Sequence record: SRR20825006_2421
DNA length: 36,568 nucleotides
Direction: 5' to 3' (one strand)
The translations under genes and the position numbers were made by a program. Under the pieces are notes generated by a model, which ran no database searches, was not told where the DNA came from, and saw only the letters and a program-made list of their open reading frames with translations. Numbering within the stretch: position 1 is the stretch's first letter; each line of letters opens with the position of its first letter. This document shows, in pieces, positions 1 through 36,568 of the stretch.

Positions 1-29
1 AGGAGGTTCGAATCCTCCCGTCCCGACCA
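1..29 (+). tRNA. 3' part of a tRNA, most likely tRNA-Pro (truncated by window edge)
   Basis: T-arm GGAGGTTCGAATCCTC, acceptor strand CGTCCCG, then A-CCA. The CCGACCA end is typical of tRNA-Pro. The anticodon is outside the window. Confidence 0.8.
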
Positions 30-39
30 ATCGAGATAC

Positions 40-73
40 AAAAAAGCCCGGCTGGAAACAGTCGGGCTTTTTT
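40..73. terminator. Bidirectional intrinsic terminator between the tRNA and rbgA
   Basis: AAAAAAGCCCGGCTG-GAAA-CAGTCGGGCTTTTTT: GC stem with an A-tract on one side and a T-tract on the other, between convergent genes. Confidence 0.85.
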
Positions 74-142
74 GTGCCTGGCGTTTGGGGGCGGATTATT
101 TTTCCAGAGGGGTATGCGGTGCGCCGCTTGAGACGCAGCCGA

Positions 143-1081
143 TCAGGGTTTCCCCTTCGCTTTATACGCCGCTTTGCGTGCCTTCTTCTTTGCCTCTTTT
201 TCTTCTTCTTTCTTGCGCCGAATCTCCGCAACCTTCACATGCTCCTGCTCAGCCATAGCCGGGGTTTCCAGGGTAATGGGGCCCAGTTTGGCGCTGCGGT
301 ATTCGTTAATTAACAGGGCGGCGGTGCGGTCGAAATCCACGTGGCCGCCTTTGCCGATGCAGCCGCGTTGCTTGCCGATGATTTCCAGGAAAGGTACGCC
401 TTCATCCGGGAGAGCCTCCAGTTTGAAGCGCTCTTTCATTAACTCCGGGTAGGCTTGCATAAAGTATTCGGCGGCGAACAGGGCCACGTCGTCTTCCTGC
501 ATGGCGGTGGCTTTGATGGCGCCGGAGAGGGCCAGGCGATAGCCGCTGTCCGGGTTCTCGATTTTGGGCCAGAGGATGCCAGGGGTATCGATGAGCACCA
601 GGCCGTTGCGCAGGTCGATACGCTGTTGGCGCTGGGTCACTGCCGGTTCATTCCCCGCTTTGGCAATGATGCGGCTGGCCAGATTGTTGATCAGGGTGGA
701 TTTGCCCACGTTGGGGATGCCGGTGATCAGGGCCGTGACGCTGGTGGCTCGGTCCGTGCGTTTGCCGGCCATTTTCAGGGCGGTATCCACCAGTTTGCGG
801 ATTTGTTCCGGCTTTTCGGTGGTGATGGCCAGGGCGCGTACGCTTGGGTCCTGTTCCAGATGGGCGAGCCATTGTTCGGTAACGGCCGGGTCGGCCAGAT
901 CGCTTTTGCTAAGCAACTTGAGACAGGGCTTGTCGGCCCGGAATTGCTCGATGACCGGGTTGGCGCTGCTGTAGGGCAGGCGGGCGTCTACCACTTCGAT
1001 GATCAGGTCCACCTTGGGAAGAATGTCGCGGATTTCGCGGATGGCCTTGTTCATATGGCCGGGGAACCAGTTGATGCTCAT
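143..1081 (-). CDS. rbgA: Ribosome biogenesis GTPase RbgA/YlqF
   Basis: N-terminal INWFPGHM; circularly permuted G motifs SKSD, GIPNVGKS and DTPG; start placed at MSINW (1081). Confidence 0.93.
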   Translation of the reverse strand: MSINWFPGHMNKAIREIRDILPKVDLIIEVVDARLPYSSANPVIEQFRADKPCLKLLSKSDLADPAVTEQWLAHLEQDPSVRALAITTEKPEQIRKLVDTALKMAGKRTDRATSVTALITGIPNVGKSTLINNLASRIIAKAGNEPAVTQRQQRIDLRNGLVLIDTPGILWPKIENPDSGYRLALSGAIKATAMQEDDVALFAAEYFMQAYPELMKERFKLEALPDEGVPFLEIIGKQRGCIGKGGHVDFDRTAALLINEYRSAKLGPITLETPAMAEQEHVKVAEIRRKKEEEKEAKKKARKAAYKAKGKP

Positions 1082-1207
1082 GGGCGCCGTATCGTGTTCA
1101 TTGAATGTGGAGGAAGTATAAACCAGGTGGGCGGGAGAGTGTTGAGGGTTGGCTGGGGGCATATTGGAAACAGATTTCCCGGGTTTTGACGGTTTTGGCC
1201 AGCCCGG

Positions 1208-1233
1208 TGACACGAATCGTCATTAGTGTCTCA
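1208..1233. promoter_or_regulatory. Putative TetR operator 1 (TGASAC-N14-GTCTCA)
   Basis: TGACAC-N14-GTCTCA upstream of the acyl-CoA dehydrogenase genes; a matching copy lies at 4523-4548. Confidence 0.6.
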
Positions 1234-1285
1234 TATGGCCTCCCGTACACTGACCTGATTGAGTCTATAAACAGTGGAGTGCGTC

Positions 1286-2488
1286 ATGGATCTGCAGGTG
1301 CCGGAACAGGAAGCATCATTTCGGGATGAGGTGAGAACGTTCCTGGAGGAAAACCTCACCGATGAAATTCGAGAGGCAGGCAAGATGGTGACATCGGTGT
1401 TTTCACCGGTGAAAGAGGCCATGGCCTGGCAGACGATCCTGAACGACAAGGGCTGGGCGGCACCGCATTGGCCAAAAGAGTTTGGAGGCACCGGCTGGAG
1501 TGTGACTCAGCGGGCCATTTTCGCCGAAGAGCTGGTGCGTGCGGAAACGCCGCCACTGGTGCCCATGGGGCTGCACATGTGCGGGCCCTGCCTGATTGGC
1601 TGCGGCACCGAAGAGCAGCAGAAGGAATACCTGCCAAAGATCCTCAGTGGTGAACATTTCTGGTGTCAGGGGTACTCCGAGCCCGGAGCCGGTTCCGATC
1701 TGGCATCACTGAAAACCTTTGCCGAGAAAGACGGTGATGACTACATCATCAATGGCACCAAGATCTGGACCACCTACGCCCAGCATGCCAACAAGATGTT
1801 TGCGTTGGTGCGCACCCGTAAAGACGGCAAACCGCAACAGGGCATCACGTTTCTGTTGCTGGATATGGATCTGCCGGGTATTTCCATTGAGCCCATCGTG
1901 GGGCTGGATGAAGTCCCGGAGCAGTGCCAGGTATTCTTCGACAATGTCCGCGTACCGCAGAAGAACCGGGTCGGTGAAGAAAACGATGGCTGGACTGTCG
2001 CTAAATATCTGCTGACGTTCGAGCGTGGAGGTCAGGAGTATGCTCCCAGCCTTCATGTGCAGCTGGAGAAGATCAAGATGATGGCCTCCAGACAACAGAC
2101 AGTGTTCGGTTCGTTGCAGGATGACCCGGTGTGGCAGTACAAGCTGGCTCAGCTCGAAGCGGATGTGCTGGCTCTGGAATTTACGGAAATGCGTATCAAG
2201 TCGGCGCTGTCAGCTGGCAAGGATCCTGGTGCACTGTCATCCATGACCAAGATACTGGGCACTGAATTGCTGCAGGCCATCACGGAGCTGCGCCTTGAAA
2301 CCCTGGGGGCGCAGGCGACGATTTGGCAACCCCAGGCGCTGGTGCCCGGTGACGAGCAGCCGATTATCGGGCCGGAATATGCGCTCACCGCCATGCCTCA
2401 TTATCTCAATTCTCGAGCCTGCTCCATTTACGGCGGCTCCAACGAAGTCCAGCGCGGCATCATCGCCAAAGCTGTACTGGGTTTGTAA
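1286..2488 (+). CDS. Acyl-CoA dehydrogenase, catalytic (alpha-type) subunit
   Basis: WCQGYSEPGAGSDLASL, NGTKIWTT, LTFERG and IYGGSNEVQR motifs; GGAG RBS before ATG 1286. Confidence 0.92.
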   Translation: MDLQVPEQEASFRDEVRTFLEENLTDEIREAGKMVTSVFSPVKEAMAWQTILNDKGWAAPHWPKEFGGTGWSVTQRAIFAEELVRAETPPLVPMGLHMCGPCLIGCGTEEQQKEYLPKILSGEHFWCQGYSEPGAGSDLASLKTFAEKDGDDYIINGTKIWTTYAQHANKMFALVRTRKDGKPQQGITFLLLDMDLPGISIEPIVGLDEVPEQCQVFFDNVRVPQKNRVGEENDGWTVAKYLLTFERGGQEYAPSLHVQLEKIKMMASRQQTVFGSLQDDPVWQYKLAQLEADVLALEFTEMRIKSALSAGKDPGALSSMTKILGTELLQAITELRLETLGAQATIWQPQALVPGDEQPIIGPEYALTAMPHYLNSRACSIYGGSNEVQRGIIAKAVLGL

Positions 2489-2512
2489 ACGTCCGCCAAT
2501 AAAGGAGAGATC

Positions 2513-3640
2513 GTGATGAACTTTCAATTGAGTGAAGAGCAGCAGATGTTGGCGGACAGTGCCAACCGTTTTGTCCGTGACAACAGTAATGTGGAAACCC
2601 ATCGGCAGAATAAAAAACTGATGCCCCTTAATGAAACGACTTGGCAGCAGCTTGCCGAGCTGGGCTGGCTGGCGGTGCCGTTTGAAGAGGAATACGGCGG
2701 CATGGGCATGGGGCCGTTGGAAACCATGGTGCTGTTGGAAGCCCTGGGCGAAGGTCTGATCATGTCGCCGTATATAGCCACTGTGGTGTTGGGCGGTGGC
2801 TTTCTGCGCCGGGCGGATGCCGGGACGCAAGCGAAAACGATTCCCGCCTTGATCGAAGGCCGCTTGCAGTTGGCGTTTGCCGTTGAAGAATACGAACGGG
2901 TTTTTAGCCTGGAAAATACGACGCTTCAGGGTGTACTGAAAGGCGAAGATGTGGTGCTGAATGGCACCAAGGCATCGGTCATGAATGGTGACCAGGCCGA
3001 CTTGTTGGTGGTGCTGGCTCGCACCGCTGGGCAGCCGGGTGATCAGCAGGGCTTGTCCCTGTTCTTGGTGGATGCCAATGCCGAAGGAATTGAGCGTGTA
3101 CCCCATCGCATGGTGGATGGTCGCCAGGGGGCGGAAATCCGCTTCGCTGACGTGAGCGTGTCTCAGGCTGAATGTATTGGTGAATTGAACAAGGGGTACG
3201 ACGTGGCCAAGGCGGTTCTGCAGGAAGGCTTGCTGGCCTTGTCGGCGGAGAGCGTAGGGAGCATGTCCGTATTGCTTGATGATACGGTGGAATACACCAA
3301 GACGCGCAAACAGTTCGGCGTGCCTATCAGCAAGTTTCAGGTGTTGCAGTTCCGTATGACGGATATGTTCATCGCCATGGAGCAGACCCGCTCCTTGTTG
3401 CTGGCGTCGACACTGAAATACGTGGAAGGTCACGCTGATTCAGATAAGGCCGTGCATGCCATGAAGGCCCAGTTGGGCCGTGCCGGTCGCAAGATCGCTC
3501 AGGAAGCGATCCAGATCCATGGCGGTATGGGCATGACCGATGAGCTGGGCGTGGGCCATTTCGTGAAGCGTTTGACCGCAGCGGATGGACTGTTTGGTAA
3601 CGCCGATGTGCATTTAAGGGAGATGGTAAAGCCTGCCTGA
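2513..3640 (+). CDS. Acyl-CoA dehydrogenase, partner (beta-type) subunit
   Basis: MNFQLSEEQQML, RKQFGVPISKFQVLQ and IQIHGGMGMT motifs; AAGGAG RBS; start at 2513 (GTG) or 2516 (ATG). Confidence 0.9.
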   Translation: MMNFQLSEEQQMLADSANRFVRDNSNVETHRQNKKLMPLNETTWQQLAELGWLAVPFEEEYGGMGMGPLETMVLLEALGEGLIMSPYIATVVLGGGFLRRADAGTQAKTIPALIEGRLQLAFAVEEYERVFSLENTTLQGVLKGEDVVLNGTKASVMNGDQADLLVVLARTAGQPGDQQGLSLFLVDANAEGIERVPHRMVDGRQGAEIRFADVSVSQAECIGELNKGYDVAKAVLQEGLLALSAESVGSMSVLLDDTVEYTKTRKQFGVPISKFQVLQFRMTDMFIAMEQTRSLLLASTLKYVEGHADSDKAVHAMKAQLGRAGRKIAQEAIQIHGGMGMTDELGVGHFVKRLTAADGLFGNADVHLREMVKPA

Positions 3641-3776
3641 GTCGATGCCGCGGCAGGGGCCTGGCCGCCCCCGCCGTGTGTGATGATTGCGGGCCGGGGA
3701 GCCATAAGGTATATACCCCTGACGAGGGTGTCGCTTAGGCTGCTCGTGTATCCGGTTTGAATCACAGGGGTTTGGA

Positions 3777-4403
3777 ATGTCGCGCAAACACATCGCATCG
3801 GAGGCGCTGCTCAAGAATATTCAGGTTCCCCAGGGTGACAAAACCTACGAGAAAATTCTCGATGCCGGGCTGGCGCTGTTCGTGGAGTTCGGCTTGCGGC
3901 GCACCACCATGGAGGATGTGGCGACCCGGGCGGGCATTGGTCGGGCGACGGCTTATCGCCGCTTTGCGGACAAGGACCAGTTGATTCAGGTGGTGATTTT
4001 GCGTGAATGCCAGCAGCAACTGGCGATGATAGAGAGCGACCTGGAGAAAGTGGACGATGGTCTTGAGCGCGTTCTCGAGTCTTTTGTACTGGCGGTAACC
4101 CGAGCCCATCGGCACCCGTTGCTGAAGCGGTTGCTGACCTCGGAACCGGAAACCCTTTTACCGTTACTGACGCAACGGCTGTGGCAAATGATGGGATTCT
4201 TCCGCATCTATCTGGCAGGGCTGTTGAAAGTGGAGCAAGACAACGGCGCCATACGGCAACAGCCCATGGAGCCCATGGCCGAGCTGATGTTGCGGCTTAT
4301 GCAATCCATGGTGCTGTCCCCTGATGGCATATTAAACCCGGCCGATGCGGCTAGCGTTCGTCAGGTAGCAGAAGACTACCTGCGCCCGCTTCTGGCACCT
4401 TGA
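3777..4403 (+). CDS. TetR/AcrR family transcriptional regulator
   Basis: N-terminal HTH ILDAGLALFVEFGLRRTTMEDVATRAGIGRATAYRRF. Confidence 0.92.
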   Translation: MSRKHIASEALLKNIQVPQGDKTYEKILDAGLALFVEFGLRRTTMEDVATRAGIGRATAYRRFADKDQLIQVVILRECQQQLAMIESDLEKVDDGLERVLESFVLAVTRAHRHPLLKRLLTSEPETLLPLLTQRLWQMMGFFRIYLAGLLKVEQDNGAIRQQPMEPMAELMLRLMQSMVLSPDGILNPADAASVRQVAEDYLRPLLAP

Positions 4404-4522
4404 TAACCTTCCTGACCCTCTTTTTAACCCCATTCTTCCTGACTCAAAGTAACGGGTAATTGATCCTTTTGTTCTAAACATAATGCGGAAAGCTGTATGC
4501 ATGGGTTGCTTTTCGGTCTGCG

Positions 4523-4548
4523 TGAGACGTATTTTTTTATTTGTCTCA
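4523..4548. promoter_or_regulatory. Putative TetR operator 2 (TGAGAC-N14-GTCTCA)
   Basis: Perfect 6-bp inverted repeat with 14-bp spacer, 21 bp before ATG 4570; aligns with the site at 1208. Confidence 0.6.
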
Positions 4549-4569
4549 TTGCCAGTGATCGAATGCTTC

Positions 4570-5460
4570 ATGACACAGACCGCCGAACAAACAGAACGAC
4601 GCCTGGACCTTCAACCTTTAGGGCCTGATTCCCTGACCTGGCAGGACTTTGGTTCCTGGCGTTTTCATTTGATGCTGCCACAGGCTTTTGTGCTGCAGGT
4701 GGCGCACCCGATTATTGATGCGGGTGTGGGGGAACACTCCGTCTATAAAACGGACCCCTGGGGCCGCGCCAAACGGTCCACGGAATTGTTGTGGCCCATC
4801 GTGTATGCGCGCCCCCAGCGTGCGATCGAGATGGGTGTGAAACTGTACGACCTGCATCGCTCCATCAAGGGCGTCGACAAGCACGGCAAAAAATACTTCG
4901 CACTGGACCCAGAGGCCTACAGCTGGGTGCACATCACCGGTTACGACGCCACTCTTCGCATGCATGAGCTTTACGGCACGTCGCCCACCACCCGGCAGCG
5001 CCACGCGATGTTTGCCGAATGGCGGCAACTGGGAAAACTGATGGGCATCCGTGACAAGGACCTGCCCGCCACGGAGAGCGAATACTGGGATTACTTCCAC
5101 GGCATGATCCGCGACAAGCTTGAGTGGGGAGCGGTGGTGCAGGATCTCATGCGCCCCGAGCATTATCTGGAAATTCCCAAGCCCCCAAACAGCAAGATAC
5201 CCGATACCGCCTGGCGCATGATCCTCGCCGTGATGGGGCGCTTTATGCGATTCAATTTGCGCGCAACGCTGCCCGATGCGTTCCGCGAAACCTTCCATAT
5301 TCCCTGGACGACTAATGACGAGCGCCTTTTCCGTCTGTGGTGTGGAACTTATCGCACCATGCATGCCCTGACACCGAAAAAGTGGCGATTGATTCCACTG
5401 GCCCGCAAAGCCTACACGGATGCGCAGCGCCACCCTGAAGCCTATAACAGCAATAACTGA
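4570..5460 (+). CDS. Oxygenase MpaB family (DUF2236) protein
   Basis: LGPDSLTW, LQVAHPIIDAGVGEHS, DPWGRAKRS, LHRSIKG and YFALDPEAYSWVH motifs typical of DUF2236/MpaB. Confidence 0.85.
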   Translation: MTQTAEQTERRLDLQPLGPDSLTWQDFGSWRFHLMLPQAFVLQVAHPIIDAGVGEHSVYKTDPWGRAKRSTELLWPIVYARPQRAIEMGVKLYDLHRSIKGVDKHGKKYFALDPEAYSWVHITGYDATLRMHELYGTSPTTRQRHAMFAEWRQLGKLMGIRDKDLPATESEYWDYFHGMIRDKLEWGAVVQDLMRPEHYLEIPKPPNSKIPDTAWRMILAVMGRFMRFNLRATLPDAFRETFHIPWTTNDERLFRLWCGTYRTMHALTPKKWRLIPLARKAYTDAQRHPEAYNSNN

Positions 5461-5462
5461 AG

Positions 5463-7142
5463 GTGCTTATTATGAAGTCGGATACTCGCCCCTGGTTGTC
5501 TACCTATGAATCGATGGGCTATGACTGGCACACCCTGCCAGAGCTGCCCGAGAAAACCCTGTCGGACTATGTGCGAGGGTATGCGGAGCAGTTTCCGGAT
5601 CGCGAAGCGCTGGTGTTTCTGGGGCATGCCATGAGCTACCGGCAACTGGATGAGATGGCCGATCGCATGGCGGCCCTGTTTGTTGCCCAGGGAGCGAAAG
5701 CCGGGGATGTGCTGGGCCTGCAGATGCCCAACACCCCGCAGTATGTGGTGGCCTTTATTGCCGCCGCCCGGCTGGGTATGGTCTCCACCAGTATTTCCCC
5801 GTTGATGAGCCCGCCGGAAATTATTCACCAGGCCAACGACGCCAAGGTAAAAATCCTGATGACACTGATGCCGTTCTGGCAGACCTCCATTCCACCGGTA
5901 TTGGGCAAGGTTGAAAGCCTGAGCACGGTGATTGTGTCCGGCCCCATGGACCTGGTCTCCGGTCAGGGGGAAAGCGTGGAGGAATCCCGGGACGGTGTGA
6001 ATGTCATGTCGCTACATGATCACCTGCCGTCCAGTGTGGATCTGGTCGACACGAAGGTAGCCATGGATGAAGTGCTGTATCTGCAGTACACCGGTGGCAC
6101 CACTGGTATGCCGAAAGGGGCCCGGCTCAGTTCGTTCAACCTGTTCATGAATAACCTGCAAGCCAACGTGTTCTATGGCTACCGCACCGGTGAAGAAACC
6201 GTCGCCTCGGCGTTTCCGCTGTTTCACATTGGCGGGGCGGCCGTGTTGTTCAATGCCCTGCGTACTGCGTCCACGTTCCTGCTGATCCCGGATCCCCGGG
6301 ACATTGATCATTTTGTTGGCGAAATGCAGAAGCGCACACCGACGGTGCTGGCTGCGGTGCCGGCGTTGTACCAAATGCTGTGCGCTAACGATACCTTTAA
6401 ATCACTGGATTTCAGCGGCTTGCGCATGGCCATTTCCGGTGCCGCACCGTTTGCCAAGGAAGAAGTACAGAAACTGGAAAGCGTGGTTGGTGCCGGCAAA
6501 TTTTGCGAAGTGTACGGCATGACGGAGACCAGCCCGGTGATCACGCTGAATCCGGCATCACACTTCAAGGAAGCCCACGTGGGGATTCCGCTGCCGGGCA
6601 CGGATGTGCGCATCGTGGATGCTGAAGACGGCAATATCCCGATGCCCCTGGGCGAAGCCGGAGAAATCATCGCAGCGGGTCCACAGATCATGCAGGGCTA
6701 TCTGGCCATGCCGGAAGCCTCTGAAAAAGCACTGCGGGTGATGGATGGTCAGACGTGGATGCACACCGGTGACATTGGCGTCATGGATGAAGATGGTTTT
6801 ATTCGCGTCTGTGACCGCAGCAAGGACATGTTGATCGTCGGCGGCTACAAGGTGTTTTCCGTGGAAGTGGAAAGCAAGGTGCAGAGTTTGCCATGGGTTG
6901 CCATGTGCGCAGTTGTCGGTCGCCCGGATCATGACCGGCCGGGTAACGATGTGGTGCAGCTGTATATTCAGCGCATGCCGGACAGTCAGGTTTCCGAGGC
7001 AGCCCTCAAGGCCGAGTTGTTGACGTTTTGCAAGGCCAGCATGTCGCCCTACAAGGTACCGAGAGAGGTGTTCTTCATTGATGCCATTCCTCTCACTTCC
7101 GTGGGCAAGATCGATAAAAAAACCTTGCGGAAAACCGCATAA
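5463..7142 (+). CDS. Long-chain acyl-CoA synthetase (AMP-binding, FadD-like)
   Basis: YTGGTTGMPKG, YGMTETSP, TGDIG, DRSKDMLIVGG and GKIDKK adenylation motifs; start at 5463 (GTG) or 5472 (ATG). Confidence 0.92.
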   Translation: MLIMKSDTRPWLSTYESMGYDWHTLPELPEKTLSDYVRGYAEQFPDREALVFLGHAMSYRQLDEMADRMAALFVAQGAKAGDVLGLQMPNTPQYVVAFIAAARLGMVSTSISPLMSPPEIIHQANDAKVKILMTLMPFWQTSIPPVLGKVESLSTVIVSGPMDLVSGQGESVEESRDGVNVMSLHDHLPSSVDLVDTKVAMDEVLYLQYTGGTTGMPKGARLSSFNLFMNNLQANVFYGYRTGEETVASAFPLFHIGGAAVLFNALRTASTFLLIPDPRDIDHFVGEMQKRTPTVLAAVPALYQMLCANDTFKSLDFSGLRMAISGAAPFAKEEVQKLESVVGAGKFCEVYGMTETSPVITLNPASHFKEAHVGIPLPGTDVRIVDAEDGNIPMPLGEAGEIIAAGPQIMQGYLAMPEASEKALRVMDGQTWMHTGDIGVMDEDGFIRVCDRSKDMLIVGGYKVFSVEVESKVQSLPWVAMCAVVGRPDHDRPGNDVVQLYIQRMPDSQVSEAALKAELLTFCKASMSPYKVPREVFFIDAIPLTSVGKIDKKTLRKTA

Positions 7143-7173
7143 AGCAGCCCGAATACCAACAACAATCAGGTGA

Positions 7174-8838
7174 ATGATGATGATCTCCTTGCTGCCTCAA
7201 AAGGGTAAAAAAATGCTGTTGGTCCTGCTGCTTGGCCTGCAGGGCTGCTCTTCCCTGCAAGAGTCGAGCTATGTGCCCACCTCTCCGGAAACACTGAATG
7301 AGTGGATGGTGGAAGGTCAGTTTGTGTTGCGTGCGGATGGCATAAAAAGCAAAAGCTATTTTTACTTCAAGCAGCTGGGAGAAAATTACCAGCTGGCCGT
7401 GTTGATGGATGATCCAGTGGGTGCCCCTAAGGCGGTGATCAGCGGCAATGTCTATGCGCCGCAAGAGGAAACGCTGGATGTGATCGGTGGGGCGAGCGCC
7501 AAGAAAGTGGCTGAGCACCTGCATGCCCAGCTCCAGGCGGGAGATCTGTCCTATTGGGTGCGGGGGCTGCCTGCCACCGCCAATGCGGTGATCTATCAGG
7601 AGAATCTATACCTGCCGGAGTCCATCGAAGAAAACGGCTGGAAGATTGCTTACCAGGATTACATGTCCGTGCAGGGTGGCTATCGCTTGCCTGCAGATAT
7701 GGAAATGAAATCTGAGGGCACGTCTCTGGATCTGGAACTGGTGCGAGCGGAAACCGGGTTTCTCACCAGCCCCTGTGATCAGGGCATAGCCGATGATCAG
7801 GAAACGGATAGCCCTGACGGTGCCTATGACTATGCCAGCGATGATGCGGTGAAGCGGTTAGTGCCGGAGGATGGCAGCGCGCCGTTGCCGCTGTGGATTG
7901 ATGAAGTGGCCTTCTGCAAACAGCTGGCCAAGATCCATAACAACAAAATGCCGAATCCCCGCGAGGGGCTTTTCGGCCCGGATTCCATGATGTGGAAACT
8001 GGATGGCTTGAGTGCACCACCGGCCTTTGGGGCCGGTCGTGCACTTTTGCTGCAGGTAGCGCACCCCTGGATAACAGCGGGCATTGATCAACACTCGGAA
8101 GTGCGTAATGACCCCATGGGGCGTGCCCGTCGTACTTTCTATCATATCTCCAGCATGGTGTTTGGCAGCATGCCCCAGGCGATGGCCTCGGCTAACCAGG
8201 TGCGAGACATCCATGAAGAAATCGAGGGTGAAATGACCGAAGAGGCCGGCGCCTTCCATCGGGGCTCCGAATACCGGGCCAACGAAATCAACGCCATGAT
8301 CTGGGTGCATGCAACACTGTGGGAAACCATCGTTCACATGTACGAAAAGCTGGAAGATGATCTGACCCCGGATGAGAAAAACCAGTTCTATGAAGAAACC
8401 AAACTGTTTGCCATGTTATTCGGGATTCCGGAAAGCGCCTTGCCTGCGGACTGGGATGCATTCATGGATTATAACCGTGCCATGTGGGCAAGCCCGCAGC
8501 TGACGGTGACTCCCAATGCCATGCAATTGAAGGAAGACCTGTTTGACGCCAAATCTATCTGGATGATCGCGCCACTCTGGGGGCAGAAAATCATCACCGC
8601 CGCCGAATTGCCACCGCGTATTCGGGATCAGTACGACATGAAGTATGGCTGGTGGCAGAAATTCAACTATGGCTGGATTCGTGGCGCCACCTGGACCGCC
8701 CAGGTGCTGATGCCGAAGAGTATGGAGCATCACCCGATTTATCATGAGGCACAGGCGCGCCTGGAAGGTGAACGGCTGGGCGGTTATAACCAGTGGTTGA
8801 TTGAAGCCTTCTTCGATAAGGAGCGGCTGGTCAATTGA
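7174..8838 (+). CDS. Lipoprotein fusion: N-terminal LolB-like domain plus C-terminal MpaB/DUF2236 oxygenase domain
   Basis: Signal peptide with lipobox LQGC; LolB-like LSYWVRGLP, GWKIAYQDY and LPADMEM; acidic linker; then GLFGPDSMMW, LLLQVAHP, DPMGRARRT, IHEEIEG and WVHATL. Confidence 0.8.
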   Translation: MMMISLLPQKGKKMLLVLLLGLQGCSSLQESSYVPTSPETLNEWMVEGQFVLRADGIKSKSYFYFKQLGENYQLAVLMDDPVGAPKAVISGNVYAPQEETLDVIGGASAKKVAEHLHAQLQAGDLSYWVRGLPATANAVIYQENLYLPESIEENGWKIAYQDYMSVQGGYRLPADMEMKSEGTSLDLELVRAETGFLTSPCDQGIADDQETDSPDGAYDYASDDAVKRLVPEDGSAPLPLWIDEVAFCKQLAKIHNNKMPNPREGLFGPDSMMWKLDGLSAPPAFGAGRALLLQVAHPWITAGIDQHSEVRNDPMGRARRTFYHISSMVFGSMPQAMASANQVRDIHEEIEGEMTEEAGAFHRGSEYRANEINAMIWVHATLWETIVHMYEKLEDDLTPDEKNQFYEETKLFAMLFGIPESALPADWDAFMDYNRAMWASPQLTVTPNAMQLKEDLFDAKSIWMIAPLWGQKIITAAELPPRIRDQYDMKYGWWQKFNYGWIRGATWTAQVLMPKSMEHHPIYHEAQARLEGERLGGYNQWLIEAFFDKERLVN

Positions 8839-9395
8839 AGAGGCGCGGCATCAATCTGGTGATGACGGCGCTGTGGCTGATCATGAGTGCGCAGGCATTG
8901 GCGATCAGCGGCTATGACGAAACCGAGTTTATGACGGTGGATGCGTTTTTGTCCCAAGTCTATGGCGAGCCATTGCCGGGGATGTCTCTGTTGCCGTTAC
9001 GTGGCAACTTGCGTGATCAGGTAGAGCGCGCACTGGGGCACCGGTATCGCGGCCTGCGATTGCGTTACTGGCAACAAGGGAATGTGACAACCTGGGTGAT
9101 CGACGAAAAAAGCAAAGACATGCCGATGACGCTGGCCGTGGCCGTGGGGCCTACCGGCATTACTCACTTGAACGTGCTGGTGTATCGCGAACCTCGGGGC
9201 GGAGAAGTGCACCAGGCGTTTTTTCGTCAGCAATTTATCGGGATCACCCTGCAGGATGACCTGAGCCTGTCTCGTGAGGTGGATGGCGTTACCGGCGCCA
9301 CCCTGTCGGTGGATGCCGTCAGCCGCGTGGCGGTCATGGCCCTGCTGCTCCATCAACACGTCATGGCCTCACAGGCAGAACCGGCCGCAGACTGA
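8835..9395 (+). CDS. Exported FMN-binding domain protein
   Basis: Signal peptide ending AQALA; YREPRGGEV; flavinylation motif VDGVTGATLS; TTGA overlap with the upstream stop (alternative start 8862). Confidence 0.82.
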   Translation: MKRRGINLVMTALWLIMSAQALAISGYDETEFMTVDAFLSQVYGEPLPGMSLLPLRGNLRDQVERALGHRYRGLRLRYWQQGNVTTWVIDEKSKDMPMTLAVAVGPTGITHLNVLVYREPRGGEVHQAFFRQQFIGITLQDDLSLSREVDGVTGATLSVDAVSRVAVMALLLHQHVMASQAEPAAD

Positions 9396-9466
9396 ATCCC
9401 GGGCTTTCCAAACCCGCCCTGACGTCTCACTATCGAACCATTGACGCTGCCGACCCTCTAACGTTT

Positions 9467-12136
9467 ATGGTTCGATTCTCCTCGCGCATGCTTCGCCGCT
9501 GGGCATATGGCTTGTTGTTACTGCTGGCCACCGTGCTGCTACTGATTCTGGTGGCGGTGGGTTGGGCCTATGGTACAGGCGTGCGCGTCAGTGAACCGGG
9601 TTGGCAGCAAGGCCTGACACTGGGTCAGTGGCGCCTGATACGCGACGATTGTGTGGCCGCCCGTGGCACGGACCTGACGCTCCAGGGCGTCTGGCCGCTC
9701 AAGATCAAGCAGCGGGTGCTTGCCGTCTACGATTGCAGAGCCGGGAACGCCCCGGAGTCATCCAGTGAGAGCTTCCCAGATGGGCTTCCCTGGACCCCGC
9801 CCTTTGATCTGCAGGTCGCCGAACTGGACCTGTCTGGATGGATTGATAGCCCCCTTCCCGTCATGGCGATGCAGCTTCATCAACAGGAGCAGCACTGGCA
9901 GCTGCAAGTGTCTGCACCGCAGGCGGCGCTACAGGCGCAATACCAACGTGCCGAGGGGCAATGGACTTTCAACAGTGAAGGGGCGCTGAGCGTGTTGTTG
10001 CCGGATTGGCAGGGCCACTGGCAACTGCATGGCGAAGGCAGCTGGCAAGGAGAGCCAGGCGGGGACATACAGCTGGAGATGCACTCGGCCGGACCGATAA
10101 CGCAATCGCAACGGGCGGACCTGGCCGCGCAAGCCCACTTTCAGGGCGCCGACTGGCATATGGTCGCAGATCTGGTCCAGCCATTGGTGCTGAATAATGA
10201 CTGGAAACTGACCGCCGCAGAGCCCCTTGCGGTGGCGGGCAAGGGGCTCGCGCTGACGAACGCCAGGGGCAAGCTGCAACTGGCAGGCCCGCCGGGCACG
10301 GTGATATTGCAGGCTCATAATGATCCCGGCGCAACCAACCAGGCTGGGCTTGAACAGGGCGGAGGGACGTTGCTGTTGCAGGGTGACAGCCTGGGCGGCC
10401 AGGTGGACTTTCATTGGCAGGATCGCATGCTGGTGCTTGAGCCCGCGTCGCTGACCTTGCCGCAAAATCTCACCGCGCAGTGGCAGGAGCCACTGCAGAT
10501 ACCCATGGCCCCCTCCGGCCGGGCCGATCTGCCGCTGCGGTTGGGTTACGACGGCTTGAACGTGAAAACCGGTGCCAGCCAGATTCAGTGGCAACGGGCA
10601 GGGGCTGAAGACGCGAGTCAGCTCGATTGGCAGTGGGCCGGCGATCTGTCGCTGCAGGGCCAGTGGCAGGGCTACCAATGGCAAGGCGAGTGGCAGGGCG
10701 CTGTCGGCAGTCATGGGCTGGAGGGTGAGCCCATGAAGCTCACGGCGCGGCAAGGGAGTGATCGTCTGAGCTTCCTGATGCCGGTAAATACCCTGCAAAG
10801 GGCGCCGTATGGTGCCGAGGCCAAGGTGACGGGCAAGATCTCCGGTTATCCGCTGGACGGTACCCTGGCTTTTGCCCAGTCCGGCGTCGGCTGGGCTGGT
10901 ACGCTCCAGGCCAGCACCACCTTGCCGCAGTTTGAGCGTGGCGGGCAGGTGACGATAAAGGCCCCCTGGTCGTTGGCGGATGGCACGGTCAGCGTGGCGG
11001 CAGGCAGCCAGGCGTCAATCACCGAAGGGCTTATCGGGCAGGCCCTGATCCGGCCGGTATCGCTGCGTGCATCGGGGCCGTTGCAGATCAATGAACAGGG
11101 CATCACCGGCACCGTGGCCATTCATGGCGGTGGTTTGCTGGCCGCCCGCTGGCGACTGCCGCCGATATCAGGAACGGCGACGATGACAGGCAAGCGGGTG
11201 CAGGGCCGGCTAACCGTCAGTGAGTGGCAAAGCGAATTGCGGGCCAATGGGGCGCTTGAGAATAACGGTGGTGCGAGCGGCACCTTGAGCATGCGCAGTG
11301 CGCTGGTGCCTGCCATGGGGGTTGGCCTGGCCGCTACTCCACGGCAAGGTCAGCTGGAAGGCAAAGGCCGCTGGCAATGGCGGCAGACGCTGAAAGCTTC
11401 CGGAGATATCACCCTTACCGGTGCGGATCTGGACTGGGGCAGCGTGACGGCCCGGGGTGCTGCCGGGGTGCTTCATGGTGAATACGATAACGGCCAAGTG
11501 CAGCTCAGCAGCAGGGGGCCCGTGACGGTGGACACCCTGGATATCGGCACGCCGATCACTGATCTGGCTCTCACCGTGAAAAGTGACCTGTCTCAATGGC
11601 AATTTACCGATATCCGGGCCGATCTGCTGGGTGGTTATTTACGATCCCCGGCACTGGACTGGCCCTCGGCCCGCCCGCAGCCGGTGGTGATCAGCCGTAT
11701 TGATCTCGCCGAAGTGGCGGCATTGCAAAACCCGCCACCGGTGTCACTGTCCGGGCGAGTCGGCGGCTATGTCCCCTTGCAGTTGGGAGCGGATTTTCTG
11801 GTCATTGAACAGGGGCGATTAGCCAACGAAGAGCCCCTGTCGTTGATCATTCCTGCCTCGTCCAGCGTGCAGGCCATGGCGGACTCCAATCAGGCGGTGA
11901 AATTGGCGCTGGACAGCCTTGGCACCCTGTTGATCAGCGACTTCCAGGCGCGCATGGCCATGGATAAAGTGGGTTGGCTGGATGCGGCGGTCACCATTAA
12001 AGGGATAAACCCGCAAAGAAAAAGTCTGCCGGTAGTGTTTAACTACACACATCGGGAAAACGTGTTGGCGTTGATGCGTAGCTTGCGCATTGGCGATGAA
12101 ATCACTGAACAACTGCGCACGGAGAATCGACAATGA
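9467..12136 (+). CDS. ydbH: YdbH family intermembrane bridge (AsmA-like) protein
   Basis: N-terminal TM anchor, long beta-rich body, C-terminal GINP...PVVFNYTHRENVLALMRSLRIG; adjacent to ynbE and ydbL. Confidence 0.85.
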   Translation: MVRFSSRMLRRWAYGLLLLLATVLLLILVAVGWAYGTGVRVSEPGWQQGLTLGQWRLIRDDCVAARGTDLTLQGVWPLKIKQRVLAVYDCRAGNAPESSSESFPDGLPWTPPFDLQVAELDLSGWIDSPLPVMAMQLHQQEQHWQLQVSAPQAALQAQYQRAEGQWTFNSEGALSVLLPDWQGHWQLHGEGSWQGEPGGDIQLEMHSAGPITQSQRADLAAQAHFQGADWHMVADLVQPLVLNNDWKLTAAEPLAVAGKGLALTNARGKLQLAGPPGTVILQAHNDPGATNQAGLEQGGGTLLLQGDSLGGQVDFHWQDRMLVLEPASLTLPQNLTAQWQEPLQIPMAPSGRADLPLRLGYDGLNVKTGASQIQWQRAGAEDASQLDWQWAGDLSLQGQWQGYQWQGEWQGAVGSHGLEGEPMKLTARQGSDRLSFLMPVNTLQRAPYGAEAKVTGKISGYPLDGTLAFAQSGVGWAGTLQASTTLPQFERGGQVTIKAPWSLADGTVSVAAGSQASITEGLIGQALIRPVSLRASGPLQINEQGITGTVAIHGGGLLAARWRLPPISGTATMTGKRVQGRLTVSEWQSELRANGALENNGGASGTLSMRSALVPAMGVGLAATPRQGQLEGKGRWQWRQTLKASGDITLTGADLDWGSVTARGAAGVLHGEYDNGQVQLSSRGPVTVDTLDIGTPITDLALTVKSDLSQWQFTDIRADLLGGYLRSPALDWPSARPQPVVISRIDLAEVAALQNPPPVSLSGRVGGYVPLQLGADFLVIEQGRLANEEPLSLIIPASSSVQAMADSNQAVKLALDSLGTLLISDFQARMAMDKVGWLDAAVTIKGINPQRKSLPVVFNYTHRENVLALMRSLRIGDEITEQLRTENRQ

Positions 12137-12324
12137 AAAAACTCGGGCTGGGCACGGTGTTGCTGGCCGGTTGGCTGTTGGCGGCTTGTACGCCCACAGT
12201 GGCCCTGAAAGCGCCGGAAGATCCCATCACTATTAACCTGAATGTGAAAATTGATCATGAAATCCGTTTGAAAGTGGAAAAGGATATCGATCAGTTGTTC
12301 AGTGAAGACAGCGACCTGTTTTAA
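12133..12324 (+). CDS. ynbE: YnbE family lipoprotein
   Basis: Lipobox LAAC; PITINLNVKIDHEIRLKVEKD motif; ATGA overlap with ydbH. Confidence 0.92.
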   Translation: MKKLGLGTVLLAGWLLAACTPTVALKAPEDPITINLNVKIDHEIRLKVEKDIDQLFSEDSDLF

Positions 12325-12333
12325 GGAGTGGGT

Positions 12334-12657
12334 ATGAAAATGTTGAAATCTGCATTGGCCATGGTGGCCTTGCTGCTGAGTATGGCCGCATTTGCGCTGG
12401 ATCTGGACGCAGCGAAAAGCCAGGGGTTGGTTGGTGAGCAGACCGATGGTTACCTGGGTGTTGTCAAAGCGACGCCGGCAGCGGTAGAGCTGGCAGCGGA
12501 TATTAATCAGAAACGTCGGGCCGCTTACGAGCGCATTGCCAAACAAAACGGTATCACGCTGGAGCAGGTGGCCAGATTGGCGGGCCAAAAAGCGATTGAT
12601 AAAACCGAAGCCGGGCAGTACGTGAAGACGCCGGGTGGCCAATGGGTAGAGAAATAA
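12334..12657 (+). CDS. ydbL: YdbL family (DUF1318) periplasmic protein
   Basis: Signal peptide, AKSQGLVGEQTDGYLG and INQKRRAAY; AAGGAG RBS; start at 12328 or 12334. Confidence 0.9.
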   Translation: MKMLKSALAMVALLLSMAAFALDLDAAKSQGLVGEQTDGYLGVVKATPAAVELAADINQKRRAAYERIAKQNGITLEQVARLAGQKAIDKTEAGQYVKTPGGQWVEK

Positions 12658-12864
12658 TTTTTATAAAAATTGTTTTTCTACGAAAGCATTGGGGCTAAAG
12701 TTCCAGTTAATGATTTTGGATTACTTTTATGTAGCCCGTTGATAGTAAGCAGGTTAATTTTAAGTAAATTCAGTGTCATATAGTCGCTTCGGTAGCTGCT
12801 TGTTTCTCTTCGCAGTGTTTAAATCCTCCCAAGAAATTTTGGAATAAAGGGAAAGGACACTGCC

Positions 12865-13971
12865 ATGAAAACAATTTTGCGTATGACGGCTGCAATGCCG
12901 CTGCTGATTAGCCCCTTCGCTCTGGCTGGAGAAAATGTCCCTGACCAATACGGGTACATCGGTGGTCACGCCAGTTATTATAACTTTTACGACAACGATG
13001 TAATCGGCAATGGCGGCGACGGCCTGGATGATGCCCCTTTCTTGGGTGGCCAACTGGGCTGGCGTTTTGCACCAAACTGGTCCGTACAGGGTTGGTACGA
13101 AGAAGTAGACGGTGATGCGGAGAGTAAATACAACTCCGGTCGTCGTCTGGATATGAAAAATTATTACGTCAGTGGCCGTTACCACTTTAATGACCATGGC
13201 CTGCTGGGTTTCGAACCCTATGCGGGTATCAACGTGGGCGAGCAGCTGATTGAAAGCCTGAATAACCCCAACAGTGATGATAACGACGAGCTGATGACCG
13301 GTGTGGAACTGGGTGTGCAGCGCGCGTTCTTCAAGCACGTGATTCTGGACCTGGGCACCCGTCATGCTTACAGCCAGGACCGGGAATACTGGGAAGGCCA
13401 GGTTTATGCCGGTATTAATCTGGCGTTTGGTATCAGCGATGACAGCGGCGACAGCAGTGACGATGAAGTGGTTGCTGCAACCCCTGCGGAAGTGGTGACT
13501 GGCGACAGTGACGGCGATGGTGTTAACGATGACAAGGATCGTTGCCCGAGCACTGCTTCTGATGCGGTAGTGGATGCGGACGGCTGTCAGGTCTACGAGT
13601 CCATGCAGAATCGTGAAACCTCGGTGATTTACTTCGGCTTTGACCGCGACACCATTCAGGGTCAGTTCAGCGATGAAATCAAAGGTGTGGCGGATCGCCT
13701 GAATGCGGGCGAGCAAGGGCGCATTCGTGTGGAAGGCCATGCGGACAGCACAGGCCCGGCCGATTACAACCAAAGCTTGTCAGAGCGTCGTGCCGAGTCG
13801 GTGAAAGACCGTCTGATGAAAGACTTCTCGGTAGGGTCTGACAAGATCACTACGCAAGGCTTTGGCGAGAGCAAGCCAGTGGGCGATAACAGCACCTCTG
13901 ACGGCCGCGCCAAGAATCGCCGCGCGGATATCATTGTGGAAACCGAAGAGAAAGAAGCGCAGTTCAAATAA
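12865..13971 (+). CDS. OmpA/OprF-family outer membrane protein
   Basis: Signal peptide, beta-barrel N-domain, Ca-binding TSP3-like DSDGDGVNDDKDRCP, OmpA C-domain EGHADSTG..YNQSLSERRAESV..NRR. Confidence 0.92.
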   Translation: MKTILRMTAAMPLLISPFALAGENVPDQYGYIGGHASYYNFYDNDVIGNGGDGLDDAPFLGGQLGWRFAPNWSVQGWYEEVDGDAESKYNSGRRLDMKNYYVSGRYHFNDHGLLGFEPYAGINVGEQLIESLNNPNSDDNDELMTGVELGVQRAFFKHVILDLGTRHAYSQDREYWEGQVYAGINLAFGISDDSGDSSDDEVVAATPAEVVTGDSDGDGVNDDKDRCPSTASDAVVDADGCQVYESMQNRETSVIYFGFDRDTIQGQFSDEIKGVADRLNAGEQGRIRVEGHADSTGPADYNQSLSERRAESVKDRLMKDFSVGSDKITTQGFGESKPVGDNSTSDGRAKNRRADIIVETEEKEAQFK

Positions 13972-13991
13972 GCGCGAGATGGTGAAACAAG

Positions 13992-14021
13992 AAACGGGAT
14001 GCTTCGGCATCCCGTTTTTTT
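13992..14021 (+). terminator. Intrinsic terminator after the ompA-like gene
   Basis: AAACGGGATGC-TTCG-GCATCCCGTTTTTTT (UUCG loop). Confidence 0.9.
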
Positions 14022-14037
14022 ATGCCGCTCTGCGGCT

Positions 14038-14104
14038 GCAACACGCGTCACGCAACAGGCAACACGCTATGCGCCTGCTGTGCTTTTCAATTTTGAATTT
14101 TCAA
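14038..14104. repeat. 7-bp periodic repeats at the 3' end of recD
   Basis: GCAACAC GCGTCAC GCAACAG GCAACAC (14038-14065) and TTTTCAA TTTTGAA TTTTCAA (14084-14104). Confidence 0.7.
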
Positions 14105-16038
14105 CTCAGCCTCTCTGCCAACCCAGACGCCCGCCAAGTCCGTTTCTTCACTGCACTGTCCAGCACTGCCGGTTTGCCGAATTCCAGCAAGGTGAAGCGA
14201 TCGCGTGCACGGGTCACCGCGGTGTAGATCAGTTCCCGGGTGAGGAGCGGATGGGAAGCGTCTGGCAGCACCAACAGGGTATGCCTGAATTCCGAGCCCT
14301 GTGACTTGTGCACCGTCATGGCATAGACGGTTTCCACGCCGTCCAGGCGACTGGGTAGGACCCACTTGATACGACCGTCTGGCAACTGGAATGCCACTCT
14401 CAGCAGCAACTCCGGTTTCCCTGATTTTTCCTCAAGCAAGGGTAGTGTCAGCCCCACATCGCCGTTCATCAAGCCCAGCTGGTAGTCGTTGCGGGTCATC
14501 ATTACCGGGCGGCCGGGGTACCAATCCCGTTCCGGCGCCAGCTCCTGTTGTTGCAGGTGGCGGGTGATGCGCTGGTTGAGCTGTTCCACACCAAAGGGCC
14601 CGCTACGCAGACCGCTGAGTAACTGTTGATGAGTGAGTTGCCTGAGCAGCCCCGCAGCCCAGTTATCGAAGTCCTGCCGTTGCCCGGGAGGTGTGGCTAC
14701 GGTGTTAAACAGCGCGCGCAATCCACCGCGATCACCGCTGCCGTTCAGCAGCAAGGTTTCCAGCTGTTGGCTGTCGCTGCTCAGGGGTCGGCGATGCAGG
14801 CTGTCCGGGTACTGCTGAAACGTCTTGCGCACCTGCGGCAGATTGTCTTCGTTCACAGCTCGGGCCAGTGCGCCGATCCCTGGGCTGTCTTTGGAGCGCC
14901 AGTTGGTCCGCAGCATGGCAGTTTGTTGGGCCAGGGCGTTGCCGGGTTGCTGATCTGTTTCACGGTAGTCGCTGATGTCGGCATCGCAGGTGCTGCTAAT
15001 GAAATCGATGGTGTCCTGTTGATAACGGCCTTCGTGGGCATGTCGACACAAGTCCCCCATCACCGCGCCGGCCTCCACGCTGGCAAGCTGGTCCTTGTCA
15101 CCCAGCAGGATCAGCCGCGTATGTGGGCCCAGGGCTTCCAGCAGACTGGCCATCATGTCCATGTCGATCATGCTGGCCTCGTCCACCACTACCAGGTCAG
15201 CGTGTAGCGGATTGTCAGCATGGTGACGGAAGTGACGGCTGTCCGGGCGGGTGCCGAGCAGGCGGTGCAGGGTGGTGACTTCCGTGGGGATGGCGTCGCG
15301 TACGGTAGTGTCCACATCGAGTTGTTCTACCTGTTCGCCGATGGATTCGGTAAGCCTCGCTGCGGCCTTGCCGGTGGGGGCGGCGAGGCGAATGCGCAGC
15401 CGCTGGTTGTCTGCCATGGCCAGGCTTTGCAGCAGACCCAGCAGGCGAACCACGGTGGTGGTTTTGCCGGTACCGGGGCCGCCGGTGATGATGCCGATAC
15501 CGCTGCGGCTGGCCAGGGCGCAAGCTATCTGCTGCCAGTCGGTTTGGCCGTTGGTGCTCGGGAATAATCGGGCCAGGGCGGCGCGCAGCGTGGCGGCGGG
15601 TAACGGGCTGGTTGTGGCCAGGCGTTGCTCGATGGCCTTGGCCACGGCCACTTCCCGGGCCCAGTTGCGGCGCAGGTAAAGACGGCTGCCGTTCAGCACC
15701 AGTGGTGTGCTGCCATTCTGACTTACCAGTGGGCTGTGTTGCAGGTCATGGAGCCAATCGTCCGGCTTCCCGGGCAGCAGGGAGACCAGTTCCGGCGGCG
15801 GGCTGGTGCCCCACAGCTGGGTGCCCAGCTCCCGGTTTTTCAGATCCAGACACAGATGGCCGCTGGCTTGCTGATTACTGGTGAAAGCGGCGAGCAGCAG
15901 GACGGGATAACTTGCCTGCGGACATTGCTGTTTAAGAAAGCGGGCAATGGCCACGTCCAGATCGCGGAGCAAATGGTTGTCACGCAGCAGAAGCAGGGCA
16001 TCTTCCCAGGTGAGGGCGGAGAACAGGTCAGTTTGCAT
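14101..16038 (-). CDS. recD: Exodeoxyribonuclease V alpha subunit RecD
   Basis: ITGGPGTGKTT, AAPTGKAA, VVDEASM, LGDKDQLASV and AMTVHKSQGSEF; GGAGG RBS before ATG 16038. Confidence 0.96.
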   Translation of the reverse strand: MQTDLFSALTWEDALLLLRDNHLLRDLDVAIARFLKQQCPQASYPVLLLAAFTSNQQASGHLCLDLKNRELGTQLWGTSPPPELVSLLPGKPDDWLHDLQHSPLVSQNGSTPLVLNGSRLYLRRNWAREVAVAKAIEQRLATTSPLPAATLRAALARLFPSTNGQTDWQQIACALASRSGIGIITGGPGTGKTTTVVRLLGLLQSLAMADNQRLRIRLAAPTGKAAARLTESIGEQVEQLDVDTTVRDAIPTEVTTLHRLLGTRPDSRHFRHHADNPLHADLVVVDEASMIDMDMMASLLEALGPHTRLILLGDKDQLASVEAGAVMGDLCRHAHEGRYQQDTIDFISSTCDADISDYRETDQQPGNALAQQTAMLRTNWRSKDSPGIGALARAVNEDNLPQVRKTFQQYPDSLHRRPLSSDSQQLETLLLNGSGDRGGLRALFNTVATPPGQRQDFDNWAAGLLRQLTHQQLLSGLRSGPFGVEQLNQRITRHLQQQELAPERDWYPGRPVMMTRNDYQLGLMNGDVGLTLPLLEEKSGKPELLLRVAFQLPDGRIKWVLPSRLDGVETVYAMTVHKSQGSEFRHTLLVLPDASHPLLTRELIYTAVTRARDRFTLLEFGKPAVLDSAVKKRTWRASGLAERLS

Positions 16039-16055
16039 GTGAAGCCTCCGACCCG

Positions 16056-16213
16056 GTTGAAAGTTCAAAGTTGAAAGTTGAAACGCGGGAAAGGGTTGAG
16101 CTCGTCGAGCAGGTTTTACGCCGCGATTTGTGTGTTGTGGTGCGCGGGTATGGCATTGCCGTGGCAGAAGGGTGTGTTCGCGCTTTTAAACTTTTAACTT
16201 TCAACTTTGAACT
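16056..16213. repeat. Heptamer-repeat inverted-repeat element between recB and recD
   Basis: Left arm GTTGAAA GTTCAAA GTTGAAA GTTGAAA; right arm TTTTAAC TTTCAAC TTTGAAC; 18-bp perfect inverted repeat (16062-16079 vs 16196-16213). Confidence 0.85.
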
Positions 16214-19200
16214 CATACGCCACCTCCAAACATCCCATCGAGCCTTTCAATCAACGCCGTGTCCGGTCGATCAAATACGGTGCCCGCCGCCGGGCCTTGC
16301 AAGCCGCGGAGAAAGACATAGACGGCGCCGCCCAGGTGTTGGTCAGGATCGTAATCCGGCAGGCGGCTTTTCAGCAGGCGGTGCAGGGCGAGCAGGTAGA
16401 GGACGTATTGCACTTCGTAGCGTTTTTCCAGCACGGCGTTGGTCATGGCATCCAGGGTGTAGGCGCTGTCATCCACGCCCAGCCAGTTGGATTTGTAGTC
16501 GAGCACGAAATACTTGCCGTCGTGTTCGAACACCAGATCGATAAAGCCCTTGAGCATGCCGTTGAGGGTATCCGCTTCCAGTCGCGGGCGCGGATGCTGT
16601 GGATGAATGTGCTGGCGGATCAGCGTGTCCATCTCGGCCACTTTCACCTGGTGGGCGGGGAACAGGAATTCCAGTTCTGGCACATAGGTGTGCAGGGTAT
16701 TAAGGGCGATCTCAGCGTGTTTCAGCGGCAAGGGCGTGGTCACCGCCTGTTTCCACCAGTGGCGGATCACTTCCATAAAATCCTGCCAGCCCCGGGCCTG
16801 CAGTTTTTCTTCCACACTGGTTTCAAACTCGGTGGGGGCGGCCAGGGTTTGCGTGAAGCCTTGGTTGGCGGCCTGTTCGAGCACATCGTGCAGCAGGGTG
16901 CCGGGTGCGGCGCCACGGGGGAAGGCGTGGATGGTATCCGGTAACGGCTCGGCGTCATCCATAACGGTGTCGTCCTGCTGCTCGGCCAGTTGATCGCCGC
17001 GTGGGTCCGCCGGGGCCAGGGTTTCCTGTACCTGTTTTAGTGCGCTATAGCTGGCAATCCACCAGGGTTGCCGTTGTCGGGCCACAGGAGTCAGCGGGGC
17101 GCGCAGGGTTCGCGATTCCGCTTTGGGTTGATAGCATTCCGTGTTGCTGTCCGGTGCCTGGATGATGTCCACCGCATCATGGGAGACGGGTGTCAGCGCG
17201 GCCCGCAAGCCGTCGTTGGCCACGCCGTTGCCGAACAGCAAACGGCCGATGGCGCTTTTCTCCAGCTGGTTCTGTTTGCCACGACCCTTGATGTAGGGGG
17301 CCAGCCCCAAGGTACAGGTGTGGCAGGCGCGGGTCAGGGCCACGTAGAGCAGGCGCATATCTTCGGCGAGCCGCTCGTGATCCGCCTTGTTTTCTATCGC
17401 CTCGTCGGGTTCCAGCGAGACGTTGAGATGATCGTTTTCGTGATAGCGCAGTGGCGGCTTGTTCTTGTCCGCCGGGCGGAAGCTGCAAATAAAAGGCAGG
17501 TATACCAGCGGGTACTCCAGCCCTTTGGATTTGTGGATGGTGATGACCTTGACCCGGTCGTCATCACTTTCCAGGCGCAGGATGCTTTCCTTGCTGCTGC
17601 CGCGACCTTCCTCGACCGTTCTTTCTACAATGTCTTCCAGATAGCGAATCAATGACTGTTCGCCGTCCAGTTGGGTGGCGGCCTGTTGCAACAGTTCGGC
17701 CAGGTGCAGCAGGTTAGTCAGGGCTCGTTCGCCGTCCAGGCTCTGGCTGAGCCGGGCGGGCACATGAAAACCCATCAACAGGCTGCGCAGCATGGGCAGC
17801 ACGCCCTGAGTCTGCCATTGCTGGCGATAGCCGTGGAACTGCTCCACGGTTTCTTCCCAGCGGACTTCATCCTGATTGAGAGCATCCAGTTCCGCGTAGG
17901 CCAGGTCCAGCACTGCGCAGGCCAGGGCGCTGCGCACCCGGGTGTCGGATTCCGGGCTGGCGCAGGCATGCAGGATCAGCAGCAGGTCATGGGCTTCGGG
18001 CTGGGCAAAGACGGAATCCTGATCGGATAGATAAACGCTGCGTACCTGACGTTCCATCAGTGCATCGCGGATGGCTTTGGCTTCGGTGCGATCGCGTACC
18101 AGGATGGCAATGTCGTTGGGGTGCAGGGGCCGGAAGCTGTCGGCTTTCCGGAAGCCGGTGACGCCGTTGACGGCACCGTTGAGCAGATGGGCAATTTCGC
18201 TGGCGCAACGTGCCGCCTGCTCGTCCCGGTACTGGCCGGCGCTCACCGGTTTTTCCTGCTCGTCCACCCACAGGGTAATGCCGGATTTTTCTTTGTTGTC
18301 GACGAGCAGAACGTCATTGCGACCGTTGGCCTTAACCGCTTCAAACGGAATGGCGTTGTCCATCATGAACACATCGCCAAAGGTGTTCTGGCTGTAGCTG
18401 AACAGATGGTTCACCGCGTGGACCATGGCGTCGGCGCTGCGAAAGTTTTTGTCCAGGGTGTAGTGGTTGCCTTCGGTGGCTCGGCGGGCTTTCAGGTAAG
18501 TGAAGACGTCCGCGCCCCGGAACGCATAGATGGCCTGTTTGGGGTCGCCAATCATGAACCAGCCGGTGTCTTGTTGTCCTTCGTAAAGCGCAGAAAAAAT
18601 GCCGTACTGAGTCGGGTCGGTATCCTGGAATTCGTCGATCAGCGCCACCGGAAACTGATCGCGGATGACCTGGGCTAGGCGCTCACCGTTGCCGCCTCTC
18701 AAGGCATCGTGCAGGCGGGTGAGCATGTCGTCGAATCCCATGGTGGCGGTCTGGCGACGGACCTGGTCCACGCGCCGGTCGATCCAAGCGGCGGCATGGG
18801 CGAGCAGGTCGGTACGGGGCAGAGCGGTGTTTGCCCGGCCTTCCATAACCGTATCGAGCTGTTGGCAGAAAACAAAATCCGGACGGTGATCCTGGCCGGC
18901 CTTGGTGAGTTTCATGCCCTCATGGGAAAACTTGGCCAGTATGTCATAGGCTTTGCCGTTGAGTCGTTCGCCGTTGGCGTAGCGCTGCAGGGTCTGCAGC
19001 ATGCCTGGCAGGCTGGTGGTGCGGTAGCTGTTGCCGTTCAGCCACTTGTTGTCGCGAGCGGCGCGCACCCATTCGAGAAAGTCCGGCAGTTCGTCCGCCA
19101 GTTGCTGGCGTGCCTGCTGGTCCTTGTTCGCTTGCGGGCCGGTTTGTGTGAGCCAGTGTGTGACGCTTTGTGGTAATGCCTCAGGGTCAGCTTCTTTCAA

Positions 19201-19830
19201 ACCGAGCAAAGGACGACAGGCTTCCAGCAGGGCGTCCGGGTTGCCCAGATTGTCGCTTTGCAAGGCATTGGCGGCGCTCACCGGGAAGGCGGCAATCACA
19301 GAGCGCCAGTAATCCCGTGCGGCCATTTGTTGTTCATCGCTGGCGTCTTCTTGCAGCTCCAGACTGAACAGGCTGCCGGAATCGAAGGCGTGCTGTTTGA
19401 GCATACGGTTGCAGAAACCGTGAATGGTGTAGATGGCGGCTTCATCCATCCACTGGGCAGCGGCATCCAGGCGCTGGGCACAGCGGGCCCGGTCCTCCGG
19501 ATCGCTGTAGTCGTTGAGCAGTTCTGCCAGTACGGCATCGTCGGCTTGGGCTGCGGTATCGGCAAAGAGTCGGGCGGCATCAGCCAGGCGATCGCGGATT
19601 CGTTCGCGCAGCTCTTCCGTGGCGGCTTCGGTAAAGGTCACCACCAGAATTTCTGGCGGTAGAAGCGGGCGCGAGAACGCATTATCGTCGCCGTGGTCAT
19701 TACCGTGACCCAGCACCAGACGCAGATACAGCGCAGCCAGGGTAAAGGTCTTGCCGGTGCCGGCACTGGCTTCGATCAGCCGGGTGCCGTGCAGCGGGAA
19801 CGTGATCGGGAGCGGACGTTCAAGGTTCAT
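16213..19830 (-). CDS. recB: Exodeoxyribonuclease V beta subunit RecB
   Basis: IEASAGTGKT, IDEFQDTD, IGDPKQAIYAFRGAD and TIHKSKGLEY; C-terminal nuclease motif GFIDLVF...LDYKS. Confidence 0.97.
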   Translation of the reverse strand: MNLERPLPITFPLHGTRLIEASAGTGKTFTLAALYLRLVLGHGNDHGDDNAFSRPLLPPEILVVTFTEAATEELRERIRDRLADAARLFADTAAQADDAVLAELLNDYSDPEDRARCAQRLDAAAQWMDEAAIYTIHGFCNRMLKQHAFDSGSLFSLELQEDASDEQQMAARDYWRSVIAAFPVSAANALQSDNLGNPDALLEACRPLLGLKEADPEALPQSVTHWLTQTGPQANKDQQARQQLADELPDFLEWVRAARDNKWLNGNSYRTTSLPGMLQTLQRYANGERLNGKAYDILAKFSHEGMKLTKAGQDHRPDFVFCQQLDTVMEGRANTALPRTDLLAHAAAWIDRRVDQVRRQTATMGFDDMLTRLHDALRGGNGERLAQVIRDQFPVALIDEFQDTDPTQYGIFSALYEGQQDTGWFMIGDPKQAIYAFRGADVFTYLKARRATEGNHYTLDKNFRSADAMVHAVNHLFSYSQNTFGDVFMMDNAIPFEAVKANGRNDVLLVDNKEKSGITLWVDEQEKPVSAGQYRDEQAARCASEIAHLLNGAVNGVTGFRKADSFRPLHPNDIAILVRDRTEAKAIRDALMERQVRSVYLSDQDSVFAQPEAHDLLLILHACASPESDTRVRSALACAVLDLAYAELDALNQDEVRWEETVEQFHGYRQQWQTQGVLPMLRSLLMGFHVPARLSQSLDGERALTNLLHLAELLQQAATQLDGEQSLIRYLEDIVERTVEEGRGSSKESILRLESDDDRVKVITIHKSKGLEYPLVYLPFICSFRPADKNKPPLRYHENDHLNVSLEPDEAIENKADHERLAEDMRLLYVALTRACHTCTLGLAPYIKGRGKQNQLEKSAIGRLLFGNGVANDGLRAALTPVSHDAVDIIQAPDSNTECYQPKAESRTLRAPLTPVARQRQPWWIASYSALKQVQETLAPADPRGDQLAEQQDDTVMDDAEPLPDTIHAFPRGAAPGTLLHDVLEQAANQGFTQTLAAPTEFETSVEEKLQARGWQDFMEVIRHWWKQAVTTPLPLKHAEIALNTLHTYVPELEFLFPAHQVKVAEMDTLIRQHIHPQHPRPRLEADTLNGMLKGFIDLVFEHDGKYFVLDYKSNWLGVDDSAYTLDAMTNAVLEKRYEVQYVLYLLALHRLLKSRLPDYDPDQHLGGAVYVFLRGLQGPAAGTVFDRPDTALIERLDGMFGGGV

Positions 19831-22800
19831 GCGTCATCTCCCGGCTCGCGCCATTGGGCGTGCTGATAGAGCGGGGCATAGAGTTGCTCAGTCCAGTAGG
19901 CGAAGGCGTTGGCATCGCCATGGGTAGCGGCCATCAAGGTGTCAAAGTCTGTCCAGGCGCGGGCAATGGCCGGCTCTTTTCCCTGTTCGCCGGTGTGCAT
20001 GAAGCCGGATTCGAATGCCTTGCGTGCTTCGCTTTCTCCTCGTTCCTTTTCTTCGCCTTTAAGCCAGGCAAAAGCGGTGGCACAAGCAATGGGCAGCGGT
20101 TCGCACAGGGCTTGCTGCCAGGCATAACCGAGCTGATCCAGACATTGCTGGGCGTCACTGCGATTCAGGTGCGGCAAGGTAAAGAGGCCGTCCTGGCCCT
20201 GAATATGGGTAGTTAGCGGCTGCCCGGCGGCGCAGGTGGCCAGGTGCAGCACCCAGTCCCGGGTGAGTTTGTCGAAGCGGCCATTGAGCTTGCCGGTGTG
20301 CAGCACCAGCCGTTGGACGTTAGCCGCGGAGCCACGCAGATCGGTGAGCCAGTCTTCGATCTGCAGTGGGCCGGCGTTGAGGCGGATTTCCTGTTGCGGT
20401 TGCGGTGTGCCGCACTCGGCCAGCAGGGAAAAGTAGTGTTCCAGTGGTTGCGATAAGGGCATCAGCAGGCTGTCGCGGCTGCCCTCGTCAAAGGGCGCCA
20501 GGGGCAGGTCGCCGCTGCCGGCCAGCCGATCCATGGTCTCTGCCATAGCGTCGCCGGCCTGCTCTGGCCCGGCACGCAGGGCTTCGTTGAGCAACTGGTC
20601 CTGTAACTGGAAACGCTGCAGGCCGTCGAAGGAAAAGGGTTCGCTGTCGTCCAGTACCTGCCGCTGTTGTTTCAGGCGAGCCTTCAGGCGTTGCTCGAAA
20701 AAATGCGCCACCGGCTGCTTGAGAAAACGGCCGAGAGCGGCACAGCTAATCGGTTCATCGTTTTCCAGTGGCGGCAGGGGCTGGTCGTTGCTGGCAGCAG
20801 GCGCCTGGCCATCGTGGAGGGCTCGCCATTCGTTGGCGTAGGTGTGTAATGAATCGCTGTGAGGCAAGTCGGAATCGTTGGCCGACTCCTGGTCGGCATG
20901 GAAAAAATAGCGGGCGCTGAACGGTTGCAGCGGGTGGGCCATGGTGAGGGCCTCCACGGGGTCGCCCTGCTCGGTGTGCCAGCGCTGGTTGATGTGGTCG
21001 CGCAGTTGCGCCACTAACACTGAGGGCGGGCGTTCGCTGTTGTCGCGCACGTTGCGACCGGTCCAACTGATGTAGAGGCTGTCGCGGGCGCTGAGCATGG
21101 CTTCGAGAAACAGGTAACGGTCGTCGTCGCGTCGGGAACGGTCGCCGGGGCGGTAGTTGCCCCATTGGCGCATTAAATCGAAGTCCATGGGTTGCTGTTG
21201 GCGCGGGTAGTCGCCGTCTTTCATGCCCAGCAGGCAGACATGGCGAAAAGGAATGGCGCGCATGGGCATCAGGGTGCAGACGTTAATGCGCCCGGCCATA
21301 AAACGTTGCGACAGGCTTTCCGCATTCAGGGCATCGAGTAACGGTCGGCGTGCCACGGTGAGCGGCAGAGAGCTGTCGAAGTCGGCTTCGGCGCAGGCGG
21401 CCAGCCAGTCGTTGAGAGCATCGCGCAGGCCCGCATCCAGGGCCTGGTCCGCTTCGTCCACGGGAGCGAACAGGTCATCCAGCAGTTGGATAAAGCGTTG
21501 TTGCCACTCCCTGGCGCTGGCGTCCTGACGGCTTTGTTGCCAGTGCTGTTCCAGGGTGTCGAGCAGGCGAGACAGGCGCCCGGCCAGTTCCGCCCCCAGC
21601 CCGGCCACTTCGTCCAGGGGCTCAATGCCCATCCAGGCCGGGCCGTCGCCGAGCAGGTAGCCTGCCAGCATCCGCTTCAGGCCGAAGGCCCAGCTGTTCT
21701 GTTCGAAACCGGGTACGTCCAGAGTCTGCCGCTGCGGGCTGTTAAGTCCCCAGCGAATGCGCGCCTGATCGATCCAGCGGGCCAGTTGCGGCAGGTCGCC
21801 TTCGTCGATGCCGAAGCGTTCGCGCACCGCGGGCACATCCAGCAAGTCGAGAATATCGGTGGCGGTGAAGCGCCACTGGGGCAGATGCAGCAGGGACTCC
21901 ACCGCCTGCGCCAGGGGTGAGGCGGCGCCAGCGCTGCGGTCGCTGAGGGTGTAGGGCAGATAGCGCGGATCGTCTCGTTCCAGACGACCGAAAACCGCAT
22001 CAATGTGCGGCGCGTAAGCTTCGATGTCGGGCACCATCACGATCACGTCCCGGGGCTGCAGGCTCGGGTCGTTGCTGAACCGGTCCAGCAGTTCATCCTG
22101 GAGAATTTCCACTTCCCGCTGGGCGCTGTGGCCGATACGGAACTGGAGAGAATCGTCCATTTCCAGAGGCGGACGCCGGTCCGGTGTCGGTAGGGGGTCC
22201 AGATCGAGAATGTCCTGTTGCAGCTGCTGCAACAAAGTGTGCGGTTCGCGGTTTTCAAACAGGTCGATCTGGTTCTGGAAGGCGCTGCGATAACTGTCTG
22301 GATCGTCGTGGTCGTAGAGCAGACCGATAAAGTCCCGCCCCTGTTTGCCCCAAGCAGCCAGCAATGGATTAACCCGGTTTTCCGGCAGGGCGGTCAGGTG
22401 CCGTTTGCGGTTGTCCAGCTGGCGGCGCAGTAGCTGTTTGTCTTCAACAATATCTGCCCAATAGTGCTGACAGGGGTTTTGTACCAGCATCAGGATCTGG
22501 CAATGCTGGCTAAGCGCGGCCAGGGCTTCCAGTGCCTGCTGGGGCAGGGCGCTGATACCGAAGATGATCAGCCGGCGTGGTAGCCCCGGTGGTGGCGTGC
22601 CGTGTTGTGGTGTCAGCGCGGCCATGAAATCCCGGTGAATGGCACTGCGGCTGAGGCCTTGCTTGCTGTCATCCATGTCCGCCAGCAGGGCGCGCCACAG
22701 ATGCGCTTGCCAAAGCTGACTGGAAGGAAATTCATCGAAGGCATCGCGGTCCTGGGCCTTGCGAAGTCGGTCGTTTCCGTTTTCCCAGTCCGCCAGCCAA

Positions 22801-23243
22801 TCCGCCCGGTACATTTGGTAGGCATCGAACAGATCCGCTAATCGCTCGGCCAGCTGGTGGCGTTTGCGGCCATCCATGTCGTCGGCGAGAAAATGGCGCA
22901 GGGGGCCGAAGTGCTCGTTGTTAAGCAAGGCAGGCAGTAGCCGGTACAGGCGCCAAAGCAAACGGGACTTGTCGAACGGTGACGTACGTGGGACCTGGTC
23001 TTCACCGAGCACGGTGCGGTAGGCCCCCCACAGGAACCGGGCGGGCATCTGGAACTGGAAACCGGCGCTGATACCCAGGGCATCCGCCAGTTGCAGTTTC
23101 AGCCACTGGGCCATGCCGTTGGACTGTACCAGAAAGGTTTCCGTTTCCAGTGGCGGCAGTGGCTCACGTTGCAGCCAGTCCGCCACCAGCTCGGTAAGGG
23201 TTTCCAGACGGTTGCCGTGCAGCACCATCAGCCCGTTTTGCAT
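19827..23243 (-). CDS. recC: Exodeoxyribonuclease V gamma subunit RecC
   Basis: HGNRLETL, LVQSNGMAQWLK, NPLLAAWGKQGRD, CTLMPMRAIPF and HPLQPFS; ATGA overlap with recB. Confidence 0.96.
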   Translation of the reverse strand: MQNGLMVLHGNRLETLTELVADWLQREPLPPLETETFLVQSNGMAQWLKLQLADALGISAGFQFQMPARFLWGAYRTVLGEDQVPRTSPFDKSRLLWRLYRLLPALLNNEHFGPLRHFLADDMDGRKRHQLAERLADLFDAYQMYRADWLADWENGNDRLRKAQDRDAFDEFPSSQLWQAHLWRALLADMDDSKQGLSRSAIHRDFMAALTPQHGTPPPGLPRRLIIFGISALPQQALEALAALSQHCQILMLVQNPCQHYWADIVEDKQLLRRQLDNRKRHLTALPENRVNPLLAAWGKQGRDFIGLLYDHDDPDSYRSAFQNQIDLFENREPHTLLQQLQQDILDLDPLPTPDRRPPLEMDDSLQFRIGHSAQREVEILQDELLDRFSNDPSLQPRDVIVMVPDIEAYAPHIDAVFGRLERDDPRYLPYTLSDRSAGAASPLAQAVESLLHLPQWRFTATDILDLLDVPAVRERFGIDEGDLPQLARWIDQARIRWGLNSPQRQTLDVPGFEQNSWAFGLKRMLAGYLLGDGPAWMGIEPLDEVAGLGAELAGRLSRLLDTLEQHWQQSRQDASAREWQQRFIQLLDDLFAPVDEADQALDAGLRDALNDWLAACAEADFDSSLPLTVARRPLLDALNAESLSQRFMAGRINVCTLMPMRAIPFRHVCLLGMKDGDYPRQQQPMDFDLMRQWGNYRPGDRSRRDDDRYLFLEAMLSARDSLYISWTGRNVRDNSERPPSVLVAQLRDHINQRWHTEQGDPVEALTMAHPLQPFSARYFFHADQESANDSDLPHSDSLHTYANEWRALHDGQAPAASNDQPLPPLENDEPISCAALGRFLKQPVAHFFEQRLKARLKQQRQVLDDSEPFSFDGLQRFQLQDQLLNEALRAGPEQAGDAMAETMDRLAGSGDLPLAPFDEGSRDSLLMPLSQPLEHYFSLLAECGTPQPQQEIRLNAGPLQIEDWLTDLRGSAANVQRLVLHTGKLNGRFDKLTRDWVLHLATCAAGQPLTTHIQGQDGLFTLPHLNRSDAQQCLDQLGYAWQQALCEPLPIACATAFAWLKGEEKERGESEARKAFESGFMHTGEQGKEPAIARAWTDFDTLMAATHGDANAFAYWTEQLYAPLYQHAQWREPGDDA

Positions 23244-23384
23244 GGAGATTCCTTGCGCGAAATTGCGTTTGTGCGAAAGGGTCTAGCCTAAGGGAGAAGC
23301 GCTTGCCGCGCTACAACAGGTAGCCACGCCTAGGGCTAAAGGAGGGGGCTGCCAGATTCTGTTGTGGGGAAATAATCGGGTCGC

Positions 23385-23480
23385 AGAAGCGAGTAACGAG
23401 TTTCGAGTCCCGAAAAACAAAAACCATTCTTCAGGCTGAAGGTTTTGACTTTCGCAACTCGCTTCTCGTCAGTCGCTACT
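23385..23480. repeat. Heptamer-periodic long hairpin downstream of lysE and upstream of recC
   Basis: AAGCGAG TAACGAG TTTCGAG TCCCGAA mirrored by TTCGCAA CTCGCTT CTCGTCA GTCGCTA, around an AAAACC..CTTCAG-G-CTGAAG..GGTTTT core. Confidence 0.75.
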
Positions 23481-23486
23481 GAGTTG

Positions 23487-24191
23487 CTACAGCACGCTCA
23501 TCCACCAGTTAAGCCGTTCTCGTTTCGGTGGCAGGGGAGTCTCTGGCGTTTTTTGCTGTGTGCTGGCGGGCTCGGAAGGGCTGGCCTGGCTCGGCTGGAT
23601 ACCGAAGGTAGGGTACAGTGACGCTACCAGCAGGACGGCCATGGCGCGGTTGAAACCGCGTAGCCGCTGATCTTTATGCAGCCAGTTTTTCAGCGCGGCA
23701 CCAAACAGATTCCAGCAGCTGATCAGGGGGAGTCCAACCATCAGGAAGGTGCCGGCAATAATGGCCACGCTCAAGGTGAAGGCCTGCGGTTGGGTGAAAG
23801 TGGCGACGCCGGTGAGAATCATCATCCAGGCCTTGGGGTTAATCCACTGGAACAGCGCTGCCTGCATGAAGGTGAACGGTCTTGCCGTGTGGCTACTGGT
23901 GTCCAGTTGGCGGGTGCGCACCAGTTGCCAGGCCAGGTAGAGCAAATAGAAGGCGCCACCCACGCGCAATGCAATCACTGCTTGGGGAAAGCGGGTGAGC
24001 AGAGGGCCGAGCCCCAGCGCCACACACAGCAGGATCACCTGACAGCCGATGGCGATGCCAAAAATATGCCCCAGGGAGCGGCGAAAACCGGCGTTGGCTC
24101 CGGATGCGACCAGCATCAGGTTGTTGGGGCCGGGGGTGCCGGTCATGACAGCGACAAAACCGATTAAGGCCACAAACTGCTCGGTCAGCAT
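23487..24191 (-). CDS. LysE/RhtB family amino acid exporter
   Basis: TPGPNNLML and FQWINPKAW motifs, multiple TM helices. Confidence 0.9.
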   Translation of the reverse strand: MLTEQFVALIGFVAVMTGTPGPNNLMLVASGANAGFRRSLGHIFGIAIGCQVILLCVALGLGPLLTRFPQAVIALRVGGAFYLLYLAWQLVRTRQLDTSSHTARPFTFMQAALFQWINPKAWMMILTGVATFTQPQAFTLSVAIIAGTFLMVGLPLISCWNLFGAALKNWLHKDQRLRGFNRAMAVLLVASLYPTFGIQPSQASPSEPASTQQKTPETPLPPKRERLNWWMSVL

Positions 24192-24260
24192 GACAAGGGT
24201 CCTTTCTTCGAATGGGGCGGGAGGTATCTATCTGAATAGACTAGGTGGACAGTCTCTACC

Positions 24261-24345
24261 GATACAGATATAACAATGTGAAATTGCTGCGGTACAGATA
24301 GGATTTTCTTCTATCTGTACTTGCTGTGATGCACACAACTGTATC
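24261..24345. promoter_or_regulatory. Putative MocR operator array (TACAGATA boxes)
   Basis: GATACAGATA at 24261; GTACAGATAG (24292-24301) and CTATCTGTAC (24311-24320) form a perfect inverted repeat; CTGTATC at 24339; lies between divergent lysE and mocR. Confidence 0.7.
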
Positions 24346-24360
24346 GCTTTGGATTATTTC

Positions 24361-25761
24361 ATGACCTTGTATCAGAGCCTGGCAGACCGGCTTCAACGTT
24401 TGATCAACGAGCAGGTGTACCCGGTGGGCAGTCGGCTTCCCGGTGTACGTTTGCTCGGTGCTCAGCACGGTGTGAGTGTGTCTACTGCGGTGAATGCGTG
24501 TCGGGAGCTGGAACAGCGCGGTGTGCTGGAGGCGCGGCCCCGCTCGGGGTATTACGTCCGCCAGCCGCCGGTGCTGCGAGAGCCGCCCAGGGTGGCGACG
24601 GCCAGCCGCAAGCCTCGCAGGATCACCGGGCAGGAACAGGTGCTGCAGATGCTGCAGAACGTGAATAATCCGGCGGTGGTCAATCTTGGTGCTGCGGTGC
24701 CCGCGCCGGAATTTATGCCGGTGGCGGCCATGGAGCGCGTTTTTCATGGTGTGCTGCGCGAACAACGGCGCCGTTGTGTGGGGTATGAATTCCCCCCCGG
24801 GGCGCCGGAGTTGCGTACCCAGATTGCCCGTCGATTGGCGGGCATGCAATGCGCGGTGGCACCGGAAGAGGTGCTGATTACCAATAGCTGCCAGGAATCC
24901 GTGGCGATTGCCCTGAAGCTCACGACGCGCCCCGGTGATACGGTGGCGATTGAATCGCCAACCTATTACGGCTTGCTGCAGGTGATTGAGTCCCTGGGCC
25001 TGAAGGCGCTGGAAATCCCTACGGATCCGGAACAAGGGATTTCACTGGAGGCGTTGACGCTGGCGTTGGAACGTTGGCCGGTTGCAGCCTGTGTTGTGGT
25101 GCCGAATTTTTCCAATCCGCTGGGTGTGTGTCTGTCCGATGCGCGCAAGCAGGCGTTGCTGGCCTTGCTGGGGCGTTATCAGGTGCCGCTGGTGGAGGAT
25201 GATATCTATGGGGATTTGCCGCTTTCCGGGCCTCGCCCCCGGCCTGTCAAAAGCTGGGATGACAATGGGCTGGTGTATTATTGCTCCTCCTCATCGAAGA
25301 CCCTGTCTGCCGGCTTGCGTGTGGGGTGGTTGGTGCCGCCGCCAGCCCAACAGGAACGTGCTGAGTATTTGCAGTTTATCAATACGGTGTCGGTGAATAC
25401 GCCGGGGCAATTGGCGTTGGCCAGGTATCTGGAAACCGGTCGTTATGAGCGTTTTCTTCGCCAGTTATGTGCAGACCATGCATTGGGTGTAGCACGGATG
25501 ACCGAACGGGTGACGCAGCTTTTTCCCCGACAAACCCGGGTCAGCCGGCCGGCGGGAGGTTTTGTGCTATGGGTGGAGTTACCGGAGGATGTGGATACCA
25601 CTCAGTTAATGGAAAGCGCGTTGGCGAAAGGGGTCAGTTTTGCTCCGGGCATGTTGTTTTCCGCGTCAGGAAAATTTGCCAACTGCTTGCGCCTGAATTG
25701 TGCAGTGAAATGGGATAACCGGGTTGAGCAGGCATTGGTGACCTTGTCGCGGTTGTTATAA
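24361..25761 (+). CDS. MocR/GabR family PLP-dependent GntR regulator
   Basis: wHTH GSRLPGVR..GVSVSTAVNA..RPRSGYYV plus aminotransferase-like domain (ESPTY, PNFSNPLG, VEDDIYG, SSSKTLSAGLRVGW). Confidence 0.93.
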   Translation: MTLYQSLADRLQRLINEQVYPVGSRLPGVRLLGAQHGVSVSTAVNACRELEQRGVLEARPRSGYYVRQPPVLREPPRVATASRKPRRITGQEQVLQMLQNVNNPAVVNLGAAVPAPEFMPVAAMERVFHGVLREQRRRCVGYEFPPGAPELRTQIARRLAGMQCAVAPEEVLITNSCQESVAIALKLTTRPGDTVAIESPTYYGLLQVIESLGLKALEIPTDPEQGISLEALTLALERWPVAACVVVPNFSNPLGVCLSDARKQALLALLGRYQVPLVEDDIYGDLPLSGPRPRPVKSWDDNGLVYYCSSSSKTLSAGLRVGWLVPPPAQQERAEYLQFINTVSVNTPGQLALARYLETGRYERFLRQLCADHALGVARMTERVTQLFPRQTRVSRPAGGFVLWVELPEDVDTTQLMESALAKGVSFAPGMLFSASGKFANCLRLNCAVKWDNRVEQALVTLSRLL

Positions 25762-25800
25762 AACGGAGCGATGAAGGAGGGCCGGGTTACCCTTAAATGC

Positions 25801-25842
25801 AAGAGGCCGCGCCCAAACCAATGGACGCGGCTTCTTTGCTTT
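25801..25842. terminator. Terminator between convergent mocR and kamA-like genes
   Basis: GAGGCCGCG..loop..CGCGGCTTC followed by TTTGCTTT. Confidence 0.6.
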
Positions 25843-25902
25843 CAGATCAGCTCGACGCTCTCACGCGCTGCGTTCGATTATCTGCTGTCCATTAACGGAT
25901 CG

Positions 25903-27294
25903 TTATTCGCTTTCCATTTCTGCCAGCTCGTCTTCGAAGAAAAACGTGTCTTCACCGAAGGCCGGCTCCAGGTGATTCAGCCAGGTGGCTTCCTCGTTGT
26001 ACTTGGCGAAGAAAGGCCGTTGCACCCAGTCGTGGTTGCGGCCCTGAATAAAGCGCAGGGCGAACACTTTCTCGCCGTTGATTTCGGTAACGCCCTGGAT
26101 TTCCACCTTGCCCGGGTGGCTGGACATGCTCGGGCCGCGCGCGGTGCGGGCGATACCGGATACCTGTTTCATGGCATCGCGATAGATCTCCCAGGCCTTG
26201 GCGAGCGGTACTTCAAAGTAATGGCGGGCGCCGGTGTCGCGCTCCACAAACATGTAATAAGGAATGATGCCCAGCTCGACCTGGGTCTGCCACAGGCGTG
26301 CCCAGTCGTCGGCGTTGTCGTTGATGTGCGCCAGCAGCGGGCCCTGGGCGCGAATCACCGCACCGGTGGCACGTACCCGTTTTACCGCTTCACGGGCGAT
26401 GTCGGTTTCCAGTTCCTGCCAGTGGTTGTAGTGCGCCATCAGCGCCAGGTGTTTGCCGCTGGCGATCACTTCCTCGAACAGGTCGAGCAGGTCTTTGGCG
26501 TCGGCGTCGGAGACCACACGCTGGGGCCAGAAGGTGAGGGCCTTGGAACCGATACGGATGGTGCGGATCTGTTCCAGTTCCAGCAGCGGTTCGATATGCG
26601 CCCGCAGGTTTTTGGTTTTCATTACCAGCGGGTCGCCGCCGGTGATCAGCACATCGGAAATTTCCGGGTGGGCCTGAATGTACTTCTTCAGTTGCCCGGC
26701 TTCCTTGGTGGCAATTTTCAGGTCGTTGTCACCGATGAACTGGGCCCAGCGGAAACAGAAGGTGCAGTAGCTGTGGCAGACCTGGCCCTGGCTGGGAAAA
26801 AACAGCACGGTTTCATTGTACTTGTGCTGAATGCCTTCAATCTTTTCGCCATCCACTTCCGGGATGTTGTGTTCCATTTGCCCGGCGGGATGCGGGTTCA
26901 GCGCTTCGCGGACTTCGGCGATGGAGGCCTTGATGACGGCTTTGTCGCCTCCGCGCATGGCCTCGGCGACCTTGTCGAAGTGTTCCGGTGCCAGCATGCC
27001 TTTCTGGGGAAAGGTGAGCTGGTAGATGGGATCATTGGGAACCTTGTCCCAGTTGATCAGCTCATTGATGACGTATTCATTGACCCGAAACGGCAGCACA
27101 TTCGCGACCACGTCCATGGCAAAGCGGGTCTCGTCGTCCAGGCGCTTGAGTGGCTCGATCTTGTCGAGCTGGCGCGCCGTGTAGACCTTGAACCGGCGGG
27201 GTTCGTCGTAGGCTTGTTCGGCAGATTGAGCCAGCTTGTCGGTGCTCTCACGGGTGTCCTGGTGCAGCGGAATAACCGTATTGGTTTCGGGCAT
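25903..27294 (-). CDS. KamA-family radical SAM enzyme (lysine 2,3-aminomutase-like)
   Basis: HKYNETVLFFP, CHSYCTFCFR (CxxxCxxC), LITGGDPL, IRIGSK, PYYMF and putative PLP lysine in SHPGKV; GAGGAG RBS before ATG 27294. Confidence 0.88.
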   Translation of the reverse strand: MPETNTVIPLHQDTRESTDKLAQSAEQAYDEPRRFKVYTARQLDKIEPLKRLDDETRFAMDVVANVLPFRVNEYVINELINWDKVPNDPIYQLTFPQKGMLAPEHFDKVAEAMRGGDKAVIKASIAEVREALNPHPAGQMEHNIPEVDGEKIEGIQHKYNETVLFFPSQGQVCHSYCTFCFRWAQFIGDNDLKIATKEAGQLKKYIQAHPEISDVLITGGDPLVMKTKNLRAHIEPLLELEQIRTIRIGSKALTFWPQRVVSDADAKDLLDLFEEVIASGKHLALMAHYNHWQELETDIAREAVKRVRATGAVIRAQGPLLAHINDNADDWARLWQTQVELGIIPYYMFVERDTGARHYFEVPLAKAWEIYRDAMKQVSGIARTARGPSMSSHPGKVEIQGVTEINGEKVFALRFIQGRNHDWVQRPFFAKYNEEATWLNHLEPAFGEDTFFFEDELAEMESE

Positions 27295-27557
27295 GGTATC
27301 GCTCCTCATCATGCGCCGGCATGACGATAACGCCGTCAACACCGGTACACTGGTTGCCTAAACCAGCGGAATTAGTCGTTACTACTGATGGCCAGCGGCG
27401 GCTGGCGCTGAGTCGGGCTTGTCTGGCCCGTTTAACGTGCGTCGGCAAGGCGACGCAGAGGACTTGGAACGAATCGCCCCCCAGCCTGATCGGGGAGGAG
27501 AGTGGTCATTTGCTGCACGCTGTTTAATAGACGCGAGCCGACCGGTGTTCCAAAAGA
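27295..27557 (-). promoter_or_regulatory. Long structured 5' leader of the kamA-like gene (candidate cis-regulatory RNA)
   Basis: At least six hairpins plus mutually exclusive long-range pairings and an anti-SD tract between the predicted promoter and the RBS. Confidence 0.55.
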
Positions 27558-27563
27558 GAGCGT

Positions 27564-27592
27564 ATTCTAGGGAAGCGGCGCGCAAAGCGCAA
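27564..27592 (-). promoter_or_regulatory. Sigma70-type promoter for the kamA-like gene
   Basis: Minus strand TTGCGC-N17-TAGAAT. Confidence 0.6.
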
Positions 27593-27662
27593 AGCGCAAC
27601 GGATGCTGGCCTCGCCGGTTATGCTATCGTTGAGCGGATACCTGCTTCAGAGACGGAACTGA

Positions 27663-29114
27663 ATGCCTTTGGATGTCACTTACTGGACCGCTGAAATTGA
27701 CGCCTTACTGACGATGCTGGACCCCTATTGGCCCTATGTGGCGGCGGCCATCAGTATCGGGTTGGCGGTGACGGTGACGGTGCATGTCGCTCAGAATAAG
27801 CGCGATGCCCGTGCGGCGGCGGCCTGGACCGGGCTTGTCTGGCTGGTGCCGGTGCTGGGGGCGCTGCTCTATTACATCCTGGGCGTCAATCGGATTCGCC
27901 GGCGGGCACGCCAGCTGACCGGTGGCCTGATTGACAGCAATGATGGCTGGCGCGTTGCGGCCGAGCCTGAACCGGACCTGAAGCACCTGAAAATCCTCAG
28001 TCGCCTGGTGGGGCGGCTGACCCACTTGCCGCTCACCGACGGCAACCGCATTACCCTGCTGGATGCCCCCGGCGCTTACCAGGCCATGTTAGATGCCATC
28101 GACAATGCCAATGAAAGCATTTATCTGGCCACCTATATTTTCGGCAACGATGCCGCCGGTAAACCGCTGGCTGATGCGCTCTCTGCGGCGGTGGCGCGGG
28201 GAGTGAAGGTGCGGGTGCTGGTGGACGGTGTCGGCGCTCTGTATTCCCTGCCGTCAGTGGTCTGGCGGCTGCGCCGTGGCAAGGTGCCGGTGGAGCGTTT
28301 TCTGTATTCCCTGGCTCCCTGGCGCATGCCGTACCTGAATCTGCGCAATCATCGTAAATTCATGGTGGTGGACCGCCGTTATGGCTTTACCGGTGGCATG
28401 AACATTCGCGCCGGCTATATACAACAACCGCCGAAGATTACCGACCTGCATGCTGGCATCGAAGGGCCGGTGGTGGGGCAGTTATTGCGCAGCTTTGCCG
28501 CAGACTGGTATTTCACCAGTGGCGAGTTGCTGGACACCAGTTACCGCGGCCCGGCCTGGCTGGGCGATGTGCAGTCCCGGGGCATCAGTGCCGGCCCGGA
28601 TGCGGATTTCGACAAGCGTCGCATGACGCTGCTGGCGGCCATTGGCAGCGCGGAATCCCGTATTCGCATCGTCACCCCGTATTTCGTGCCCGATCTGACC
28701 TTGCTGGCCACACTGCAACTGGCGCTGCTGAAAGGGGTGCGGGTACAGATTGTCATCCCGCGCAAGAACAACCTGCGCCTGGTGCACTGGGCCAGTCTGC
28801 ATGCCCTGCGCTGGCTGGTTGCCGAAGGGGCTGAGCTCTATCTGTCGCCGCCGCCATTTGATCACAGCAAAGTGATGACAGTGGATCAGCACTGGGTCAT
28901 GTTGGGGTCGGGTAACTGGGATGCGCGCAGCCTGCGGCTGAATTTCGAGTTTGATCTGGAGTGCTACGGGGAGGCGCTGGCGGAGCAGATTGATGAAGCG
29001 CTGGATGAGCGGATTGCGCTTTCGCAGCGGCTGGATCAAGCCGGCTTTCGGCAAATGGCGCCCTGGCGACGGGTGCGCAATGCGCTGGCGCATATGATGG
29101 AGCCTTATCTTTAG
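27663..29114 (+). CDS. cls: Cardiolipin synthase (phospholipase D family)
   Basis: N-terminal PLDc_N TM hairpin and two HKD motifs (NHRKFMVVD, HSKVMTVD); alternative start 27714. Confidence 0.9.
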   Translation: MPLDVTYWTAEIDALLTMLDPYWPYVAAAISIGLAVTVTVHVAQNKRDARAAAAWTGLVWLVPVLGALLYYILGVNRIRRRARQLTGGLIDSNDGWRVAAEPEPDLKHLKILSRLVGRLTHLPLTDGNRITLLDAPGAYQAMLDAIDNANESIYLATYIFGNDAAGKPLADALSAAVARGVKVRVLVDGVGALYSLPSVVWRLRRGKVPVERFLYSLAPWRMPYLNLRNHRKFMVVDRRYGFTGGMNIRAGYIQQPPKITDLHAGIEGPVVGQLLRSFAADWYFTSGELLDTSYRGPAWLGDVQSRGISAGPDADFDKRRMTLLAAIGSAESRIRIVTPYFVPDLTLLATLQLALLKGVRVQIVIPRKNNLRLVHWASLHALRWLVAEGAELYLSPPPFDHSKVMTVDQHWVMLGSGNWDARSLRLNFEFDLECYGEALAEQIDEALDERIALSQRLDQAGFRQMAPWRRVRNALAHMMEPYL

Positions 29115-29240
29115 GCATGCAGACACGGTGTGGGGCTGGGGGATAAATCGTTATAGCAAAATGCCATTATTTGTGTGGTCTTGATCACGGTCTCCCGGTT
29201 TTAAGGGATACATCACCTGAACTCTTGGTTATAAAGTAGC

Positions 29241-29263
29241 CGATTAAACAGGGTGTTTAATCG
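29241..29263. promoter_or_regulatory. Palindromic operator upstream of the START gene
   Basis: CGATTAAACA-GGG-TGTTTAATCG, a perfect 10-bp inverted repeat. Confidence 0.55.
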
Positions 29264-29325
29264 CCACCAAATATTGAACATTGCGTTACAGCGTGGATGT
29301 TGCGCGCAACACTGTCAGGACAATC

Positions 29326-30081
29326 ATGATAAAAAAACTGACAACACTGCTATTGCTGGTGCTGATAGCCATGCCGGCCCTGGCCAGCGACGGGGAATGG
29401 GTGCTGGTGACCGACCGGGACGGCATTCAGGTATTCCGCCAGGATGACGTGGACTCACGCCTGAAAACCTTCCGGGGCGTGGCGGATCTGCAGGTGAACG
29501 ACTTCAACGCCATCGGTGCCTTGCTGGATGATTACGACGCGGTGGCGTCGTTTATGCACATGGTGTCGGAAATCCGTGACCTGAAACGTAACTCGCCCTA
29601 TCAACGGGACGTTTACGTGACGACACGCCTGCCGTGGCCGGTGAAAGACCGTGATGCCCCCCTGCGGGTAACCTTTTATCAGGAGCCGGTTACGCTGGAT
29701 CTGGTGATGCCCTTTGCGTTGCACGCAGCGGCTTACCCGGAGCAGTCGCACTATGTGCGCATGCCGCAAATGGAAGGGTATTACCGGTTTTCCCCGGGCG
29801 AGGTGGGCAAGGTGCAGGTGACTATCGAAGTGGTGCTGGATCCAGGTGGGGCCTTGCCGGCCTGGCTGGCCAACATCATTCTGAGGGATATACCGTATTT
29901 TTCCCTGCGGCGTTTGCAGCGGGTGATCAATCAACCCCGCTTCCAGGGAATCGCCCACGGTTACTACCAGACGCCAGGCGCCTGGCAGCAAGCCGGTGAG
30001 GCTCGCGAGGTGGCCGATGCCTCCCGCGAAGCCAAGGCTAGCGCTTCAGGGGTGAGCCCGGCCCCATCAGAGCCCAGATAA
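29326..30081 (+). CDS. Exported START domain lipid-binding protein
   Basis: Signal peptide, WVLVTDRDGIQVF, LPWPVKDRD and DPGGALPAWLAN; AGGA RBS. Confidence 0.85.
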   Translation: MIKKLTTLLLLVLIAMPALASDGEWVLVTDRDGIQVFRQDDVDSRLKTFRGVADLQVNDFNAIGALLDDYDAVASFMHMVSEIRDLKRNSPYQRDVYVTTRLPWPVKDRDAPLRVTFYQEPVTLDLVMPFALHAAAYPEQSHYVRMPQMEGYYRFSPGEVGKVQVTIEVVLDPGGALPAWLANIILRDIPYFSLRRLQRVINQPRFQGIAHGYYQTPGAWQQAGEAREVADASREAKASASGVSPAPSEPR

Positions 30082-30214
30082 TCAGGCCGATCAGCGGCAC
30101 AATCAGCACCAGTAGCACCCACAGCACCTTGGCGCCGGTCTCTGCGGACGATTGGATAATCATTACGATGGCGTAAATCGCCACGGCCAGTTGTAACAGT
30201 CCCAGTAATTTCAT
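30038..30214 (-). CDS. Small stand-alone PLDc_N-domain membrane protein (58 aa, absent from the ORF track)
   Basis: Translation MKLLGLLQLAVAIYAIVMIIQSSAETGAKVLWVLLVLIVPLIGLIIWALMGPGSPLKR; KxxWxxxxxxxPxxGxxxW pattern; AAGGGA RBS. Confidence 0.82.
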   Translation of the reverse strand: MKLLGLLQLAVAIYAIVMIIQSSAETGAKVLWVLLVLIVPLIGLIIWALMGPGSPLKR

Positions 30215-30296
30215 CGAAATTCCCTTTTTATCCGACGTGAGTCCTTAATCTAGAGGACTTGTGGGAAAGGGTAAATCACCGGGGTGTAAAACCCGG

Positions 30297-31508
30297 TCAA
30301 CTTTCCTGGCGATGGGGATGCTGGCGGCGTGCCCCGGCCAGCATCAAGCCGCTATAGAGCAGAGCCACCACTGCCAGCCCGGCCCCCAGCAGAACAACGC
30401 CCCACCAGCCCTGGTGATCGTAGGCAGCGGCAGACGCCAGTGAACCGGAGGCGCCCCCCAGGAAATACACAAACATGTAGCCGGAGTTGAGTCGGTTGCG
30501 GGCGTTTTCATCCAGTGAAAACACCATGTTCATATTGGTGATGTGCACGGCCTGAAGCGCCAGATCCAGCAGCACGATCCCGGCGAGCAGTGCAATAAGC
30601 GAGGTGCCGCCCAGCCCCAGTAACCCCCAGGACAGCAGCAGAATCACGATACCAATGATTGTCAGCCGTTGGCCGTGGCCACGGTCGGCCAGCACGCCGG
30701 CGTGGCGGGCCGACAGGGCGCCCGCTGCACCGGCCAGGCCAAACAGGCCGATAGTGGCATCGTTGAAGCCCCAGGGTTCGGCGGACAACAGGAAGGCCAG
30801 GGATGTCCACAGCACGCTGAACATGGCAAAGCCCAGAAAGCCGAGTACGGAGCGCTGGCGATACATCTTGTACCGCAGAAACAGCCCTGCGATGGAGGTA
30901 ATCAGCTGGCCATAGTGCAGCGAGGCGGGCTGGTGGTAGCGGGGCAGCAAGCGCCACAGGGCCAGCGTATTGAGCAACATCAACGCAGCGGCCACCCAGT
31001 AAACGGTATGCCAATCACCCAGAGAGGACAGTGCGCCCGCCACGGTACGTGCCAGCAGAATGCCCAGTAACAGGCCACTCATGACCGTGCCGACGACTTT
31101 GCCGCGGGTTTCCAGTGGCGCCAGCGTGGCGGCAAACGGCACCAGCACTTGTGCCACTACAGAAAACGCCCCTGTGATGGCGGTGCCGGCCAGCAGCATC
31201 GGCAGAGAGCGTGCGCTGGCGCTGATCAGCAACCCGACCATGGCCAGCAGCATCATGATAACAATCAAGCGGCGCCGCTCGACCAGATCACCCAGTGGCA
31301 CCAGTAGAATCAGCCCCACGGCGTAGCTGGCCTGGGCGGTGGTGACAATAATGCCGGCTTTGGCGTAGCTCAGGCTGAGCTGGTCCGCGATGGTGTGCAG
31401 CAAAGGTTGGGCGTAATAGTTGCTGGCGACCACCAACCCGGTGGTGGTCGCCATCAGTAACACCAGCAGCGGGCTGAGAGGGGAAGAGGAGGGCGTATCG
31501 TGGGTCAT
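30297..31508 (-). CDS. MFS transporter
   Basis: About 12 TM helices; VASNYYAQPLL, PLGDLVERRRL and GTVMSGLLLGILLART. Confidence 0.92.
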   Translation of the reverse strand: MTHDTPSSSPLSPLLVLLMATTTGLVVASNYYAQPLLHTIADQLSLSYAKAGIIVTTAQASYAVGLILLVPLGDLVERRRLIVIMMLLAMVGLLISASARSLPMLLAGTAITGAFSVVAQVLVPFAATLAPLETRGKVVGTVMSGLLLGILLARTVAGALSSLGDWHTVYWVAAALMLLNTLALWRLLPRYHQPASLHYGQLITSIAGLFLRYKMYRQRSVLGFLGFAMFSVLWTSLAFLLSAEPWGFNDATIGLFGLAGAAGALSARHAGVLADRGHGQRLTIIGIVILLLSWGLLGLGGTSLIALLAGIVLLDLALQAVHITNMNMVFSLDENARNRLNSGYMFVYFLGGASGSLASAAAYDHQGWWGVVLLGAGLAVVALLYSGLMLAGARRQHPHRQES

Positions 31509-31621
31509 GCTGAATCCTGGTATCGGTGCGCGGCGACAGTGTCTGGCAAAGAAGGGCGTTGAGCCAGAGCAATAAGCTGATTGGATTGATGCAAAAAAAC
31601 GATGCAGGAAAAACGGAAAGG

Positions 31622-31698
31622 TGGTGCCCCGGAGACGATTCGAACGTCCGACCTAGCGCTTAGGAGGCGCTTGCTCTATCCAACTGAGCTACCGGGGC
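31622..31698 (-). tRNA. tRNA-Arg (anticodon CCT)
   Basis: GCCCCGGTAGCTCAGTTGGATAGAGCAAGCGC-CTCCTAA-GCGCTAGGTCGGACGTTCGAATCGTCTCCGGGGCACCA; complete cloverleaf, 77 nt. Confidence 0.97.
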
Positions 31699-31973
31699 TT
31701 TGCAGGGGGCCAATTGTAAGGACTTTTAGTCGTGGTGCCAGTCTCGAGCAATCAAGAGGTTATTTTATGGGCTTTGCTGGAGCTCTGGCGTTTGTAGTTG
31801 GGCGTATCAGAGGTAGCCGTAATCCGACATTCCGGTGTTGGACTAGGCTGTTGCGCGGTGCATTTTATCTACGGGGCTGGAGGTTCTGACTGTCTTGTTA
31901 GCCGCTTTCACGTAACGTTTGCGACAAGCCTGCATCCAATTGATAGCATTAAGGAAATGGAAACAGGTGAAGT

Positions 31974-32930
31974 ATGCAGGACACCCACGATTTATTGGTG
32001 CGTAGCAGCACGGATTTTCCGCCGCTGCGTCGCCATGCCACTTCCGTGTTGCAGGTCAACCTGGGTTATCTGTGCAACCTGAGTTGTGTGCACTGCCATG
32101 TGAATGCTGGCCCCACCCGCACCGAGCTGATGGACAAGGCCACCATCGACCTGATTCTTCAGGTCATCCGCAAGCGGGACATCAAGGTGATTGATCTCAC
32201 CGGTGGAGCGCCGGAGATGAATCCCCACTTTAGCTACCTGGTGCGTGAATGTCATGCACTGGGTGTGGAGGTCATCGACCGCTGTAATCTGACCATTCTG
32301 CTCGAGCCGGGTTACGAAGATTTGCCGCAGTTTTTGGCTGATCACGACGTGCATGTGGTGGCCTCCCTGCCGTGTTATTCCGAAGAAAACGTGAACAAGC
32401 AACGGGGCAAGGGCGTGTTTCAGGGCAGCCTTGAAGCCATTCGCCGCCTGAACGAGAAAGGCTACGGGGACGACAAGGTGCTGGACCTTGTCTATAACCC
32501 CACCGGCGCATCGTTACCGCCTCCACAGGCTGCCCTGGAAGCTGATTACAAGCGTGAATTGATGACGCATTTCGGTTTGCGCTTCAATCATCTGCTGACG
32601 ATTACCAACATGCCTATCAGTCGTTTTGGTGCGGTGTTGCTGGCCCATGATCAGTTCAACGATTACATGCAGCTGCTGCGCGACAGCTACAATCGCGAGA
32701 CCTTACCCGCTTTGATGTGCCGCTCCATGGTGAGCGTGGACTATCAGGGGTACCTCTACGATTGTGATTTCAACCAGATGCTGGACATGCCACAAGGTCA
32801 CCATGAGGGCCATCAGCATTTGTCGAGCTTGCTGAAAGACGACATTGAGGGCGAGCCGATTTATGTGGCCGATCACTGCTTTGGTTGCACGGCGGGCGCA
32901 GGAAGCAGCTGTGGTGGCTCGCTGGAATGA
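31974..32930 (+). CDS. arsS: Arsenosugar biosynthesis radical SAM protein ArsS-like (rSAM/Cys-rich)
   Basis: LQVNLGYLCNLSCVHCHVNAGP, DLTGGAPEMN, MCRS, YDCDFNQML and C-terminal HCFGCTAGAGSSCGG. Confidence 0.88.
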   Translation: MQDTHDLLVRSSTDFPPLRRHATSVLQVNLGYLCNLSCVHCHVNAGPTRTELMDKATIDLILQVIRKRDIKVIDLTGGAPEMNPHFSYLVRECHALGVEVIDRCNLTILLEPGYEDLPQFLADHDVHVVASLPCYSEENVNKQRGKGVFQGSLEAIRRLNEKGYGDDKVLDLVYNPTGASLPPPQAALEADYKRELMTHFGLRFNHLLTITNMPISRFGAVLLAHDQFNDYMQLLRDSYNRETLPALMCRSMVSVDYQGYLYDCDFNQMLDMPQGHHEGHQHLSSLLKDDIEGEPIYVADHCFGCTAGAGSSCGGSLE

Positions 32931-33613
32931 GCCGGGTGAGTGTCATCGTGCCGGTGCTTAATGAGGCGGATACCTTGGCCGATTCGCTGGCACGGCTACG
33001 AGCGGCACTCGCCGACGGCGATGAACTGATAGTGGTAGATGGCGGCAGTACCGACCACAGTATCGACATTGCCCGTGAAGTTGCCGATACGGTACTCACC
33101 AGTGATCAGGGGCGTAGCCTTCAGATGAATACCGGCGCGGTATGCGCACGGGGTGTGTGGCTCTGGTTCATCCATGCGGATACGGTGCTCCATGCCCGCC
33201 ATCGCGAGGCGCTGGGTAGCCTGGCCAGTCGCACCCTGTGGGGGCGTTTTGACGTTCGGCTGAGCCAGTCCCGGCCGCTGTTTCGTGTTATCGCGTTCAT
33301 GATGAACTGGCGTTCGCGCCTGACCGGAATCGCCACCGGTGATCAAGCCCTGTTTGTACGCCGCGATGTGTTTCGTGAGCTGGGCGGCTTTCCCGAGCAG
33401 CCATTGATGGAAGATATTGCCCTGTCGCGCACCTTGCGCGCTCTGGCGCGCCCGGCCTGTCTGCGCCCGCCGGTGATCACCAGTAGCCGGCGTTGGGAAC
33501 ACAAAGGGCCATGGCGCACCATTTGGCTGATGTGGTCCCTGCGCTTTCGTTACTGGCGCGGGGCCAGCCCGGAAGCGTTGCACCGGGAGTATTACCGGGG
33601 GGATGCCGGGTGA
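32927..33613 (+). CDS. GT2 glycosyltransferase, TIGR04283-like (ArsS-associated)
   Basis: VSVIVPVLNEA, VVDGGSTD, QMNTGA, FIHADT, GDQALFV, PLMED and TSSRRW; ATGA overlap with arsS. Confidence 0.88.
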   Translation: MSRVSVIVPVLNEADTLADSLARLRAALADGDELIVVDGGSTDHSIDIAREVADTVLTSDQGRSLQMNTGAVCARGVWLWFIHADTVLHARHREALGSLASRTLWGRFDVRLSQSRPLFRVIAFMMNWRSRLTGIATGDQALFVRRDVFRELGGFPEQPLMEDIALSRTLRALARPACLRPPVITSSRRWEHKGPWRTIWLMWSLRFRYWRGASPEALHREYYRGDAG

Positions 33614-34236
33614 ACGACACCCCCTTGCTGATTATTTTCGCCCGCGCCCTGCATGCTGGTCAGGTGAAAACCCGCCTGATCCCCGCTTTCGGGGCCGAGG
33701 GCGCCCTGCAGATTTATCGGCAGCTACTGTGGCAGACGCTTGCTGCCGCAGAGGCGTTTCCTGGTGATGTGCAGCTGTGGCTCGACAAGCCGGATGCACA
33801 GTTGCAGCAGGAGGCAGCGGCGCGGGGCTGGTCCAGTTTTTTGCAGGAAGGCGAGGATCTGGGGCAACGCATGGCTGGGGCGTTATCACAGGGATTGTGC
33901 CACGCTCCCCGGGTTTTGCTCATCGGCAGCGATTGCCTGTTGCTGGATCGGCCTTATTTCGAGCAGGCGCTGGATGCGCTGGGGCACACCCCTGTGGTGT
34001 TCGGCGCCAGTGAAGACGGTGGCTATGTGCTGCTGGGCAGCAGCCGGGCAGCGCTCTGGTCTTCTGACCGTTTTAGAGCTGTACGCTTCGGTGGTCCCCA
34101 TGCGTTAGAGGACAGCCGGGCCTGTTTTGCCCCGGAGCAAACCAGGGTGTTGGCGCCCCTGTGGGATGTGGATGAGCCGGACGATGTGGCACGGGCCCGT
34201 TCATCCGGACTTTTACCGTCTGTCACTTTTTCCTGA
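33610..34236 (+). CDS. TIGR04282/DUF2064-like transferase (ArsS-associated)
   Basis: IIFAR...GQVKTRL, QEGEDLGQRM, LIGSDC, EDGGYVLLG and WDVDEPDD; GTG start overlaps the upstream TGA. Confidence 0.87.
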   Translation: MNDTPLLIIFARALHAGQVKTRLIPAFGAEGALQIYRQLLWQTLAAAEAFPGDVQLWLDKPDAQLQQEAAARGWSSFLQEGEDLGQRMAGALSQGLCHAPRVLLIGSDCLLLDRPYFEQALDALGHTPVVFGASEDGGYVLLGSSRAALWSSDRFRAVRFGGPHALEDSRACFAPEQTRVLAPLWDVDEPDDVARARSSGLLPSVTFS

Positions 34237-34347
34237 TTTGACGGGTGTCAGCGGTGTCCGTGCTTGCTTAAATTTCCAGCTTGTAACACATAACAGGGTT
34301 TCTGTAGCTGCTATGGTAGCCGCCGTAAAGGATGACGGAGCAGGTTG

Positions 34348-34692
34348 ATGCACGATAGATCGGTCCTCGATGCCGAGGTCGTTTCCGAATTGCAGGATAT
34401 TATGGGCCAGGATTTTCAGATGCTGGTCGAATCGTTCCAGCGCGATGGCGAGCAACGCCTGGCCGCGCTGGATCAGGCGTTTGCGGCTGGCGATGCGGAG
34501 ACCCTGCGCAGCCAGGCGCACAGTTTCAAGGGCAGCAGCAGCAACCTGGGGGCAATTCATGTTGCCAGTCTGTGTATGGAGCTGGAAACGTTGGCTTCCA
34601 GCGGTGACCTTTCCTGCGCGCCCGCTTTGCTTCACTCCCTGAAACAGCATTTCCAGCAGGCCTGTGCGGCGTTAAACGCCACCTTGGCGTGA
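34348..34692 (+). CDS. Stand-alone Hpt phosphotransfer protein (HptB-like)
   Basis: AHSFKGSSSNLGA phospho-His motif; GGAG RBS; resembles Pseudomonas HptB from memory. Confidence 0.88.
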   Translation: MHDRSVLDAEVVSELQDIMGQDFQMLVESFQRDGEQRLAALDQAFAAGDAETLRSQAHSFKGSSSNLGAIHVASLCMELETLASSGDLSCAPALLHSLKQHFQQACAALNATLA

Positions 34693-34722
34693 AATGGGGC
34701 CGTCCAGCGGCCAATTTCAGGC

Positions 34723-34838
34723 AAAAAAAACCCTCTTCCGAAATTGGGGTGGAAGAGGGGGGTTGTGAGCGCTATTGCTAGCGCCTTGGGGGGATACTGG
34801 TTGGCTTGGTGATGCTGTATAACACCACGTTTTCCATG
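34723..34838 (-). ncRNA. Candidate C-rich small RNA with intrinsic terminator
   Basis: Three hairpins on the minus strand (one with a GCAA tetraloop, G-U pairs favouring this strand), unpaired C-runs, terminator CCCTCTTCC/GGAAGAGGG plus U8; TAGCAT -10 at 34845-34850. Confidence 0.6.
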
Positions 34839-34963
34839 GAATTAATGCTACCCAGAAGTGTGACGCGGTGCTGTAAAAAGCAGTGAGGAAATGTAAAAGC
34901 TTGGGCGCCTTTTAGCGTCGGGATGTAGCCCTCCGGGGCACGGGCCTGGCGTGGTGAGACGAG

Positions 34964-34985
34964 CTTGTAAGAGATCTCTTACAAG
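34964..34985. promoter_or_regulatory. GacA/UvrY box (upstream activating sequence)
   Basis: TGTAAG-AGATCT-CTTACA within the 22-bp perfect palindrome CTTGTAAGAGATCTCTTACAAG, about 180 bp upstream of the GGA-rich RNA. Confidence 0.85.
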
Positions 34986-35152
34986 GCTGTAGGAAAAAAC
35001 AGTTTTTTTCTGCTTTTTTTGGCGTTCAAAAACAAAACTTCAAAGATTAACCTGCTGTTTTTCCTTATGTTTTTCTGTTTTGTGTGGTTTTTACCCAGAC
35101 TTTTAATATTTATTTTACCCACAGAGCAAAATACGGTTGATATAGTGTTTCC

Positions 35153-35274
35153 GTGCTTCAGGGAATTGAGCACAAGGATTTGCAAGGAATGCAGTACAGG
35201 GATGTTGCGGTGAGCGCAAAAGGGTCAGGATGACTCGACGCAAAAAGGGCGGCAGGATGCCGCCCTTTTATTTT
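35153..35274 (+). ncRNA. rsmZ: Rsm/Csr-family protein-sequestering sRNA (RsmZ/PrrB-like)
   Basis: Six GGA motifs (CAGGGA, AAGGA, CAGGAUG types), mostly in short hairpin loops; extended -10 TGATATAGT at 35138-35146; terminator GGGCGGCA-GGA-TGCCGCCC-TTTT; convergent with fdxA as in Pseudomonas. Confidence 0.85.
35242..35274. terminator. Bidirectional terminator for rsmZ and fdxA
   Basis: AAAAAGGGCGGCAGGATGCCGCCCTTTTATTTT. Confidence 0.85.
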
Positions 35275-35297
35275 GCCTGGAGAAAAGTGATCCGCGT

Positions 35298-35621
35298 TTA
35301 GCGGACCAGCTTCTCCCGCTTGTTCGGCACACCGTCCCACTCTTCAGCGTCGTCCGGCGCATCTTTCATTTCGGTAATGTTCGGCCACTTCTCTGCCAGA
35401 TCCGCGTTGATCTCCAGGAAGTCCTGCTGGTCGTCCGGCAGTTCATCTTCCGAGAAGATGGCGTTAACCGGGCACTCCGGTTCACACAGTGCACAGTCGA
35501 TACACTCGTCCGGGTGGATAACCAGAAAATTTTCGCCTTCGTAGAAACAGTCTACCGGGCACACTTCCACACAATCGGTGTGTTTGCAGTTAATGCAATT
35601 CTCACCTACTACGAACGTCAT
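35298..35621 (-). CDS. fdxA: 7Fe ferredoxin FdxA
   Basis: [29 protein letters not shown]...[12 protein letters not shown]. Confidence 0.96.
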
Positions 35622-35826
35622 AGCCTGTCCTCGCCAGGTGTCTTCATTTTGTACAGCGCCAAGGGCTGATTATAACAGCAATAGGCGCGGTCTCGCTTGG
35701 GGTGGCGCTAGTCTAGCGATATGCCCAGAGGCAGGCAAACGCAGCGTTGATATAAGGTTATAGCGGCAGCAGGCCGCAGGAGACAACGGCCACCGCTTTT
35801 GGGTTGCAGCTATGCTCCCACGGTAT

Positions 35827-36568
35827 TCAGACCAGTCCTTTCAGCTTATACAGTGCCTCCAGCGCCTGCTTGGGGGTCAGCTCATCCGGGTCTATGCCGG
35901 TAAGGGCCTGCTCTACAGCACTGGGCTCATTGAACAGGCTGGCCTGGGCCGGTGTCGCCGCGGCGGGCGTGGTGCCAACGGCAGGGGCGTTTCCCGCAGA
36001 GCTGGATGCTGCCAAGGGTTTGCCTTCTTCCAGCTCGCGCAGTTTATTGCCTGCTTCATGGATCACGCTGGCCGGCACACCCGCCAGTTGGGCCACCTGC
36101 AAGCCGTAGCTGCGGCTGGCTGGACCTTCCTGTACCCGATGCAGGAACACGATTCGGTTGTCATGTTCGCTGGCGGTGAGGTGGGCGTTGTAGATGCCGG
36201 GCAGTTGCTCCGGTAGCTGGGTCAGCTCGAAATAGTGGGTGGCGAACAGCGTGAACGCCTTGAGATTGCGCGCCAGGTGCTCAGCGGCGGCCCAGGCCAG
36301 GCTCAGGCCATCAAAGGTGCTGGTGCCCCGGCCGATCTCGTCCATCAGCACCAGGCTCTGGGCGGTGGCATTGTTGAGAATGTTGGCGGTTTCCGACATT
36401 TCCACCATAAAGGTGGAGCGCCCACCGGCCAGATCATCTGAAGAGCCGATGCGGGTGAAGATCCGGTCCAGGCTGCCAATGCGAGCACTGGCCGCGGGCA
36501 CACAGCTGCCCAGGTGGGCAAGCAGGGCGATCAGCGCAGTCTGGCGCATGTAGGTGGATTTACCGCCC
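35827..36568 (-). CDS. mutS: DNA mismatch repair protein MutS, C-terminal part (5' end outside window)
   Basis: [51 protein letters not shown] and SYGLQVA; clamp-binding QASLF. Confidence 0.97.

Follow-up and report, generated by a model that had tools for sequence, protein, structure and literature searches.

A LolB-like domain fused to an MpaB/Lcp-type (DUF2236) domain in a putative outer-membrane lipoprotein encoded beside an FMN_bind protein

Introduction

One gene in the 36,568-nucleotide stretch of DNA analysed here (hereafter the window) joins a LolB-like lipoprotein domain to a domain of the MpaB/Lcp (DUF2236) family, which raises the question of what a protein built in this way does and where in the cell it does it. 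MpaB/Lcp-type haem oxygenases matter for the breakdown of rubber and synthetic polymers and as enzymatic "ozonolysis" catalysts, and to our knowledge nearly all of the bacterial members are uncharacterised. The fusion brings together three unstudied features, namely LolB-derived tethering, Sec export implying periplasmic haem loading, and a probably flavinylated partner that accompanies exported forms only. Our literature searches found no paper covering both MpaB and LolB, and none joining Alcanivorax with DUF2236 or MpaB. What is new here is the linkage of FMN_bind and PepSY_TM genes to the fusion, and of FMN_bind genes to exported stand-alone forms of the catalytic domain.

Gene layout and export signal

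The fusion gene (7174..8838, plus strand, stop codon included) encodes 554 amino acids. Its N-terminus, MMMISLLPQKGKKMLLVLLLGLQGC-SS, can be read directly as a lipoprotein signal peptide (7174..7248, plus strand) with a basic n-region, a hydrophobic core and an LQGC lipobox ending in Cys25, followed by Ser at position +2; both the reading frame and the lipobox are as a preliminary description of this DNA had given them. The signal that it proposed is also conserved: among 111 full-length homologues of at least 500 residues, the set used throughout for residue conservation, 104 keep the lipobox pattern and 106 have Cys in the Cys25 column. A twin-arginine (Tat-like RR) motif was found in none of the 111, nor in the signal of the fusion in the window. 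Ser at +2 directs lipoproteins to the outer membrane under the rule established for E. coli, and by this rule the fusion would be sorted there. The fusion is probably Sec-exported and anchored at the periplasmic face of the outer membrane.

Behind the signal peptide, on the same strand, lie a LolB-like domain (aa 28-196; 7255..7761), supported by Pfam, profile matches and VIA-align, a linker (aa 197-235; 7762..7878) with Cys201 followed by an acidic, weakly conserved stretch, and a domain of the MpaB/Lcp (DUF2236) haem oxygenase type (aa 236-554; 7879..8835), assigned by Pfam and fold match. The predicted model of the whole protein has a pLDDT of 85.9 and a pTM of 0.85. Its sole internal low-confidence segment is the acidic stretch at about aa 203-232 (pLDDT below 50 at 208-217), in agreement with the acidic linker described earlier between the two domains. 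Cys201 occurs in 111/111 homologues and Cys248 in 105, and the 6 that are without Cys248 all carry Cys200. This pattern of an invariant Cys201 with either Cys248 or Cys200 fits a disulfide and therefore an oxidising compartment.

A diverged LolB domain

Both sequence models and fold support the LolB domain that had been proposed. Pfam LolB (PF03550) matches at aa 43-187 (E 7.2e-14, 52.5 bits, cut-off 23.7), and a profile of the domain matches solved LolB chains with E values from 2e-11 to 7e-8. VIA-align places the modelled domain on LolB chains at Z 15.7-18.1 (8orn_B 18.1, 8cm1 17.2, 1iwm_A 16.3) and on LolA chains at only about 8-10.6, so that the fold is that of LolB and distinct from LolA. 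At the level of the NCBIfam equivalog, TIGR00548, the fusion scores 40.4 bits, under the cut-off of 59.6, and it is 24% identical to the canonical LolB of the nearest genome, G001. Several NCBI records nevertheless label the fusion "lipoprotein insertase outer membrane protein LolB", a recurrent public mis-annotation of such proteins that we flag here.

The part of LolB that engages the membrane may be retained. A hairpin loop, Pro81-Val82-Gly83, has Pro in 88, Val in 87 and Gly in 90 of the 111 homologues in its three columns, with Val or Ile at column 82 in 93. The loop aligns with Pro-Leu-Gly of the LolB in G001; HMMER alignments to E. coli LolB are 1-2 residues off. In E. coli LolB the protruding loop has a hydrophobic residue, Leu68, at its tip, and the solved LolB structures include L68D and L68E variants. 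The domain is thus a diverged paralogue that may keep the hydrophobic, membrane-engaging hairpin loop. Capture of a substrate by this domain is plausible. Secreted stand-alone relatives of the catalytic domain without any LolB domain also exist, so catalysis would not depend on the LolB part, whose role may be limited to docking the enzyme to the outer membrane.

The MpaB/Lcp-type catalytic domain

The assignment of the C-terminal part to MpaB/DUF2236 holds by both HMM and fold. Pfam MPAB_Lcp_cat (PF09995) matches at aa 284-497 (E 4.3e-49, 168.1 bits, cut-off 23). The complete domain described earlier is indeed present, although the conserved unit begins near aa 236 and not at 284: a segment of the form WI..F(C)xQLxK(V/I)H near aa 236 is common to the fusion and its stand-alone relatives, and it falls within the structural match to Lcp (aa 221-550). 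The two best structural matches in VIA-align are t-anethole oxygenase (8s1j_A, Z 18.0, rmsd 3.2, 253 aligned residues, model 271-553; TM 0.60 on the target in Foldseek) and Lcp (5o1l_B, Z 17.7, rmsd 4.1, 275 aligned residues, model 221-550; 5o1l/5o1m together Z 17.3-17.7). In the predicted model, the C-terminal domain thus has the helical, globin-like fold of Lcp and t-anethole oxygenase. The likeness to 8s1j comes with only 10-13% identity and no sequence-level match. Single-sequence searches of the PDB with the C-terminal domain, and with a short paralogue encoded nearby, gave no meaningful match; the full-length fusion profile retrieved LolB chains only, and a wider profile of the C-terminal domain gave a partial match to Lcp (E 0.0065).

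The residues that define haem-binding DUF2236 proteins are kept. According to two papers (PMC6311187, PMC5522427), an R/T/H triad is nearly invariant in DUF2236 proteins (R164, T168 and H198 in LcpK30), and His198 is the proximal haem ligand. In the fusion, R317-A-R-R320-T321 and H347 mirror R164-x-x-K167-T168 and H198 of Lcp, with a spacing of 30 versus 34 residues, and the equivalence of His347 to Lcp His198 comes from motif, spacing and a partial profile alignment rather than from coordinate superposition. His347 (codon 8212-8214) is the conserved His of the "IHEEIEG" region to which attention had already been drawn, and it is invariant in 111/111 homologues together with R317, R319, T321, H297 and H307. 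R317 and H347 are moreover invariant across three subfamilies (fused, stand-alone and short paralogues).

Cleavage of C=C bonds with the help of b-type haem is known from bacterial members of the MpaB family, as described for Nro1 (PMC12724181), and by analogy the fusion would bind haem and carry out oxygenase chemistry. One consequence concerns how the haem would be loaded. Lcps take up haem in the cytoplasm and leave through Tat (PMC6311187); since the fusion has no Tat motif, haem insertion would have to take place in the periplasm.

Distribution and origin

Among the 120 best homologues, 113 carry both domains, and the fused form occurs in 39/58 related loci, so the fusion is conserved and is not an assembly artefact. 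Within the family, it is found in 26/70 genomes and 4/9 genera and is absent from 44/70 genomes. Members of the subfamily are frequent in Alcanivorax, in Ketobacter and in marine oil degraders related to them. For genome-wide questions G001, in which 59% of sampled words are common with the window, served as a stand-in. It has a canonical lolB of 195 aa (145.8 bits) between a TPR gene and ispE, bearing out the expectation that a separate lolB would be found elsewhere; the fusion gene is neither beside ispE nor the sole copy, and is not the housekeeping lolB. The fusion is an accessory paralogue with a patchy distribution.

In a tree of the C-terminal domain (32 rows), 9/11 fused rows fall in one clade (100/99), and the loci L036 and L041 are unresolved at the base; the fusion may have a single origin, with support of 64/87 and 66% of bootstraps. 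The earlier interpretation is thus supported in part: it stands as regards both domains (by HMM and by fold), the lipoprotein character, the conserved fusion, the separate lolB and the retained R/T/H residues, and its capture of a hydrophobic substrate by the LolB fold is no more than plausible.

An FMN_bind partner linked to export

The most conserved neighbour of the fusion is the adjacent FMN_bind gene (8835..9395, plus strand), whose start overlaps the fusion stop by 4 nt. It encodes a secreted, RnfG/NqrC-like protein of 186 aa that scores 24.5 bits with Pfam FMN_bind (E 4.3e-5, cut-off 22) and carries the motif DGVTGAT with Thr156, of the [ST]GA[ST] flavinylation type. D150, G154, A155, T156 and S158 are invariant among 23 orthologues. 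The model (pLDDT 91.2) has an N-terminal hydrophobic helix at 3-23, and Foldseek matches it to RnfG (9eri_G, E 9.7e-4) and NqrC (8a1y_C, E 1e-3). ApbE has two matches in G001, and the motif suggests that the protein is probably flavinylated by ApbE on Thr156. This most conserved of the neighbours points to an electron supply for the fusion. The preliminary description had passed over both the gene and this meaning.

The FMN_bind gene lies directly 3' of the fusion in 35/39 fused loci, and an ORF with D[GN][IV][TS]GAT was found downstream in 33 of the 37 loci examined. The four fused loci in which the gene was not detected are L010, L036, L041 and the truncated L031. Secreted stand-alone relatives of the catalytic domain have the FMN_bind gene downstream as well, in 7/7 cases, and it is near 0/12 relatives without a signal peptide. 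Because it accompanies 35/39 fused and 7/7 secreted stand-alone forms versus 0/12 unexported ones, the FMN_bind gene follows the export of the haem domain.

A short membrane protein of the PepSY_TM type is encoded directly after FMN_bind in 16/39 fused loci. PepSY_TM (PF03929 or PF16357) was found neither at the window locus nor in L003-L015, and the window's own clade lacks the gene at this locus; elsewhere in G001 there is a paralogous operon of porin, FMN_bind and short PepSY_TM genes. Another MpaB paralogue of G001 (contig C50) has a full-length PepSY_TM gene nearby, but a pseudouridine synthase gene in the opposite orientation lies between the two, and we draw no link. PepSY-like proteins have been proposed as transmembrane electron carriers for flavinylated proteins (PMC8238504).

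Contact between the fusion and the FMN_bind protein has weak support from complex prediction, with a score of 0.55 (runs 0.51, 0.55 and 0.58) against 0.00 for the best of 3 controls, at least 71% of contacts agreeing between runs and a partner pLDDT of at least 80. The mark for a complex was reached by 51/78 solved complexes and 2/108 mismatched pairs; of the cases that passed, those at 0.60 or less include just 5 of the 78 solved complexes and every one of the 4 passing mismatches, which puts 0.55 in a weak band. Characterised Lcps are not reported, in the literature consulted here, to need an external reductant, so the fusion's need for an electron donor is putative.

The operon neighbourhood

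The genes for the acyl-CoA synthetase, the short paralogue, the regulator and the dehydrogenases described here are all on the plus strand. A FadD-like long-chain acyl-CoA synthetase of 559 aa (5463..7142; Pfam AMP-binding, E 1e-81) is encoded 32 nt 5' of the fusion and in 30/39 fused loci; NCBIfam models for long-chain-fatty-acid-CoA ligases match it, all under their equivalog cut-offs. It is preceded by a short MpaB/DUF2236 paralogue of about 296 aa without a signal peptide (4570..5460; Pfam E 5.4e-57), which is present in 26/39 fused loci and forms a separate clade (100/100). The listed start of this ORF at 4483 is probably too early, the upstream extension being unconserved in 10 orthologous loci. 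Upstream of the operon are a TetR-family regulator (3777..4403; Pfam TetR_N, E 6.8e-15), found in 25/39 fused loci, and two acyl-CoA dehydrogenase genes (1274..3640, at 1274-2488 and 2513-3640; Pfam Acyl-CoA_dh N, M and C), which are syntenic mainly in Alcanivorax-like loci. In Ketobacter-type loci the acyl-CoA synthetase and dehydrogenases are absent. Together, the TetR regulator, the cytoplasmic MpaB paralogue, the acyl-CoA synthetase and both dehydrogenases point to catabolism.

Behind the operon in the window come ydbH, ynbE and ydbL, which form a set for intermembrane phospholipid transport. YdbH was rejected as a functional partner, as it adjoins only 9/39 fused loci, all of them close Alcanivorax relatives. 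Scans for promoters and terminators over 3600-12900 gave no excess over shuffled sequence (4 versus a mean of 4.4, and 10 versus 8.2), and the operon boundaries are therefore set by gene spacing alone.

Contigs from RNA libraries of two studies cover the locus (X2 and X3 of P2; X11 of P7). These contigs run across both the LolB/MpaB junction (7453-8017 and 7453-7892) and the junction of the fusion with FMN_bind (8389-8981 and 8058-8918); we do not count them as evidence of expression because contigs cannot show transcription and DNA may be present. An OmpW-like gene in 6 loci, at varying positions, is a weak hint, and in one locus only a RoxA-like cytochrome c is encoded near the most divergent fusion, L041.

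Proposed function and alternatives

An obvious question is how these parts might work together. The account that we hold to be somewhat better than evenly probable is that the fusion is an outer-membrane-tethered, periplasmic haem-b oxygenase that cleaves C=C bonds, has its own electron supply, docks through its LolB domain and feeds an acyl-CoA synthetase and beta-oxidation. What the sequences and models establish is the two folds, the conserved residues of the catalytic type, the lipoprotein signal, the persistence of the fusion and its linkage to neighbouring genes; that the protein binds haem, acts as an oxygenase, receives electrons and is located at the outer membrane, and which class of substrate it uses and what becomes of the product, are our inferences. 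A lipid-anchored periplasmic enzyme, exported by Sec, would sit on the periplasmic side of the outer membrane. The C-terminal two thirds of this enzyme, of the haem-b MpaB/Lcp/t-anethole-oxygenase type, would use O2 to cleave C=C bonds to aldehydes or ketones, and the N-terminal third, a diverged LolB fold, would dock it on the outer membrane and may pass a lipophilic substrate to the haem site. The FMN_bind shuttle would hand electrons to the haem for reductive activation or reactivation, and in many relatives would receive them from the short PepSY_TM inner-membrane protein encoded next. After import, the oxidised product would be activated by the FadD-like acyl-CoA synthetase of the operon and then beta-oxidised, under TetR control. 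If this is true, it shows the route by which unsaturated or isoprenoid lipids are attacked in the envelope of obligate hydrocarbon degraders, widens the known uses of the LolA/LolB fold and adds an oxygenase to the clients of extracytosolic flavinylation.

More tentative is an envelope-spanning version of this scheme, an oxidative machine of a hitherto undescribed kind, in which electrons would run from PepSY_TM through the covalently flavinylated shuttle to the haem oxygenase and keep it active, and the LolB barrel would extract lipophilic alkenes or isoprenoids that partition into the outer membrane from its inner leaflet and feed them to the haem. Were it true, no LolB fold before it would have served an enzyme for substrate delivery, no MpaB/Lcp-type oxygenase would have had an electron supply of its own, and marine hydrocarbon degraders would gain a periplasmic first step for unsaturated hydrocarbons. 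A rather unlikely alternative is that the LolB-like domain only tethers or positions the enzyme, either by docking it on the outer membrane with the hydrophobic loop or by taking over the protein's own acyl chains from LolA, and has no share in substrate binding, the substrate reaching the haem directly from the periplasm. It gains from the secreted stand-alone relatives, which keep the same FMN_bind partner without LolB, from the alignment of Pro81-Val82-Gly83 with Pro-Leu-Gly of the canonical LolB in G001, and from the solved E. coli LolB entries, which include L68D and L68E variants. However, the whole barrel is kept at LolB-like Z scores, the pTM of 0.85 suggests a fixed arrangement of the two domains, and a plain lipid anchor would suffice for tethering.

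That LolB folds bind the acyl chains of endogenous lipoproteins, and that the operon in the window is followed by the phospholipid transport genes ydbH-ynbE-ydbL, could also suit an envelope housekeeping enzyme instead of a catabolic one for external substrates. It would then act on lipids of the cell itself, for example quinones, polyprenols, unsaturated acyl chains or phospholipid mislocalised in the outer membrane. We consider this improbable, given that YdbH adjoins only the 9/39 loci of close Alcanivorax relatives, that the fusion is patchy (26/70 genomes, 4/9 genera), as for an accessory trait, and that the TetR, acyl-CoA synthetase and acyl-CoA dehydrogenase genes point to catabolism. 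A role in haem or iron handling or in redox sensing, with the globin-like domain binding haem as cargo or sensor and FMN_bind and PepSY_TM forming a periplasmic iron or haem reductase, is very unlikely. PepSY-like flavinylation clusters are tied to iron reduction (PMC8238504) and Lcp is structurally close to globin-coupled sensors (PMC5522427), but genes for TonB receptors, iron transporters or haem uptake do not recur in the loci, the distal Arg and Thr that Lcp requires for its activity show no variation, and the operon partners are catabolic enzymes of the fatty-acid type. We give hardly any credence to a second genuine LolB insertase with an accessory domain: the names in several NCBI records and the Pfam LolB score over the cut-off would agree with one, yet TIGR00548 gives 40.4 against its cut-off of 59.6, identity to the canonical LolB of G001 is 24%, that genome keeps a normal 195-aa lolB between the TPR gene and ispE, and the fusion is absent from 44/70 genomes of the family.

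Comparison with known systems

Several described systems resemble parts of the proposed tethered oxygenase. With the PepSY-like flavinylation systems (Meheust et al. 2021, PMC8238504), the loci share a secreted FMN_bind protein with [ST]GAT and the RnfG/NqrC fold. Those systems have a PepSY_TM gene in the cluster, as do 16/39 fusion loci but not the window locus, and in the available text they centre on DUF2271, DUF4198 and iron reduction, unlike the fusion loci. The main text of that paper has no occurrence of DUF2236, MpaB, LolB or oxygenase. LolB itself (1iwm, 8orn, 8cm1) is likewise a lipoprotein, with the same fold (Z 16-18) and a hydrophobic hairpin flanked by Pro/Gly that the fusion may keep; the fusion differs in being a paralogue of 24% identity that is accessory, fused to an enzyme and not at ispE.

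Among the haem enzymes, t-anethole oxygenase of Stenotrophomonas maltophilia (8s1j), which with Lcp heads the structural matches to the C-terminal domain, contains haem and cleaves C=C bonds. Its substrates are aryl alkenes, and its solved chain, unlike the fusion, consists of one domain of some 300 residues and lacks a LolB part. LcpK30, the Streptomyces rubber oxygenase (5o1l/5o1m), belongs to the same Pfam family, and its R-x-x-(K/R)-T motif and His are kept in the fusion; Lcp acts outside the cytoplasm, as the fusion would. Lcp acquires its haem before it is secreted through Tat (PMC6311187), whereas the fusion is a predicted Sec lipoprotein with no RR motif. Lcp is free and extracellular and acts on a polymer, whereas the fusion would be tethered in the periplasm, where polymer cannot enter. 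Lcp is described without a dedicated flavoprotein partner in the parts of its literature available to us, whereas the fusion adjoins an FMN_bind gene.

Two further MpaB-family oxygenases are the fungal MpaB' of mycophenolic acid biosynthesis and Nro1, the nitrile rubber oxygenase of Gordonia, both of which are membrane-associated and cleave a C=C bond in a lipophilic chain, as is proposed here. MpaB' is attached to the endoplasmic reticulum and Nro1, which carries b-type haem (PMC12724181), to the cell membrane, whereas the fusion is a putative lipoprotein; the available parts of their descriptions mention no LolB domain, lipobox or FMN_bind partner for either. In the mycophenolate pathway, cleavage is followed by beta-oxidation (10.1101/524025 and PMC12591190), and this logic resembles the acyl-CoA synthetase and dehydrogenases of the fusion operon.

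Domain structure and conservation of the fusion

The 554-aa open reading frame at 7174..8838 (+) begins with a basic n-region and a hydrophobic core followed by the lipobox LQGC, whose cysteine is Cys25, with Ser at +2. Pfam assigns LolB (PF03550) to aa 43-187 (E 7.2e-14, 52.5 bits against a cut-off of 23.7) and MPAB_Lcp_cat (PF09995) to aa 284-497 (E 4.3e-49); the preliminary description was correct about the frame, the lipobox and the LolB and DUF2236/MpaB domains. The NCBIfam LolB equivalog model gives 40.4, under its cut-off of 59.6. The AlphaFold2 model, from an alignment of 25 sequences, reaches a mean pLDDT of 85.9 and a pTM of 0.85, with pLDDT below 50 only at aa 1-7, 21-32, and 208-217. 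Its top Foldseek matches are LolB chains, led by 8orn_B (E 3.2e-9, target TM 0.70) and then 3wjt and 1iwm, and its C-terminal part matches the t-anethole oxygenase of Stenotrophomonas maltophilia (8s1j, TM 0.60) and also latex clearing protein (Lcp; 5o1l). VIA-align places residues 28-196 on LolB at Z 15.7-18.1 versus about 8-10.6 for LolA chains, residues 271-553 on 8s1j_A (Z 18.0, rmsd 3.2, 253 aligned), and residues 221-550 on 5o1l_B (Z 17.7, 275 aligned), with 5o1m_A at Z 17.3. Both halves therefore have the folds suggested by the HMMs, and as modeled the N-terminal domain is LolB-like rather than LolA-like.

The fusion is conserved and is not an assembly artefact, as both domains occur in 113 of the 120 best database homologs (of 251 significant), down to 36% identity, and the two parts are contiguous in one frame in 39 of 58 related loci from species-representative genomes. 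These fused loci come from named Alcanivorax species, Ketobacter, and other Pseudomonadales-type MAGs, complete chromosomes included. In the family of G001, the nearest genome and our stand-in for the source assembly, uninterrupted frames matching the fusion are found in 26 of 70 genomes (25 of the 58 of high quality) and 4 of 9 genera, as expected of an accessory gene. G010 and G014 each have it twice at full length, with about 4 kb between the copies. Locus L007 has two copies, at 2652-4208 and 7091-8647, with an FMN_bind gene after the first only.

G001 also encodes a canonical lolB (195 aa, 145.8 bits), flanked by a TPR gene and by ispE, the usual neighbor of lolB; it shares 24% identity with the N-terminal domain of the fusion. 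In public records the fusion goes by either of two names, "oxygenase MpaB family protein" or "lipoprotein insertase outer membrane protein LolB"; the latter is not justified.

Catalytic residues

In Lcp, R164, T168, and H198 are described as nearly invariant residues of DUF2236; H198 is the proximal heme ligand, the distal ligand K167 is variable, and activity requires R164 and T168 (PMC6311187, PMC5522427). The fusion contains R317-A-R319-R320-T321 and H347, the same R-x-x-(K/R)-T pattern, with a spacing from first Arg to His of 30 residues versus 34 in Lcp. Among 111 full-length homologs (500 aa or more), R317, R319, T321, H297, H307, H347, Y367, and W377 are invariant and R320 is kept in 104. 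His347 is the histidine of IHEEIEG, which had rightly been picked out as conserved and is present in 111 of 111. R317 and H347 are still invariant in a wider set of 32 sequences that brings in the short paralog subfamily and stand-alone relatives, both secreted ones and those lacking a signal peptide, and a profile from this alignment matches Lcp at E 0.0065 over a later segment. Assuming a shift of about 30 in chain numbering, as the VIA-align ranges suggest, His347 would fall on Lcp His198, a residue equivalence that we infer strongly rather than read from superposed coordinates.

Export and location

The lipobox pattern is found in 104 of the 111 homologs, and the +2 residue is Ser in 79 and Ala in 20. 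Lcps are reported to be Tat substrates loaded with heme in the cytoplasm (PMC6311187), whereas a twin-arginine motif is found in none of the 111 homologs of the fusion. The fusion would leave by Sec instead and receive its heme afterwards. Cys201 is invariant in this set and Cys248 is present in 105, the remaining six all having a second Cys at position 200. This pattern fits a conserved disulfide, which would indicate an oxidizing compartment. The loop Pro81-Val82-Gly83 aligns with Pro-Leu-Gly of the canonical LolB of G001, and the Val82 column holds Val or Ile in 93 of 111. The +2 rule together with this LolB-like loop suggests sorting to the outer membrane.

A proposed flavoprotein partner

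Directly downstream, and overlapping the stop of the fusion by 4 nt, lies a gene for a 186-aa Pfam FMN_bind protein (8835..9395, +) whose N-terminus is a hydrophobic helix. The preliminary description had overlooked this candidate partner. Its model (pLDDT 91.2) resembles RnfG/NqrC over its whole length (9eri_G, E 9.7e-4; 8a1y_C, E 1e-3; holo-NqrC 4xa7). G154, A155, and T156 of its DGVTGAT motif, the kind of site that ApbE flavinylates, are invariant in 23 orthologs. The ApbE flavinylation system has been surveyed (PMC8238504), and G001 has two ApbE matches.

A tblastn search places an FMN_bind homolog immediately after the fusion in 35 of 39 fused loci. Among 37 fused loci examined, 33 have a motif-bearing FMN_bind frame of 174-194 aa at -22 to +98 nt from the fusion, the exceptions being L010, L036, L041, and the second copy in L007. 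Complex prediction with both mature proteins gave a score of 0.55 (runs 0.51, 0.55, 0.58; best of 3 controls 0.00), in a range, 0.60 or under, where only 5 of 78 solved complexes pass but all 4 passing mismatches do; the calibration mark itself is reached by 51 of the 78 solved complexes and 2 of 108 mismatches. The runs agree in at least 71% of contacts, with partner pLDDT of at least 80. Given the synteny, the prediction lends at most mild support to the pairing.

The next gene after FMN_bind in 16 of the 39 fused loci encodes a PepSY_TM-like membrane protein of 217-244 aa (PF03929, E 4.4e-15). Proteins of this class are proposed in the same survey to act as transmembrane electron carriers that serve flavinylated proteins (PMC8238504). 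The PepSY_TM gene is absent at the locus in the clade studied here. Elsewhere in G001 there is a paralogous operon encoding a Porin_O_P-like protein, an FMN_bind protein (174 aa), and a short PepSY_TM protein (L066, G001:C12, 1014-3531, -), which could supply the missing membrane electron carrier.

Catalytic domains that stand alone

The closest relatives in which the catalytic domain stands alone occupy 19 loci, which act as a natural control and form 2 sets. In the 7 loci L042-L048, an FMN_bind frame of 182-208 aa starts between 28 nt before and 29 nt after the stop of the catalytic gene, 6 of the 7 have the [ST]GAT motif (representative Pfam FMN_bind E 2e-5), and all 5 relatives inspected have signal-peptide-like N-termini. 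In contrast, a signal peptide is not evident at any of the 12 loci L049-L060, and none has an FMN_bind gene within 4 kb; their neighbors are molybdopterin oxidoreductase, O-methyltransferase, and peptidase genes. The flavoprotein therefore tracks export of the heme domain and not the LolB domain, as expected for a periplasmic electron donor to a heme enzyme cut off from cytoplasmic reductants. The electrons may serve to activate the enzyme or may take part in the chemistry itself. In L049-L060, the molybdopterin oxidoreductase is adjacent in 7 loci and the O-methyltransferase in 6, which suggests a different, possibly aromatic, substrate context.

The secreted stand-alone relatives show that the LolB barrel is dispensable for the catalytic unit. 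Their lack of the barrel also keeps alive the explanation that it serves only to dock the enzyme, without binding substrate.

Operon context and proposed role

Same-strand genes upstream of the fusion encode a TetR regulator (3777-4403, +), a short MpaB paralog without a signal peptide, a FadD-like acyl-CoA synthetase (5463-7142, +), and, further upstream, two acyl-CoA dehydrogenases (+). The paralog, listed from 4483 (+), probably starts 29 codons later, at 4570; its 4483-4569 extension is hydrophobic but lacks conservation across the 10 orthologous loci compared, and any signal peptide or anchor annotated there would therefore be spurious. Because contigs end, the counts in the 39 fused loci are lower bounds: at least 30 for the synthetase, 26 for the paralog, and 25 for TetR. 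Only the fusion and FMN_bind are kept in Ketobacter-type loci.

The proposed order of cleavage, CoA activation, and beta-oxidation follows the same logic as fungal mycophenolate biosynthesis, in which MpaB-type cleavage of a lipophilic chain is described as preceding the other two steps (10.1101/524025, PMC12591190). C=C cleavage is reported for bacterial MpaB-family enzymes with b-type heme: Nro1 (PMC12724181) and, as cited in that paper, t-anethole oxygenase (Purwani et al. 2024; PDB 8s1j). The operon, the mycophenolate logic, and these enzymes together suggest that the module would carry out a periplasmic first step by which a hydrocarbon-degrading bacterium breaks down an unsaturated hydrophobic compound; as a guess, the substrate might be an isoprenoid alkene, a 1-alkene, or an unsaturated lipid.

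Both domains, the partner fold, and PepSY-like systems are of known kinds, and their combination can already be seen in automatic annotations. Our literature search found no paper describing the combination, none with MpaB and LolB, and none with Alcanivorax and DUF2236 or MpaB; the main text of the flavinylation survey (PMC8238504) mentions no MpaB, LolB, or DUF2236.

G001 (3.6 Mb) has 8 MpaB/DUF2236 matches above the Pfam cut-off, an expanded family that may give these hydrocarbon degraders a broad toolkit. The most divergent fused homolog, at L041 (37% identity, without an FMN_bind gene), lies beside a gene for a 716-aa protein with a RoxA-like cytochrome c domain (3751-5901, -; PF21419, E 5.9e-20) and a TetR gene (6032-6709, -), with a 2OG-Fe(II) oxygenase downstream. 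RoxA is a rubber oxygenase of Gram-negative bacteria. Directly after the operon, a complete ydbH-ynbE-ydbL set spans 9467-12657 (+), encoding a YdbH-like protein (889 aa), a YnbE-like 63-aa lipoprotein (12133-12324, +), and DUF1318/YdbL (12328-12657, +); it adjoins the fusion in close Alcanivorax relatives only. Farther along, a radical SAM protein with DUF3641 is encoded in a cluster (31974-34236, +) together with a family-2 glycosyltransferase and DUF2064.

Follow-up and report, generated by a model that had tools for sequence, protein, structure and literature searches.

Does the long region between a gene for a KamA-like radical SAM protein and the divergent gene cls encode an RNA leader, and if so, how might this leader act on the gene behind it? 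The question was raised by a stretch of DNA of 36,568 nucleotides (the window), the source organism of which is an Alcanivorax. In the original prediction, which was made from the letters of this stretch, the region was described as a riboswitch-like leader of about 260 nt with its own promoter, a series of hairpins and two sets of mutually exclusive pairings, together forming a translational switch. When the sequence was re-read, the listed hairpins, the promoter hexamers and the complementarities were all found on the minus strand where they had been placed. In this study, the region was compared with its counterparts in related genomes. The features of the locus are collected in Table 1.

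Table 1. Features of the kamA-like locus and its leader, with positions in the window.
Feature	Position	Strand	Description
MocR-like regulator gene	24349-25761		downstream of the kamA-like gene, convergent
KamA-family-like radical SAM gene	25903-27294	minus	463 aa; start AUG 27294-27292
Divergent intergenic region	27295-27662		368 nt; holds the leader
cls (cardiolipin synthase gene)	27663-29114	plus	divergent, bounds the intergenic region; PLDc_2, 150 bits
-35-like hexamer	27592-27587	minus	TTGCGC; 17-nt spacer to TAGAAT
-10-like hexamer	27569-27564	minus	TAGAAT; in relatives TAAAAT, TAGACT, TACCAT or TACAAT
5' domain	27464-27553	minus	P1 enclosing the variable P2 and P3
P1	27553-27547 with 27470-27464	minus	UUGGAAC/GUUCCAA
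P2	27543-27504	minus	hairpin, variable
P3	27498-27493 with 27482-27477	minus	CCUCCC/GGGGGG; loop carries CCG..GGCUGG
Pyrimidine tract	27462-27458	minus	UCCUC, directly 3' of P1; candidate long-range anti-SD
P4	27457-27438	minus	hairpin UGCGUCG-CCUUGC-CGACGCA, 7 bp; recovered by RNAalifold
P5	27430-27414	minus	hairpin CGGGC-CAGACAA-GCCCG; variable, dispensable
P6	27406-27391	minus	hairpin GCCAGC-CGCC-GCUGGC
P6-P7 linker	27390-27368	minus	opens with conserved CAUCAGUAG, then A-rich; length varies
P7	27367-27349	minus	hairpin GCUGGUU-UAGGC-AACCAGU
P8	27348-27313	minus	outer helix GU.CCGGUG/UGCCGG.GC round a variable inner hairpin, 27338-27322
Ribosome-binding region	27312-27292	minus	AUGAU, SD GAGGAG (27307-27302), 7-nt spacer, AUG

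The kamA-like locus

The kamA-like gene is monocistronic in the window. Downstream of it follow the gene of the MocR-like regulator and then that of a LysE-type transporter, and on its other side the leader is bounded by cls, the product of which scored 249 bits against TIGR04265, under the 290-bit cutoff. cls adjoins the locus in 35 of 35 cases in Alcanivoracaceae, and the MocR-like gene is syntenic at 29 of these 35 loci. A comparison of neighbourhoods across genera found the kamA-like gene standalone and without conserved operon partners. As a clue to function, the neighbourhood gave no answer, as the genera differ in the adjoining genes (DUF924, PETase-like, pyruvate dehydrogenase E1, PhnA-domain, EamA).

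The radical SAM protein scored 146.4 bits against TIGR00238 (cutoff 199.2), and in every aminomutase equivalog model it was far under the cutoff. Lysine 2,3-aminomutase (2A5H; E = 4.9e-20) is its sole solved relative by sequence, and its CHSYCTFC motif (CxxxCxxC) aligns to the cluster motif of 2A5H. A protein scan of genomes returned 312 relatives, and the 80 loci that were kept (67-100% identity) come from Alcanivorax, Alloalcanivorax, Halopseudomonas, Marinobacter, Marinobacterium, Saccharospirillum and others. The protein ranges over several orders of marine gammaproteobacteria at this identity of 67-100%, with 83-100% within Alcanivoracaceae and 67-80% in the other marine gammaproteobacteria. 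A separate paralogue of ~343 aa, 27-30% identical to the kamA-like protein, is present in the genomes checked. The tblastn alignments of the relatives begin at residue 1, at the AUG that is used here as the start codon (27294-27292).

Promoter-like block and putative transcribed region

The -35-like hexamer sits in a triple tandem repeat (TTGCGCT/TTGCGCT/TTGCGCG, 27599-27579), and the TTTGCGCTTTGC block at this hexamer is conserved in the leader alignments. In 37 of the 38 distinct leaders that were collected from Alcanivoracaceae, the block TTTGCGC...TA(G/A)AAT keeps a constant distance to the first helix, and P1 starts 10-14 nt past the -10-like hexamer in every aligned Alcanivorax leader. 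The proposed promoter TTGCGC-17-TAGAAT is therefore borne out as a conserved block; however, a consensus scan of 27100-27900 listed no promoter, because TTGCGC matches just 3/6 positions of TTGACA. The leader would be transcribed from this promoter-like block, ~263 nt upstream of the start codon, with a putative transcription start near 27557 (+/-3). Contigs of four RNA-library runs (26600-28200) either reach from the kamA-like gene through the whole intergenic region to cls, or stop upstream of the promoter-like block, at 27601; these contigs are of low depth, show no readable starts or ends and may stem from DNA carry-over.

The scan of 27100-27900 also found no terminator-like sites (0). 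An intrinsic-terminator attenuator was therefore rejected, and control by transcription attenuation is unlikely. A leader peptide or uORF was rejected because the lengths of indels in the leader are not divisible by three and the alignments show no conserved reading frame. The AUGAUG upstream of the start is in frame in the window and out of frame in Alloalcanivorax.

Conserved helices of the leader

RNAalifold on plain MAFFT alignments recovers P1, P4, P6, P7 and P8, with compensatory changes in 7/34 and 8/44 pairs in two such runs. The original prediction of a long structured leader before the KamA-like gene is supported, with several helices covarying among relatives. Its hairpins at 27457-27438, 27406-27391 and 27366-27350 were recovered, and the one at 27338-27322 lies within the recovered P8, but two others were not recovered. 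The 4-bp hairpin at 27384-27373 falls in the variable, indel-rich P6-P7 linker, and the hairpin at 27430-27414, here P5, differs in sequence between clades and is deleted in one species (L014).

In the 5' domain, 93.5% of the cells of P1 are paired, with changes on both sides in 4/7 pairs, and 77.3% of the cells of P3, with changes on both sides in 4/6 pairs (alignment A6, 22 sequences). The loop motif CCG..GCUGG of P3 is conserved within Alcanivorax only. For P4, 86.7% of cells are paired and 2/7 pairs change on both sides; Alloalcanivorax leaders also show a GCG..CGC hairpin with a pyrimidine tract before it. Alloalcanivorax leaders lack the 5' domain or have it in a rebuilt form, and only the 3' half of the leader is common to the two genera. 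The number of hairpins likewise differs by genus, with P2 and P3 in Alcanivorax only and one extra hairpin in Alloalcanivorax.

The 3' module comprises P6, P7, P8 and the ribosome-binding region. All six pairs of P6 change on both sides (87.0% of cells paired), and its variants include ACCGGC/GCCGGU in two relatives (L015 and L017) and GCCGG-UGUCA-CCGGC in Alloalcanivorax. In P7 99.5% of cells are paired, and among 33 distinct sequences from both genera its core CUGG/CCAG is invariant; the loop and the upper stem vary. In two species (L053 and L064), the P7 loop is lengthened by an insertion of 20 nt that pairs with itself, and the hairpin is kept; this suits a hairpin in RNA and speaks against an operator in DNA. 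P8 has 98.5% of its cells paired and changes on both sides in 4/8 pairs. The chain of helices stops 5 nt short of the SD, the AGGA of which is invariant in the 33 distinct sequences, as is the start AUG. Most near-invariant positions of this set belong to the stems of P7 and P8, to the SD or to the AUG, and few are unpaired; in a typical aptamer, more invariant unpaired bases would be expected.

Past its first 9 nt, the P6-P7 linker shows indels and low conservation. In several species this linker, at a distance of 70-90 nt from the SD, holds 2-4 ARN triplets, which are typical of Hfq sites. Each Alcanivorax leader contains GCUGG two to four times, as compared with 0.3-0.45 expected. The copies of this pentamer occupy three homologous sites (in the loop of P3, on the 3' strand in P6 and on the 5' strand in P7), and only two CCAG tracts complementary to it are present.

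Distribution, covariation and known families

DNA searches found the leader in 24/61 related genomes, including 22/24 of the same genus, always between cls and the kamA-like gene and at a single locus per genome, bar one 27-nt chance-level match. Two covariance models were built, R1 from the 3' module and R2 from P1, P3 and P4 of the 5' domain, and P5 was left out of both. R1 matches 39/39 Alcanivoracaceae kamA-like loci and 0/45 loci from other genera. Over 101 genomes it gave one strong match each in 21/24 Alcanivorax and 9/10 Alloalcanivorax, and nothing better than E = 0.0068 in the other 67. Second matches were all below 21 bits, and a dispersed REP-like repeat is ruled out. R2 found 22 matches among 83 sources, in the genus Alcanivorax only. 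Taken together, the leader occurs once per genome, only before the kamA-like gene and only in Alcanivorax and Alloalcanivorax.

In the alignments behind the two models, which were fitted to the modelled structure, 94.7% of cells are paired for R1, as compared with 29-57% with slid partners, and 13/21 pairs change on both sides; for R2 the values are 86.2%, 26-49% and 10/20. Independent compensatory events are few because the range covers two genera only. Within the genus, identity to the window is 75-100% in the 3' module, compared with 53-83% at the four-fold degenerate sites of the kamA-like gene. These comparisons indicate purifying selection that acts on the helices as RNA. The presence of the motif also tracks an intact kamA-like gene. 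Within the family, two genomes from other genera have neither the orthologue nor the motif, and in one complete Alcanivorax genome only the 3' half of the kamA-like gene is left and there is no leader. In one species the kamA-like gene is present and the leader strongly diverged. On the whole, we are highly confident that the leader is a real conserved RNA structure.

The stability of the single-sequence fold is not unusual. For the window leader alone (281 nt), the minimum free energy is -101.8 kcal/mol (z = -1.55), and 13/200 shuffles fold as well.

In line with the original prediction, which had seen no likeness to the lysine, SAM, glycine, TPP or cobalamin riboswitches, Rfam 15 gave no match to the leader, either at gathering thresholds or at E <= 10. 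At gathering thresholds, its 4227 models recovered only a tRNA (31625-31698) in the whole window. With E <= 10 over 27150-27750, the only match, gut-2, fell outside the leader (27720-27735) and scored 14.4 bits against a gathering threshold of 39.8; neither the lysine riboswitch RF00168 nor the thermometer families of Rfam matched there. The leader is undescribed in the parts of the literature on Alcanivorax, aminomutases and structured RNAs that were available (including the main text of PMC9788540, PMC11109978 and PMC8632094). The riboswitches reported in the main text of the dRNA-seq study of A. dieselolei B-5 are all Rfam-annotated ones (PMC9788540).

Possible pairing partners of the Shine-Dalgarno sequence

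The UCCUC tract, the position of which is conserved, is complementary to GAGGA of the SD (27307-27303), with 5/5 pairs in 17/23 leaders and 4/5 in 4 more. For this pairing 92.2% of cells are paired, with no changes on both sides and no excess over shuffles; covariation is lacking because both sides are nearly invariant. When leaders were folded, UCCUC was the main predicted partner of the SD in 17/22 Alcanivorax leaders. In several Alloalcanivorax species the tract reads CCCGCC or CCCACC, and poor pairing is expected. In four Alcanivorax leaders, the SD is predicted to be unpaired with a probability of 0.12-0.20. When the upstream leader is dinucleotide-shuffled, this probability averages 0.22-0.34, and in 17-28% of the shuffles the SD is sequestered to the same degree or more. 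The single Alloalcanivorax leader that was folded in this way has a predicted SD that is more open than in all of its shuffles. UCCUC is more likely to be the partner of the SD than CUCCUC (27500-27495), which the original prediction had taken as the anti-SD.

Other partners were considered as well. A closing helix between CGCUCUC at the extreme 5' end and the SD disappears on trimming to the inferred start, and was rejected because some of its bases are probably upstream of the transcription start. CAUC after P6 could pair with GAUG (27310-27307) and close P7 and P8, but 78.9% paired cells compared with 77.9% in shuffles led to its rejection. A CAUG:CAUG hairpin over the start codon is possible (-4.5 kcal/mol). 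It is invariant and shows no covariation. Among the candidate pairings for an expression platform that were compared (UCCUC:SD, the two of the original prediction, CAUC:GAUG and CAUG:CAUG), none beats its controls by covariation.

Discussion

In this study, we observed a chain of conserved helices between a promoter-like block and the ribosome-binding region of a kamA-like gene. The conserved hairpins, which belong to no catalogued family, probably represent a new gene-specific control RNA, and the leader is a candidate for a new, narrowly distributed cis-regulatory leader. With a little more confidence than doubt, we interpret it as a lineage-specific structured cis-acting RNA for post-transcriptional control of the kamA-like mRNA. 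Such a leader would act in cis after transcription, most likely by setting the access of ribosomes to SD and AUG. The long-range pairing UCCUC:GAGGA is the best current candidate for occlusion of the SD. It would close P4 to P8 into one multi-helix domain stacked on P1. Possible triggers are a metabolite, a protein, an sRNA with Hfq or a physical cue. ROSE and fourU elements are RNA thermometers. Like thermometers and long-range anti-SD operators, the leader has an SD-complementary tract and possibly a weak hairpin over the start codon, but its UCCUC is ~150 nt away from the SD and forms no local hairpin, and the pairing does not covary.

A metabolite riboswitch of a new class is possible, if unlikely. 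In such an RNA, P1-P3 or P6-P7-P8 would form an aptamer for a substrate, product or cofactor of the KamA-like enzyme, and ligand binding would alter how accessible the SD is. In favour of such a riboswitch, the leader is long, has several covarying helices and directly precedes the gene of a metabolic enzyme, and it shows no Rfam match, leader peptide or terminator. Moreover, orthologues elsewhere, for example in Marinobacter, also have long, genus-specific conserved leaders. However, few unpaired nucleotides are invariant, near-invariance being concentrated in the SD, the AUG and the stems of P7 and P8; the helices form hairpins in tandem instead of a junction that a single helix closes; in Alloalcanivorax the 5' domain is missing or rebuilt; the range is one gene in two genera; and no conserved mutually exclusive pair of structures was found. 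L-box elements have been reported before kamA-containing operons in some Firmicutes, and the lysine riboswitch (L-box, RF00168) resembles the leader as a long multi-helix structure before a gene of the lysine-metabolism type. The L-box, however, is built as a five-way junction that its P1 closes, whereas the hairpins described here stand in tandem, and the leader shows no conserved junction sequence of the L-box kind. A parallel in range is the Fibro-purF motif, one of the rare leader motifs from comparative screens, which, in the available part of its description (PMC7668255), is also found before a single gene in one or two genera, with covariation and an unknown ligand; its sequence and fold are unrelated, and the Alcanivorax leader is much longer (~265 nt). 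It is unlikely that the leader defines a new riboswitch class whose ligand is the substrate or product of a KamA-family aminomutase, perhaps a beta-amino acid, with the Marinobacter and Halopseudomonas leaders as independent RNA solutions. If so, the aminomutase concerned would be an uncharacterised, extremely conserved one from marine hydrocarbon-degrading gammaproteobacteria.

Alternatively, the leader might serve as a docking platform on which an RNA-binding protein, or Hfq with an sRNA, represses or activates translation by binding to P7 and P8 or to the ARN-rich linker. Stems of invariant sequence with variable loops fit a recognition that is specific for helix or sequence. The linker opens with CAUCAGUAG, which is conserved, and contains its two to four ARN triplets in several species; GCUGG is repeated two to four times per Alcanivorax leader against the 0.3-0.45 expected, and CsrA and Hfq regulons have been reported in the related A. 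dieselolei, according to the available text of PMC9788540. Nevertheless, GGA motifs outside the SD are not conserved and the linker is 70-90 nt away from the SD, and we regard a docking platform as quite unlikely.

It is improbable that the leader is a constitutive structure, the hairpins of which guard the mRNA from 5' decay or fix a low level of translation without any switching. Tandem hairpins that differ in number between genera, and the lack of a supported alternative pairing, agree with such a role, but the invariance of the P7 and P8 stems, of UCCUC and of CAUGAU exceeds what structure would need. A leader that merely stabilises its mRNA would be an ordinary finding.

The specific switch of the original prediction is highly improbable. 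It was proposed that UUGGAACACCGGU (27553-27541), which is complementary to both GUUCCAA (27470-27464) and ACCGGUGUU (27346-27338), alternates between P1 and the 5' strand of P8, and that CUCCUC alternates between the G6 run and the SD. The window itself shows both pairings without a mismatch, and the rival pairing AACACCGGU/ACCGGUGUU reaches 8 or 9 of 9 pairs in the 8/23 closest leaders, which keep it partly via wobble changes, with 71.4% of cells paired overall as compared with 25-58% with slid partners. However, a further leader has just 7 pairs, and the 14/23 with at most 6 still keep P1; the shuffled baseline is already 68.3%. Compensatory changes thus maintain P1, whereas its rival is not conserved. 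CUCCUC proved to be the 5' strand of P3 and covaries with the G6 run. Elsewhere it becomes CUGCCC, CUUCC or GUCC and retains the pairing with the G6 run (27482-27477), and by drifting with this partner it loses its complementarity to the SD. CUCCUC:GAGGAG is paired in 77.3% of cells, compared with 77.1% in shuffles, with 9/21 cells unpaired at each outer pair and at most 3/6 pairs in 7/23 leaders. As neither the rival pairing nor CUCCUC:SD is conserved, the switch architecture as described is not conserved.

That the palindromes are DNA operators and not RNA structure, for example for the neighbouring MocR-like regulator, is hardly credible: P7 (CTGGT..ACCAG) and P8 (CCGG..CCGG) are invariant inverted repeats and the MocR-like gene is present at 29/35 loci, but compensatory changes occur in P1, P3, P6 and P8, the spacing of the P7 half-sites shifts by 20 nt in two species with the hairpin potential kept, and the elements lie 150-250 nt downstream of the promoter-like block.

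If the leader regulates its gene, as the reading of a cis-acting control RNA implies, it would provide a handle on an orphan KamA-like enzyme outside the defined aminomutase equivalogs. A leader that responds to a signal would point to a metabolite made or used by this enzyme, and would add a tractable new RNA motif in Alcanivorax, a key oil-degrading genus. Leaders of other genera were compared as well. Neither nhmmer nor R1 found homology to them, and with filters off the best R1 hit at 15 loci of other genera scored 10.1 bits and lay in a coding region, none being in a leader. In Marinobacter, Halopseudomonas and Saccharospirillum, the same standalone gene nevertheless has a leader that is long and conserved, preceded by a promoter-like block that is conserved as well, and the orthologue of Marinobacterium is likewise standalone with a long leader behind such a block. 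Long leaders on the orthologues of other genera suggest that control of the kamA-like gene at the RNA level is general. The Marinobacter leader (25 distinct sequences) has a covarying hairpin of its own.

Gene neighbourhood and gene copies

The gene order around the kamA-like gene (see table) is conserved in Alcanivoracaceae, where the cardiolipin synthase gene (cls) is present at 35 of 35 loci and the MocR-like regulator at 29 of them. The arrangement of lysE-type, MocR-like, kamA-like and cls genes was not found at the orthologous loci of other genera. The PLP-dependent aminomutase thus has neighbours, a regulator that also depends on PLP and an exporter of amino acids, with which it may be functionally linked. 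The distance from cls to the kamA-like gene is usually ~370-470 nt, whereas it reaches ~1.4 kb at two loci, L023 (G005) and L025 (G006). The extra DNA is an insertion upstream of the promoter-like block.

Features located in the window
Feature	Position	Strand	Remarks
lysE-type transporter, divergent MocR-like regulator, convergent kamA-like gene, divergent cls	23487-29114		gene order
Triple tandem heptamer TTGCGCT, TTGCGCT, TTGCGCG	27579-27599		-35 region of kamA-like leader
tRNA gene	31625-31698	minus	Rfam RF00005, 66.6 bits

In one complete Alcanivorax genome, the kamA-like gene is reduced to residues 217-462, in a 267-aa frame with 95% identity (L115, G013:C1:963602-964339). This locus looks like a truncated copy of the gene, and neither DNA nor covariance-model searches of the genome detected a match to the leader. 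A further KamA-family paralogue of ~343-379 aa (27-30% identity) is encoded in each of the genomes G005, G011, G013, G025 and G027, and its size matches that of EpmB. This sets the 463-aa protein apart as a separate paralogue.

Promoter-like region and leader variation

The tandem heptamers could constitute a regulator binding site; TTTGCGCTTTGC is retained at this site in relatives. Within the leader, the loop of hairpin P7 carries a 20-nt insertion (GAAGGAG...CUCCUU) that forms its own stem in two Alloalcanivorax loci (L053 and L064).

Leaders of orthologues in other genera

Marinobacter orthologues (L071, L082-L106; 25 distinct sequences) possess a ~95-nt leader of their own, located ~150 nt ahead of their start codons. 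An invariant promoter-like block, TTAGACCTGAAAAT...GTATACT, opens this leader and is followed by CGCCUGCCCGUUUUUUAACCA, a covarying hairpin (GGAGCGGUGG/CCACCCUCC in some sequences, GAAAAAGUGG/CCACUUUUUC in others) and then AGAGGGCGAUCUAUG. Four Halopseudomonas loci (L062, L065, L067, L069) and one of Saccharospirillum (L066) have in common a TTTAGACATC block that precedes the start codon by ~200 nt, with a TATTAT- or TAGTAT-like hexamer 17 nt after it. Their leaders are ~190 nt long, and the 5' end is formed by a hairpin followed by (CC)AUCA.
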